Below, one piece after another: positions 1-64,000 of a stretch of 64,000 nucleotides of DNA. Origin of the DNA: Cycas panzhihuaensis (Eukaryota; Plantae; Cycadophyta); the NCBI GenBank assembly GCA_023213395.1, contig CM041465.1:164307741-164371740 (forward strand). The letters are read 5' to 3'. Within the stretch, counting starts at the first letter, position 1; each line of letters opens with the position of its first letter. Both the position numbers and the translations under genes were made by a program. The notes beneath the pieces were generated by a model. The model was not told the origin of the DNA, made no database searches, and was given only the letters and a program-made list of their open reading frames with translations.

Positions 1-1307
1 TGCTTGTTGTATGAGTTGGCTCGTTGGGGGCCATCGGAAGCTGGTTAAAGATCTGTTGTAGAGATTTAAGTTAGCAGAGCATATACTAATGGTGATTTAA
101 CAACTTTGATGACAACCACGTCTATGTACAAGTAAGCCCTTTATACTTCTCATCAAAATATCAAAAAAAAATTGATAAGAAAAGGTTGTTTTTTATATAT
201 TGTCTATTTCCAAACCTTCGTGTAGTACCTATGGACGTGATTAAAGCCTGTATTAGTAGTTTTCTATCTAAGTGTTTGATTGAAATTTATAGTAATAGAA
301 GGCTATTTTATTAAATTTTCTAGGTATTTTTCAGAGTATTAGAGACTCATGTGCATAAAGAGAGCCTATAACAGCCATATAAAGGCTATCCAGGTACTTA
401 TTAACATGCCTGTGCATGTTTAAAACCTAGTTGGGCCATGTAGAGGTAGTTTTGGCTCCATTAAGAATTGGCTGGGTATTATTCATATTGATTGAGGGCT
501 ATTCTTATCGATTGGGTGCTATTTGTGTTAGTTGAAGGTATGATTACACTGGTTGGGCACTTCTACATGTGGCTAGGCTCTTCTTAGGGGCTACCGGACT
601 GAAATCAAGCTATTTACCAGTCATACTAGTATGTAATGACCCGTATCTATAGTCGTGGGTCTAAATTAAGGTGTGCGCAAGTCAGTGTTCTCCTTTATAT
701 ATTTACAGCTGTTCTACGTCTCTTTGTCCTTTGCGCAAAGATTTAGAGAGTGGATTTTGATTTATTTGAGCTAAGGTTGACACTTTATAATATATCTTAT
801 GCACTTCAATATCAATTCTCCATGTGGGTTTAATTTGGATGGACGCCCTTCTTCAAAAAGTCGCACTTTTTAGGAATATACCTTTTGGCATATTCCCCTC
901 AATAAAAATATATAAAAAGTGACCTTTATACCATTAATACATAATGTTTTTCATAGTGTGAAGTAATTAAAGCCTCCTTGAGTTGTTTTGAGCATGGATT
1001 GAGGAGTATTTTTTGGTGTTTTGACTTGGAGACTATGCATTTATACCCTATGGAGCCATCCTTTGTACTTGGAGCACCATTTTAAGTGCCTTGAGGGTCA
1101 TTTTTTGACTTTTTAAAGGGTATTTAAAGGTATTTGTTGGCAATTTATGAGAGAAAATAGTCGTTGACTCACTCGATGCATGTGTAGTCAATGTTTGATT
1201 CCCTCTAGAGCATGCCCTTAAGCTAAAGGAGGACACATGGGTGTATTTTTATCCTAAAGACATTCATTTTGGTGTTGTTTAACTCATATTAAAGCTTGTT
1301 TCTTGAG

Positions 1308-4300
1308 ATGGAGTGCATTATGCCTAAGGTTATCTTCAATGGTAACAATTTCAATGAGTGGAAGGCCAATATGGAGCTCATTCTAATGGTGAATTAACTC
1401 TAGGGTATCACTAAGGTGAAGGTGGACACGATTCTACTAGACCATAAAGAGTATGTTTGTTTTGAAGAGAAGAAATTTATAGCCATGGGACTATTGAAAC
1501 TATCACTAGCACTAGACCAAAGAGCTTTGGTTCATAATCTAGATGAACTAGACGAAATTTGGACAAAGTTGTATGAAACCTTTGAAAAGAAGAAGACAAA
1601 TAGACGTCTTGCCCTGATGTTGGAGTTGCTTAATTCACATGTGGAAGATAAGAACAACATCAACTCCTACTTTAATAAAATAACAGACTTGAAGAATAAG
1701 CTAGAAGAACTTAAGCAGAACTTGGTTGATAATGTGTTACTATTCACAATAATCATGTTGAAGCTACTAGCTATGTTTGCCACTTTCTAGACCATTTATG
1801 GTAGAGACAAAGTGATGGAAGCAGAAACATTTCATAGGCTTAAAAACCTAATTCTAGTAGAGGATGTCAAGCTTAAATTTCATGGAATGCTTAGAGGTTT
1901 TGATTCAAATCAGGCCCTAGCCATGAAAACTCAAAGCAAGAAGGTTGTTAAGGAGGAGAAGATCATACAAAGGTCAAGAGAAAGTTCACAAGATAAGAAG
2001 AAGTTCAACGAAAAGTGTAATTAATACAAGAAGGATGGTCACAACAAGAAGAACTATTGGTTCAAGCATCGTGACAAGCGCAAAGTTAACCGGCATGATA
2101 AAGGGAAGAGTGTTGCTGCTCATTGCGTCAGACCACAGACCTTATCAACCAATTCAGATTGGAGAGATTATTGGGTACTTGACTCAAGAGCGTAGAAGCA
2201 TATCTCTTACAGGAGGCAAAACTTTAATACGATGACCAAAAATTAGAGTGGTGCTGAAATTGTCCTTAGAGATGCTTATATCTTACTAGTGGAAGGTATT
2301 GACGAAGTCTCTATTATAAGAGGTAAGTTTACCAGGGTATACTATGTACTCAAGATGTAGTTAAACCTTCTTTCAGCCTGGGAAATCTACAAACAAGGCA
2401 TGAAGGTGGAGCTCTATGATGATAAATGCTTGATTAAAGATCCAAAGTAGAACTTTGCTACTAGAAAATTCAGGGATAACTTTTAGGCATTTGAAATTTA
2501 ACAATTTCAAAAGAAGTCTTATGCCTTTGTTACCAATGCAGATAAAGTGAGTAAATTGTGGCACAATCACCTCAGATATCTTAAATATAGGAGTATTGTA
2601 CTATTGAAGAGGTTGAAAATGGTAGAAAGATTACCGTTGGTTTCCTACTCATATGGTGTTTTTGAAGGGTGTATATATGGTAAGCATCACTGCTACCCTT
2701 TTACTTAGGATAATGCCTAGAGAGCCAAGGAGAAGCTGGAGCTTATGCACTCAGATATAATGGGAACACTCCCTAACCCTTCGATGTATGGAGCTTGGTA
2801 TACCCATCTATTTATAGATGATTATACTAAGAAGGCCTGGGTCTACTTTCTTAAGAATAAGTCAAATGCATTTGATTGCTTCCATGACTAGAAAGTGATA
2901 GTGGAAAATGAATATGATAAGAAGATAAAGTCTTTAAGAAGTGATAATGGCAAAGAATTCGACAACCATGTGTTCAATTAGTTTTGCCACAATTATGGTA
3001 TAAAGTAGAAATTTATGGTCCCATATACCCCATAACAGCATGGAGTTGCTAAAAGAAAAAGTCATACCATGATAGAGATGGCGAGGTGTATGGTACACAC
3101 TAAAAACCTACTATTGAAGTTTTGGGCAGAAGTTATGACAACTGCTATTTATATTTTGAATTGGGTACCCACTCAAGTAGTTCATAGCATGACCCCCGAA
3201 GAGAAATGGACTAGTTAGAAGCTTATCATTAGCTATTTAAGAACCTTTGCGTATATAACATACACCCACATCCTAGATGATACCCACAAAAATCTAGATC
3301 GAAAGAGTATGAAGTGCATATTCATGGGGTATTGCACTGAGAATAAAGCCTACAGACTATGGGATCCATAGGGGAAGAAGATTGTAGTTAGTTGGGATGT
3401 AAAATTTGATGAGTTATTGACGTATCATGCTAAAAAATCATCAAAGGAGCCTTTTTACCCCCTTCTCCCATTTCCATATTCATCAAGCGAAGAGGATGAT
3501 GAGCCAGTCACTGGAACACCTAAGGAAGCAGGACCAACTGGAACGAGTACTAGTAAGGAGTCATCGTGAGATGAAGTACCTCCAACAATAGGTCCTTTAA
3601 TACCTTTATGGGTAAGGGAGACTCTCAAAGATTCTGGTGTGGTGATGCATAACTGGACTGATGATAGAAGAACGAGAAGTCAGCATACCAGTCAAACTCT
3701 GCTGGTAGATACCAACAACTCTAGTGATCCTGATTCGTTTGATGAAGCAAAAGAAGATCCATGTTAGAGAGCTACAGTGGAGGAGAAGTATGGTTCTTTA
3801 ATTAAAAATAATACATGGGATTTGGTTCTACTCCCTTCAATGAAGAACCTTGTTAGATGCAAGTAGGTCTATAAGATAAAGTTCTACTCCGATTGAGAGG
3901 TCGATAAGTACAAGGCTAGAGTTGTTGCATAGAGATTTAAGCAAAAAGAAGGAATTAACTATGAGGAGATGTTTACACTAGTCTCCAGAATGACAATGGT
4001 CTACTTGTTCATTTCCTTAGTAGCTACTTATAGTTGGGAGTTACACCAGATGGACATCAAGTTTGCATTCCTTAATGGAGATTTAAAGGAGGAGATATAT
4101 ATATTATAGCCTCTGGGATTCATTAAGATGGCCACAAGCATCTTGTTTGTTATTTTAAAAAGTCAATCTATGGCCTAAAACAAGCACCTTATGCTTGGTA
4201 CAAAAAGACGGATGCTAAGTTAAAAGATAAAGGTTTCGAGATTTCAGAACTTGATCCAAATATGTATGTGAAAAGAAGAGGGACTTCAATAGTTGCTTGT

Positions 4301-5250
4301 GTGGTATATGTAGATGATTTGATCATCGGCAGTAACTATGGCAAGGCTATTGCTAAAGTTAAATCTAATCTGGAAGCTTCATTTTATATGACAAACCTCA
4401 GGAGACTTCACTACTTCTTGGGCATTCAAATCAGATAGATGGATGATAGGATCATGTTGTTACAATCATAGTATGTGAAGAACTTGCTAGAGAAATTTGG
4501 AATGCAGAATTATAAACAAGTTATAACACCATGTATAAAAGGTACAAAGTTGCAGAAGGATATGGCCAAACCCTATGTAGATGGAACAAAGTATCGCCAA
4601 TTGGTAGGGAGTCTGATCTATTTGACTCATATAGGCCAGATATCACATACGTTGTTGGATTGGTTTCCCGCTATATGCAAAATCCTTAAGAGCCTCATTT
4701 AGTTGTAGTAAAGCAGATTCTGAAGTATTTGAAGGAAACAATCAATCTTGGTCTCGAATATCATCAAGGTGAAGAGATAAGGTTGCATGGCTACACATAT
4801 ACTGATTAGGGAGGAGACTTTAATGATTAGAAATCCATTATTGGGTACCTATTTGGTGTTGGTAATGGATTTATTTCATGGTAGTCAAATAAGCAGTAGA
4901 TAGTGGCACTATCTTCTACAAAGGTAGAATATCAAGGACTTGGTACTGGTACAAAGGAAGCAGTATGGTTGTAAGGTCTCTTGGAGATTTTTGGAGTTTC
5001 AAATGGACATATGACTATCTTTTTTGATAATCAGAGTACCATTCGTTTGTCGAAGAATCTGGAGTTTTATGCGTATACAAAGCATATCGAGATTAAGCAC
5101 CATTATATTCATGAATAGATCAAATCAGGGAAACTAGTCGACTATTGTACAAGTAAATTTTAGCTTGCAGATGTGTTCACTAAGCCACTCACTAAAGATC
5201 AATTCACAAAGATACATACCAAGCTAGGATTCACCAATATTATCCTTAAG
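1308..5250 (+). pseudogene. Copia A gag-pol, many stops and frameshifts
   Basis: ATG 1308 with FNGNNFNEWK (gag N-terminus); WVLDS (~2172, protease); LWHNHL (~2557); FIDDYTKKAWVYFLK (~2811, integrase); HQMDIKFAFLNG (~4044) and YVDDLII (~4308, RT); TKHIEIKHHYI (~5077, RNase H). Confidence 0.92.
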
Positions 5251-5355
5251 GGGGGATGTATCAATAAGGATAAAGAAGCTACAGAATAGTTCCAGCCTTC
5301 GTGATAACATAATTGTTGTAGTTGGCCAGCTCCCCACATTCACATTAAAGGGGGA

Positions 5356-5713
5356 TGTTAACATGGCAGTTAACTATTAAGACACTATATTAATATTAAT
5401 GTGGTTTAACTAAGGTGATTAAGCAAAAATGTGTAACTTATTTGGAGGGTCATAACTCTAATTGGGTGACACCTCTTTGAAGAGTATAAAAGCCTTGAGG
5501 CCTTGTGTATTCAATGTATCAAATCAATTGTGCAATAATCAACGTGATCCATCAAGGATCCTTTAGTGATGGGTTTTTTTCTAAAAGGGTTTTTTCCATG
5601 TAAATCCTATGTATTGTGCATTTATTTTTTGTGTGTACTCTTATTTGCTTGTTGTGTATGGTTAAAGATTCTATGGATAGGAACATTTATGTATGATTTT
5701 ATATTCCTGAACA
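5356..5713 (+). repeat. 3' LTR of copia A
   Basis: Starts TGTTAAC immediately after the PPT, ends CCTGAACA, contains TATAAAA. The partner LTR is not in the window, so the boundaries are unconfirmed. Confidence 0.65.
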
Positions 5714-7860
5714 ATCCCCTTCCTATTTGTATTAAAAACTTGCCTTGTGTAGATTTTATATATGACCTCATGTATGAATAATCTTAGATATTGTGCGTTG
5801 AGGGTTCAATTTAATAGAGATTCTATGGCATGCTTTTATATCGTTCCCATTAGAGTTTATACTTGGAATAGGAAGGAGATTAGGGGATAAGGAGTCAGGG
5901 GGGGGGGGGGGGGGGTATGTAAGTATTATGACATAAAGTTGGGGGTTCTTAGTTATGAGAGAGTTAGATGGGAATGAAAGGGATAGAAAAATAGTTGTTG
6001 GGATTGGCAGCCATAGTAAGAATTTCATATTAGTGATGGGTTTAATAGGATAAATAATGGTAAGACATAGGTTTTGGACAACTTGGAATAGTAGCATTAT
6101 TGTGTAGTTAAATTATTGCTCAAGTATTAAAAAAAAAATATGTACTTAAACTAAAGGTGGAGTATGAATATTTATAAAGAGATAAGGGAATGATAGGTTA
6201 AAATGTAGTTTAGGTGAGGGAGAGGGAGCAAGAGGGCATATAGGAAGTGGAATTTGGAGATACAACCCTATAAATAGATAGAAGGGTGATTGAGGGTACT
6301 GGTATAGGAAGGGACATAAAAACTAAGGTGTAAGGAGTAGGTATGACATGTGAAAGGGATGTGTGGATAATGGTAAGCAAGACGAGAGTGATAAGGGGTA
6401 AAGGTAAGGACTGATTTTGGGAGATATGAGAAAGAATTGTGGGAAGCAAAATTTGGGATGAGGTTGACTAGAGGTGAAAACAATGTGTGTTAAGGATAGG
6501 GTAACATGTATGGAGGGTTTGTTGGGGGATGATGGGTAAGAAACGAGATGAGTGTTAATTGTCTGTGTAAGAGAAAAAAAATATAGGAGATGGGTATTGT
6601 AGGGTAGTTGATAAAAGACATTATAAGCATTTTATAAACATAGGAACTAGTGCAGACTCAACAGTTTGAGAGTGTCGATAGGAACCCTCCACTTCACAAT
6701 TCTATTTGTAACATAGATTCCACAGTATGCAACACTTAATTCCTCTACATATACCAAGATTCACCTACATTGTAAATATTTTATATTAACACTGGCAGTG
6801 GTTAGGTTATATAATATACAAATTTGTAATGACAGATGGGATCATAGAAATCCCACAATTTTAGAATCTAGAATTGCTATAACACCTCTACAAATTACGA
6901 CTAGGATTGTAGGAGAAGGTCTTGGTATTGCTGAATAATATATTTATGGCGCTTAAGGGGATTTAGAAAGTAATTATTGGCAAAGTCATTACTCCCTACG
7001 TTGAGACTAAAAACTGCTTCTGATATGATATTTGTGGCATTCTCCTCTCCAATTACCACGTGTTTTTTTTTTTTTTAACTCTATTTTTATAAAATGGAAG
7101 TTTATACACCCTTGAGTGGAGACCCCTCAACCCCCTTACCTAAGTTATTTGAGGGCGCCTATCAACGCAAAGAGGTACACAGGAAAAGGGTATTACAGTG
7201 TAAGCATGAGAGGGGAATGGGGATGGCATAGGGTTCTAAAGAAATTAGGGAATGACACTTGCATAGAGACTATGGAGGATAAATAGAAAATGAGGATTAG
7301 GTAGAATGACAGGAAATTTATACGGGGATATATCAAGGGGAGAGACATGAGGTAAAATAGAAGTGGAGGGTAATGATAAGGCACATTAGGATTGGAAGTA
7401 GAAGATGGTATGTACATCAAATTAATAAGGGAATGAAGGTCATGATTGAGGGGTGTTGATGAATAACTACAACTCACATGGGTGAGTGTCAAGGATCAAT
7501 GAAAGGGGCGCATAAGGATTATAAATAACAATGTAAGTGATGAAGGATAAACATAATGGGGTATGCAAGCAATTTTACAGAATAGCACACATGAAGAGTA
7601 TCTATAGGATAAATAGGGGATCAATTTTAAGTATTCCTTATAGGACAAGGGTTTCGATGAGGGTCGATGGGAACTATATGTAAGGGAATACATAGGAGGA
7701 AGTCAAATAGATGATAAAAAGAAGTAGACATTGCTTGTAAGACAACTTTATGGGCGGAGAGAAAATGAATAAGGCCTTGTACGTGGGATGTATATTAGTA
7801 GAATTAGGGACTACAAAGAGAAGATGTTTCATAGGTGAATGAAGGACATCCTGATGATAA
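5714..7860. other. Strongly purine-skewed decayed sequence of unassigned origin, with a G18 run at 5898-5915
   Basis: + strand G/A-rich throughout; minus-strand ORFs are P/S/L/I-rich with no motif I recognise. Confidence 0.3.
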
Positions 7861-8131
7861 AAATGATGTAGTAACCACTCAAATCAAAGCCACTAAAACC
7901 AACTTTTTAAGAAAACTAATGATTTAGAAAATTGATGCTTGTAAATAAAGTCATAACTAAAACAATAACGATATGTCATTAAAAAACTGAAAACAAACTA
8001 AAAAATCAAATTAGACCCTCTCATTCAAGGATTTGATCACATGGAACAAGTTATATGACCATGTCATAGCATCACAAAGAACTAGATGGATTTCAAAATA
8101 AATTTCAAAAAAATTTAATATCATGTACCTC

Positions 8132-8152
8132 TATATATATATATATATATAT
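8132..8152. repeat. (TA)n microsatellite next to the LINE 3' end
   Basis: About 10 TA repeats. Confidence 0.9.
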
Positions 8153-8219
8153 GAAGGTAAATAGATATCATTAAATTGAAAAATCAAATGCAATACAATT
8201 TAGGTGGTGTGTTCATTAG

Positions 8220-11200
8220 GTCAAGAAGATCTAATAACCAAATCTTTTACATGTAGAGCACTAAAGATAGTAACATCTATTTGAAGGTGTTTCCTAAGGT
8301 TTTGCTTAAGAGGACTAAAACAAGGATTGTGAAACAACCATAAAAGAATTTCCTTCTTGATGTGATTAAAGGTGTGGTTAAAGAAAGGCACCACTTGTTG
8401 GAAATAAGCCATCATTCAAAATTTTCAGATTTCATACATGATGGTCTTGAGAAGTAGTAGCCAGAGATCTATCTGATGGTAATGAGTAGTAAACTAATTG
8501 TAAGTTATAGACCAACTTTCTTTGATTAATTAAGAGTAAAGAGGCAGGCAACCCTCTCGAATATAGGTGAAGCCTTGATCCAGGACAAAGATTTAGAAAT
8601 AAATGTATCAAATGTCCTCGACTAGAGGATAGTGCCCAAATATGGTTAAAATTATCATTCTAAGCCCTAAAAATTAGGTAAAAGGAATAAAAGTGGATAT
8701 TCCACTTATCCCAAGAGTCCTTAAAGATGAGAGCCTTGTGTAGGATTCTCTAATGAAGCACAATGTGCTTGGGTTGAGTTTGCTTCTACCATATCTAACC
8801 CCATTTGGCTTGGGGTTGAATATGACGATATCTCTAACTATGGATCATATAGTAAAATTCTGTGGCTTCAAAAATTTAACCCCTAAAGAGGAACCTGAGA
8901 CCTTCCTCCCTGTCTAATTCCATGGTGACTTGAAGAGGGTCCACTTGTTGCAAAAAGAAATTGAGTCCATCAACCATCTAAAGAAGAGGAGGTTCATGAT
9001 GAGGCTTAATCTCAGTGACAAGATTAACATAATCCTTCCAACGGATCTAATCAAAATTGTGTAATTAGGCCGCAACATGCCAATTATGAGAGCTTAAGAA
9101 TTAGATGAATGGTGAAAACTCCTCTTGGTTCACTAGTGGAGGGAAACCTAGGGGCAACTATTTGTCGGTCAAAAAGTCAGCTTGAAGACCTATTGAACCA
9201 AAAGAGAACATGGTGTTATAATGGAGATTATCTTAGGTTGCAACCATATGATTCCAAATAATAGAACCTTTGCTTATATGATTAGGATCCGCTAGTTGTT
9301 ATTTAGCAGTGCAGGAGAAGTAGTATTTCCTTCTAATTATGCGAGTCCATTTATCATTTTCTCTGGTCTAGAGATCCCATAATTGCTTAGCAACTTTGAC
9401 CTATACCATAGTAAAAGGATCTTTAAGACTAAGACCACCTCGCCCTTTATGATCTGTCACCATACTCCATTTTACTAGGCAAAGTGGCTTCATTCAGCTA
9501 ACTACAATTTTTAGAGGAATCTTGTAAATAAGCTTTGAATGGCAGTAGAATTGCTTTGGGAATTTGAATGATAGACCTTAGGTAGTTAGGCTTTTGGATC
9601 AAGGTGGATTCTTTTAGACTCCAGTGGCCATCTAAATTTAGAGACTTGATTGGCCAAGAATCTAGCTTGTTCTTGATTTTCTAGATGTAATGATGCCAAT
9701 CTACAATCTCTACTCTAGAGAGGCCTATCAGAATGCCTAAATATTTGAAGATAGTGGTTCTAGGAGTAATTGGAACTCCTAGAAATGTCACCAGAGTATT
9801 TTAAGTTTCTATTGGTTCTACATTGAATATAATACTAGATTTGCTATGATTAATCGCCATCCCTACAGTAAGGTCAAAAAGACTGAGAGCTTGATTCTAG
9901 ACACTGCTTTCTAGATCTAAGTGTTGGCCCAGTAGAATGGTATCATCTGTAAAAAATTGGTGTGTTGTACCCTCTATTTTATTAATTGAGATACCTTGTA
10001 GAAAACTTACAAACTAAAGCCATTTTAATAGGGAAAAGAGGCCATCCATGGCAATAACAAATAAATAGGGGGATAAAGGGAAGCCCTGGTAAATTCATCT
10101 ACTTATATAGATGAGAGAGTTAGTCGATCCATTGACCTTTATGGCCATTGAAATCGAAGAGAGCATGGATTTGATCCAACTAATATGAATTATTTACAAG
10201 GCCTTTCAGAGAAGAATGGCTAGGATAAAGTCCCATCCTACTATGTCATAAGCTTTATTAAGATCTCACTTGAGCAATGTTGCTTACAACCCTTTTGTAT
10301 GTATGGTATGAAGGACCTCTACAATCATAGTAATGCTATCTGTTATGAGTCGACCTTTAATAAATGTTATTTGACTCTCATTAATAATTTGAGGTAGGGA
10401 AGCTTTGAATCGATCGTCTATTACCTTAACTACTATTTTGTACGAGGTGTTGCATAAGTTAATGGGTCTCTAGTGTTGTATGGTGGAAGGAGTGTCATTT
10501 TTTGGAACCAAGGAGACCATGGTTGCATTGATGGCTGGGTGCATCTTCCCAGTCTTGTGTATCTCTTCTACCATATTTGCTAAGAGCTGAGGCACCTCTT
10601 CAAAGCTGATATCCAGTAAGAGCTCAACAGGCATTCCATCTAGACCAAAGGCTTTGCCATGAGGTAGTTTTGTCATAATTTTGTGGATTTCCTCCTTAGT
10701 GATTGACTTGCTAAGAGAATCATTGAGAGTCTTGTGACACTGCTTAGGCATAGGGTTCACTTTCGAGAGGATGATTTAAGCAGCGTGGGCCCTTACAAGA
10801 GAGAAACCTTGAGAAGACCACAGTGTTCCAAAATAAAGAAAATTTTCTCTTTCAATTTTGCGGTGAGAGTACGTGATCTCCGTTGGAGAGACCAAACATT
10901 TGAGGGTTTATTGATGCTGCCTAGCTTTTGTATACTGATTGAAAAATTTTGAGTTTTAATTAGCATAAAATTTTCATTGAATTTTGGACTTAAGGGTCTG
11001 GACCAACTAAGTCCAAACTAAGGGGTCAAATTTTCGAAGCCACAAAAGGGGTCTTCAAAAATTTGACCCCTTAGATAATAAACTAAGTCCAAACTATGAA
11101 AAGCTCATTAGACAATAATTATGAAAAGCCTTAAATGAAACCATCGTTTGCACTCTTTGCCAAACTACTTGATACAAGATTTAAGGCTTTTCGTAATTAT

Positions 11201-12085
11201 TGTCTAACAGGCACCAAGACTATCTATATGGTTTGATCTGTTGTATAGGGCAAACCACCATTATTGGAGAGTATTCCTGAAGTCCTTTAGATTGAGTAAG
11301 CTCACATTAAATTTAAACATTGCCTTCCTTAGTCTAGTTGTATCCTCCTTGGTGGAGAGTTGGATTTTGATATGGATGTCATTGGAGATCACAGTCACAT
11401 TAACCAAGATATATTAGTATCGAGTAATGAGAGGAGTGAGAGATGTTGAGATCTAAGCTCTGTCCAACCTTTCTACTCTAAAGTTGCTTCCATGTCGATT
11501 GTTAGACCAAGTAAAGTTTAGAGGCCCCTTCCAAGGAAGTTCAGAAAGACCAAATCTATCTTTAAGATTGGAAAATGATGAGTTATCTTTTCAAAAAAGC
11601 CCTATGAATTTATTGCATATCTTGTTAGAAGGTGATTCCACAAAATTAAAGTCCCCCAAAAGATGAATGTGATTATGGTCTACCTGATTGTTATTTAGAG
11701 CACTTGCCAAAACTTGCCAGGACTCATGTATGATATGAGCACCAATGGAAGTATAAACCCCGATGACCCAGCAAACAAAGTGCTCCTTTTCCATTTTCAA
11801 GCACAACCAATCATGATATGGGCTTATAATATAGTGAAGCACCTCGCATTGGTTATTCCAAAGAGTAAAAAAGCCTCTAATAAGCCGATTAGGAATCATT
11901 TATTTCCAATGTGTTGAAGGCTAGATGCTGCAGGTGGTGTGCTACATGTCACTTTCAAAGATGATACGAGTTTCTATGAGAACTAGAAAGTGGGGTTTAT
12001 GTTGACATATGATACATTTTAACTTAGTGTTTACGAAAGTGGGGGTGACCAATTCTCCTAATGTTCCAGGCCATTGCTAAGAGGT
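8220..12085 (-). pseudogene. LINE ORF2 (APE endonuclease + reverse transcriptase), disrupted
   Basis: AWNIR (~12070); LLGDFNFV (11591-11899 ORF); KAFGLDGMP...LVPKND (10470-10760); RPINLCNTSYK (~10440-10470); KAYDIVGWDF (~10230-10260); SPYLF (~10060). Confidence 0.88.
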
Positions 12086-12129
12086 TATTTTTGTCCATTG
12101 TGCTAAGATGATGTGGTGCGAGCTAGAGA

Positions 12130-13450
12130 TTTGAGGTGAGTACAATGTGGAGTTTCTTCGCTACTGGGCAAATGATGTTATAGTTGAAGGTCATTCACAT
12201 TGGGGGATCTTCTCCATTGAGTTTCTGAGACATGATCCAAAGATTCTTCTTCCTACATATGCACGTCCACCAAATTACCTCGTTGGTGCCCTGTAGTAGG
12301 TACATTGAAGATTTCAAATGTTTGCCCTTGGATCAGAGCAATAGCTTTCAGTCTTTTTTTTAATTGATCTCTAGAATCATTGAAATCTAGTTGAGGAGGT
12401 TGTGTGCTTGTGAGGTAACCTTTACCTTTGTTTCTTGCTCGATTATTAACGAGTGTCCACCTGTCGTCTTGTCTTGCTTGAGTTGACATCATTTGTTGTT
12501 GTTGGCTCGCTGCTTCCAAATGGGTTTGAGGGATTGCACCATCGATGCTTGGATTATTTGTTGTCAAATACTCCTTTTCCTTATAGACCTTGTTGGTAGT
12601 TGTTTGGGTAGGATGCGTTTGGTCTAGAATAACTTTATCTCTCTAAGGGTCTTAACTAGGCAGAGCTTGAAATAGATGACAAAAGTTTTGCACATGCCCA
12701 ATGTTATGGTAAGATATGCATCTGAAGGGGACTCTTTCATAGTCCAGATTGATTTTGATTGACCCATTGGCAACCTTCATATATAGGTGCTCCTTGAGTG
12801 ATTTAGTCATATCTAGTTTGATGCACACTTTTGACACTCCTCTGGTTGTGTGATTTAAGGTGTTTTGAGTCCAACTTAATCAACTTATTCAACATGGATC
12901 TGATTTTGATAAGACATTCTTGTTCCCTAAATTCGTTGGGCAAAAATGGTAAGCAAACTGAGACTGAGATTTCTAGAGGGCCTAGGTTGCTTGGATCAAA
13001 CATTGGAAACCAACGCTAATCCAAGTTGTGCATGAACCAAGTGCCACTAGATAAGACCTTTTCTAGATCTGACATATTTGAAAAAAAGATATTGAAAAAT
13101 ACTTTTCCTTTGAGTTCAAATATGACCTTGTGTGATAAAATTGGAGTCTATGTAAATTTTGCCCATTCTTCTAGAGACTAAAGGGGGGGGATACAAATTG
13201 CTAAATTTACCGATGGGGGTTTTAGCCTGGAGTTCCATGTAGATGCTTTCAATGTCTTCGACAAAAAAGATGATGGTGTTTCCATCGTGGTCCACTATTC
13301 CTAGCAAAGCGCTTAAGAGTTCTTCATCTGTGATATTGTTCTAGTTTTCATATTGTGGAGCATGGCCCTCAGTGACTGGCACATGTGGATTGAAAATGAA
13401 GAAATCATGAATTTCATTGAAGATGTTATTTTGTTGGTTGATTAATAATC
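12130..13450 (-). pseudogene. LINE ORF1 (DUF4283-type region + CCHC zinc knuckle), disrupted
   Basis: LPFLPNEF...LIKLD (12803-13003) and VCIKLDMTK...LDYERVPFRCISYHNIGHVQNFC (12652-12837), typical of plant L1 ORF1. Confidence 0.85.
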
Positions 13451-13529
13451 CAAATTGTGCATGTTTTTTTTCAGAGACGTTTTTGAAGGGATTCTGAAGC
13501 CCAATTCGATTGGGACCTTAGATCTTATC

Positions 13530-14700
13530 TAATATTATTTGCACGTATTGGATCTTGCTCTATAGTGTTTAAAGGCTATCAACAAACAAAAAAAGGGCTC
13601 CATGGACTGTTGAAAATGTAGATTAAAGCATAAACAATGTTGCATACCTCCCAGCCAAGAGCCACTATTGCAGATCTGCGGAGAAAGATTGGATGCAATT
13701 GCATACAGCGACATGCAAGAACATGCAGCCCTAAAAATAGTGAATGGAATATTTGGAGCACTATAACACCCCAAGTGTAATGTGATCCCTTCCTAACCGA
13801 GGGCCATTGTTGCAAATCAGTGGGAAGCATGCAGCCACAAACAAACGTGGGAGCTCTGTGTAGAATGTGCAAGAATCTGTATTGCCCCGAGTCTGCTATG
13901 TTCCTCTGTTCCCAGATATTGCTCGACGATAAAGAGGGCCGCCTCCCACCAAAAGATCAATTCGCAGTCGAAGTGAGGACTGACCACCCACGAGTTTCCT
14001 GAATCCTCCCGAGCCAGAGAATAAAGAAGAAAGGCTGCTTGGCGAAGCTCCTCTGTGCCCAGCGGGGAGCTTGCGTGAGAAAGGCAACGACCAAACCGGA
14101 GAAGCGCTTTTATGGTTTGGTCGTTGCTCTTTATCCGTGGCATCTGTGTACTGATTCCTGTGTACTGCATTTATACGACCAGAGCCGAACTTAGTTGCAA
14201 ATTGCATGTCCCCGCTTGCCCGTTAGAACTTCATAGAGATGTTATTCGCTTCTAATTCTTGCCTTGAACTCTGCTCCCGGCTTGCTCGTTGGGATTTCAT
14301 GGAGACGTTATTCTGGCCTCGAAGGCTGCTATGGGATGAATGCCTTCACCTGATACGGGGGGTGATGTCGATTCTGTTAGCTCCCATGCGACCGCTCTCC
14401 TCGCTAATTCGTACATAGTGTTGTATAGTGCTCCACCTCAAATCCAATCCGTTCCAAGATGGGCTCGACTCCATGCAGTGATTAATTAAGCTACAATCTG
14501 CAATAAAAACTCACTTTTCCATGAGTGTCATCAGGCATTTTGCTCTTATCCCAATGTAGCAGACTCGGCCCAATAATTCAATAGAATAACAGGTATTTAG
14601 TAGTAAATTCAAGTTGCAACGGCACTCATGATGTACAATCTCTAAGAAAATACATATAAGAATTACACATTCCACGATAGTAGATCACAAAATGCCAAGG
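13530..14700 (-). other. CG-retaining gene-like island: possible promoter and 5' exons of a host transcript
   Basis: CG/CHG sites retained, unlike the flanking TEs; minus-strand TATAAAT at 14169-14175; TCTTTCTCCGCAG acceptor, 28-nt exon (13648-13675) and GTATGC donor. No protein recognised. Confidence 0.45.
14169..14175 (-). promoter_or_regulatory. Candidate TATA box
   Basis: TATAAAT on the minus strand in a GC-richer context, upstream of hairpins and splice-like sites. Confidence 0.35.
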
Positions 14701-15276
14701 GACTTAAGTGCATAGTCCAAAACTTAATCCATAATCGAAGAAAATAAAACTCAAAATTTTGTTCTAACATGAACTTCTCTTTTACTAGCTAAAGAAATAG
14801 CTTTATCTAGAGTTGACCAATTATTTAGTTCTTTATAGATTTTTATTAAGAAATATTATAAACTAAACATTAAATTTATTTAAAATCATATTTTTTCATA
14901 TTTTTGCCACAAATTTAAGGTTTTTAAGGGCATTGTACAATCTATGTATATATTAAGCCATACAACATCCTAAAATCAACTTCTTGTTGTTTCTAAGCTC
15001 GATTTTAGAAGTGTAAAACCATATGGGTAGATTCTACCCATACGACTAGAATTTAACCCTTCATGAGTTGTGGGGCCCACTCGATTGTTATTTAGTCTTG
15101 TACAAAACCCACACAACCATACAATTGTAGTAGAGCCATATAGTAACTCTATGGCAACTCATTTAAACAATTTCATCTTCCTACAATTAATCTCTAGACT
15201 TTAATTCATTTTTTGAATTAAAAAATATGAGTAAATAAAATTTTATTTCAACGTTTAAGTAAGAAAATATAACATA

Positions 15277-16660
15277 TGTAACTTAGTACCTTGACTACTT
15301 TGGTGCATACTGTTTATTGATTGAGAACTGGCGTAAGTTGTCTTGATGAAGTACTAATGAAGTAATTTGAGTTGTTTTTTATTCATCTTAACTCTTTACT
15401 TTAATGGTATTGTTCCACTAATGATGGCACAATCTTATGTTCTTACTATATACTTATATAGGAGAATTCTTGTCTTAGAGGGAGTCTCTACTAAGAACCT
15501 TTTTTCTTAATTGTCCAATAAGAAAGCACCTCTTATGCACCATTTTTAAGGGTGGACTTTATATCTTAACTTTTTAATGAGAGGTTTTCTTAATCTTTGT
15601 GCATCACTTTCTTGAGGGTCTTAGCTTTAATCACAATGTTATTAAGGAATTTTCCAACTTATGAAGAGTTTTGATCATCATCAATTAATTTTCTATCTTG
15701 TGACATCTCCCCCTACCTTGGGAAGATCATGGTCCTCAATGATCAATGGTCCTTTGGTGCAAAGGTGTGTATTTGTCATGTTGCTTCCTCAATGTGTTCT
15801 CTTATTTCTTCTTTGTTCGTATATCTAATGTTTCAACTCAACTCAGTAATCACCATATATTTTATTTCTTTTCTATGAAAGTGATACAAGCAAAACCATT
15901 TATCTTTTCATCACTTTAAGATGGTCTATAATATTATGATAACATCTAATGTATTTTTAAATTACATTTGTCTACCATGATTTTCTATTGATCATCTTCA
16001 CATCTTATTTTATATGCTACTTTGTTTATTTTTGGGGCATTTTAATCACTAAGCATTTTACTATCAACCTTGGAGAACCTTTCTTATAATCTTCCACATA
16101 TGTACAAGAGGACTTAATCTATGTTGAATTTCATCCATTTTTTTCCAAAATACATATTTAGTAGGAGAGAGTTTTTAATGCATATCTTGTTAATATACAT
16201 GTGTGTACCATGGATAATATTTCAAGACAACTTATGTTGTTAAGGATAAATATGGTCTCTCTAGCATTTTAGCTCAACTTAATAATCTTCTACCTTTTTT
16301 TCTCATTTCTTGTGATAGTTTATTACACCTTTGGATGGTTAGATTGAAATAAACTTATCCTATCTATTTCTCATAATTAATCCAAACTATTCATATGAAG
16401 ATGTATATTTATATGTTCCTTTTTTTCCCCCCTAAGGTAATGCCTAATATGAAATTCAAATAAGAGGGATGCAATTTTGTCCACCTTAAAATATTTCTTC
16501 CAATTTGCATGTAGTCTTTTTTATTCATTCTTCATTCTCTTCCTTATTTATGATATTTCCATATTCCACTTAATTATGACAATCCCTAATAATTTATCAG
16601 TGGGTTTGTTTCTTTTCTTTTTCCCTTTTTTTTTGCCTTGTAGTTGCTTGTTGCTACATG
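15277..16660 (-). mobile_element. Ty3/gypsy remnant (3' LTR ~15277-15705 plus decayed internal region)
   Basis: Minus strand TTGAGGACCATGATCTTCCCAAGGTAGGGGGAGA|TGTCACA reads as an LED..-type pol end, PPT and LTR start; an EEATW-like chromodomain remnant lies near 15780. Confidence 0.55.
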
Positions 16661-17811
16661 CAACCTAAGTATAATAGATCTTAAAAAAAAATCCATTATT
16701 CCATGTGAATGTAGGTAGATGAATTCTATTGGATAAGCATATGCATTCACAATTCTTATTTAGTTCACTTTGGTTTAAACTCATATCTACTATCACATTC
16801 AAGGGTTAATGAATGATTTTTAGACCTAAAGGTTTATGTGCTAGTTGTGGAGTTAGTTTTAAAGATATTGTGGGTTAAATGATTATTGAGTTTTGAGTTT
16901 AAGAACCTGCATTTGAGTTGGGTTTGGAGACATCAAACAATGAGGTAAATTATTTGTTAGGTATGATCTATGTTTAATTCAAAAATAAAAAATAAAACAT
17001 GGAGATTGTGAAAAATGTTGAGTACTAGATAATTAGATAATTCGCTAGTAGAATATTGTAAATGCTTGGGGTCTATTTATACTTCCTTGTTTTGTAAATT
17101 CAAATTTGTGCATTTAAATATTGTTGAAATTTTGAGGAGAAAAAGAAAGGGCTATGAAAGTTGTAGAGATTTGTGGAACACAATTATTAGGCCACGGGTC
17201 CATTTGAAGACTGTGGAAGTGCATTTTGAAAGTGTTAAAGATTAGAAGTTAGGGCACAATGCTAATTTGTCATGTGAAGAGTCCTAGTTAAGGATAAACA
17301 TGATTTATTAAGGGATTTAAATCCCAAAATTGATTGTAGTTACTGCTTGAGGAGTTTGAGGTTAGATGTAAGGGCATAGTGGTGAATTTCTTATGGTGTA
17401 GAGATTATAGCAATTATGTGAGACGTGAACACACTTGAAGTGCAGATCCATGGTGTGATAAGCCATTCCCAAAAGAGAAAAATGATATTCTAGTATGCAA
17501 CATCATTTCCCATTGATAGTTCAAAGCGAGAGCAAAATAAAGTCAAAGAAGATGGCACAATGGATGATTCTAAATTTAAAGAAGCTTGATCTTAATGCAT
17601 AAGGTAGTTACTAGATTTGTGTAAGATACCATTACCAAAAGATTCAATCAAAGGCAGATTCAATTTATTGTAGATATAATTTGTCACAAAATATTATTCA
17701 ACAAAAATTTAAAATTTAAAGGTGATCAAAACAAATTTTGATTTCTAAAGTTATATCACATCAAATCATTTTTTATAATTTTTTGGAATCTGATTTTTGA
17801 AAAGCAGTGAG

Positions 17812-18291
17812 TGAAAGAGGGAGGATTAGTCCTAGTTTAGACCTAGGTTCCAATCTCACTTACATGTACAATGCATAATATTCAATCAATAACATTTAAT
17901 AAACATTTCAACAAAGGAGGCAATGAATTACTCAAAAGTTCCAAAATAATCACTTTCATTAAATCTTAATGAAGATACATTACAAGATACATATTACAAA
18001 TAAAAGCCTCATATATACAAAAAAATAGGCAGTTACAAGAATCTTATGGAATAATAAATGTAAGACCATGTAATGTAACAATTAGTACCTTGCATAATTA
18101 AATCACATTTATATTATTTTAATGTTATGAGTAAAAGCACCCCCACACACATACACTCATAACATTAAGTTGTAACCTAACCTATTTATAATAATAACAC
18201 CCTCAACACAAATTAATTACAAGACATTACAAATGTACAATATAATTGATCATCTATGAATTAATAAATTCAATCATTAATTCTTATATCA
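17812..18291 (-). repeat. Copia B 3' LTR
   Basis: TGA...TCA, direct repeat of 24600-25079, adjacent to the PPT. Confidence 0.93.
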
Positions 18292-18319
18292 CCCTCCCTT
18301 AATGATGAGTTTATTAATT

Positions 18320-21300
18320 ATGACACCGAGGTCAAGCCAAAACCTTTTAAATTTGTCACGAGAGAGTAATTTTGTGAATATATTTGTTATCTAATCATTG
18401 GTAGGCTTGTAGACCAAATCTATTTCACCATCTATATATGTTCCCTAACGAAGTGATGGTAAACCTCGATGTGTTTTGTCTTAGCATGGAACACAAGATT
18501 CTTGGTCAATTTAAGAATACTTTGATTACCACATAACAGTTGTGTAGCTTGTGTCTAACTAATTCTAAGCTCTTTAAGAATCCTTCTAAGCTAGATAGCC
18601 TTAGTAGTTGCACTAACGACGATTTTATACTTAGCTTTAGTTGAAGGTAAAACAATATTAGACTGGTTTTTATAACACTATAAAGTTGTAATAAAACCCG
18701 AGTTAAAATAATAGCTTGAGGTTGATCTATGACTATCTTTACATCTAAGCCAATCTTCATCTATATAACCTATCAATAAAAGATTATCCATATAAAAGTA
18801 ATCAAGTCCAAATTAGAGAGTACTCGAAAGATATCTTAGGATCCTCATTATTGCTTTCCAATGTGATGTTTTGGGTTATATCATGAGCCTTAAGCATATT
18901 CCAACAACATATGCAATATCATATCAAGTATGAGTGAGGTAAATTAATTTCCCCACAAGTTGCCTATACAATGTAGAATCCATCAGTTTTCCATGCTTAT
19001 CAATGTCCAATTTTAGTCATATCTTCATAGGAGTTGGTGATGTTTTTTACTCTTCCATCCTAAATTTCTAAAGAATGTCCTTCGCATATTTAGACTATGA
19101 GAGGAAGATATGGCATAGCTTCTACCAAACTTCCATGCCAAGAAAGTAGTGTAGCAACCTAAGGCCAATCATCTCAAAGTTATTATTTAATTCTCCTTGG
19201 AGATTTGTAATCCACTCCATGTCATTATCAGTTATCAACATAAAGTAAAACTAGAATGATCGAACCATTATAAATTTTGATATATAGATTTGGGTCTAAA
19301 GATGAGTAAATGAGTTTATGCTTTTGAAAATATTCATCAATTTTTACTTACTAAGCATGAGATGATTTCTTAAGGCCATACGGGGCCTTTTTTGACTTAT
19401 AGACTAGGTACTATTTTCCTCAAATAATAAAGCTAGGAGGTTGATTTAAATATATTTTTTCTTGAAAATCACCATTCAAGAAGGCACTTTTTACATCCAT
19501 TTGATAAATAGGCTAATTGAATTGAGCTACAAGTGCCAAAACAAGCCTAACTATGGTTATATTGGTGACTGGTGTAAAAGTATCGTCATAATCAATATCT
19601 TCAATCTGCTTAAAATCTTTAGGGACCAAACGTTCTTTATATCGCTGAATAGAGCCATCAATATGAAATTTTGTTTTATAAATCCATCTATAATCAATAG
19701 GTTTCTTATTTTCAGGCAGCTCAACAAGCTTCCATATATCATTTTATAAAATGGAATCCATCTCTTCATTCATAGTTACTTGTTACTTTTAATCTATAAC
19801 AACTTCCTTAAAAGTGGCTAGTTAAATAGTTGATAACACTTTCGCTATTAAGGTGAAGTTAATAGATAACTTGTATTTTGATTGTCTCTTTATTTATTGA
19901 GGTAGTGAAGGAGCAAAAGAGATTGTCTGCATATATCATTTAAGTAACCACTTTGAAGTAGTCTCAATTCGGATGCCTTTTAAAAGATTGATTGGAGTTG
20001 ATGTAGATGTAGAGGTAGGTGGTATAGATGATGTACTATAATTATATGTTGATGAAGGAGGTATTTATTCTATAAGAACACTTTGAGAAGTAGGAGGAGC
20101 AGTAGGTGCTTTTTTATATTGTTCATCAAAGAATGAGATTTGTGTGATATCTAAATCTTGGTTCTCTTATAAGAAAATAACATCCTGATATGTATATATT
20201 TACTTGGTGGTAGGATCATATAGTTTGTACACTTTACGGCTAGGTTGATAACCAATAAATATACATTTTCTACTCTTATCATATAGCTTTTTCTTTTGTT
20301 TTTTTAGTATAAGCACATATGCTATACAACCAAAAGTGCATAAATATGAGACCATGGGCTTTTGACCTGACTAGGCCTCTTCATAAGTAATGTTCAATAT
20401 TGCCTTAGTTGGACTTATATTTATAAGAGAAAGAGTTGTATGAAGGGCTTCTACCCAAAATTGAAGTCCCAAATTCTTGGTAGAAAATATGGTTTTGCCT
20501 TTGCTAACCAAGGTCCAATTCATTCTCTTAACAACTCCATTTTGTTGAGGTATACAAGGGGTAGAAAATTGTTATTTAATACTATAATCCTTGTAAATTT
20601 GGGTGAATTCATTTGATATATATTCACCTCCATTATTACAACAAAGGATTTTGATTGGCTTTATAGATTTTAACTCAACGCCATGCCTGAATTCTTTAAA
20701 CTTGTCAAAAGCTTCTAATTGCTGCTTAAAAAAATATATCCATACTTTTTTGGAATAATCATCAATGAATGTAATGAAATAACTATAGCCTCCAAAGGAT
20801 ATTTATAATATGGACCCATAGATATTTGAATATACTAGGCCTAAAGGTTCCTTGTCACGCCAAGCTCTTCCATCTGACCTACATAAAGACCGATGATATT
20901 TCCCCATAATACAAGTCTCACAAATACATTCAGTCTACTTTATATTTGGTATGCCATGTACCATATTTAGTTTATAAAGCATATGAAGGCTATTCATGTT
21001 CAAGTGACCTAAGCATTAATGCTATAACTAGTCTTTTGGAAGTCTTTGAGTAACAAATGCTTTTGAAGTAAATTGATCATCTGAATAAGAAGTTAAAGCA
21101 CAAGGATCAGAAATGGAAGTTAAATTACTACAAGAACCAAATTCATGTGACTAGATCAAAGGTCTAATTACTACATCAAGCTTGTATAGTCCTTGATCTT
21201 CATATCCTGAGGTAATTATGTTTCCTTTCATATTTTTAATCAGGCATTTTCTAAGATGGCTAAACAAAACATCAAAGTTTTGCTTATTTATCTAGCTAAT

Positions 21301-22858
21301 AGATAGTAGATTATATGTCATCCCAGGTACCTAGAAAATATTGTTGAGATGATGTGGAGTACTTGAATTCTTTAATGGTATAGGAATATTGCCAATCTTT
21401 ATTACCTCTAAGATAGCATCATCTCCAAAAGTAACAGATTGATCCTGAATTAGTCTTATATTAGCGAGAAGTTCTTCTAAACTAGTCATATGTCGTAAGA
21501 CACCTGAATCGGTCAACCAAGATATATTAGAATGTTGAGCTATTAAAACAACAAAGAAGAGATTTTGAGAATTAGACATATGGCCTCCTTAATTTTGATT
21601 CTATCTTAGGTTGTGATTCCTATTCTATTGGTTACCTTAAGGAGCATTTTAAATTTGTCTTCTTAGTCCTTAATAATTAGGCTAATTTTATTTATGTGGT
21701 TCCTGATAATTACTGCATCCATGATTCTAATTACCTCATATGGTAGGGTGATTTAGAAACTTTTATTGTTGAAGGCTAGCTCTCTTTTTTTTATAATCAA
21801 GTGGAATATGTTTAGATTTGTTATAATAATAAAAAATAACCTAAGGATTATATGGTGGTTGAGGCTGATGTTGTTAATATAGGTTATAAATGTTGGCATA
21901 GAAGATGAAGCACCTTGATTACTTAATTAATTTTGAATGGATTCTTCTTGGAGCAATAGACCCTCAAACATATTAAAGTCAATAGTAGTAATTTAATCTA
22001 TATGTGACACACTAGATATGAAAGAATTATATCTAGGTGAAGGAAATATGGATCTAGGAGATAAATCACTCACATGTACAAAATGGTAATAGAGAATGAA
22101 AAAGAAAATGAAATAAGATATGAGAGCAAGCTTAGAAGTAAGAATAAATAATAACTCCCTCCTTGAAATTTTACCTTTTATTATTGAGGTTGAGCATTAT
22201 GATTAGGATTTTCCTACCTAATAACATAAACCCAAAATTACATCTAAATGCACATAAAATATATTTCATTAAGAGATTAACGCTAATAATATATCCTAAG
22301 GCCACATAATTAATCTACACAAATGGCCTTGATACATTAACCTCTTTCACTATGTGGTAAAACATTAACTATGCAAGATATGAGGTCATTATCATTTGGT
22401 GGCTAATACATCACTATTAACTTATTCTTAATCACTTTGATCTAGGACAAATGACCTGTAATAGATCCTATAAATGGAATGAAGTAAAGATGGGCTTTAA
22501 GCATTACTACCCTAACATTGTCCTTCCTCTCATAAAGTGTATAAATAATATTCCAAGCATCAGCAGAGGTAGGGGCTTATTCAATATTCTGGTCGATATT
22601 ATCTTTATAGGACATATATAAAAAGGAAAGGGAAACTTTATCAAATTCTTCAAAGAAAGTTACAACATCTAGATAAGGAGAAATGAGATTCAGAGGGTCA
22701 TTAGGACTTTCAATGGGAATTGGAATAAGAATTTTTCCAAAAACATAAGACCAAAGTTTATTTCTTATCAATACATTCTTGACTTATTTCTTCTAAGCTA
22801 AAAAATTATCACTACTAGAGAGTTTAATTATATTAGATGTAATTATTTGAAGTGCCAT
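18320..22858 (-). pseudogene. Copia B gag-pol, disrupted
   Basis: WLTDSGVLRHMT (protease, 21331-21579 ORF); TFIDDYSKKVWIYF (~20750); QMDVKSAFLNG (~19490); TKHIEVYHHF (~18465). Confidence 0.9.
22038..22349. mobile_element. Solo LTR inserted in copia B gag
   Basis: TGAA...TTCA, 312 bp, TSD CTAGG/CTATG; removing it restores the gag motif VNVLPHRYNSF. Confidence 0.75.
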
Positions 22859-24599
22859 GATGTCTAAAATATATATCCTATCTATTTATAAAGGTATGCT
22901 AAACTAAGATCTATGTCTCAGTGTCTCCAATCCTAATAACCTCTGATAGTTTAGATATTTTTTCCTAATGGCATATATGCTTATAAGTAGTAACTTAGGG
23001 ACCCAATATATCTAAAGGTACATAGGCACTATAGAAGGATCAATCACCCCCCTAATATTATTGACCCACTTATATCAGATTTACGACCTGAATAGTAGAT
23101 CCTCGTCTAAGGAAATACTTAACAACCAAGGTTCTCACCCCCTTTAGGCCTAGCCTGGTCTCCAAACTCTAAGGTTTCGGGGTATAACACCTCAGCCTAC
23201 TATTTAATACACATGATAACCAATGTTTTTCTCTATTATCTATAGATTTAAAAAAGGTCCACTAGCATATGTAAAGTGGTAGCTTCAAGGGTCTTAATCA
23301 TTCCTTTGTAACACTGGTAATTAGGTGGTTTAATTCAAGTATTATTTTTTTTATGTTTAAATTTTTTTTTCTTTATAATTAAAATTTAAAAATTTTATCT
23401 TTAAGTAGTAAAAATATGAAACAAAAAAAAAAACCTAAAAATTTAAAAAACTACCTATAACTGATTAAAAATTAGGCTTAAAAATGATTTAAAATGATTA
23501 AAAAAATTAAATTTAGGTTAGGGACCTTTATAAAAAATAGAATATTCTGTGAATATGATAATTTTTATAACCTAAAGTTTTTAAACTTCATAAAAAATAA
23601 AAATAAAATGATGAGATTTTAAAAAATGACAAAACAAAGTTGGATATAGAGGGTCAATTATCTCTCTTAGAGTTATGAAATTTTACTTTTATTCTTCTAA
23701 TAAGAAGATGACATAATTAAGATCAGTTTAAGCAGTTGTATGTCAAAGTTTCATCAACTAAATAGTAAACTGGAATAAGTTGAAGCCAATAATTTCACCC
23801 AAATCCACAATCTGCAATCAATCAAGCAAATTTTCTAATGAAAAAACATAGTTATAGCCTTTGTTTGCCTCTTAACCTCAATTAGTCTCACACCTAGATT
23901 GTAGGTTGTCAAATGCAAGCTTACACAGAGGTAACCGTTATGCAGTTAAAGAGAAGCAACATTGGCTTCATATAGAGGAGATCTGAGGATATATTATTTA
24001 TCACACTCCCACAAGAATACAATTGATTACTGTTATAGCCATAAATATATTTGCTAAGCATTATCATGCAGAGCTAGAATGATCACGTAATAAAGAGAAA
24101 CAAATGACAAGGAATGACATCCTTAAGAGAGGCAATGACTCATCAAAGCATATAAGGATAAGCTCAAACAAATGACAGCCAACACAAAAAATAAAGAACT
24201 TGTGCAAGCACGAAGAGAGGGGCATAACTCATACAAAAGAAAAAAAAAAGCTAACCACGTAAAGATTACAACCACAGCTTTATTTATCACTTGTACAGTC
24301 CCAATATGACTCAGATGACTTCCTCCAATGACATTGAACTTAGTTTCTACACATGTTCATGCTTGGAATACTTTAGAAGTAAATAGAATATTATCACATC
24401 ACAAGAATCACTTGTTTGATGTTAATCTTACATCTAAGGCTATTTTGGATTCAATACAAATCTTAGCAAAGCTTTATATAGCAAATAATATGAAAAGATG
24501 TTTATATCTATAGAGAGTTTTTAATGTTATAGAGTTAGTTACAACACAATGTTATGGAGCTAGCCCCAAAGGTAGGCTAAAAGCAGCTCTAATACCAAG

Positions 24600-25079
24600 T
24601 GAAAGAGGGAGGATTAGTCCTAGTTTAGACCTAAGTTCCAATCTCACTCACATGTATAATGCACAATATTCAATAAATAACATTCAATAAACATTTTCAC
24701 AAAGGAGACGATGAATTATTTAAAAGCTCCAAAATAATCACTTGCATTAAATCTCAATGAAGATATATTATAGGATACATGTTACATATAAAAGCCTCAC
24801 ATAACCAATAAAATAAGCAGTTACAAGAGGCTTATGGAATAATAAATATAAGATCATGTAAGGTGACAATTAGCACCTTACATGATTAAATCACACTTAC
24901 ATTGTTTTAATGTAATGAGCAAAAGTGCCCCCACAAACAGAGGCTCACAATAGTAAGTTGTGACTTAACCCATTTATAATAATAACACCGTCAACACAAA
25001 TTAATTACAAGACATTACAAATGTACAATACAATTCATCATTCATGAATTAATGAATTCAATCATTAATTCTTCTATCA
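24600..25079 (-). repeat. Copia B 5' LTR
   Basis: TGA...TCA, adjacent to the PBS. Confidence 0.93.
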
Positions 25080-25399
25080 GTAAGTCCCTAAACATGAAGC
25101 TCCCTAGTCACATGGAGAGATAAATAGCTAAAGTTTGTTTAGGCATATTTTAGTAGTCTAATTTAAAATTTGAGAATATAATCCTATCTAGAATTAATTT
25201 CTCTACATTTTAATAGTGGTCACATTTTTATATTCTAACATCTTGTGTCCTAACCAAGGTTGTATTATTTTTTTGATACTTTGTATAGTGACTAAAGACC
25301 CATAAACATAAAAAATAATAAAACAATCATTGTATATGGTGTGTTTGGGCTACCTAGTGCCTATTTTTATATTTGTTAGTGCCTATTCATAAAATAATA

Positions 25400-25963
25400 T
25401 TAGGTGAAAAATCAATTCAACTCTTAGAAATATAAGTTGGTTAGTGCAAAAAATTATGGCATGTAAAAGTCTAGAGGACCAACTTATTAAGAATGAATAA
25501 GTTGTAGATATATGTGGAAGGAAAGGTAACTAAGCTAGATGAAACTATTACCTCTACTCATAAAAGTGCTAAGTTTGAAGCCAAGAATGATTTTAACATG
25601 GGTTTGACTAACATGTTTATCAATATGATTCTAATGGAGAATGTAAGAAAGGCGAAGACACCTAAGAAGGCATCGAAAGCCATAACATTTATATTTGAGA
25701 TGATAAATGATACAAAGATATTTATTTTGAAAAATCAATTATACAATCTGAGAATAATTGGATCTATGGTTAAACTCTCTAAGAGGTATAAACAGTCTAA
25801 AATTACTTAGAGAATGTTAGAGAGACTATTCATGATAAATACATCATTATTGTTGTGTTGAGGAGTTTGTTAAAGAAATAAGAAAATTTTGTGATGAGTT
25901 TTATCCCCTCAAAAAAAAGTTAGGGAAATCTCATTTACTAAATTAAAAGCATTATTGTTGCAA
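25400..25963 (+). pseudogene. Copia C gag, N-terminal part
   Basis: KLVSAKNYGM*K, then ORF 25514-25810 with KAKTPKKA...LKNQLYNLR (UBN2-type gag). Confidence 0.8.
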
Positions 25964-28900
25964 TATTACAAGCCCAATGTGAAGTCAATTTAAAAGAGAG
26001 AATAAGAAGTCATTTTTTTTAGAAAGAAAATAAGTAGGCCTTTAGGTATTTTTATAAATAAGGAAGGTATAATCATTTATTATCGTCTTTGGATTATTAC
26101 TTATCTTATTAGGATAATGGTCTAAAGCCATTGAGGGACTATTGTGCCTTGGGAGGATCCCCTCATCTAAAAGAGGGCTACTATTTTGAAAATCTCATAT
26201 GATATTTTATATTTCTAAATTTTCTATCATTAAATTAAAGTGAGTACACAATTGTTGTAAGCTTAATATGAAGTTGGTTTTAAGGAAAAGAATAAGAAGT
26301 TAATTTTTTAGAGAGCGAATAAATAGGCCTTAGCTTATTATTATAAATAAGGGAGCCCTAGTCAAATATCATCATATTTGGATTATTATTTATTTTGTTA
26401 GAATAATGGCATAAAGCCATTATGGCACTATGGTGCCTTAGGAAGATCCCCTTGGCTCGAAGAGGGCTACTATTTTGAGAAACTCATTTGATAATTTATA
26501 TTTTTAAAAATATTATTATATTTTAAATTTAATATTATATTGTTACTCCATTGTGGATATAGTTTCACTATGATATTTTGATTTATTTTTTAATTCTTGT
26601 TATTAAATTTCATGGTCTTTGCTATAACTAGTATCAGAGCATAGTTTTGGATAATTAGAGTTTTATCGAAGATTTGTAATATTGGAGGTGTAAATAAATG
26701 AATTTAGAAAAGGTAACTATATATTTGAAATGACCAGACCTATATCATAAATTTTGATTAGTTATACTAAATGATTTAGAAGAAATTTGTGAAAGTTATG
26801 AGGGTTTCAATGTTGAGCTATTGAGCTCTTATAATCATTATCTATAAGATTAAAATATCTCAATTTTAATTAACTATAACAAAGGTTATAGGCATCTGAC
26901 TAGATTAAATATGTTTTAAATAAGTGGTCCTTGGAGTCTACTTTCTACTATAAATGGTTTTAGTTCAATTAGATATCAAGATTAAAAGTTATCTTCATTT
27001 TAGTAACATGTACAATTATAATATCTAAAATGCTAAATTTTGATCCACATTAAAAGGGCCATAACTTCTACTATAAGTATTAGAATATACCATTTGAATC
27101 GTTAGAATCCTAGTCTAGAGGTCTTTCAAATGAGTTATCACTTGAAAATTTTTTACATAATATTTATAAGAGAAATTACCATCCAAATTACATTAAAAAA
27201 TTGAAATGATTAATAGTTAGTGCAGATTAAACCATTCAAGATGGATAATAATGTGTAGACTATCTTAGAAATGTTAGAGGATTTAGAAAAAAGGCATTGG
27301 GAAATTTCTTATAAAATTGAGAGGATAGAAAAAGATCCCAGAAAGAGAAATTATAGAAGAACCAATACAATTGCATGGACAATATAGGGATACAAGAGAT
27401 TAGGAGCAAGAAAAACTCACTTGTGAGGAAGTCAAGGTCAAAGAAGAAATAATAAAACACTATGATTTAGATGATGATCAACTTATGAAGGAGTGATGTA
27501 AATCTATTAATGAGCATTTAAAAGAGTATCTAATGGAGATATAAGAATTTGAGTGGTATGAAGAATAACCTAAGCATCCCAAGAAAGGGTCTAAGTAATC
27601 AAGAAAATCTAACAAGGTATTCAACATGGTTTTTAATATCATTTTGCATATATCCATTCCCTTTAGTAGTTTTATTATTTCTTTTTATTGTCCTCATTAT
27701 ATATATTTTAAAAGCCCTCCAACGCATGTTTAAAAATATCCTATAGTTGAATTTATCAATTTCTAATTCCTTATAGAAGAATTCTCAATTCAACTTTAGT
27801 CCCATCATCCAAGTCCTAATTTCCACACAATTTCATCTCTTAGGAAGTCACCTCTACACCCTTTCTAAGACCCTTAACAAAACCCCTTTCCCATAAAGAG
27901 TGTCCAACACTAATTCTGTATCCATCCCTTATTAAATTTTTATCTCTTAAGATTGTTGATCACTACTATTGCAATCATTCTTTATTTCCCATTATATTTT
28001 TTCCCACAAATTACTCTTTTATCTATTACCCTGCTAAGATCTCTAGAAATCCAACTAATCAATTACTCATCGTGACCCATAATCTTATGTGTACCCTATG
28101 TCAAATCAATTTCCGAATTACATATGCCTCTCAACATATATTTCCTATGCCCCTACTTCCCACACATACAAAATGCTTGCTAATCATGTCATTAATGTCC
28201 ACATTTCCTTTATTATCCAATCTTTCTTATGAAATGGTTAATATTTATAAGAAATACCTGTTATGTGACCATCATATCTATTCTTACCACTTTATTGCTT
28301 ATTCTCCATACATACCTATTTCTTCTCCATAAACATTTTCAACATTTGTAATCCCCCACTCTTTCCCTCCATCTATTTCAATATAGTCCTCCTTTTAAAG
28401 TTAAAAACTTATGGACAAAATATGTAAACAAAAAATAGGTTTTCAATTAGGTGTTCTTAGTAATATACAAGTTCTAGGACTATTTTTATACAAATAGAGA
28501 TACAAACTCATCTGGTTCTAAAAGAAAATAATTACATGCATACATTACACATCAATTATTTCCATAAGATTGTATAAGGACAGAAAAAATTATTATGATA
28601 TATAGGCCTTAGTAGATGGTGGATTGAAGATCAAGTAGAAAGTGGTTCTAAACAATTCCTCATGCAATATTTATACTTCAAGAGTAGAGTATTTTAAGGG
28701 GAGGAGAGTTGTTACAAGCTTAATATGAAGTCAATTTTAAAAGAGAAAATAAGAAGTCTTTTCTTTATAGAGAAAATAAGTAGGCCTTCACCTATTTCTA
28801 TAAATAAGAGAACCTTAATCATTTATCATCATCTTTGGATTATTATTTATTTTATTGGGACAATGGGATAAATCCATTCTGGCACTATGGTGCCTTGGGA

Positions 28901-29082
28901 GGATCCCCTTACCACAAGGAGGGCTACAATTCTAAGAAACATATGATAATTTTGTATTTTTTGAAATATTATTTTATTGTAAATTTAATATTATGTTGTT
29001 ACTCCATTGTGGGCATGATTTCACTCTTATATTCTATTTTATTTTTAAATTTCTATCATTAAATATCGTGTGCTTCACTACA
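25964..29082 (+). mobile_element. Decayed, internally deleted LTR element (probably Ty3/gypsy) with three LTR copies
   Basis: LTRs at 25964-~26236 (partial), 26253-26626 and 28710-29082; PBS TAGTATCAGAGC 26629-26640; PPT AAGGGGAGGAGAG before 28710; TSD TGCAA/TGTAA. Confidence 0.8.
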
Positions 29083-29087
29083 TGTAA

Positions 29088-31545
29088 TATGAGAATATTC
29101 TAAAGGACAACAATGTTGGAAATTTCTCTAGGGATTTTTTAGCTAAATTTAAGAGGAAGAAACCATTTATTCTCAAGAAGAAGCAGAGCCCACAGAAATA
29201 GATTATTTAGAAGAAATAACAAAAGTTGTGTTATTATTACAACAAACCAGATCACTTCAAAAACTATTGTAAGAAGTTATAGGTTGATCAATATAATTAG
29301 AAGAAGAGTGATCAATAGAACTAGAGAAACAAGAAACTATAGTCGAGACACTTTTTTTTGTCATACTTTATGCTTAAGTGACAAGGAAAAGGAGCTCTTC
29401 ATGGAAGATTCAGAAACAAATCATAAATTATATGATGTTTGGTATATTGGTTCAAGATCTTGTAGATACATGACAAGCATGCTTGAATGGTTTAGACACA
29501 CAGAGGAGACTATTGGATAGATAATCACCTTGGGGGACAACAAAGTGTTGAGAACATAGAAGGCATAGGAGAGGTTCTAACCATTACACCTGATGGAAAG
29601 AACTACTACATGAAGGATATGATGTATATGTTAAGATTGAAAAAACATTTAATCTCCATTAACTAGATTGAAGATAATGAGATTTGTATTCTTTTCAAGG
29701 ATGGAAAGGCTATTATCAATGACTGTGATAAGAAAGTCATAGTCGAAGGTGTTAGAGATGGTGGTCTTTATCGACTCTTAAAAAAATCTGTAAACCAAAG
29801 AGCTCTTACTATTGATGTAACTTGTAAAAATTAATTATTACATTAAAAAATTTGACATTTACACTACTCTTGTCTTTATTTAATATATAAATTAAAAATG
29901 GCTTATGGTCTTCTAGAATTAAAACCAAATAATACTTTGTGTGAACTTTATATCATGGAAAAAATAGCATAGCGAGAAGTTTTAGAAAGACAAAGCTTTA
30001 GGAGCAATAGAGAAGCTTGGTTATGTCTACTCAAACATCTATGGTATGAGACCAACCACTTCTATTGAAGATGCAAGATATTTCTTGACCTTTGTTGATG
30101 ATTTTTTGAGGAAATTTTGATATATTCCATAATTAAGAAATCCTAAACCTTTGATATTTTAAGGGAATTCAAGGAAAAAATAGAGAATAAAAGTGGTTAA
30201 AGGTTGGAAATTCTCAAATTATGCAATAGAGGAAAATACACCTCCAAAGCATTTGTGCAATTTTATAAGGACCATGAAATCAAGAAATAATTGACAACAA
30301 CATATACACCTCACATAATGGAGTTACTAAAAGGATGAATAAGATTTTAGTTGAAAAGTCAAATCGATGATAAAAGGGAGAAATCTCTCAGTCTTTTTTT
30401 AAAAAGTAATTTACATAATAATGTATTTAACAAGCCATAATTCCATAAAGGCTATATAGAACATGACACTAAAGGAAGCTTGGGTGGGTAGCAAACTAAC
30501 AGTGATCCATCTAAAAACGTTTAAGAGCACTACATACATGCTTGTTCCAAAGGAAAAGTGTCACAAAATTAATGATAAAAGTTCCAACCATATCTTCATC
30601 AGGTATTATAAAGAGTGTAAGGTGTATTAGGTGTTTGAGTTGGCAACCAAAAAGGTTCATACAACTTAGGATGTTATTATTGAAGAAGGTGATAAGTAGG
30701 ATACAAACTTGGATACTTTGAAGATGTGATAAGATAAAGGGATGAATATTAAGGAGCAACCTGAATATGATTTTTGAAGAGAAAATTTTATTAAGCTTAA
30801 ATATAAGCTAGAACTAGTTAGTACACTAACTTAAGTTGAGTTGGAAGGTAAGGAGGAGCACTAAGATGTGTAATCTAAGGTCACTTTACCTACTAAGAAA
30901 CTTCCTAAATGGTATCTAAAGACCATTGTAGAAGCTCAAGAATAAGTTGATAATGGAACTAGATTCAATCAAATTTTCTTTAATGGTAGAGCTTCTTAAT
31001 GCTAATGATTCTTCAAGTTTTGAGGAGGTGTGTTATGAATAGTAGTGGAGAATAAAAATGGATGATGAAATCTATGTTGTGAAGTGGAAAAAAACTTGAA
31101 ACTTAGTTAAATTACTAGTAAAAAAGCAAGCAATTGATTGTAGATGGGTTTATAAGACCAAACACAAGTCTAATGGCTCAACTAATAAGTGAAAGCTAAA
31201 ATGGTAGTTAAAGGTTCCGAGTAAGTAGAAGGTATTGATTACTAGGAAACATTTGCTTCAATAGTAACAATGGTAGGAATGAGACCAATACTAGTAATAG
31301 ATAGTTAGTATAAATGGTAGGTATATTAGCTTGATGTCAAGAGCACCTTCCTTAACGATAATCTTATATAAGAAGTCTATCTAGAGTAACCACTTTGGTA
31401 TATTATAAAAAAGAAAGAATAGCTTATGTGCCACTTAAAGGAAACTTTGTATGGGTTAAAGTAAGCTCTAAGAGTTTGGTATTTCAAGATTGATTAGTAT
31501 TTTCTATAGAATGAATTTAAGAGATCACTGATTGATTCAAAATTT
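29088..31545 (+). pseudogene. Copia C gag C-terminus, protease, integrase and RT N-terminal half
   Basis: WYIGSRSCRYMT (29284-29520 ORF); FLTFVDDFLRK (~30081); LDVKSTFLND (~31330). Confidence 0.88.
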
Positions 31546-31577
31546 TGAAGGATTTTCTAAGAAGCTCTAATACCAAA

Positions 31578-31911
31578 TGAAGGATTTGAAAGCATGGAGA
31601 CTGAGTAGAGCAATAAGCAAATAATCAACCCATTATTAAGTATGAGCACAAACCAAATATCTTTATTCAAGCCATGTTTGAGAGTGTGTACATATTTTCA
31701 AATGAAGGTGGTTTCTAAAGACATCAAAGTTTATCACCTTAGTAAATATATAGTTTAAGGGAGGAGGGAAACCTTCTCAACCTCTAAAATTTAAAATATA
31801 TTAAAATAATGCTTAACTAAAGTAACACTTAAACTTAGCTTACTTACCTTCACATGTGTGCACTCACATGTGTAAATGGTAGGAGTGTGGTGATAAACAT
31901 TAACCCCAGCA
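31578..31911 (-). repeat. 3' LTR of the gag-only element
   Basis: TG...CA; aligns with the split copy at 45412-45506/57457-57695; contains two CACATGTG palindromes. Confidence 0.92.
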
Positions 31912-31942
31912 TTCTCCTTTTTAATAGTCATCACGAACATCT

Positions 31943-32581
31943 TCAATTTTCTTTAAACTTGCGGTACATGTATTTGAGGTAGGCTTTGAGTAAGTAATTG
32001 ACCAAATGCCCTTTCACTTTGTCTTCATCTTTATGCATCTTTGTCCTTATATAGTGGTTTCCTTCAACATAGTTTGGTTCAACCGATCTCCAAGTGGGTG
32101 TGACTTGCTTCAAATAGAGAAGAGTGGCTACATCTTTTACTTTATCTTTTGGAATCTTTGTTACACCATTATCATGTGCGTCAATATGATTATTCATTGG
32201 ATTTGAGTCTTATACATTAGTCTTTTCAACATAAAAAATCTGCTCTGACATCTGTCTCATATGTGTAATATCATCATAGTTAAATTCATTCAAATTGAGG
32301 GTTTCTCCCCCATAAATAAATTCTAGTGTGTTCTAAATAGATTTGGATGTAGTTAATTCACCAACATTAGTGAATACATCATCATTTATTATACTAAAGA
32401 TTAAAGTTATGATTTCATTATCATTTCTTAGGTTTTCTTTAAAATTTTTCTCTTCCTCTAAGTAATTATATGCAACAAATTTCTAAATATATTTTGCAAT
32501 AAGAAGTATTTTCAATAATCTTTTCCATACATAAAAATTGGTCCCATCATGTGTGGGAATTAACACATCATCCAAATACAT
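31943..32581 (-). pseudogene. Short copia-type gag (~212 codons, 3 in-frame stops)
   Basis: MYLDDVLIPTHDGTNFYVWKRLLKILL...ELTTSKSI*NTLEFIYG, continuing in frame into ORF 31943-32197. Confidence 0.8.
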
Positions 32582-32947
32582 GGTTATTTGTAATACATTT
32601 AGTTTATGAGCTCGAATGAATAAATGAAGACCTTTAATGTATGAATAACATAAAGTGGACAATCAATGTTTTTCAACAAATATAAATCCCTTAATCAAGG
32701 TAAGAAAGTAATGCGATCAAATGCATATCTTTTTTTGAGACAAACGTTTTCTTTTTTCATAGAACTAAATCAATTAATGAGTCTTTTTACTTCTAAATAA
32801 TCAAAAGAGTGCTAAATGATATGCAACCTAGTTTTTAATTTGATATGATATAGAGAAACAAGGATCTTGCTCTTTTGATGCTTTAACCATGAAAATATGA
32901 AATCTAACTACTTTTAATGATACAGAGATAAATATTCAATGATATTA

Positions 32948-35900
32948 TTCAACTAAGCTTGAATCTTTTAAAGCTAAGGAGTAGCTAAAGCAAAATGAAT
33001 GACCTTTATGTCAATATAAAATGAAGTATGCTAGATTATGGAGATGATTAACTATCCTTTTAAAAGTAGTATATTCCTTTCAAAGTAGTAAAAAATTAAA
33101 AATCTAAAGTGTAATCTTTGCTTTAGATGATATAAATATATGAAAATAACAAGTGTTTACCAAGAAATATAGAAAATAAACAAATTGTACCTATTTAGTA
33201 AGGTAGCTTCACTTAGCTTGCAGATAGCTTGAAGTACTGAAAATCTAGCTTCATGTTGTAAAAAACTTTAAAAAAATCTAAACAAAGAATAATAATAGCT
33301 TTAAGAATAAATTGTTAGTGATCAATAATATAGACATAATGTTTTTGAGATAATGTAATACTTAAAAAGTTATAAGATAAGGTTTATAAAGACTAAATAA
33401 GAAGCTAAAAATAACTAGCTTCAAACACCTACCAAATGATGCCAGAATTGAGTGAAACCTATTTTATACTGAAGAATATTGAATGACCTTTCTAACGGAT
33501 TTGACTATTCAAAAAATTGATTCCTGAAACTCAAGATTTTAAAGAATATGTGTAGAAACCCTTTTTAGGACTTAAACAGGAGCCACGAGATTGAAATACT
33601 GTAAAATTTGGATTATAACTTTATAAAAAGATGTAAAACTGCTCACATATAGATTGAAAACCTTTAAATGTAACTTATGCCAAAATATCTTGAAGAAAAT
33701 ACTTTTAAAAAAAGTTGAATAATGAAGAACTAGGTTTGATTAAGTACTTTAACTTCACCAGCCTGAAATAATTACAAAACAACTTCAAATCACTAAAAAA
33801 TATATATCAGTGTGAAGAGGGTTGAACTCGCTTTCCAACAAAGCTAACAGTTCAAAAAATGGATATCAGATGAGAAAGTTATAATGAAAATAGTGAAGGA
33901 ACCTATTTATAATTAACAAAATAGAGGTTAAAAAAATGGGTCACTTCAAGCTATTAAATCTTAATCAAAACAGCTCTAAATCTAGTAAATGACTAGTCCA
34001 CGGTGAAGCTCACTGAATAACAGTCACGATGAGACTAGTTTCACAAAAAACTGCTAACCCAGTAAGGAGATAGAGTATGAAATACCCCAGTTACCCCTTT
34101 TGAGTAATAAATAAAAAATATACAAAAGGAAATCTTAATATATACTTATTAGCCCCTTTGATAGACAGCTTATGGTCATATGCTAGAGCACAAAACTAGG
34201 GGCTAATTGTTTAAAATGGGCTAACTTCTTTAAACGCTCAGATCTCAAACTATATACAAATAAATTTTATTAAAAAATAAACTTTATAAAAAAAAATAAA
34301 AGTTTCGACGTTCAATTCAACTAAGCTTGAATCTTTCAAAGCTAAGGAGTAGCTAAAGCAAAATGAATGACCTTTATGTCAATATAAAATGAAGTATGCT
34401 AGATTATGGAGATGATTAGCTATCCTTTTAAAAGTAGTATATTCCTTTTAAAGTAGTAAAAAATTAAAAATCTAAAGTGTACTCTTTGCTTTAGATGATA
34501 GAAATATATGAAAATAACAAGTGTTTACTAAGAAATATAGAAAATAAACAAATTGTACCTATTTAGTAAGGTAGCTTCACTTAGCTTATGAGATAGCTTG
34601 AAATCTTGAAAATCTAGCTTCATGTTGTAAAAACTTTAAAAATCCAAACAAAGAATAATAATAGCTTTAAGAATAAATTGTTAGTGATCAATAATATAGA
34701 CATAATGTTTTGAGACAATGTAATACTTAAAAGTTATAAGATAAGGTTTATAAGGACTAAATAAGAAGCTAAAAATAACTAGCTTCAAACACCTACCAAA
34801 TGATGCCAGAATTGAGTGAAACCTATTTTATACTGAAGAATATTGAATGACCTTTCTAATGGATTTGACTATTCAAAAAATTGATTCCTAAAACTCAAGA
34901 TTTTAAAGAATAGGTGTAGAAACCCTTTTTAGGACTTAAACAGGAGCCACGAGACTGAAATACTATAAAATTCAGATTATAACTTTATAAAAAGATGTAA
35001 AACTGCTCACATATAGATTGAAAACCTTTGAATGCAACTTATGCCAAAATATCTTGAAGAAAATACTTTAAAAAAAAGTTGAATAATGAAGAACTAGGTT
35101 TGATTAAGTACTTTAACTTCACCAGCCTGAAATATTTACAAAACAACTTCAAATCACTTAAAAATATATATCAGTGTGAAGAGGGTTGAAGTCGCTTTCC
35201 AACAAAGCTAACAGTTCAAAAAATGGATATCAGATGAGAAAGTTATAATGAAAATAGTGAAGGAACCTATTTATAATTAACAAAATAGAGGTTAAAAAAA
35301 TGGGTCACTTCAAGCTATTAAATCTTAATCAAAACAGCTCTAAATCTAGTAAATGACTAGTCCATGGTGAAGCTCACTGAATAACAGTCACGATGAGACT
35401 AGTTTCACAAAAAACTGCTAACCCGATGGGAGATAGAGTATGAAATACCCAGTTACCCCTTTCGAGTAATAAATAAAAAATATATAAAAGGAAATTTTAA
35501 TATATACTTATTAGCCCCTTTGATAGGCAGTTTATGGTCATATGCTAGAGCACAAAACTAGGGGCTAATTGTTTAAAATGGGCTAACTTCTTTAAACGCT
35601 CAGATCTTACACTATATACAAATAAATTTTATTAAAAAATAAACTTTATAAAAAAAAATAAAAGTTTCGATGTTCAATTCAACTAAGCTTGAATCTTTCA
35701 AAGCTAAGGAGTAGCTAAAGCAAAATGAATGACCTTTATGTCAATATAAAATGAAGTATGCTAGATTATGGAGATGATTAGCTATCCTTTTAAAAGTAGT
35801 ATATTCCTTTTAAAGTAGTAAAAAATTAAAAATCTAAAGTGTACTCTTTGCTTTAGATGATAGAAATATATGAAAATAACAAGTGTTTACTAAGAAATAT

Positions 35901-38900
35901 AGAAAATAAACAAATTGTACCTATTTAGTAAGGTAGCTTCACTTAGCTTGCAGATAGCTTGAAATCGAAAATCTAGCTTCATGTTGTAAAAAACTTTAAA
36001 AAAATCCAAACAAAGAATAATAATAGCTTTAAGAATAAATTGTTAGTGATCAATAATATAGACATAATGTTTTTGAGACAATGTAATACTTAAAAAGTTA
36101 TAAGATAAGGTTTATAAGGACTAAATAAGAAGCTAAAAATAACTAGCTTCAAACACCTACCAAATGATGCCAGAATTGAGTGAAACCTATTTTATACTGA
36201 AGAATATTGAATGACCTTTCTAATGGATTTGACTATTCAAAAAATTGATTCCTAAAACTCAAGATTTTAAAGAATAGGTGTAGAAACCCTTTTTAGGACT
36301 TAAACAGGAGCCACGAGACTGAAATACTATAAAATTCAGATTATAACTTTATAAAAAGATGTAAAGCGCTCACATATAGATTGAAAACCTTTGAATGCAA
36401 CTTATGCCAAAATATCTTGAAGAAAATACTTTAAAAAAAAGTTGAATAATGAAGAACTAGGTTTGATTAAGTACTTTAACTTCACCAGCCTGAAATATTT
36501 ACAAAACAACTTCAAATCACTTAAAATATATATATCGGTGAAGAGGGTTGAAGTCGCTTTCCAACAAAGCTAACAGTTCAAAAAATGGATATCAGATGAG
36601 AAAGTTATAATGAAAATAGTGAAGGAACCTATTTATAATTAACAAAATAGAGGTTAAAAAAATGGGTCACTTCAAGCTATTAAATCTTAATCAAAACAGC
36701 TCTAAATCTAGTAAATGACTAGTCCATGGTGAAGCTCACTGAATAACAGTCACGATGAGACTAGTTTCACAAAAAACTGCTAACCCAGTAAGGAGATAGA
36801 GTATGAAATACCCCAGTTACCCCTTTCGAGTAATAAATAAAAAATATATAAAAGGAAATTTTAATATATACTTATTAGCCCCTTTGATAGACAGTTTATG
36901 GTCATATGCTAGAGCACAAAACTAGGGGCTAATTGTTTAAAATGGGCTAACTTCTTTAAACGCTCAGATCTTACACTATATACAAATAAATTTTATTAAA
37001 AAATAAACTTTATAAAAAAAAATAAAAGTTTCGATGTTCAATTCAACTAAGCTTGAATCTTTCAAAGCTAAGGAGTAGCTAAAGCAAAATGAATGACCTT
37101 TATGTCAATATAAAATGAAGTATGCTAGATTATGGAGATGATTAGCTATCCTTTTAAAAGTAGTATATTCCTTTTAAAGTAGTAAAAAATTAAAAATCTA
37201 AAGTGTACTCTTTGCTTTAGATGATAGAAATATATGAAAATAACAAGTGTTTACTAAGAAATATAGAAAATAAACAAATTGTACCTATTTAGTAAGGTAG
37301 CTTCACTTAGCTTGCAGATAGCTTGAAGTACTGAAAATCTAGCTTCATGTTGTAAAAAACTTTAAAAAAATCCAAACAAAGAATAATAATAGCTTTAAGA
37401 ATAAATTGTTAGTGATCAATAATATAGACATAATGTTTTTGAGACAATGTAATACTTAAAAAGTTATAAGATAAGGTTTATAAGGACTAAATAAGAAGCT
37501 AAAAATAACTAGCTTCAAACACCTACCAAATGATGCCAGAATTGAGTGAAACCTATTTTATACTGAAGAATATTGAATGACCTTTCTAACGGATTTGACT
37601 ATTCAAAAAATTGATTCCTGAAACTCAAGATTTTAAAGAATAGGTGTAGAAACCCTTTTTAGGACTTAAACAGGAGCCACGAGACTGAAATACTATAAAA
37701 TTTAGATTATAACTTTATAAAAAGATGTAAAACTGCTCACATATAGATTGAAAACCTTTGAATGCAACTTATGCCAAAATACCTTGAAGAAAATACTTTA
37801 AAAAAAAGTTGAATAATGAAGAACTAGGTTTGATTAAGTACTTTAACTTCACCAGCCTGAAATATTTACAAAACAACTTCAAATCACTTAAAAATATATA
37901 TCAGTGTGAAGAGGGTTGAAGTCGCTTTCCAACAAAGCTAACAGTTCAAAAAATGGATATCATATGAGAAAGTTATAATGAAAATAGTGAAGGAACCTAT
38001 TTATAATTAACAAAATAAAGGTTGAAAAAATGGGTCACTTCAAGCCATTAAATCTTAATCAAAACAGATCTAAATCTAGTAAATGACCAGTCCACGGTGA
38101 AGCTCACTGAATAACAGTCACGATGAGACTAGTTTCACAAAAAACTGCTAACCCAGTAAGGAGATAGAGTATGAAATACCCCAGTTACCCCTTTTGAGTA
38201 ATAAATAAAAAATATATAAAAGAAAATTTTAATATATACTTATTAGCCCCTTTGATAGACAACTTATGGTCATATGCTAGAGCACAAAACTAGGGGCTAA
38301 TTGTTTAAAATGGGCTAACTTCTTTAAACGCTCAGATCTCAAACTATATACAAATAAATTTTATTAAAAAATAAACTTTATAAAAAAAAAATAAAAGTTT
38401 TGACGTTCAATTCAACTAAGCTTGAATCTTTCAAAGCTAAGGAGTAGCTAAAGCAAAATGAATGACCTTTATGTCAATATAAAATGAAGTATGCTAGATT
38501 ATGGAGATGATTAGCTATCCTTTTAAAAGTAGTATATTCCTTTCAAAGTAGTAAAAAATTAAAAATCTAAAGTGTAATATTTGCTTTAGATGATAGAAAT
38601 ATATGAAAATAACAAGTGTTTACCAAGAAATATAGAAAATAAACAAATTGTACCTATTTAGTAAGGTAGCTTCACTTAGCTTGCAGATAGCTTGAAATCT
38701 TGAAAATCTAGCTTCATGTTGTAAAAAACTTTAAAAAAATCTAAACAAAGAATAATAATAGCTTTAAGAATAAATTGTTAGTGATTAATAATATAGACAT
38801 AATGTTTTTGAGACAATGTAATACTTAAAAAGTTATAAGATAAGGTTTATAAGGACTAAATAAGAAGCTAAAAATAACTAGCTTCAAACACCTACCAAAT

Positions 38901-41900
38901 GATGCAAGAATTGAGTGAAACCTATTTCATACTGAAGAATATTGAATGACCTTTCTAATGGATTTGACTATTCAAAAAATTGATTCCTGAAACTCAAGAT
39001 TTCAAAGAATAGGTGTAGAAACCCTTTTTAGGACTTAAACAGGAGCCACGAGACTGAAATACTGTAAAACTCAGATTATAACTTTATAAAAAGATGTAAA
39101 ACTGCTCACATATAGATTGAAAACCTTTGAATGCAACTTATGCCAAAATATCTTGAAGAAAATACTTTAAAAAAAAGTTGAATAATGAAGAACTAGGTTT
39201 GATTAAGTACTTTAACTTCACCAGCCTGAAATATTTACAAAACAACTTCAAATCACTTAAAAATATATATCAGTGTGAAGAGGGTTGAACTCGCTTTCCA
39301 ACAAAGCTAACAGTTCAAAAAATGGATATCAGATGAGAAAGTTATAATGAAAATAGTGAAGGAACCTATTTATAATTAACAAAATAGAGGTTGAAAAAAT
39401 GGGTCACTTCAAGCTATTAAATCTTAATCAAAACAGCTCCAAATCTAGTAAATGACCAGTCCACGGTGAAGCTCACTGAATAACAGTCACGATGAGACTA
39501 GTTTCACAAAAAACTGCTAACCCAGTAAGGAGATAGAGTATGAAATACCCTAGTTACCCCTTTTAAGTAATAAATAAAAAATATATAAAAGAAAATTTTA
39601 ATATATACTTATTAGCCCCTTTGATAGACAGCTTATGGTCATATGCTAGAGCACAAAACTAGGGGCTAATTGTTCAAAATGGGCTAACTTCTTTAAACGC
39701 TCAGATCTCAAACTATATACAAATAAATTTTATTAAAAAATAAACTTTATAAAAAAAAATAAAAGTTTCGACGTTCAATTCAACTAAGCTTGAATCTTTC
39801 AAAGCTAAGGAGTAGCTAAAGCAAAATGAATGACCTTTATGTCAATATAAAATGAAGTATGCTAGATTATGGAGATGATTAGCTATCCTTTTAAAAGTAG
39901 TATATTCCTTTCAAAGTAGTAAAAAATTAAAAATCTAAAGTGTAATATTTGCTTTAGATGATAGAAATATATGAAAATAACAAGTGTTTACCAAGAAATA
40001 TAGAAAACAAACAAATTGCACCTATTTAGTAAGGTAGCTTCACTTAGCTTGCAGATAGCTTGAAGTACTGAAAATCTAGCTTCATGTTGTAAAAAACTTT
40101 AAAAAAATCTAAACAAAGAATAATAATAGCTTTAAGAATAAATTGTTAGTGATTAATAATATAGACATAATGTTTTTGAGACAATGTAATACTTAAAAAG
40201 TTATAAGATAAGGTTTATAAGGACTAAATAAGAAGCTAAAAATAACTAGCTTCAAACACCTACCAAATGATGCCAGAATTGAGTGAAACCTATTTCATAC
40301 TGAAGAATATTGAATGACCTTTCTAATGGATTTGACTATTCAAAAATTGATTCTCAAACTCAAGATTTCAAAGAATAGGTGTAGAAACCCTTTTTAGGAC
40401 TTAAACAGGAGCCACGAGACTGAAATACTGTAAAACTCGGATTATAACTTTATAAAAAGATGTAAAACTGCTCACATATAGATTGAAAACCTTTGAATGC
40501 AACTTATGCCAAAATATCTTGAAGAAAATACTTTAAAAAAAAGTTGAATAATGAAGAACTAGGTTTGATTAAGTACTTTAACTTCACCAGCCTGAAATAT
40601 TTACAAAACAACTTCAAATCACTTAAAAATATATATCAGTGTGAAGAGGGTTGAAGTCGCTTTCCAACAAAGCTAACAGTTCAAAAAATGGATATCAGAT
40701 GAGAAAGTTATAATGAAAATAGTGAAGGAACCTATTTATAATTAACAAAATAGAGGTTGAAAAAATGGGTCACTTCAAGCTATTAAATCTTAATCAAAAC
40801 AGCTCCAAATCTAGTAAATGACCAGTCCACGGTGAAGGTCACTGAATAACAGTCACGATGAGACTAGTTTCACAAAAAACTGCTAACCCAGTAAGGAGAT
40901 AGAGTATGAAATACCCCAGTTACCCCTTTTAAGTAATAAATAAAAAATATATAAAAGAAAATTTTAATATATACTTATTAGCCCCTTTGATAGACAGCTT
41001 ATGGTCATATGCTAGAGCACAAAACTAGGGGCTAATTGTTCAAAATGGGCTAACTTCTTTAAACGCTCAGATCTCAAACTATATACAAATAAATTTTATT
41101 AAAAAATAAACTTTATAAAAAAAAAATAAAAGTTTCGACATTCAATTCAACTAAGCTTGAATCTTTCAAAGCTAAGGAGTAGCCAAAGCAAAATGAATGA
41201 CCTTTATGTCAATATAAAATGAAGTATGCTAGATTATGGAGATGATTAGCTATCCTTTTAAAAGTAGTATATTCCTTTCAAAGTAGTAAAAAATTAAAAA
41301 TCTAAAGTGTAATATTTACTTTAGATGATAGAAATATATGAAAATAACAAGTGTTTACCAAGAAATATAGAAAATAAACAAATTGTACCTATTTAGTAAG
41401 GTAGCTTTACTTAGCTTGCAGATAGCTTGAAATACTGAAAATCTAGCTTCATGTTGTAAAAAACTTTAAAAAAATCTAAACAAAGAATAATAATAGCTTT
41501 AAGAATAAATTGTTAGTGATTAATAATATAGACATAATGTTTTTGAGACAATGTAATACTTAAAAAGTTATAAGATAAGGTTTATAAGGACTAAATAAGA
41601 AGCTAAAAATAACTAGCTTCAAACACCTACCAAATGATGCCAGAATTGAGTGAAACCTATTTCATACTGAAGAATATTAAATGACCTTTCTAATGGATTT
41701 GACTATTCAAAAAATTGATTCCTAAAACTCAAGATTTCAAAGAATAGGTGTAGAAACCCTTTTTAGGACTTAAACAGGAGCCACGAGACTGAAATACTAT
41801 AAAACTCACATTATAACTTTATAAAAAGATGTAAAACTGCTCACATATAGATTGAAAACCTTTGAATGCAACTTATGCCAAAATATCTTGAAGAAAATAC

Positions 41901-43879
41901 TTTAAAAAAAAGTTGAATAATGAAGAACTAGGTTTGATTAAGTACCTTAACTTCACCAGCCTGAAATATTTACAAAACAACTTCAAATCACTTAAAAATA
42001 TATATCAGTGTGAAGAGGGTTGAACTCGCTTTCCAACAAAGCTAACAGTTCAAAAAATGGATATCATATGAGAAAGTTATAATGAAAATAGTGAAGGAAC
42101 CTATTTATAATTAACAAAATAGAGGTTGAAAAAATGGGTCACTTCAAGCTATTAAATCTTAATCAAAACGGCTCCAAATCTAGTAAATGACCAGTCCACG
42201 GTGAAGCTCACTGAATAACAGTCACGATGAGACTAGTTTCGCAAAAAACTGCTAACCCAGTAAGGAGATAGAGTATGAAATACCCTAGTTACCCCTTTTG
42301 AGTAATAAATAAAAAATATATAAAAGAAAATTTTAATATATACTTATTAGCCCTTTGATGACGACTTATGGTCATATGCTAGAGCATAAAACTAGGGGCT
42401 AATTGTTCAAAATGGGCTAACTTCTTTAAACGCTCAGATCTCAAACTATATACAAATAAATTTTATTAAAAAATAAACTTTATAAAAAAAAATAAAAGTT
42501 TCGACGTTCAATTCAACTAAGCTTGAATCTTTCAAAGCTAAGGAGTAGCTAAAGCAAAATGAATGACCTTTATGTCAATATAAAATGAAGTATGCTAGAT
42601 TATGGAGATGATTAACTATCCTTTTAAAAGTAGTATATTCCTTTCAAAGTAGTAAAAAATTAAAAATCTAAAGTGTAATCTTTGCTTTAGATGATAGAAA
42701 TATATGAAAATAACAAGTGTTTACCAAGAAATATAGAAAATAAACAAATTGTACCTATTTAGTAAGGTAGCTTCACTTAGCTTGCAGATAGCTTGAAGTA
42801 TTGAAAATCTAGCTTCATGTTGTAAAAAACTTTAAAAAAATCTAAACAAAGAATAATAATAGCTTTAAGAATAAATTGTTAGTGATCAATAATATAGACA
42901 TAATGTTTTTGAGACAATGTAATACTTAAAAAGTTATAAGATAAGGTTTATACGGATTAAATAAGAAGCTAAAAATAACTAGCTTCAAACACCTACCAAA
43001 TGATGCAAGAATTGAGTGAAACCTATTTCATACTGAAGAATATTGAATGACCTTTCTAACGGATTTGACTATTCAAAAAAATGATTCCTGAAACTCAAGA
43101 TTTTAAAGAATAGGTGTAGAAACCCTTTTTAGGACTTAAACAGGAGCCACGAGACTGAAATACTGTAAAACTCGGATTATAACTTTATAAAAAGATGTAA
43201 AACTGCTCACCTATAGATTGCAAACCTTTGAATGCAACTTATGGCAAAATATCTTGAAGAAAATACTTTTAAAAAAAGTTGAATAATGAAGAACTAGGTT
43301 TGATTAAGTACTTTAACTTCACCAGCCTGAAATATTTACAAAACAACTTCAAATCACTTAAAAATATATATCAGTGTGAAGAGGGTTGAACTCGCTTTCC
43401 AATAAAGCTAACAATTCAAAAAATGGATATCAGATGAGAAAGTTATAATGAAAATAGTGAAGGAACCTATTTATAATTAACAAAATAGAGGTTGAAAAAA
43501 TGGGTCACTTCAAGCTATTAAATCTTAATCAAAATAGCTCCAAATCTAGTAAATGACCAGTCCATGGTGAAGCTCACTGAATAACAGTCACGATGAGACT
43601 AGTTTCACAAAAAACTGCTAACCCAGTAAGGAGATAGAGTATGAAATACCCCAGTTACCCCTTTTGAGTAATAAATAAAAAATATATAAAAGAAATTTTT
43701 AATATATACTTATTAGCCCCTTTGATAGACAGCTTATGGTCATATGCTAGAGCACAAAACTAGGGGCTAATTGTTCAAAATGGGCTAACTTCTTTAAACG
43801 CTCAGATCTCAAACTATATACAAATAAATTTTATTAAAAAATAAACTTTATAAAAAAAAATAAAAGTTTCGACGTTCAA
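32948..43879. repeat. Tandem array of 8 x ~1367-bp AT-rich units
   Basis: Unit starts (TTCAACTAAGCTT) at 32948, 34316, 35678, 37042, 38411, 39779, 41146 and 42512; near-identical; no ORF of 60 aa or more. Confidence 0.97.
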
Positions 43880-45506
43880 CGCCACCACAGAAAACATGAA
43901 GAATAGAGGAGATTTTTCGAATTACAACTAATAAGATTGCATTGTAAGTAATCAAATAAAGTTGCAGACAGATGCTAGGGATCCACACTAGTGGATCGAA
44001 CAAGGATCTCTTTAAAAATTAATTTTTTTATATAAAAAAAATAAAAAAGACGTTGATAACCAATGCACTGCCGCCAACGAGAATACCTTGAACATAGGTG
44101 ATTTAGATCGATCAGATGTAGCTAAAATGGATTAATGAAGAGTACAAACAGGTGCAGAGGCCTCTCATTGGAGAATCCAACAAATATTTTTGAAAAAAAA
44201 TATATATATATTATAATAAAATGAAAAATTATTGATACGAAGTGCATGGTCTTGGTAGATACCCAACTGATGTTCAGAGCGAGATATCTCGCTAATGGAG
44301 AGATGAAATAACAAACTGTTTTCTTCAATACTAAGAGGACTCAGCTAAAAATAACATAAGTGGTCATATGTAGTGGTTTTGATCAACTGTTAGAGAGATA
44401 GAGCCTTTTGAAATCAAGATAGCTTGTAAATCTTTAAAATAAAAATAAAATCAATTAAATTTGAAAGAAAAGCTCTAAATTTCATTAGATCTCTTCCAGA
44501 TCGATAGTGCATGATCATACACAGGCTACAAAGTATAAATAGATTGAAATTTCAAGGAAAAAAGATTTAACAAATTAATTTTTAGCTTACGGGAGTTATG
44601 GAGGGCTCACGATGTTGAGGAGGCTGTATGACTCAAGGAATGCTAAAAAATAGACTGAAATTGCTTGGTCTAACTTGTATCAAACTTGCACCCCTATCAC
44701 AAAAGAGATCTGATGAAAAAAGAAGCCAAAATGAGTAGATGAAAGAAGGGCAGTGGGGTTTCACTATAAAAAATGAATAGCCAAGCTTCCGGGAGGGAGA
44801 TCTCTTCATAGGAGTGACAAAAATCAAAACTGTCAAATTTAGTATGAAGCTGACTCAGAGATCTTCGAAATGACCGGTCACTTGATAGGATTTCGTTCAC
44901 CGTGGAGACAACACCAACTTGTAGAAGTTTAAGTTCCTTGTAAAACCTTAAAAAAATAGTAAAAAAATAATAAAAATTTATAAACTATCAAATGAAATCT
45001 TTGTATAATTTTCTCAAAGGATTGTTGGGCTAAATAAGTAGCTATTACTGCACAAATCTGAAGAAATATTGAGTAAATAGAGCATATACACCAAAAAATA
45101 GTTAAATATTTAATAAAACTATACAAAATTTATTAATAAAAACTTCATAAAATGATGAAATATTGAATGTTTAATTGATTATAGCAGTGAACTTACATAG
45201 ATCTATGAAAATATAGATTATTTTATACATATAAATAAAAAATAGTCAATTTTTTAATGAAAATAATATAAAAACTATTAATAAGCTTTATAAAAAATGA
45301 ATAAAACTAATATATTACTTTTCGTAAGTAGCTTTGATATCTGCTTCAAAACTCAATAGATCTTCTTGCTCTTAAATGAAGGAGGTCCAAAATCTATGCT
45401 CTGAGACCAAATGAAGGATTTAAAAGCATGGAGACATAGTGGAGCAATAAGCAAATAATCAAACCATTATCAAGTATGAGCATAAACCAAATATATTTAT
45501 TCAAGC

Positions 45507-45786
45507 TGTTAGGTGTAATACTTGATTCCATTAGCCCTATGTAAACTCTCTCTATCTTTTGTATTCTATATTAGAGTTATGGGCCACCTTGATATGTGTG
45601 CCACCTCTAAATAGTCCAATGGGGTTCTCTCTCTAGTGGTGAGGTTGTACTATAAGTATGTACTCTTATTTGTTCATAATTGAGTTTTGGCCAATTCTTC
45701 AACATGGTGTCTATTCTGTGTATACTTCATCTTTTTGTTGCTCACCATTAGGGTTTGATATGCTTGTTACATTACTAATCCTATCA
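45507..45786 (+). repeat. Cargo element LTR1
   Basis: TGTTAGG...CCTATCA followed by PBS TGGTATCACAGCC. Confidence 0.95.
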
Positions 45787-46707
45787 TGGTATCACAGCCC
45801 AAGGTTTAACCCTTGGAGGCCTTTCTTGCAAATCCTAGTACATGCCATTCCTGGTTTTTGAGCTTTCAAGTCTTGTAAATTTTTTGATGTGCCTGTTTGG
45901 TGACTTTGTCAAGTTGAAAATCATTTGAAGTTATATCTGATGCATATTTTGTTATGGGACTGATATCAAGTTTTGAAGGGCTATTTTGGTGTTAATGAGA
46001 GGCTGTTTTCAAGCCCATTTTGAAATTTTGTAGTTGTTTAAAGCCTGTTGATGCTGCGTAGGTGGACATCTTCTCCACATGTGGTGCCACAATAATATTA
46101 CATGCCGGCGAAAGTCCACCATATTCTGTGTGCAGATTCAACTACTGTTTAGCTATCTCCTTCACATGTCAGTGGACAAAGTGTTGTAGGAACTGTTAAC
46201 AGCAGTTGAGTGAGTGCTTCTCGCTATCCGGAAGCTAGAAGAAACTCTACTTTCAAAAGATTTACAGATTTACAGGTTATACATATATTTTGCTGATATG
46301 TACATTCTTTATGCTCAAAAATTTTGTATTCAAGGCCTTCAAATCTGGCCTATGTTCTTATGTATTTTTTATTCAAAAAAAAAAAAAAAGGAAAAATCTG
46401 TCAAATATGTTGTTGGTGCATAGCCATTGCCAGATCTGAAAAGAAAAAGACTGCAAATGAAGAGCTTCTCTATGTATGAATTAAATGACAATCTATTGCT
46501 ATGTTTTTTTTGGGTCTTTCCAAAGTTTGCCGTATGAATCTTTTCATATTGCAAGCTTCAGTTTCGTCCCATCCATTAAAGCAAAGAGACTATCTGCTCT
46601 GACTGCTTCATTTTGTTCCTCGTGCATTATATATGTCATGGGATCGATCCGAGGGGTTCTGTTTCCATCAAACCATTGTGGTGGATTTTGATCAGTTCAG
46701 TGATGTA

Positions 46708-46812
46708 ATGGCCTAGCATAGTCGGGCTTGGGCTATGTGCTTAGTATTGGTCATACTGAGCTTGTTGAGTTTGGGTGAAGCAGCTTACCAGTTCAGAGTT
46801 GGGGAAAAGGCA
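46708..46812 (+). pseudogene. Captured signal peptide + phytocyanin/early-nodulin-like N-terminus, unit 1
   Basis: MA*HSRAWAMCLVLVILSLLSLGEAAYQFRVGEKA: hydrophobic signal followed by a YQFxVG motif. Confidence 0.55.
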
Positions 46813-46883
46813 ACGGATGAAATGGAACCCTTTATGCCCTGCTTATTTCACAATGTTAATCTGGGCTTTAATCCCTCGATCAT

Positions 46884-47746
46884 ATTTCCTTTTGATTCAG
46901 GATCATCTATTAGAGTTATTTCCTCTATATTCTCCACTCCATACTTTTTCAATTCACTCCTCAAATCATCTTTTTTCCATGTCCTACAAATATTGCGCAC
47001 ATAAAGAGTTTCATTATCTTGGCTTTGTGACACCCCACATTGCTTGCCTCTCACCCATGGATTCTTGAGATCTGCGACAACCTTCTTCGCTTGTTCGATA
47101 GTTGCAAAGCAAATGAATGCAAATCCTTTATTTTTCTGCGTGAGAGAATTCTTAGCCAGTCGAACCTCAATGACTTCTCCAACCTTACTGAAAACCTTCT
47201 TCAAATCCTCTTCCACAGTGTCCTTGTCAAGCCCGCCAACAAAAATCTCAAATTCCTTTTGCTTCCTCCGCTCTTTCACAGGGGCGAGCACTTCAACATC
47301 CTGATGATGTTCTTCTCCATTGTCGTTGCCGTCTTCTTGCTACTCTTCATCGTCAACTTCCTCTTCTTCTCCTCCCTCTGCATCACCATCACCTTCTTCT
47401 CCTTCGCCGTCAACCTTTTCATCTCCTTCACCATCACCTGACTCCTCCTCATCTTCTCGCGCTTCTTCCAGCACCTCATCTGACACCTTCACTTCAGTCA
47501 GTCTGGCTTCCTCGGCTTTGAAGCCCTCTTCAGTTAATGGCTTGCCGCCATTCTCCACCGATGCTTCGACGCCTGTGCGTCGTCTGCGAGGGCCGAAACA
47601 CTAGCATTTGGGTCGGCATTGTTGAGGTCTGGAAGAGAAACATTAGCCTTGGCTTCGACGGGATTCGACCCCGTAGCCTGCACTGCCTCGACGGCCTCCA
47701 GCTTGCAAACATCAAAGAATAATGGCGACTTCGACCCTCTGCTCAT
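46884..47746 (-). pseudogene. Captured hnRNP Q/R-like multi-RRM gene fragment, unit 1
   Basis: Acidic E/D/G tract, KERRKQKEFEIFVGGLDK (RNP2), KGFAFICF (RNP1), start of RRM2 (TLYVRNICRTW); truncated before the RRM2 RNP1; stop at 47340. Confidence 0.9.
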
Positions 47747-48499
47747 GGCAGCTTCAGCTTCATACCTGCAATGGCTTCGATGCATTATCCATGGCAGCAC
47801 TCAGAGATGAAAAATGGTGACCTGGTTATCACGACACTCTACTCTTCAACCTGCAACATCCATGGCGGCGGTATCCCTCGATGATATTCTTGGCAGAACC
47901 CTAATATCTTAGGGTTATATGTTGGCATATTTTTCGACGGATGTCAAATTCTATAACAAAGGGTTAAGTTTTTTTTTTTTCTATTTGAAAAAATAAATTT
48001 AACTATATTGGATATTGCTTTTGGATCCGTCCAGCCCTTCATCACTTTAACCCCGGTCACATGGTGGGCTTAATACGACCTATTGCCAGCTCATGAAGGG
48101 GGCTAGTCCCCATTTCATCCTTTTTCAGCATTACTAAGGAGTACCTATCACATTTTTTACTGTATCTTGAGATTGGGAGGTCCGATTTCGATTCTAAATG
48201 CGTTGGATCCATAACAGAGAGAGATTTCATTTGACAAGTCATTTGACACATTTTGGAGCCGTTTTCATGGAGATTTTTAAGTTCAAAGTTATAAGTTCCT
48301 ATTTGTCTTCATTTTTTCTCAGTTTCTTTAGGCACATATTGCATTTTCAAGGCTTCTTGATGTAATGTACCCCGAATGGGGGGGATGACATGTACTATGG
48401 ACTTCTTTTTAGCTCTTGAAGAACCCATTATGATCATATTGTACTTCATTTATGAGAGAGAGTCACATGTGCTACACAAGTCACATACTATTTTTCAGT

Positions 48500-48697
48500 C
48501 ATGTAAAAATTTCTAATACTGGTTACTTTTGCCCATGTTGGCAAGTTGTTAGCCCAATGAGGCATCATGTAAAAATTTCTAATGCTAGTTATTTTTTCCC
48601 ATAGTGGCAAGTTGTTAGCCCAATGAGAAATCATGTAAAAATTTCTAATGCTAGTTACTTTTGCCCATGGTGGCAAGTTGTTAGCCCAATGAGGCAT
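48500..48697. repeat. 3 x 66-bp tandem repeat (also ~52391-52588 and ~56271-56468)
   Basis: CATGTAAAAATTTCTAAT... starts at 48500, 48566 and 48632. Confidence 0.93.
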
Positions 48698-48819
48698 CTT
48701 TTTAGCCTATGTGGCATGTTTGAGGCCATAGTACCATTGTATTTCGGGCCATTAGATGCCGAAGAAGTGCTAGTCCTATTGAGCAAGAGGTAGGACACAC
48801 TTTTAGAAGCTACTCTTGC

Positions 48820-49352
48820 CCGCCATGTGCTATTTTCCATGTGCTTTATATACATGTAGTTTCCTGCTTGCACTCCCATATAAGCAAGGGGTGGGACCTT
48901 ATACAGCTACTCTTGCCAGCTCTTGATTGATCCACGTATACATAGGGAGTTCCTACCCAACTGGCGGTTGCAGTGGCTAATAACCCACGTATTCCGGTAG
49001 ATGGACTCTACTTCATATGGGCATCAGTAGCTTTCTTATTCAGTGCAGCAGTGTTTATGATCCAGCAGACTTTTGGAGACTCCTGTCATGTGCCATGTGC
49101 CATGTGCCATGTGTTTCTTATATATATATTTTCTTGCTTGCACTCCCATATGAGCAAGGGGTGGGACCTTATACAGCTACTCTTACCAGCTCTTGATTGC
49201 TCCACGTATATAAAGGGAGTTCCTACCCAACTGGCGGTTGCAGTGGCTGATAACCCATGCATTCTGGTAGATGGACTCCACTTCATATAGACTTCAGCAA
49301 CTTTCTTATTCTGTGTAGCAGCGGTTATGATCCAGCAGCCTTTTAGAGGCTT
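48820..49352. repeat. 2 x ~270-bp direct repeat upstream of the PPT (present in all three units)
   Basis: GCTTGCACTCCCATAT...GGAGACT block recurs with a 270-bp period (48871 / 49141). Confidence 0.9.
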
Positions 49353-49405
49353 GAACTTATCATTGAAGTGATGACATTTATGTAATTGACTATTACAGGG
49401 GGTAA

Positions 49406-49685
49406 TGTTAGGTGTAATACTCAATTTCATTAGTCCTATGTAAACTCTCTCTATCTTTTGTATTCTATATTAGAGTTGTGGGTCACCTTGATATGTGTGC
49501 CACCTCTAAATAGTCCAATGGGGTTCTCTCTCTAGTGGTGAGGTTGTACTATAAGTATGTACTCTTATTTGTTCATAATTGAGTTTTGGCCAATTCTCCA
49601 ACATGGTGTCTATTCTGTGTATACTTCATCTTTTTGTTGCTCACCATTAGGGTTTGATATGCTTGTTACATTACTAATCCTAACA
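49406..49685 (+). repeat. Cargo element LTR2 (shared)
   Basis: Preceded by PPT AGGGGGTAA, followed by the perfect PBS TGGTATCAGAGCC. Confidence 0.95.
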
Positions 49686-50607
49686 TGGTATCAGAGCCCA
49701 AGGTTTAACACTTGGAGGCCTTTCTTGCAAATCCTAGTACATGTCATTCCTGGTTTTTGAGCTTTCAAGTCTTGTAAATTTTTTGATGTGCCTATTTGGT
49801 GACTTTGTCAAGTTGAAAATCATTTAAAGTTATATTTGATGCATATTTTGTTATGGGACTGATATCAAGTTTTGAAGGGCTATTTTGGTGTTAATGAAAG
49901 GCAGTTTTCAAGCCTATTTTGAAATTTTGTAGTTGTTTAAAGTTTGTTGATGCTGCGTAGGTGGACATCTTCTCCACATGTGGTGCCACAATAATATTAC
50001 ATGCCGGTGAAAGTCCACCATATTCTGTGTGCAGATTCAACTACTGTTTAGCTATCTCCTTCGCATGTCAGTGGACAAAGTGTTGTAGGAACTGTTAACA
50101 GCAGTTGAGTGAGTGCTTCTCGCTATCTAGAAGCTAGAAGAAACTCTACTTTCAAAAGATTTATAAATTTATAGGTTATACATATATTTTTGTTGATATG
50201 TACTTTCTTTATGCTCAAAAATTTTGTATTCAAGGCCTTCAAATTTGGCCTATGTTCTTATATATTTTTTATTCAAAAAAAAAAAAAAAGGAAAAATCTG
50301 CCAAATATGTTGTTGGTGCATAGCCATTGTCATATCTGAAAAGAAGAAGACTGCAAATGAAGAGCTTCTCTATGTATGAATTAAATGACAATCTATTGCT
50401 ATGTTTTTTTTGGGTCTTTCCAAAGTTTACCGTATGAATCTTTTCATATTGCAAGCTTCAGTTTCGTCCCATCCATTAAAGCAAACAGACTATCTGCTCT
50501 GACCGCTTCATTTTGTTCCTCGTGCATTATGAGTGTCATGGGATCGATCCGAGGGGTTCTGTTTCCATCAAACCTTTGTGGTGGATTTTGATCAGTTCAG
50601 TGATGTA

Positions 50608-50712
50608 ATGGCCTGGCATAGTCGGGCTTGGGCTATGTGCTTGGTATTGGTCATACTGAGCTTGTTGAGTTTGGGTGAAGCAGCTTACTAGTTCAGAGTT
50701 GGGGAAAAGGCA
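50608..50712 (+). pseudogene. Captured signal peptide/phytocyanin-like N-terminus, unit 2
   Basis: MAWHSRAWAMCLVLVILSLLSLGEAAY*FRVGEKA. Confidence 0.55.
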
Positions 50713-50783
50713 ACAGATGAAATGGAACCCTTTATGCCCTGCTTATTTCATAGTGTTAATCTGGGCTTTAATCCCTCAATCAT

Positions 50784-51646
50784 ATTTCCTTCTGATTCAG
50801 GATCATCTATTAGAGTTATTCCCTCTATATTCTCCACTCCATACTTTTTCAATTCACTCCTCAAATCATCTTTTTTCCATGTCCTACAAATATTGCGCAC
50901 ATAAAGAGTTTCATTATCTTGGCTTTGTGACACCCCACATTACTTGCCTCTCACCCATGGATTCTTGAGATCTGCGACAGCCTTCTTCGCTTGTTCGATA
51001 GTTGCAAAGCGAATGAATGCAAATCCTTTATTTTTCTGCGTGAGAGAATTCTTAGCCAGTCGAACCTCAACGACTTCTCCAACCTTACTGAAAACCTTCT
51101 TCAAATCCTCTTCCACAGTGTCCTTGTCAAGCCCGCCAACAAAAATCTTAAATTCCTTTTGCTTCCTCCGCTCTTTCACAGGGGCGGGCACTTCAACATC
51201 CTGATGATGTTCTTCTCCATTGTCGTTGCCGTCTTCTTGCTACTCTTCATCGTCAACTTCCTCTTCTTCTCCTCCCTCTGCATCACCATCACCTTCTTCT
51301 CCTTCGCCGTCAACCTCTTTATCTCCTTCACCATCACCCGACTCCTCCTCATCTTCTCGCGCTTCTTCCAGCACCTCATCTAACACCTTCACTTCGGTCT
51401 GTCCGGCTTCCTCAGCTTTGAAGCCCTCTTCAGTTAATGGCTTGTCGCCATTCTCCGTGGATGCTTCGACGCCTATGCGTCGTCTGCGAGGGCTGAAACA
51501 CTAGCATTTGGGTCGGCATTATTGAGGTCTGGAAGAGAAACATTAGCCTTGGCTTCGATGAGATCCGACCCCATAGCCTGCACTGCCTCGATGGCCTCCA
51601 GCTTGCAAACATCAAAGAATAATGGCGGCTTCGACCCTCTGCTCAT
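50784..51646 (-). pseudogene. Captured hnRNP Q/R-like RRM fragment, unit 2
   Basis: As unit 1, with KGFAFIRF and an extra stop at 50940. Confidence 0.9.
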
Positions 51647-53282
51647 GGCAACTTCGACTTCATACCTGCAATGGCTTTGATGTATTATCCATGGCAGCGC
51701 TCAGAGATGAAAAATGGTGACCTGGTTATCATGGTGCTCTACTCTTTAACCTGCAACATCCATGGCAGCGGCGGCCCTCGATGATATTCTTGGCAGAACC
51801 CTAATATCTTAGGGTTATATGTTGGCATATTTTTTGACGGATGTCAAATTCTATAACAAAGGGTTAAGTTTTTTTTTTCCTATTTGAAAAAAAAAATTTA
51901 ACTATATTGGATATTGCTTTTGGATCCGTCCAGCCCTTCATCACTTTAACCCCGGTCACATGGTGGGCTTAATATGACCTATTGCCAGCTCATGAAGGGG
52001 GCTAGTCCCCATTTCATCCTTTTTTAGCATTACTAAGGAGTACCTATCACATTTTTTTACTGTATCTTGAGATTGGGAGGTCTGATTTCAGTTCCGTCTG
52101 TTGCGTTGGATCCGTAATAGAGAGAGATTTCATATGACACATTTTGGAGCTGTTTTCATGGAGATTTTTAAGTTCAAAGTTATAATTTCCTATTTGTCTT
52201 CATTTTTTCTCAGTTTCTTTAGGCACATATTGCATTTTCAAGGCTTCTTGATGTAATGTACCCCGAATGGGGGGGATGACATGTACTATGGACTTCTTTT
52301 TAGCTCTTGAAGAACCCATTGTGATCATATTATACTTCATTTATGAGAGAGAGTCACATGTGCTACATAAGTCACATACTATTTTTCAGTCATGTAAAAA
52401 TTTCTAATACTGGTTACTTTTGCCCATGTTGGCAAGTTGTTAGCCCAATGAGGCATCATGTAAAAATTTCTAATGCTAGTTATTTTTGCCCATGGTGGCA
52501 AGTTGTTAGCCCAATGAGGAATCATGTAAAAATTTCTAATGCTAGTTATTTTTGCCCATGGTGGCAAGTTGTTAGCCCAATGAGGCATCTTTTTAGCCTA
52601 TGTGGCATGTTTGAGGCCATAGTACCATTGTATTTCTGGCCATTAGATGTCGAAGAAGTGCTAGTCCTATTGAGCAAGAGGTAGGATACACTTTTAGAAG
52701 CTACTCTTGCCTGCCATGTGCTATTTGCCATGTGCTTTATATACATATAGTTTCCTGCTTGTACTCCCATATAAGCAAGGGGTGGGACCTTATACAGCTA
52801 CTCTTGCCAGCTCTTGATTGATACACATACACAGAGGGAGTTCATACCCAACTGGCAGTTGCAGCAGCTAATAACCCATGCATTCCGGTAGATGGACTCT
52901 ATTTCATATGGACATCAGTAGCTTTCTTATTCAGTGCAGCAGTGTTTATGATCCAACAGGCTTTTGGAGACTTATGTCATGTGCCATGTGTTTCTTATAT
53001 ATATTTTTTCTTGCTTGCACTCCCATATGAGCAAGGGGTGGGACCTTATACAGCTACTCTTGCCAGCTCCTGATTGCTCCACGTATATAAAGGGAGTTCC
53101 TACCCAACTGGCGATTGCAGCGGCTGATAACCCATGCATTTCCGTAGATGGACTCCACTTCATATAGACTTCAGCAACTTTCTTATTCTGTGTAGCAGCG
53201 GTTATGATCCAGCAGCCTTTTGGAGACTTGAGCTTATCATTGAAGTGATGACATTTATGTAATTGACTATTACAGGGGGGAA

Positions 53283-53562
53283 TGTTAGGTGTAATACTCA
53301 ATTTCATTAGTCCTATGTAAACTCTCTCTATCTTTTGTATTCTATATTAGAGTTATGGGTCACCTTGATATGTGTGTCACCTCTAAATAGTGCAATGGGG
53401 TTCTCTCTCTAGTGGTGAGGTTGTACTATAAGTATGTACTCTTATTTGTTCATAATTGAGTTTTGGCCAATTCTCCAACATGGTGTCTATTCTGTGTATA
53501 CTTCATCTTTTTATTGCTCACCATTAGGGTTTGATATGCTTGTTACATTACTAATCCTAACA
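53283..53562 (+). repeat. Cargo element LTR3 (shared)
   Basis: PPT before, PBS TGGTATCACAGCC after. Confidence 0.95.
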
Positions 53563-54482
53563 TGGTATCACAGCCCAAGGTTCAACCCTCGGAGGCCTTT
53601 CTTGCAAATCCTAGTACATGTCATTCCTGGTTTTTGAGCTTTCAAGTCTTGTAAATTTTTTGATGTGCCTGTTTGGTGACTTTGTCAAGTTAAAAATTAT
53701 TTGAAGTTATATCTGATGCATATTTTGTTATGGGACTGATATCAAGTTTTGAAGGGCTATTTTGGTGTTAATGAGAGGTTGTTTTCAAGCCCATTTTGAA
53801 ATTTTGTAGTTGTTTAAAGCTTGTTGATGCTGCGTAGGTGGACATCTTCTCCACATGTGGCGCCACAATAATATTACATGACGGTGAAAGTCCACCATAT
53901 TCTGTGTGCAGATTCAACCACTGTTTAGCTATCTCCTTCGCATGTCAGTGGACAAAGTGTTGTAGGAACTGTTAACAGTAGTTGAGTGAGTGCTTCTCAC
54001 TATCTGGAAGCTAGAAGAAACTCTACTTTCAAAAGATTTATAAATTTATAGGTTATACATATATCTTTGCTGATATGTACTTTCTTTATGCTCAAAAATT
54101 TTGTATTCAAGGCCTTCAAATCTGGCCTATGTTCTTATGTATTTTTTATTCGAAAAAAAAAAAAAGGAAAAATCTGCCAAATATGTTGTTGGTGCATAGC
54201 CATTGGCAGATCTGAAAAGAAGAAGACTGCAAATGAAGAGCTTCTCTATGTATGAATTAAATGACAATCTATTGCTATGTTTTTTTGGGTCTTTCCAAAG
54301 TTTGCCGTATGAATCTTTTCATATTACAAGCCTCAGTTTTGTCCCATCCATTAAAGCAAACAGACTATCTGCTCTGACCGCTTCATTTTGTTCCTCGTGC
54401 ATTATGAGTGTCATGGGATCGATCCGAGGGGTTCTGTTTCCATCAAACCTTTGTGGTGGATTTTGATCAGTTCAGTGATGTA

Positions 54483-54779
54483 ATGGCTTGGCATAGTCAG
54501 GCTTGGGCTATGTGCTTGGTATTGGTCATACTGAGCTTATTGATTTTGGTTGAAGTAGCTTACCAGTTCAGAGTTGGGGAAAAGGCAACGGATGAAATGG
54601 AACCCTTTATGCCCTACTTATTTCACAGTGTTAATCTGGGCTTTAATCCCTCGATCATATTTCCTTCCGATTCAGGATCATCTATTAGAGTTATTTCCTC
54701 TATATTCTCCACTCCATACTTTTTCAATTCACTCCTCAAATCATCTTTTTTCCATGTCCTACAAATATTGCACACATAA
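54483..54779 (+). CDS. Open chimeric ORF (98 aa): captured signal peptide/phytocyanin-like start fused to antisense-RRM sequence; expression unknown
   Basis: MAWHSQAWAMCLVLVILSLLILVEVAYQFRVGEKATDEMEPF... open to 54779 (part of ORF 54408-54779). Confidence 0.25.
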   Translation: MAWHSQAWAMCLVLVILSLLILVEVAYQFRVGEKATDEMEPFMPYLFHSVNLGFNPSIIFPSDSGSSIRVISSIFSTPYFFNSLLKSSFFHVLQILHT

Positions 54780-55521
54780 AGAGTTTCATTATCTTGGCTT
54801 TGTGACACCCCACATTGCTTGCCTCTCACCCATGGATTCTTGAGATCTGTGACAGCCTTCTTTGCTTGTTCGATAGTTGCAAAGTGAATGAATGCAAATC
54901 CTTTATTTTTCTGCGTGAGAGAATTCTTAGCCAGTCGAACCTCAACGACTTCTCCAACCTTACTGAAAACCTTCTTCAAATCCTCTTCCACAGTGTCCTT
55001 GTCAAGCCCGCCAACAAAAATCTCAAATTCCTTTTGCTTCCTCCGCTCTTTCACAGGGGCGGGCACTTCAACATCCTGATGATGTTCTTCTCCATCATCG
55101 TTGCCGTCTTCTTGCTACTCTTCATCGTCAACTTCCTCTTCTTCTCCTCCCTCTGCATCACCATCACCTTCTTCTCCTTCGCCGTCAACCTCTTCATCTC
55201 CTTCACCGTCACCTGACTCCTCCTCATCTTCTCGTGCTTCTTCCAGCACCTCATCTGACACCTTCACTTTGATCTGTCCAGCTTCCTCGGCTTTGAAGCC
55301 TTCTTCAGTTAATGGCTTTCTGCCATTCTCCGTTGATGCTTTGACGCCTTTGCGTCATCTGCGAGGGCCAAAACACTAGCATTTGGGTCGGCATTGTTGA
55401 GGTTTGGAAGAGAAACATTAGCCTTGGCTTTGACAGGATCTGACCCCATAGCCTGCACTGCCTTGACGGCCTCCGTCTTGTAAACATCAAAGAATAATGG
55501 CAGCTTCAACCCTCTGCTCAT
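54659..55521 (-). pseudogene. Captured hnRNP Q/R-like RRM fragment, unit 3
   Basis: ORF 54623-55066 with IFVGGLDK and KGFAFIHF, plus the upstream acidic tract. Confidence 0.9.
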
Positions 55522-57171
55522 GGCAGCTTCGACTTCATACCTGCAATGGCTTCGATGCATTATCCATGGCAGTGCTCAAAGATGAAAAATGGTGACCTGG
55601 TTATCATGGCGCTCTACTCTTTAACCTACAACATCCATGGCGGCGGCGGCCCTCGATGATATTCTTGGCAGAACCCTAATATCTTAGGGTTATATGTTGG
55701 CATATTTTTTGACAGATGTCAAATTCTATAACAAAGGGTTAAGTTTTTTTTTTTCTATTTGAAAAAATAAATTTAACTATATTGGATATTACTTTCGGAT
55801 CCGTCCAGCCCTTAATCACTTTAACCCCGGTCACATGGTGGGCTTAATACGACCTATTGCCAGCTCATGAAAGGGGCTAGTCCCCATTTCATCCTTTTTC
55901 AGCATTACTAAGGAGTACCTATCATATTTTTTACTGTATCTTGAGATTGGGAGGTCCGATTTCAGTTAAAATTGCGTTGGATCCTAGCAGAGAGATTTCA
56001 TTTGACAGGTCATTTGACACATTTTGGAGCTGTTTTCATGGAGATTTTTAAGTTTAAAGTTATAAGTTCCTATTTGTCTTCATTTTTTCTCAGTTTCTTC
56101 AGGCACATATTACATTTTCAAGGCTTCTTGATGTAATGTACCCCGAATGGGGGGTATGACATGTACTATGGACTTCTTTTTAGCTCTTGAAGAACCCATT
56201 GTGATCATATTGTACTTCATTTATGAGAGAGAGTCACATGTGCTACACAAGTCACATACTATTTTTCAGTCATGTAAAAATTTCTAATACTGGTTACTTT
56301 TGCCCATGTTGGCAAGTTGTTAGCCCAATGAGGCATCATATAAAAATTTCTAATGCTAGTTATTTTTGCCCATGATGGCAAGTTGTTAGCCCAATGAGGA
56401 ATCATGTAAAAATTTCTAATGCTAGTTATTTTTGCCCATGGTGGCAAGTTATTAGCCCAATGAGGCATCTTTTTAGCCTATGTGGCATGTTTGAGGCCAT
56501 AGTACCATTGTATTTCCGGCCATTAGATGCCGAAGAAGTGCTAGTCCTATTGAGCAAGAGGTAGGACACACTTTTAGAAGCTACTCTTGCCTGCCATGTG
56601 CTATTTGACATGTGCTTTATATACATATAGTTTCCTGCTTGCACTCCCATATAAGCAAGGGGTGGGACCTTATACAGCTACTCTTGCTAGCTCTTGATTG
56701 ATCCACGTATACAGAGGGAGTTCCTACCCAACTGGCAGTTGCAGCGGCTAATAACCCATGCATTCTGGTAGATGGACTATACTTCATATGGACATCAGTA
56801 GCTTTCTTATTCAGTGCAGCAGTGTTTATGATCCAGCAGACCTTTGGAGACTCTTGTCATGTGCCATGTGCCATGTGTTTCTTATATATATATATTTTCT
56901 TGCTTGCACTCCCATATGAGCAAGGGGTGGGACCTTATACAGCTACTCTTGCCAGCTCTTGATTGCTCCACGCATACAAAGGGATTTCCTACCCAACTGG
57001 CGGTTGCAGCAGCTGATAACCCATGCATTCCAGTAGATGGACTCCACTTCATATAGACTTCAACAACTTTCTTATTCTGTGTAGCAGCGGTTATGATCCA
57101 GCAGCCTTTTGGAGACTTGAGCTTATCATTGAAGTGATGACATTTATGTAATTGACTATTATAGGGGGGAA

Positions 57172-57451
57172 TGTTAGGTGTAATACTCAATTTCATTAGT
57201 CCTATGTAAACTCTCTCTATCTTTTGTATTCTATATTAGAGTTGTGGGTCACCTTGATATGTGTGCCACCTCTAAATAGTCCAATGGGGTTCTCTCTCTA
57301 GTGGTGAGGTTGTACTATAAGTATGTACTCTTATTTGTTCATAATTGAGTTTTGGCCAATTCTCCAACATGGTGTCTATTCTGTGTATACTTCATCTTTT
57401 TGTTGCTCACCATTAGGGTTTGATATGCTTATTACATTACTAATCCTAACA
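57172..57451 (+). repeat. Cargo element LTR4
   Basis: PPT before, TSD CAAGC after, no PBS. Confidence 0.95.
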
Positions 57452-57695
57452 CAAGCCATGTTTAAAAGTGCGTACATATTTTTAAATGAAGGTGGTGTCT
57501 AAAGATACTAGGGTTTGTCACCCCAATAAATCTATAGTTTGAAGGAGGAGGGAAACCTCTTCAATCTCCATAATTTAAAATATATTAAAATAATACTTAA
57601 CTAAAGTAACACTTAACCTTGCCTTACTTACCTTCACATGTGTGCACTCACATGTGTAAATGGTGGGAGTAGGGTGATGAACATTAACCCCAACA

Positions 57696-58685
57696 ATTTT
57701 TATGTCAAAGTTGAAGATCAATATTAAGTTATCTTTGATGATTTAGTGATTATAGGTAATGATAATTGAAAGGTTGAAAACTTGAAGGATGATCTCAAGG
57801 AGACATTTGAGATGATAGATCTTAGATTACTTCACTATTTGTTAGGAGTATAAGTATGGAAAAAGCTTGGGAGAATTATGATTTCATAGGCTAAGTATAC
57901 ATAAGAGATCTTATAGAAATTCATAATGGAGAACTATAAATCTATCCCAACCTTGATGGAAATAGGTATAGGGTTAATAGCTTAGGATGATAGAGACTCG
58001 ATAGATGACGCTTTGTACAGGGAGTTGGTTGGTAGTTTAATCTACCTAATTACAACTAGGCCTGATATTACCTTTACACTTCAGATAGTATCGAGGTTCA
58101 TGTTAAAGTCTAATTAGAGCCACTAGAAATATGAAAAGAAAATCTTTTGGTATTTGTAAGGAACTTTATACTATGGATTGAAGTTCAACTAGAATGAGAA
58201 TCTTAGGCTAAAGGGTTATTCAAATTCTGATTGAGCTAGGTGTCTTGATAATAGGAGGTCTACTTTAGGATATTGCTTTAGTTTAGATCTTTTTGTTGAC
58301 ACTACAGCAACAAGAAACATCTAAATAAAGCATTATCATCTATTGAAGTAGAATACAAACTTATAGTCACAACAACTTATGAGACCATTTGGTTGAAATA
58401 AGTCCTTGGTGATTTGGGATTTCATCTAAATAAGGTGACTATATTGTACTATAATAATCAGAGTAGTTTAAAAACTGCCAAAAATCTAGTATTCCATACT
58501 CACACCAAATACATTGAGATGCACTATTATTTTATTACGGTACAGATATAAAATGAAGAAGTTGATTTGGTATATAGGCCTATAAAAGAGCAGTTGGTAA
58601 ATATCTTCACCAAACCCTTGACTAAAGTCAAATTTATTAAATTCAAATTTTGTATTAGCATCAAAGCAAATGATATAAACATTAA
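57696..58685 (+). pseudogene. Copia C RT C-terminal half and RNase H
   Basis: IFDDLVI (~57731); LVGSLIYLITTRPDI (~58025); TKYIEMHYYFI (~58504). Confidence 0.9.
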
Positions 58686-58692
58686 GGGGGAG

Positions 58693-59035
58693 TGTCAGAA
58701 TTAATGTTTACTCTATTAGGGTCTAGACTTTAAGTTATAAGTCTTAATATATGTTTTGGTGTTTTTATGAGTCATAGGATCATCACTTAATTAATGACAC
58801 ATGTTTAGGAGTTATATAGTTCATTAATGAGTGCATAATACATGCAAGTATAATTACAAGTTATTGTGGAACATTATTGATCCTGTGTATATTTAGATAT
58901 GTATCAATTTGTATATATCATCAAAGTATATTTTTAATGAATAAAAAAGAATAAAGATAGATTAATTCTACCAGATAAACCCATGTATATTTGTAATTCT
59001 TATCTAATTCACTTTAGTTTAAACTCATATTAATA
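58693..59035 (+). repeat. Copia C 3' LTR
   Basis: TG directly after the PPT; right end approximate. Confidence 0.7.
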
Positions 59036-62000
59036 TGGCGGGTGGTAATCTTTTAATTCTCTCATTGAGAAATTGATATGTACTAAAAATTATAGCATAT
59101 GGAAGCATCAAATGAAACAACTATTGATATTAAATAACTAATGGACTTTTGTCGAAGGAAAAGTTATACATGGAACTAATCCTATTGCACAAGAAAAATA
59201 CAATGCTAAGGATAAAATTTCTTTACTATGGATCAACCTATTAATAAGTAAAAGCCTGTGTTCAAGATGCAATAACAAATGAAAAAACTTGGGATGCAAT
59301 CACTTTGCTTTCTGAAAATAAGAATGATGGAAGAGGATTAATGTTCAAAAATTTATGACATAGCTATCCTAACTCTAGGACCTAACTACTAACACATGTG
59401 GCCATATGATATAACAATTAGTGTTAGCCCTCAACATATGTGTGGGTTGCCTACTCCAAATAATAATATTCATGTAGAGAGTTCACTCTTATTTATATAA
59501 GGCCTCATAAAAGTAGAGTAAGGATTATCATATATTTAAGATCTTGCACATTTCGTGTACTATAGTATTGTGTTGGTTATCTTTGATACCCTTATTCCAT
59601 ATTTTGTTCTCTTTGGTAATGAAGGTTATCTTATTACCTTTATATTTTGTTTATTATATCATTTGAGCTCTTTCATTTGCATTCTTTATGGTGATTGTTA
59701 GGATAGGTACATCTCAAGTGGTATTAAAGCTCAGCTTGAAGGTCCCTCCATAGTAGAAAGGCGTAAAGTAAGCAATTATGAAGACATAACAAGGCGAGAG
59801 AAGCAAATATTCTAGCATTATAGTAGGAATCCCACACCCCACCCCCCTTCCCCATTTTTGGTGACATTTCACAACTATCTCTATAATTTTATTATCTTAC
59901 TTTGTCTTTGCACTACTTTATTATCCTTTTATTAAGGTCTAAGTAGAAACCTTGTTTTGGGGGTTTTATAATATCCACGGGAAGTTATCGTTACTAACCA
60001 AGTATACTCAGGGATAAGTTAGCATGCGAAGTGAAGTGGTTCATCTACCAATACTCAGCCTTTAGATAATGCTCTCATACAAAATTAAGCCTCCACATAC
60101 TTTTGGATATATATAAGGGCCCCTATAGGTTTTCTTTCTATAACCTAGAATAAGCAAATAATTAGTTGCCTGTAAACTTGCAGTAGATTGGTTAGCAATT
60201 AGCACCAAGACGCTACCCTCCATGAAAACCTCAAACATAGATAAAGTAGCAACATGTATGATAACCCTTCGCAGTTAGTGCCATGAAATATTGGGTTGAT
60301 GTTATTAATGATTGAGAAGTTTATAGGAGGGCCTACAGACCAGGTAATTCCTGAGTTGAAATTCTATTTAGAAACTAGTTGTTTGAATTTTGTTTTCAAG
60401 TGTGTTATAGTTATTCAAACTAACATTCATAGGTTCCTTCCTGTCAAAATCCTTAGTAACAGATCCTAAAACCCCTCATCATCAAACACCATATTAAAAA
60501 GAAAAAAAAAATTGCTTGCAAGCTCATACCTTAGCAAGGCCACTTCTGCATATATAAGTTTTTTGTGGATAAAACCTTTACCAAAGATTTGTGTAAAAAG
60601 AAATCCACAACTTTAAATTTACCTTTATTTTTTATTTACCTTATTTTAATGAGTGTGACATGCTAATAATTTTATACTAGGTTAGTTTCAACCCTAATTT
60701 TTGGGGAAAAATACATACAAGTACTTTGTAAGCTCCATGGCCAAATTTTCACATATAATCTTACCTACAACATCTTGACGGGCTCTTTGCACTTGTCTTA
60801 ATGCACTAAGTGAGATCAATATATGATTTTCTAGGGAAAGCAACCTAAAGATGCCCCACAAAGATTTATATGTAATAAGGGGGTTAACAAGCTATAGACA
60901 TCCCTCCTCTCTCCCCCCCCTCCCAACAACACCCTTCTACATCATTCCCCAATTCTTTAGTCTTGTTCTGCTCATCTAATCCCCTTTTCTATAAAGACCT
61001 CCTTTTCTATCCTAATTCTATTATCTTTAAATATTTTTCTTTTATCCCTTCTTAGTAGCTTCTATTTGTTTATATAATGGCTCCCACTCAAGCAGATTAA
61101 CTCTCATCATTGGAAACAAAGTATAATATTTTGAGTGATAATATCACTAAGATATTAGATAAGATCAAAAAACTATCTAGATTGACATCTAATATGCCAT
61201 CTTCCTCCAATGCATCTACCAATTCCCCATCTCCTCCTAACACATCATAACCTACTTCATTAAAAAATCATGATTCCAACTTTTAACCTCAACCTTAATA
61301 GGGACATTGCACAAAGCTAGATCATAAATTAGAATCTTATTTTAGCCACAACACCATGTCGTTGATGAAGATCTCACCTTTGCTCTCCTTCACCTTAAAG
61401 GAAAAGTACATCACTAGTTTCATTAGTGGCAACATGAAAATCCCACCAACCAAACATGAGACTCATTTTCAAAGTGTTTCTTTGATTAGTATGGAGATAC
61501 TTGGAACAATTCCTTCTTTAGTTTTAACTCACCTATCTTAAGTAAACATCAGTTGAAACATACATTAAAGAATTCTAGGCCATACAAAATCAAATTTCTC
61601 AATCCCTTGATCGATAGACTAATATTAATATACACGTGTTTAGCCTCAAGGACCACATCCCAATGCAACTTAAAGTGGTTCCTCCAACAACTCTAAGAGC
61701 AACTATCTCCATGGCAAAGGCAATAGAAGTAGAGTTTATAGCAAAGCCCCCAAGTTCTTCTCAACAGGACCAAACCTTTTACCCAAACCTTTAGTCAAGA
61801 GACCAATAATGCTAATGTATGAATCATTTAGAGTTCTCAATAGCTGAGAAGTCTTCATGTCCTATGCGTGTTCCTGAAATAGAAGCGAACAAAGAACTAG
61901 AGGTCGACCTATGTGTATAAAGCTCAATGCATGGTTTTCACTATTGATCCTACCATTTTTGCAGAAAAGGACTTAGACTTAGGATAGGGTCCAAGTAATA

Positions 62001-64000
62001 ACTTGCTTAAAGAACCTTTCCTGTCCCTAAATATTGAATATCTTTGGCCACTCTTTCTTCTACCTCATGCCACGAACCCCTTAAGGTAAAAGGTATATTA
62101 CATAAAACGCCTTTAACCATTCTCATTGATAATGGTGCTTCACTTAATTTTATTGATATCTCCCTTGCTTAGTATTTGAATTTACATATGATTCTAAAAA
62201 TGGGTTTCACTTGCTCTCTTCCAACCTAGTAAATACTCCATTATATAGGGATCATCAAAAGCTTTCATATTCAAATAGTGACATATCATTTAATATATGA
62301 TTTCTATGCTCTTTCTATTGGAGGATTAGATGCCATCCTATGGGTCTAAGAACTATAAACTCTAAGCATCTATAATGCCAATAACTCCTCTACCAATCTA
62401 TTTATACTTTTTAAAGATCATCTTGGGAAAACTCACAAGCTCCATGGCATTCCACCACCTCTTAGTCATAAATACTAAAACTAGTGTAGACTTAACAATT
62501 TAGGAGGACTGATAAATACATCTTGCTATTTCAATTATAAAACTAATATTATGAAATGGGAAAATGTTGCCCATAATCAATTTCCAAACTTGTATTACAT
62601 TTCAATATATGTGTTCCATCAATGGTTTCATCGTAGTCCAAAATGTTTCATAAGTTTTATATTTTATATTCATAATGCTTGCACATGTATCTAATTGGCA
62701 TGCAATTCACTCTTGCACTCATTCACTTTATACAATACAGTATTTGGTGGCCTTGTCATAGGTTTTATAGCTTGTTTGCCATATGGGCTAACTACATATC
62801 AATTAATATCCTCAATAAGTTTCTTGTCAATTTCCATGATGTCATAATTTGTTTTTCTTGTTTATTCTAATCTCATAGACCAGAGTAAACACTTCTGAGT
62901 GAAGTCCACTAAGGGCACCTATCAGTGCAAAATTAACTTAAGATTCATTACCTGCTTAACAATATTAAAGTATGTCCTTTCATACACCTCAATGGTATGT
63001 CCTTCCATATACCATAAAAGTCTACAACTCTTTACCCCAATTCATAACATCCTTTATACTTTCCATTTCAATGAAATTCCATCCACCACTTCCCAAACTT
63101 TCTTCTCTATCCATAATAACAAACAAGTTATCACTGGCTCTCCTGATATCATTCAAGCTCATCATGACATTTTTTAGTTTCTCATCCAATGGGTCAACTC
63201 TAAGCTAGAAGTAGCAGAATGGGAGCTCGCATTGAAGTTTACATATCTATTTAAACTTTGTCTCAACTTCAAGGACTCAACATCTCAGGGGAGAAGACAT
63301 GTGACATAACTATCCTAACTGTGGGACCTAATTATTAGTACATGTGACCGTAAGACATGACGACTAGTGCTAATCCTTAATATATGTGTAAGTTGCCTAC
63401 TCCTATTGATAGTATTCATGTAAAAAGACCACTCTTGTCTATATAAGGCCTTAAAGAAGTAAACTAAGGATTATTGTATATTTGAAATTTTGTGTATTTG
63501 GTGTACTGTAGTACTACATTAGTTATCTTTAGTGGTTTTATTTTGTATTATATTATCTTTTGTAATAAATTTTATCTTGTTGCATTTATATTTTGTTTGT
63601 TATGTCCTTTGAGTTCTTCCCTTTACATACTTTGTAATCATTTATGGGATAGGTACATCCCAAAATCAATTGTACAACCTTAAGATGACAAGTACTATGG
63701 CAAAACACATGCAATAGATTGAAGTAGTGAAGAACCAACTCAATACAATTGGTACAATAGTCACCAATAATGAGCTAATCACCTTGATTTTGAAGAGTCT
63801 ACCAAAATCTTATGAGAGTTTTATAACTAACTTGACAATAACTACTAAGCTTAACAAAATCACCTTTAATGAATTTGAAGGTTTATTATTATAGCACGAT
63901 GTTGAGAGGAAATGATAAAAGGTGAATCATCAGCCACATATGCAATAAGATATAATAATAAGAAACCTGTTGTGGGATCATGAGGATGGTCCAATATTTT
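59035..64000 (+). pseudogene. Copia D gag, split by a gypsy insertion and running off the window
   Basis: KNYSIWKHQMKQLL (~59090); MFKN|QLYNLKM across the insertion; LILKSLPKSYESFI (~63785). Confidence 0.8.
59354..63662 (+). mobile_element. Decayed, internally deleted Ty3/gypsy element
   Basis: 363-bp LTRs at 59354-59716 and 63300-63662; TSD AAATT/AAATC; PBS TGGTATTAAAGC 59719-59730; PPT before 63300; protease ILIDNGASLNFID (~62119-62157); no RT motif seen. Confidence 0.88.

Follow-up and report, generated by a model that had tools for sequence, protein, structure and literature searches.

In rice, Arabidopsis, almond and cotton, LTR retrotransposons often occur as tandems bordered by target-site duplications (TSDs) (Morales-Diaz et al. 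2025, Mob DNA, PMC11899658). In these tandems LTRs alternate with internal regions, the inner LTRs are shared and a single 5-bp TSD is present, and each has been read as one insertion; whether unequal recombination or a complex insertion gave rise to them was left unresolved in that study. Elements without coding capacity can be arranged in the same way. A survey of sugar beet reported 97 tandem copies in 38 non-autonomous families, with TSDs in 73 cases and up to 21 LTRs (PMC13570524). In this material and in the Cassandra arrays, non-autonomous tandems have between 3 and 21 LTRs, have mostly kept their TSDs and have been ascribed to unequal LTR-LTR recombination (PMC13570524; PMC7215508; PMC4079214). 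Capture of gene fragments by LTR elements has its own precedents. In maize, 425 elements carry gene fragments, most of them in the unclassified class, and capture is commonest among unclassified, non-autonomous families (PMC2774510). Transduced sequences are usually sense-oriented (PMC7264820).

The locus that we describe here, from Cycas panzhihuaensis, is a clean and fully annotated meeting of these two known processes, gene-fragment capture and shared-LTR tandem growth. It lies in a window of 64 kb, by which we mean the whole stretch of DNA that was analysed. The array resembles the tandems of Morales-Diaz et al. in its LTR-bounded alternation, its shared inner LTRs and its single 5-bp TSD, but all 28 curated rice tandems encode retrotransposon protein domains, and most of them are Gypsy (Tekay) (PMC11899658), whereas the Cycas array lacks coding capacity and contains cargo from the host. 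With the sugar beet tandems and TRIMs (PMC13570524; Cassandra arrays, PMC7215508, PMC4079214) it shares a non-autonomous nature and the presence of both PBS and PPT. However, its unit of 4.2 kb is far bigger than a classical TRIM, which in the strict sense is shorter than about 1 kb, and gene-fragment cargo is not reported in the sugar beet tandem paper (PMC13570524). Like Bs1 and other gene-fragment-carrying LTR elements, the Cycas element has a host fragment and is missing full coding capacity; unlike Bs1, in which three fragments are fused in sense in an expressed chimeric ORF, it has one fragment that can be demonstrated, and this is antisense and a pseudogene (PMC13317346; PMC2774510; PMC3726574). 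The Bs1-like combination of fragments from several genes in a sense chimeric ORF is therefore not what we find, the one fragment being antisense and containing stops. Like a LARD, the Cycas element has a long internal domain without coding function (about 3.6 kb here) between its LTRs and would need proteins in trans. Multi-kb LTRs characterise the type elements of LARDs. The Cycas LTRs are just 280 bp, and a length of more than 4 kb is given for LARDs (PMC13570524).

In plants, tandem arrays with shared LTRs are commonplace and well documented, as are gene fragments captured by non-autonomous LTR elements; the Cycas locus is less usual only in the antisense orientation of its cargo. The original prediction had named this combination the best candidate in the window for an undescribed system, a claim that is overtaken by published tandem LTR retrotransposon arrays with TSDs (PMC11899658; PMC13570524) and published gene-fragment capture (PMC2774510; PMC13317346); the locus gives no pointer to a new kind of system. 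Its annotation is nevertheless useful for describing the transposable elements of the Cycas genome, since annotation often mistakes arrays like this one for several elements or for satellites, and it provides a test locus for the question of whether tandem LTR retrotransposons form before or after integration.

Structure of the shared-LTR array

The array spans exactly 45507-57451 and consists of three head-to-tail units of ~4.18 kb with inner LTRs in common, in the order LTR-internal-LTR-internal-LTR-internal-LTR. This agrees in full with the original prediction of four 280-bp LTRs, three PBSs, three PPTs and one CAAGC TSD. On the plus strand, the LTRs (LTR1, 45507-45786; the shared LTR2, 49406-49685; the shared LTR3, 53283-53562; LTR4, 57172-57451; 280 bp each) alternate with internal region 1 (45787-49405; 3619 bp), internal region 2 (49686-53282; 3597 bp) and internal region 3 (53563-57171; 3609 bp). 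The entire array is flanked by a single TSD, CAAGC, at 45502-45506 on the left and 57452-57456 on the right, its 5 bp falling within the 4-6 bp range that we looked for. With internal regions alternating with shared LTRs, an LTR at each end and one TSD, the locus has the structure by which a tandem LTR retrotransposon is defined. The inner LTRs meet PPT and PBS without extra bases and inner TSDs are absent; the array is thus one insertion. Plain segmental tandem duplication outside LTR biology was considered and rejected because the repeat phase breaks off precisely where the LTRs end, and the PBS, PPT and TSD are all where they should be.

All four LTRs start with TGTTAGG and have TG..CA termini, LTR2-4 ending in CCTAACA and LTR1 in CCTATCA. 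They are 96.4-99.6% identical, pairs differing at 1-10 positions with zero indels. A PBS of the form TGGTATCA[G/C]AGCCCAAGG directly adjoins each of LTR1-3 with no spacer, and in all three places the pattern TGGTATCAGAGC is found at 0-1 mismatch. The PBS of unit 2, TGGTATCAGAGCCCAAGG (49686-49703, plus strand), matches this pattern exactly, while those of units 1 and 3 (45787-45804 and 53563-53580, plus strand) have the same sequence, TGGTATCACAGCCCAAGG, with one mismatch. Matches to the PBS pattern numbered 12, compared with a mean of 3.8 expected from shuffled sequence. We take the pattern to complement the 3' end of tRNA-iMet, which is established knowledge rather than a reading from a tRNA of the Cycas panzhihuaensis genome. 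Short PPT-like runs, A(C/T)AGGGGG(G/T)AA, occur on the plus strand immediately 5' of LTR2 (ACAGGGGGTAA, 49395-49405), LTR3 (ACAGGGGGGAA, 53272-53282) and LTR4 (ATAGGGGGGAA, 57161-57171). With LTRs, PBS, PPT and TSD all present, the element is by structure an LTR retrotransposon. The iMet-type PBS, the short LTR and the TGTT..AACA ends are consistent with membership in Copia but are not diagnostic of it.

No ORF of at least 150 aa was found anywhere in the 64-kb window, and a Pfam search with 17 ORF pieces of unit 1 and two of units 2-3 gave RRM_1 as the sole family, in line with the expectation of a 3.6-kb internal region lacking gag and pol. Coding capacity for gag, protease, reverse transcriptase, RNase H and integrase is absent, which makes the element non-autonomous (LARD/TRIM-like); it is a decayed non-autonomous plant LTR retrotransposon without genes of its own. 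Searching the remaining 52 kb of the window gave no match to a further family copy or an autonomous partner. Rfam, tRNA and inverted-repeat scans of one unit found nothing, and no SINE or MITE inside it could be shown. The internal region does contain a genuine GC-richer block (0.40-0.47 vs 0.33-0.38), which had also been predicted, as well as two tandem repeats on the plus strand, a 66-bp sub-repeat in about 4-5 copies (48433-48764) and an approximately 270-bp duplication with 85-87% matches (48822-49348) that predates the triplication. A minus-strand ORF of the latter was tried as an eL24-like second cargo on the basis of a PDB match to plant eL24 (E 0.4-0.9). It was rejected as noise; the ORF had no match in Pfam or ESM Atlas, and its unit 2 counterpart matched an unrelated protein, not eL24, at an equal E level.

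The antisense RRM cargo

The host-derived cargo is an hnRNP-Q-like RRM gene fragment comprising RRM1 and the start of RRM2. It lies on the minus strand at 46887-47330 in internal region 1, and at 50787-51230 and 54662-55105, again on the minus strand, in units 2 and 3. The fragment is uninterrupted and contiguous, comes from one gene, is antisense to the element and covers residues about 181-325 of plant proteins of about 700 aa. Pfam identified RRM_1 in the cargo ORF (E 3e-21), and tblastn gave collinear 143-148-aa matches at 58-73% identity to plant RRM proteins of 560-800 aa (E 1e-53 to 1e-64), so homology to a cellular gene outside the transposable elements is clear. A Wollemia protein is 72-73% identical to the cargo over about 145 residues, and a Magnolia relative carries the name hnRNP Q-like. 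A protein homologue search with the 147-aa RRM ORF returned short proteins of other plants that were 61-78% identical; none among the homologues found was a near-identical annotated copy.

The captured piece may extend further toward the N terminus. An in-frame acidic tract runs on from the RRM fragment to about 47600, as would fit the architecture of the homologues, and the ATG of the captured gene is possibly near 47746. It is this tract that argues for an extension beyond 47330, a phmmer comparison of the extension with 190 homologues having given no significant match. A premature stop in the tract, just upstream of the RRM, is common to all units and is therefore older than the triplication. 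Between units dN/dS is ~1 over the cargo, and unit 2 has acquired an additional stop. Given the common premature stop and a dN/dS of ~1, we regard the cargo as a pseudogene.

These results alter what had been proposed for the GC-richer block, namely that fragments of unrelated host genes abut one another there, some in one orientation and some in the other, and that their carrier is a non-autonomous LTR retroelement that shuffles host exons. The non-autonomous LTR retroelement with host-derived cargo stands. Derivation of the cargo from several genes does not, as all that can be demonstrated is one unbroken antisense stretch from one gene, and the remaining ORF pieces yielded nothing. Exon shuffling fares no better, since the one fragment is a decaying pseudogene and no chimeric ORF is supported. 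Two sense-strand candidates were also set aside: an ORF described as a phytocyanin-like signal peptide (46717-47001, and its unit-3 copy) gave no Pfam match at E<=1, and a Ser/Pro-rich ORF mirrors the acidic tract on the opposite strand.

Divergence of the units and origin of the array

The internal units lie at equal distances from one another (K2P 0.041, 0.044 and 0.046), any two of them being separated by 143-159 substitutions and 6-8 indels (about 4%). Of the substitutions, 70, 65 and 80 were private to the respective units, a star-like pattern. Private changes affect ~2% of each unit and are mainly of the methylation type; with substitutions polarised by the per-column majority state among the three internal regions, 135 of 215 are C>T or G>A, 51 being at CpG and 36 at CHG. 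Since changes of this type predominate, the array is taken to be old and probably cytosine-methylated. LTR1 has seven private differences from LTR2-4, scattered along the full LTR, and at four of the seven it is LTR2-4 that have the C>T-type state in common, which requires either gene conversion or chance. LTR1 and LTR4 differ at 9 sites and LTR2 and LTR4 at 1.

We favor, with reasonable rather than strong confidence, a scenario in which one non-autonomous LTR element that had already acquired its RRM cargo inserted once, grew to three units by post-insertion recombination and then decayed neutrally. Before insertion, the internal region would have taken up, in antisense, the 5' portion of a gene for an hnRNP-Q-like RRM protein (the cargo is known at this locus alone), and the 66-bp and approximately 270-bp tandem repeats would likewise have been gained by then. 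Insertion of the single ~4.18-kb element, with its 280-bp LTRs, iMet-type PBS and short PPT, would have been followed by unequal recombination, the reciprocal of solo-LTR formation, with two rounds near in time giving three units. Thereafter the units would have decayed under cytosine methylation while LTR2-4 were kept alike, probably through gene conversion. Against this scenario, growth through one crossover after another would often make two of the units closer to each other than to the third, and such a pair is not observed.

The data also do not separate post-insertion recombination from insertion of a ready-made concatemer, because one TSD and a star-like pattern are possible under either origin. 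A trimer could have been made before integration, by template switching of co-packaged RNAs, cDNA recombination or read-through of a circular or tandem copy, and inserted whole; a pre-integration mechanism has been proposed (PMC1950507), and the origin was left open in the larger survey (PMC11899658). The perfect TSD round the array and the exact LTR/PBS and PPT/LTR junctions agree with this possibility, as does the equidistance of the internal units, which is expected if they were once identical simultaneously. Moreover, the greatest similarity is not between the two outermost LTRs, an observation that has been used in rice to argue for a pre-integration origin (bioRxiv 10.1101/452573). However, a virus-like particle holds two RNAs, so that a trimer requires extra jumps, and unequal recombination shortly after insertion yields an identical picture. 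We consider a pre-integration trimer a tentative second choice to post-insertion recombination.

Composition of the cargo and mobility of the element

Two homopolymer runs on the plus strand bear on how the cargo was acquired. An A15 run (46375-46389) is kept in three of three units (A15, A15 and A13) and is possibly the poly(A) tail of an RNA piece in sense orientation. A T12 run (47969-47980; A12 on the minus strand), which is kept in all units just past the 5' end of the antisense fragment, is possibly that of a second antisense RNA piece. Read along the plus strand, the antisense piece proceeds from about codon 325 toward the mRNA 5' end and is followed by the T12 run. An order of this kind might be produced if the cargo were a train of RNA-derived pieces joined by end-to-end reverse-transcriptase template jumping in plus-strand synthesis, in which case the T12 run could have been copied from the poly(A) tail of a second RNA; we think this improbable. 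The antisense 5'-terminal mRNA fragment is a small mechanistic clue to the capture route. If antisense 'Pack-LTR' capture were recurrent in the genome, transcription from the LTRs through the triplicated cargo would yield RNA antisense to the parent RRM gene, and this RNA could feed small-RNA regulation of that gene.

The same runs might mark further RNA-derived pieces in both orientations, as would suit a still-active system, mobilised by copia elements, in which several host exons are shuffled and locally amplified, the cis signals are fit for trans-mobilisation and new chimeric genes could arise. Also in favor of such a system are the recognisable PBS, PPT and LTR ends, the exact iMet-type PBS of unit 2 and the presence of one host fragment. 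We nevertheless judge it very unlikely. The sole demonstrable host piece is antisense, truncated and interrupted by stops, with a dN/dS of about 1; the sense ORFs over the cargo are mirror images with no Pfam match; neither family copy nor partner turned up in the rest of the window; and the local amplification reflects ordinary exchange between LTRs rather than anything specific to the cargo. Present-day mobility is doubtful given the private, mostly methylation-type changes in each unit and a mismatched PBS in two of the three. The least credible explanation is an assembly artefact in which copies of one element, dispersed or allelic, were joined by mistake, for although 3.9-kb repeats are a classic site of assembly errors, the divergence between the units makes them three distinct sequences, neither collapsed nor duplicated, and the junctions are exact, with one matching TSD closing the array.

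A second tandem array, unrelated to the first and built on a 1.37-kb repeat, is located 1.4 kb upstream of the LTR array, which fits a neighborhood with unequal exchange.

Structure and coding capacity of the array

A direct-repeat scan of 44-59 kb revealed a period of approximately 3.89 kb that is present three times, and its initial 280-300 bp occur a fourth time. Exact-motif searches placed four 280-bp LTRs at 45507-45786 (LTR1), 49406-49685 (LTR2), 53283-53562 (LTR3) and 57172-57451 (LTR4), and pairwise alignment showed 1-10 differing positions and zero indels. All four start with TGTTAGG and they end in CCTAACA (LTR2-4) or CCTATCA (LTR1). A primer-binding site (PBS), TGGTATCA[G/C]AGCCCAAGG, sits directly 3' of LTR1-3 and has a pattern that we take to be the complement of the 3' end of plant initiator tRNA-Met. 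With up to two mismatches this 12-nt pattern occurs 12 times in the window versus 3.8 expected, and the best three matches window-wide are the three LTR/internal junctions. A polypurine tract (PPT)-like A(C/T)AGGGGG(G/T)AA lies directly 5' of LTR2-4, and CAAGC is found on each side of the array as a target-site duplication (TSD). Any tandem repeat of 3.07 units would display a "terminal repeat"; a generic duplication can be rejected here because the repeat phase stops exactly at the TG..CA termini with PBS, PPT and TSD in place, and for the same reason we consider this to be an array of LTR elements. The repeat scan and motif searches thus bear out the original prediction of four LTRs, three PBSs, three PPTs and one CAAGC TSD.

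The internal regions measure 3619, 3597 and 3609 bp in units 1, 2 and 3. No ORF of at least 150 aa exists on either strand of the whole 64-kb window, in agreement with the earlier expectation that an intact gag/pol would be missing, and when 17 ORF pieces of unit 1 plus two from units 2 and 3 were scanned, RRM_1 (E 3e-21) was the sole Pfam family. As these scans of internal ORF pieces found no gag, protease, RT, RNase H or integrase, the element is non-autonomous. The window as a whole is gene-poor and composed of decayed repeats. It includes a degenerate Copia-type gag remnant at 1416-1790 (+; Retrotran_gag_2, E 9e-13), which is not a partner by sequence because it has no detectable DNA similarity to the LTR or internal region of the array.

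An A15 run (46375-46389) and a T12 run (47969-47980) are retained in all units. Further downstream are a 66-bp sequence repeated in tandem some 4-5 times (48433-48764) and a tandem duplication of approximately 270 bp (48822-49348), the latter with 85-87% matches and, therefore, much older than the triplication. Plant LTR elements are known for carrying tandem repeats close to the 3' end of their internal region (PMC7004042). A 7-bp microsatellite, CATGTGC, lies at the junction of the ~270-bp repeats (49087-49113 and equivalents in units 2 and 3); its copy number differs among units, units 2 and 3 being shorter by 14 and 7 bp.

The captured RRM gene fragment

The RRM_1 match falls on a minus-strand ORF of unit 1 (46848-47291) that, in a full-library phmmer search, is collinear with residues ~180-330 of plant RRM proteins of 560-870 aa. 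The relatives that carry a name come from Wollemia nobilis (a transcript), Welwitschia (a protein) and Magnolia sinica (a "heterogeneous nuclear ribonucleoprotein Q-like" protein); for what appears to be a seed-plant host, the closest sampled homologue is that of the conifer (Wollemia). When these relatives were compared with the array by tblastn, each unit gave a single uninterrupted minus-strand match of 143-148 residues (E down to 2e-64; 72-73% identity to the Wollemia protein), at 46887-47330, 50787-51230 and 54662-55105 in units 1, 2 and 3. The fragment covers RRM1 and the beginning of RRM2, within which homology ends abruptly at ..DDPESKGN|MIEGL, a position that lacks a GT; we read this as a junction left by capture and not as the edge of an intron. 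Upstream, an acidic Glu/Asp/Gly tract in frame with the ORF reaches ~47600. It fits the architecture of the homologues, in which an acidic tract is located directly ahead of RRM1; homology of the tract itself had no significant statistical support. There is a possible start codon near 47746, and a 5' UTR-like stretch may extend to ~47960. A telo-box-like motif, AACCCTAA, is present on the minus strand at 47880-47905, in the presumed 5' UTR/upstream part. Motifs of this type are commonly located close to where plant genes of the translation/RNA-binding apparatus begin, and this one would fit a fragment reaching the transcription start of its parent.

The GC-richer block had been attributed to abutting pieces of unrelated host genes in both orientations. 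The block is real and consists essentially of the single antisense RRM fragment: a Ser/Pro-rich sense ORF (47308-47601) is rejected as a second gene, as it is the acidic tract read on the opposite strand. No second host gene was demonstrable in the unit by Pfam, protein, Rfam, tRNA and inverted-repeat searches, the last three of which found nothing; a "phytocyanin-like" sense ORF was without support in Pfam, and an eL24-like match (E 0.4) was rejected as the unit-2 copy failed to reproduce it.

The cargo is a pseudogene. In all three units the upstream acidic tract is interrupted by an in-frame stop (..DDEE*QEDG..), which therefore predates the triplication, and unit 2 has an extra stop within RRM1. 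Differences between units are 6-8 non-synonymous versus 0-2 synonymous (dN/dS ~0.8-1 or undefined).

Age and origin of the three units

The internal regions are equidistant (K2P 0.041, 0.044 and 0.046) and carry 70, 65 and 80 private substitutions evenly distributed along the unit, a star-like pattern of about 2% per lineage. C>T or G>A accounts for 135 of 215 polarised changes (51 of these at CpG and 36 at CHG), a spectrum characteristic of repeats that are methylated and silenced. At the commonly used plant rate of 1.3e-8 per site per year, 2% corresponds to roughly 1.5 My, and to several-fold more at the slower gymnosperm rates, as an order of magnitude only. The LTRs are without any CpG and are less diverged than the internal regions. 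The number of differing sites is 1 for LTR2-LTR4, 4 for LTR2-LTR3 and 5 for LTR3-LTR4; LTR1 is set apart by 8-10 differences from each of the others and by 7 private states over its full length. About 6.6 differences per pair are expected even at the non-CpG, non-CHG rate, so that the identity of LTR2 and LTR4 is marginally too high (P about 0.01, Poisson estimate). The excess is most simply explained by gene conversion among LTR2-4, and large plant genomes are reported to have high rates of conversion within elements (PMC5751070).

Given the one TSD and the exact inner junctions, the array is one insertion. Both routes in the literature are compatible with the array data. We lean toward the one in which unequal recombination in place, after a single insertion, would have produced three units. 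Our reasoning for this is that: (i) the alternative, a multimer formed during or before reverse transcription and integrated whole (PMC1950507; bioRxiv 10.1101/452573; PMC11899658), requires more than two packaged RNAs to make a trimer; (ii) the reciprocal product of recombination, the solo LTR, is ubiquitous and (iii) an unrelated head-to-tail array 1.4 kb upstream (32796-44100) suggests that unequal exchange takes place in this region. Multimer integration, which we regard as less likely, has in its favor that the units are equidistant and that the most similar LTRs are not the two outer ones. The upstream array has 8-9 copies, mostly 94-100% identical, of a ~1367-bp monomer; it has a very high A/T content, with A enriched on the + strand, contains no PBS-like motif and no ORFs, and resembles a satellite with a long monomer or a macrosatellite.

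Precedents and capture of the cargo

There is ample precedent for both aspects of this array, and the original prediction of an undescribed system is not upheld: shared-LTR tandem arrays and gene-fragment capture are already common in plants. Tandem LTR retrotransposons, whose shared inner LTRs and TSD our array has, are reported to be frequent and polymorphic, with 266 in a rice pangenome and others in Arabidopsis, almond and cotton (PMC11899658). Non-autonomous elements of sugar beet include 97 tandem copies from 38 families with 3-21 LTRs, 73 of them with a TSD (PMC13570524), and Cassandra TRIMs form tandem arrays too (PMC7215508, PMC4079214). A host fragment inside an LTR element is shared with Bs1, the classic case (PMC13317346), and with 425 maize elements representing at least 189 captures, mostly in the unclassified class (PMC2774510); hundreds to thousands are indicated for rice and sorghum (PMC3726574, as cited in PMC13317346). 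Our array belongs to both kinds simultaneously, and no special mechanism is required for the two to coincide. It is a real and well-formed array, and an ordinary one.

Only the orientation of the cargo is less usual, being antisense in contrast to the sense-oriented cargo of classical transduction (PMC7264820). On the + strand of the element the fragment reads from ~codon 325 to the 5' end of the mRNA. Such a fragment would result if RT switched to a co-packaged host mRNA while synthesising the plus strand, and the T12 run right after the fragment could be a copy of the poly(A) tail of a further RNA. Alternatively, a piece of cDNA may have been inserted at a break in a master copy, which would explain the orientation as well.
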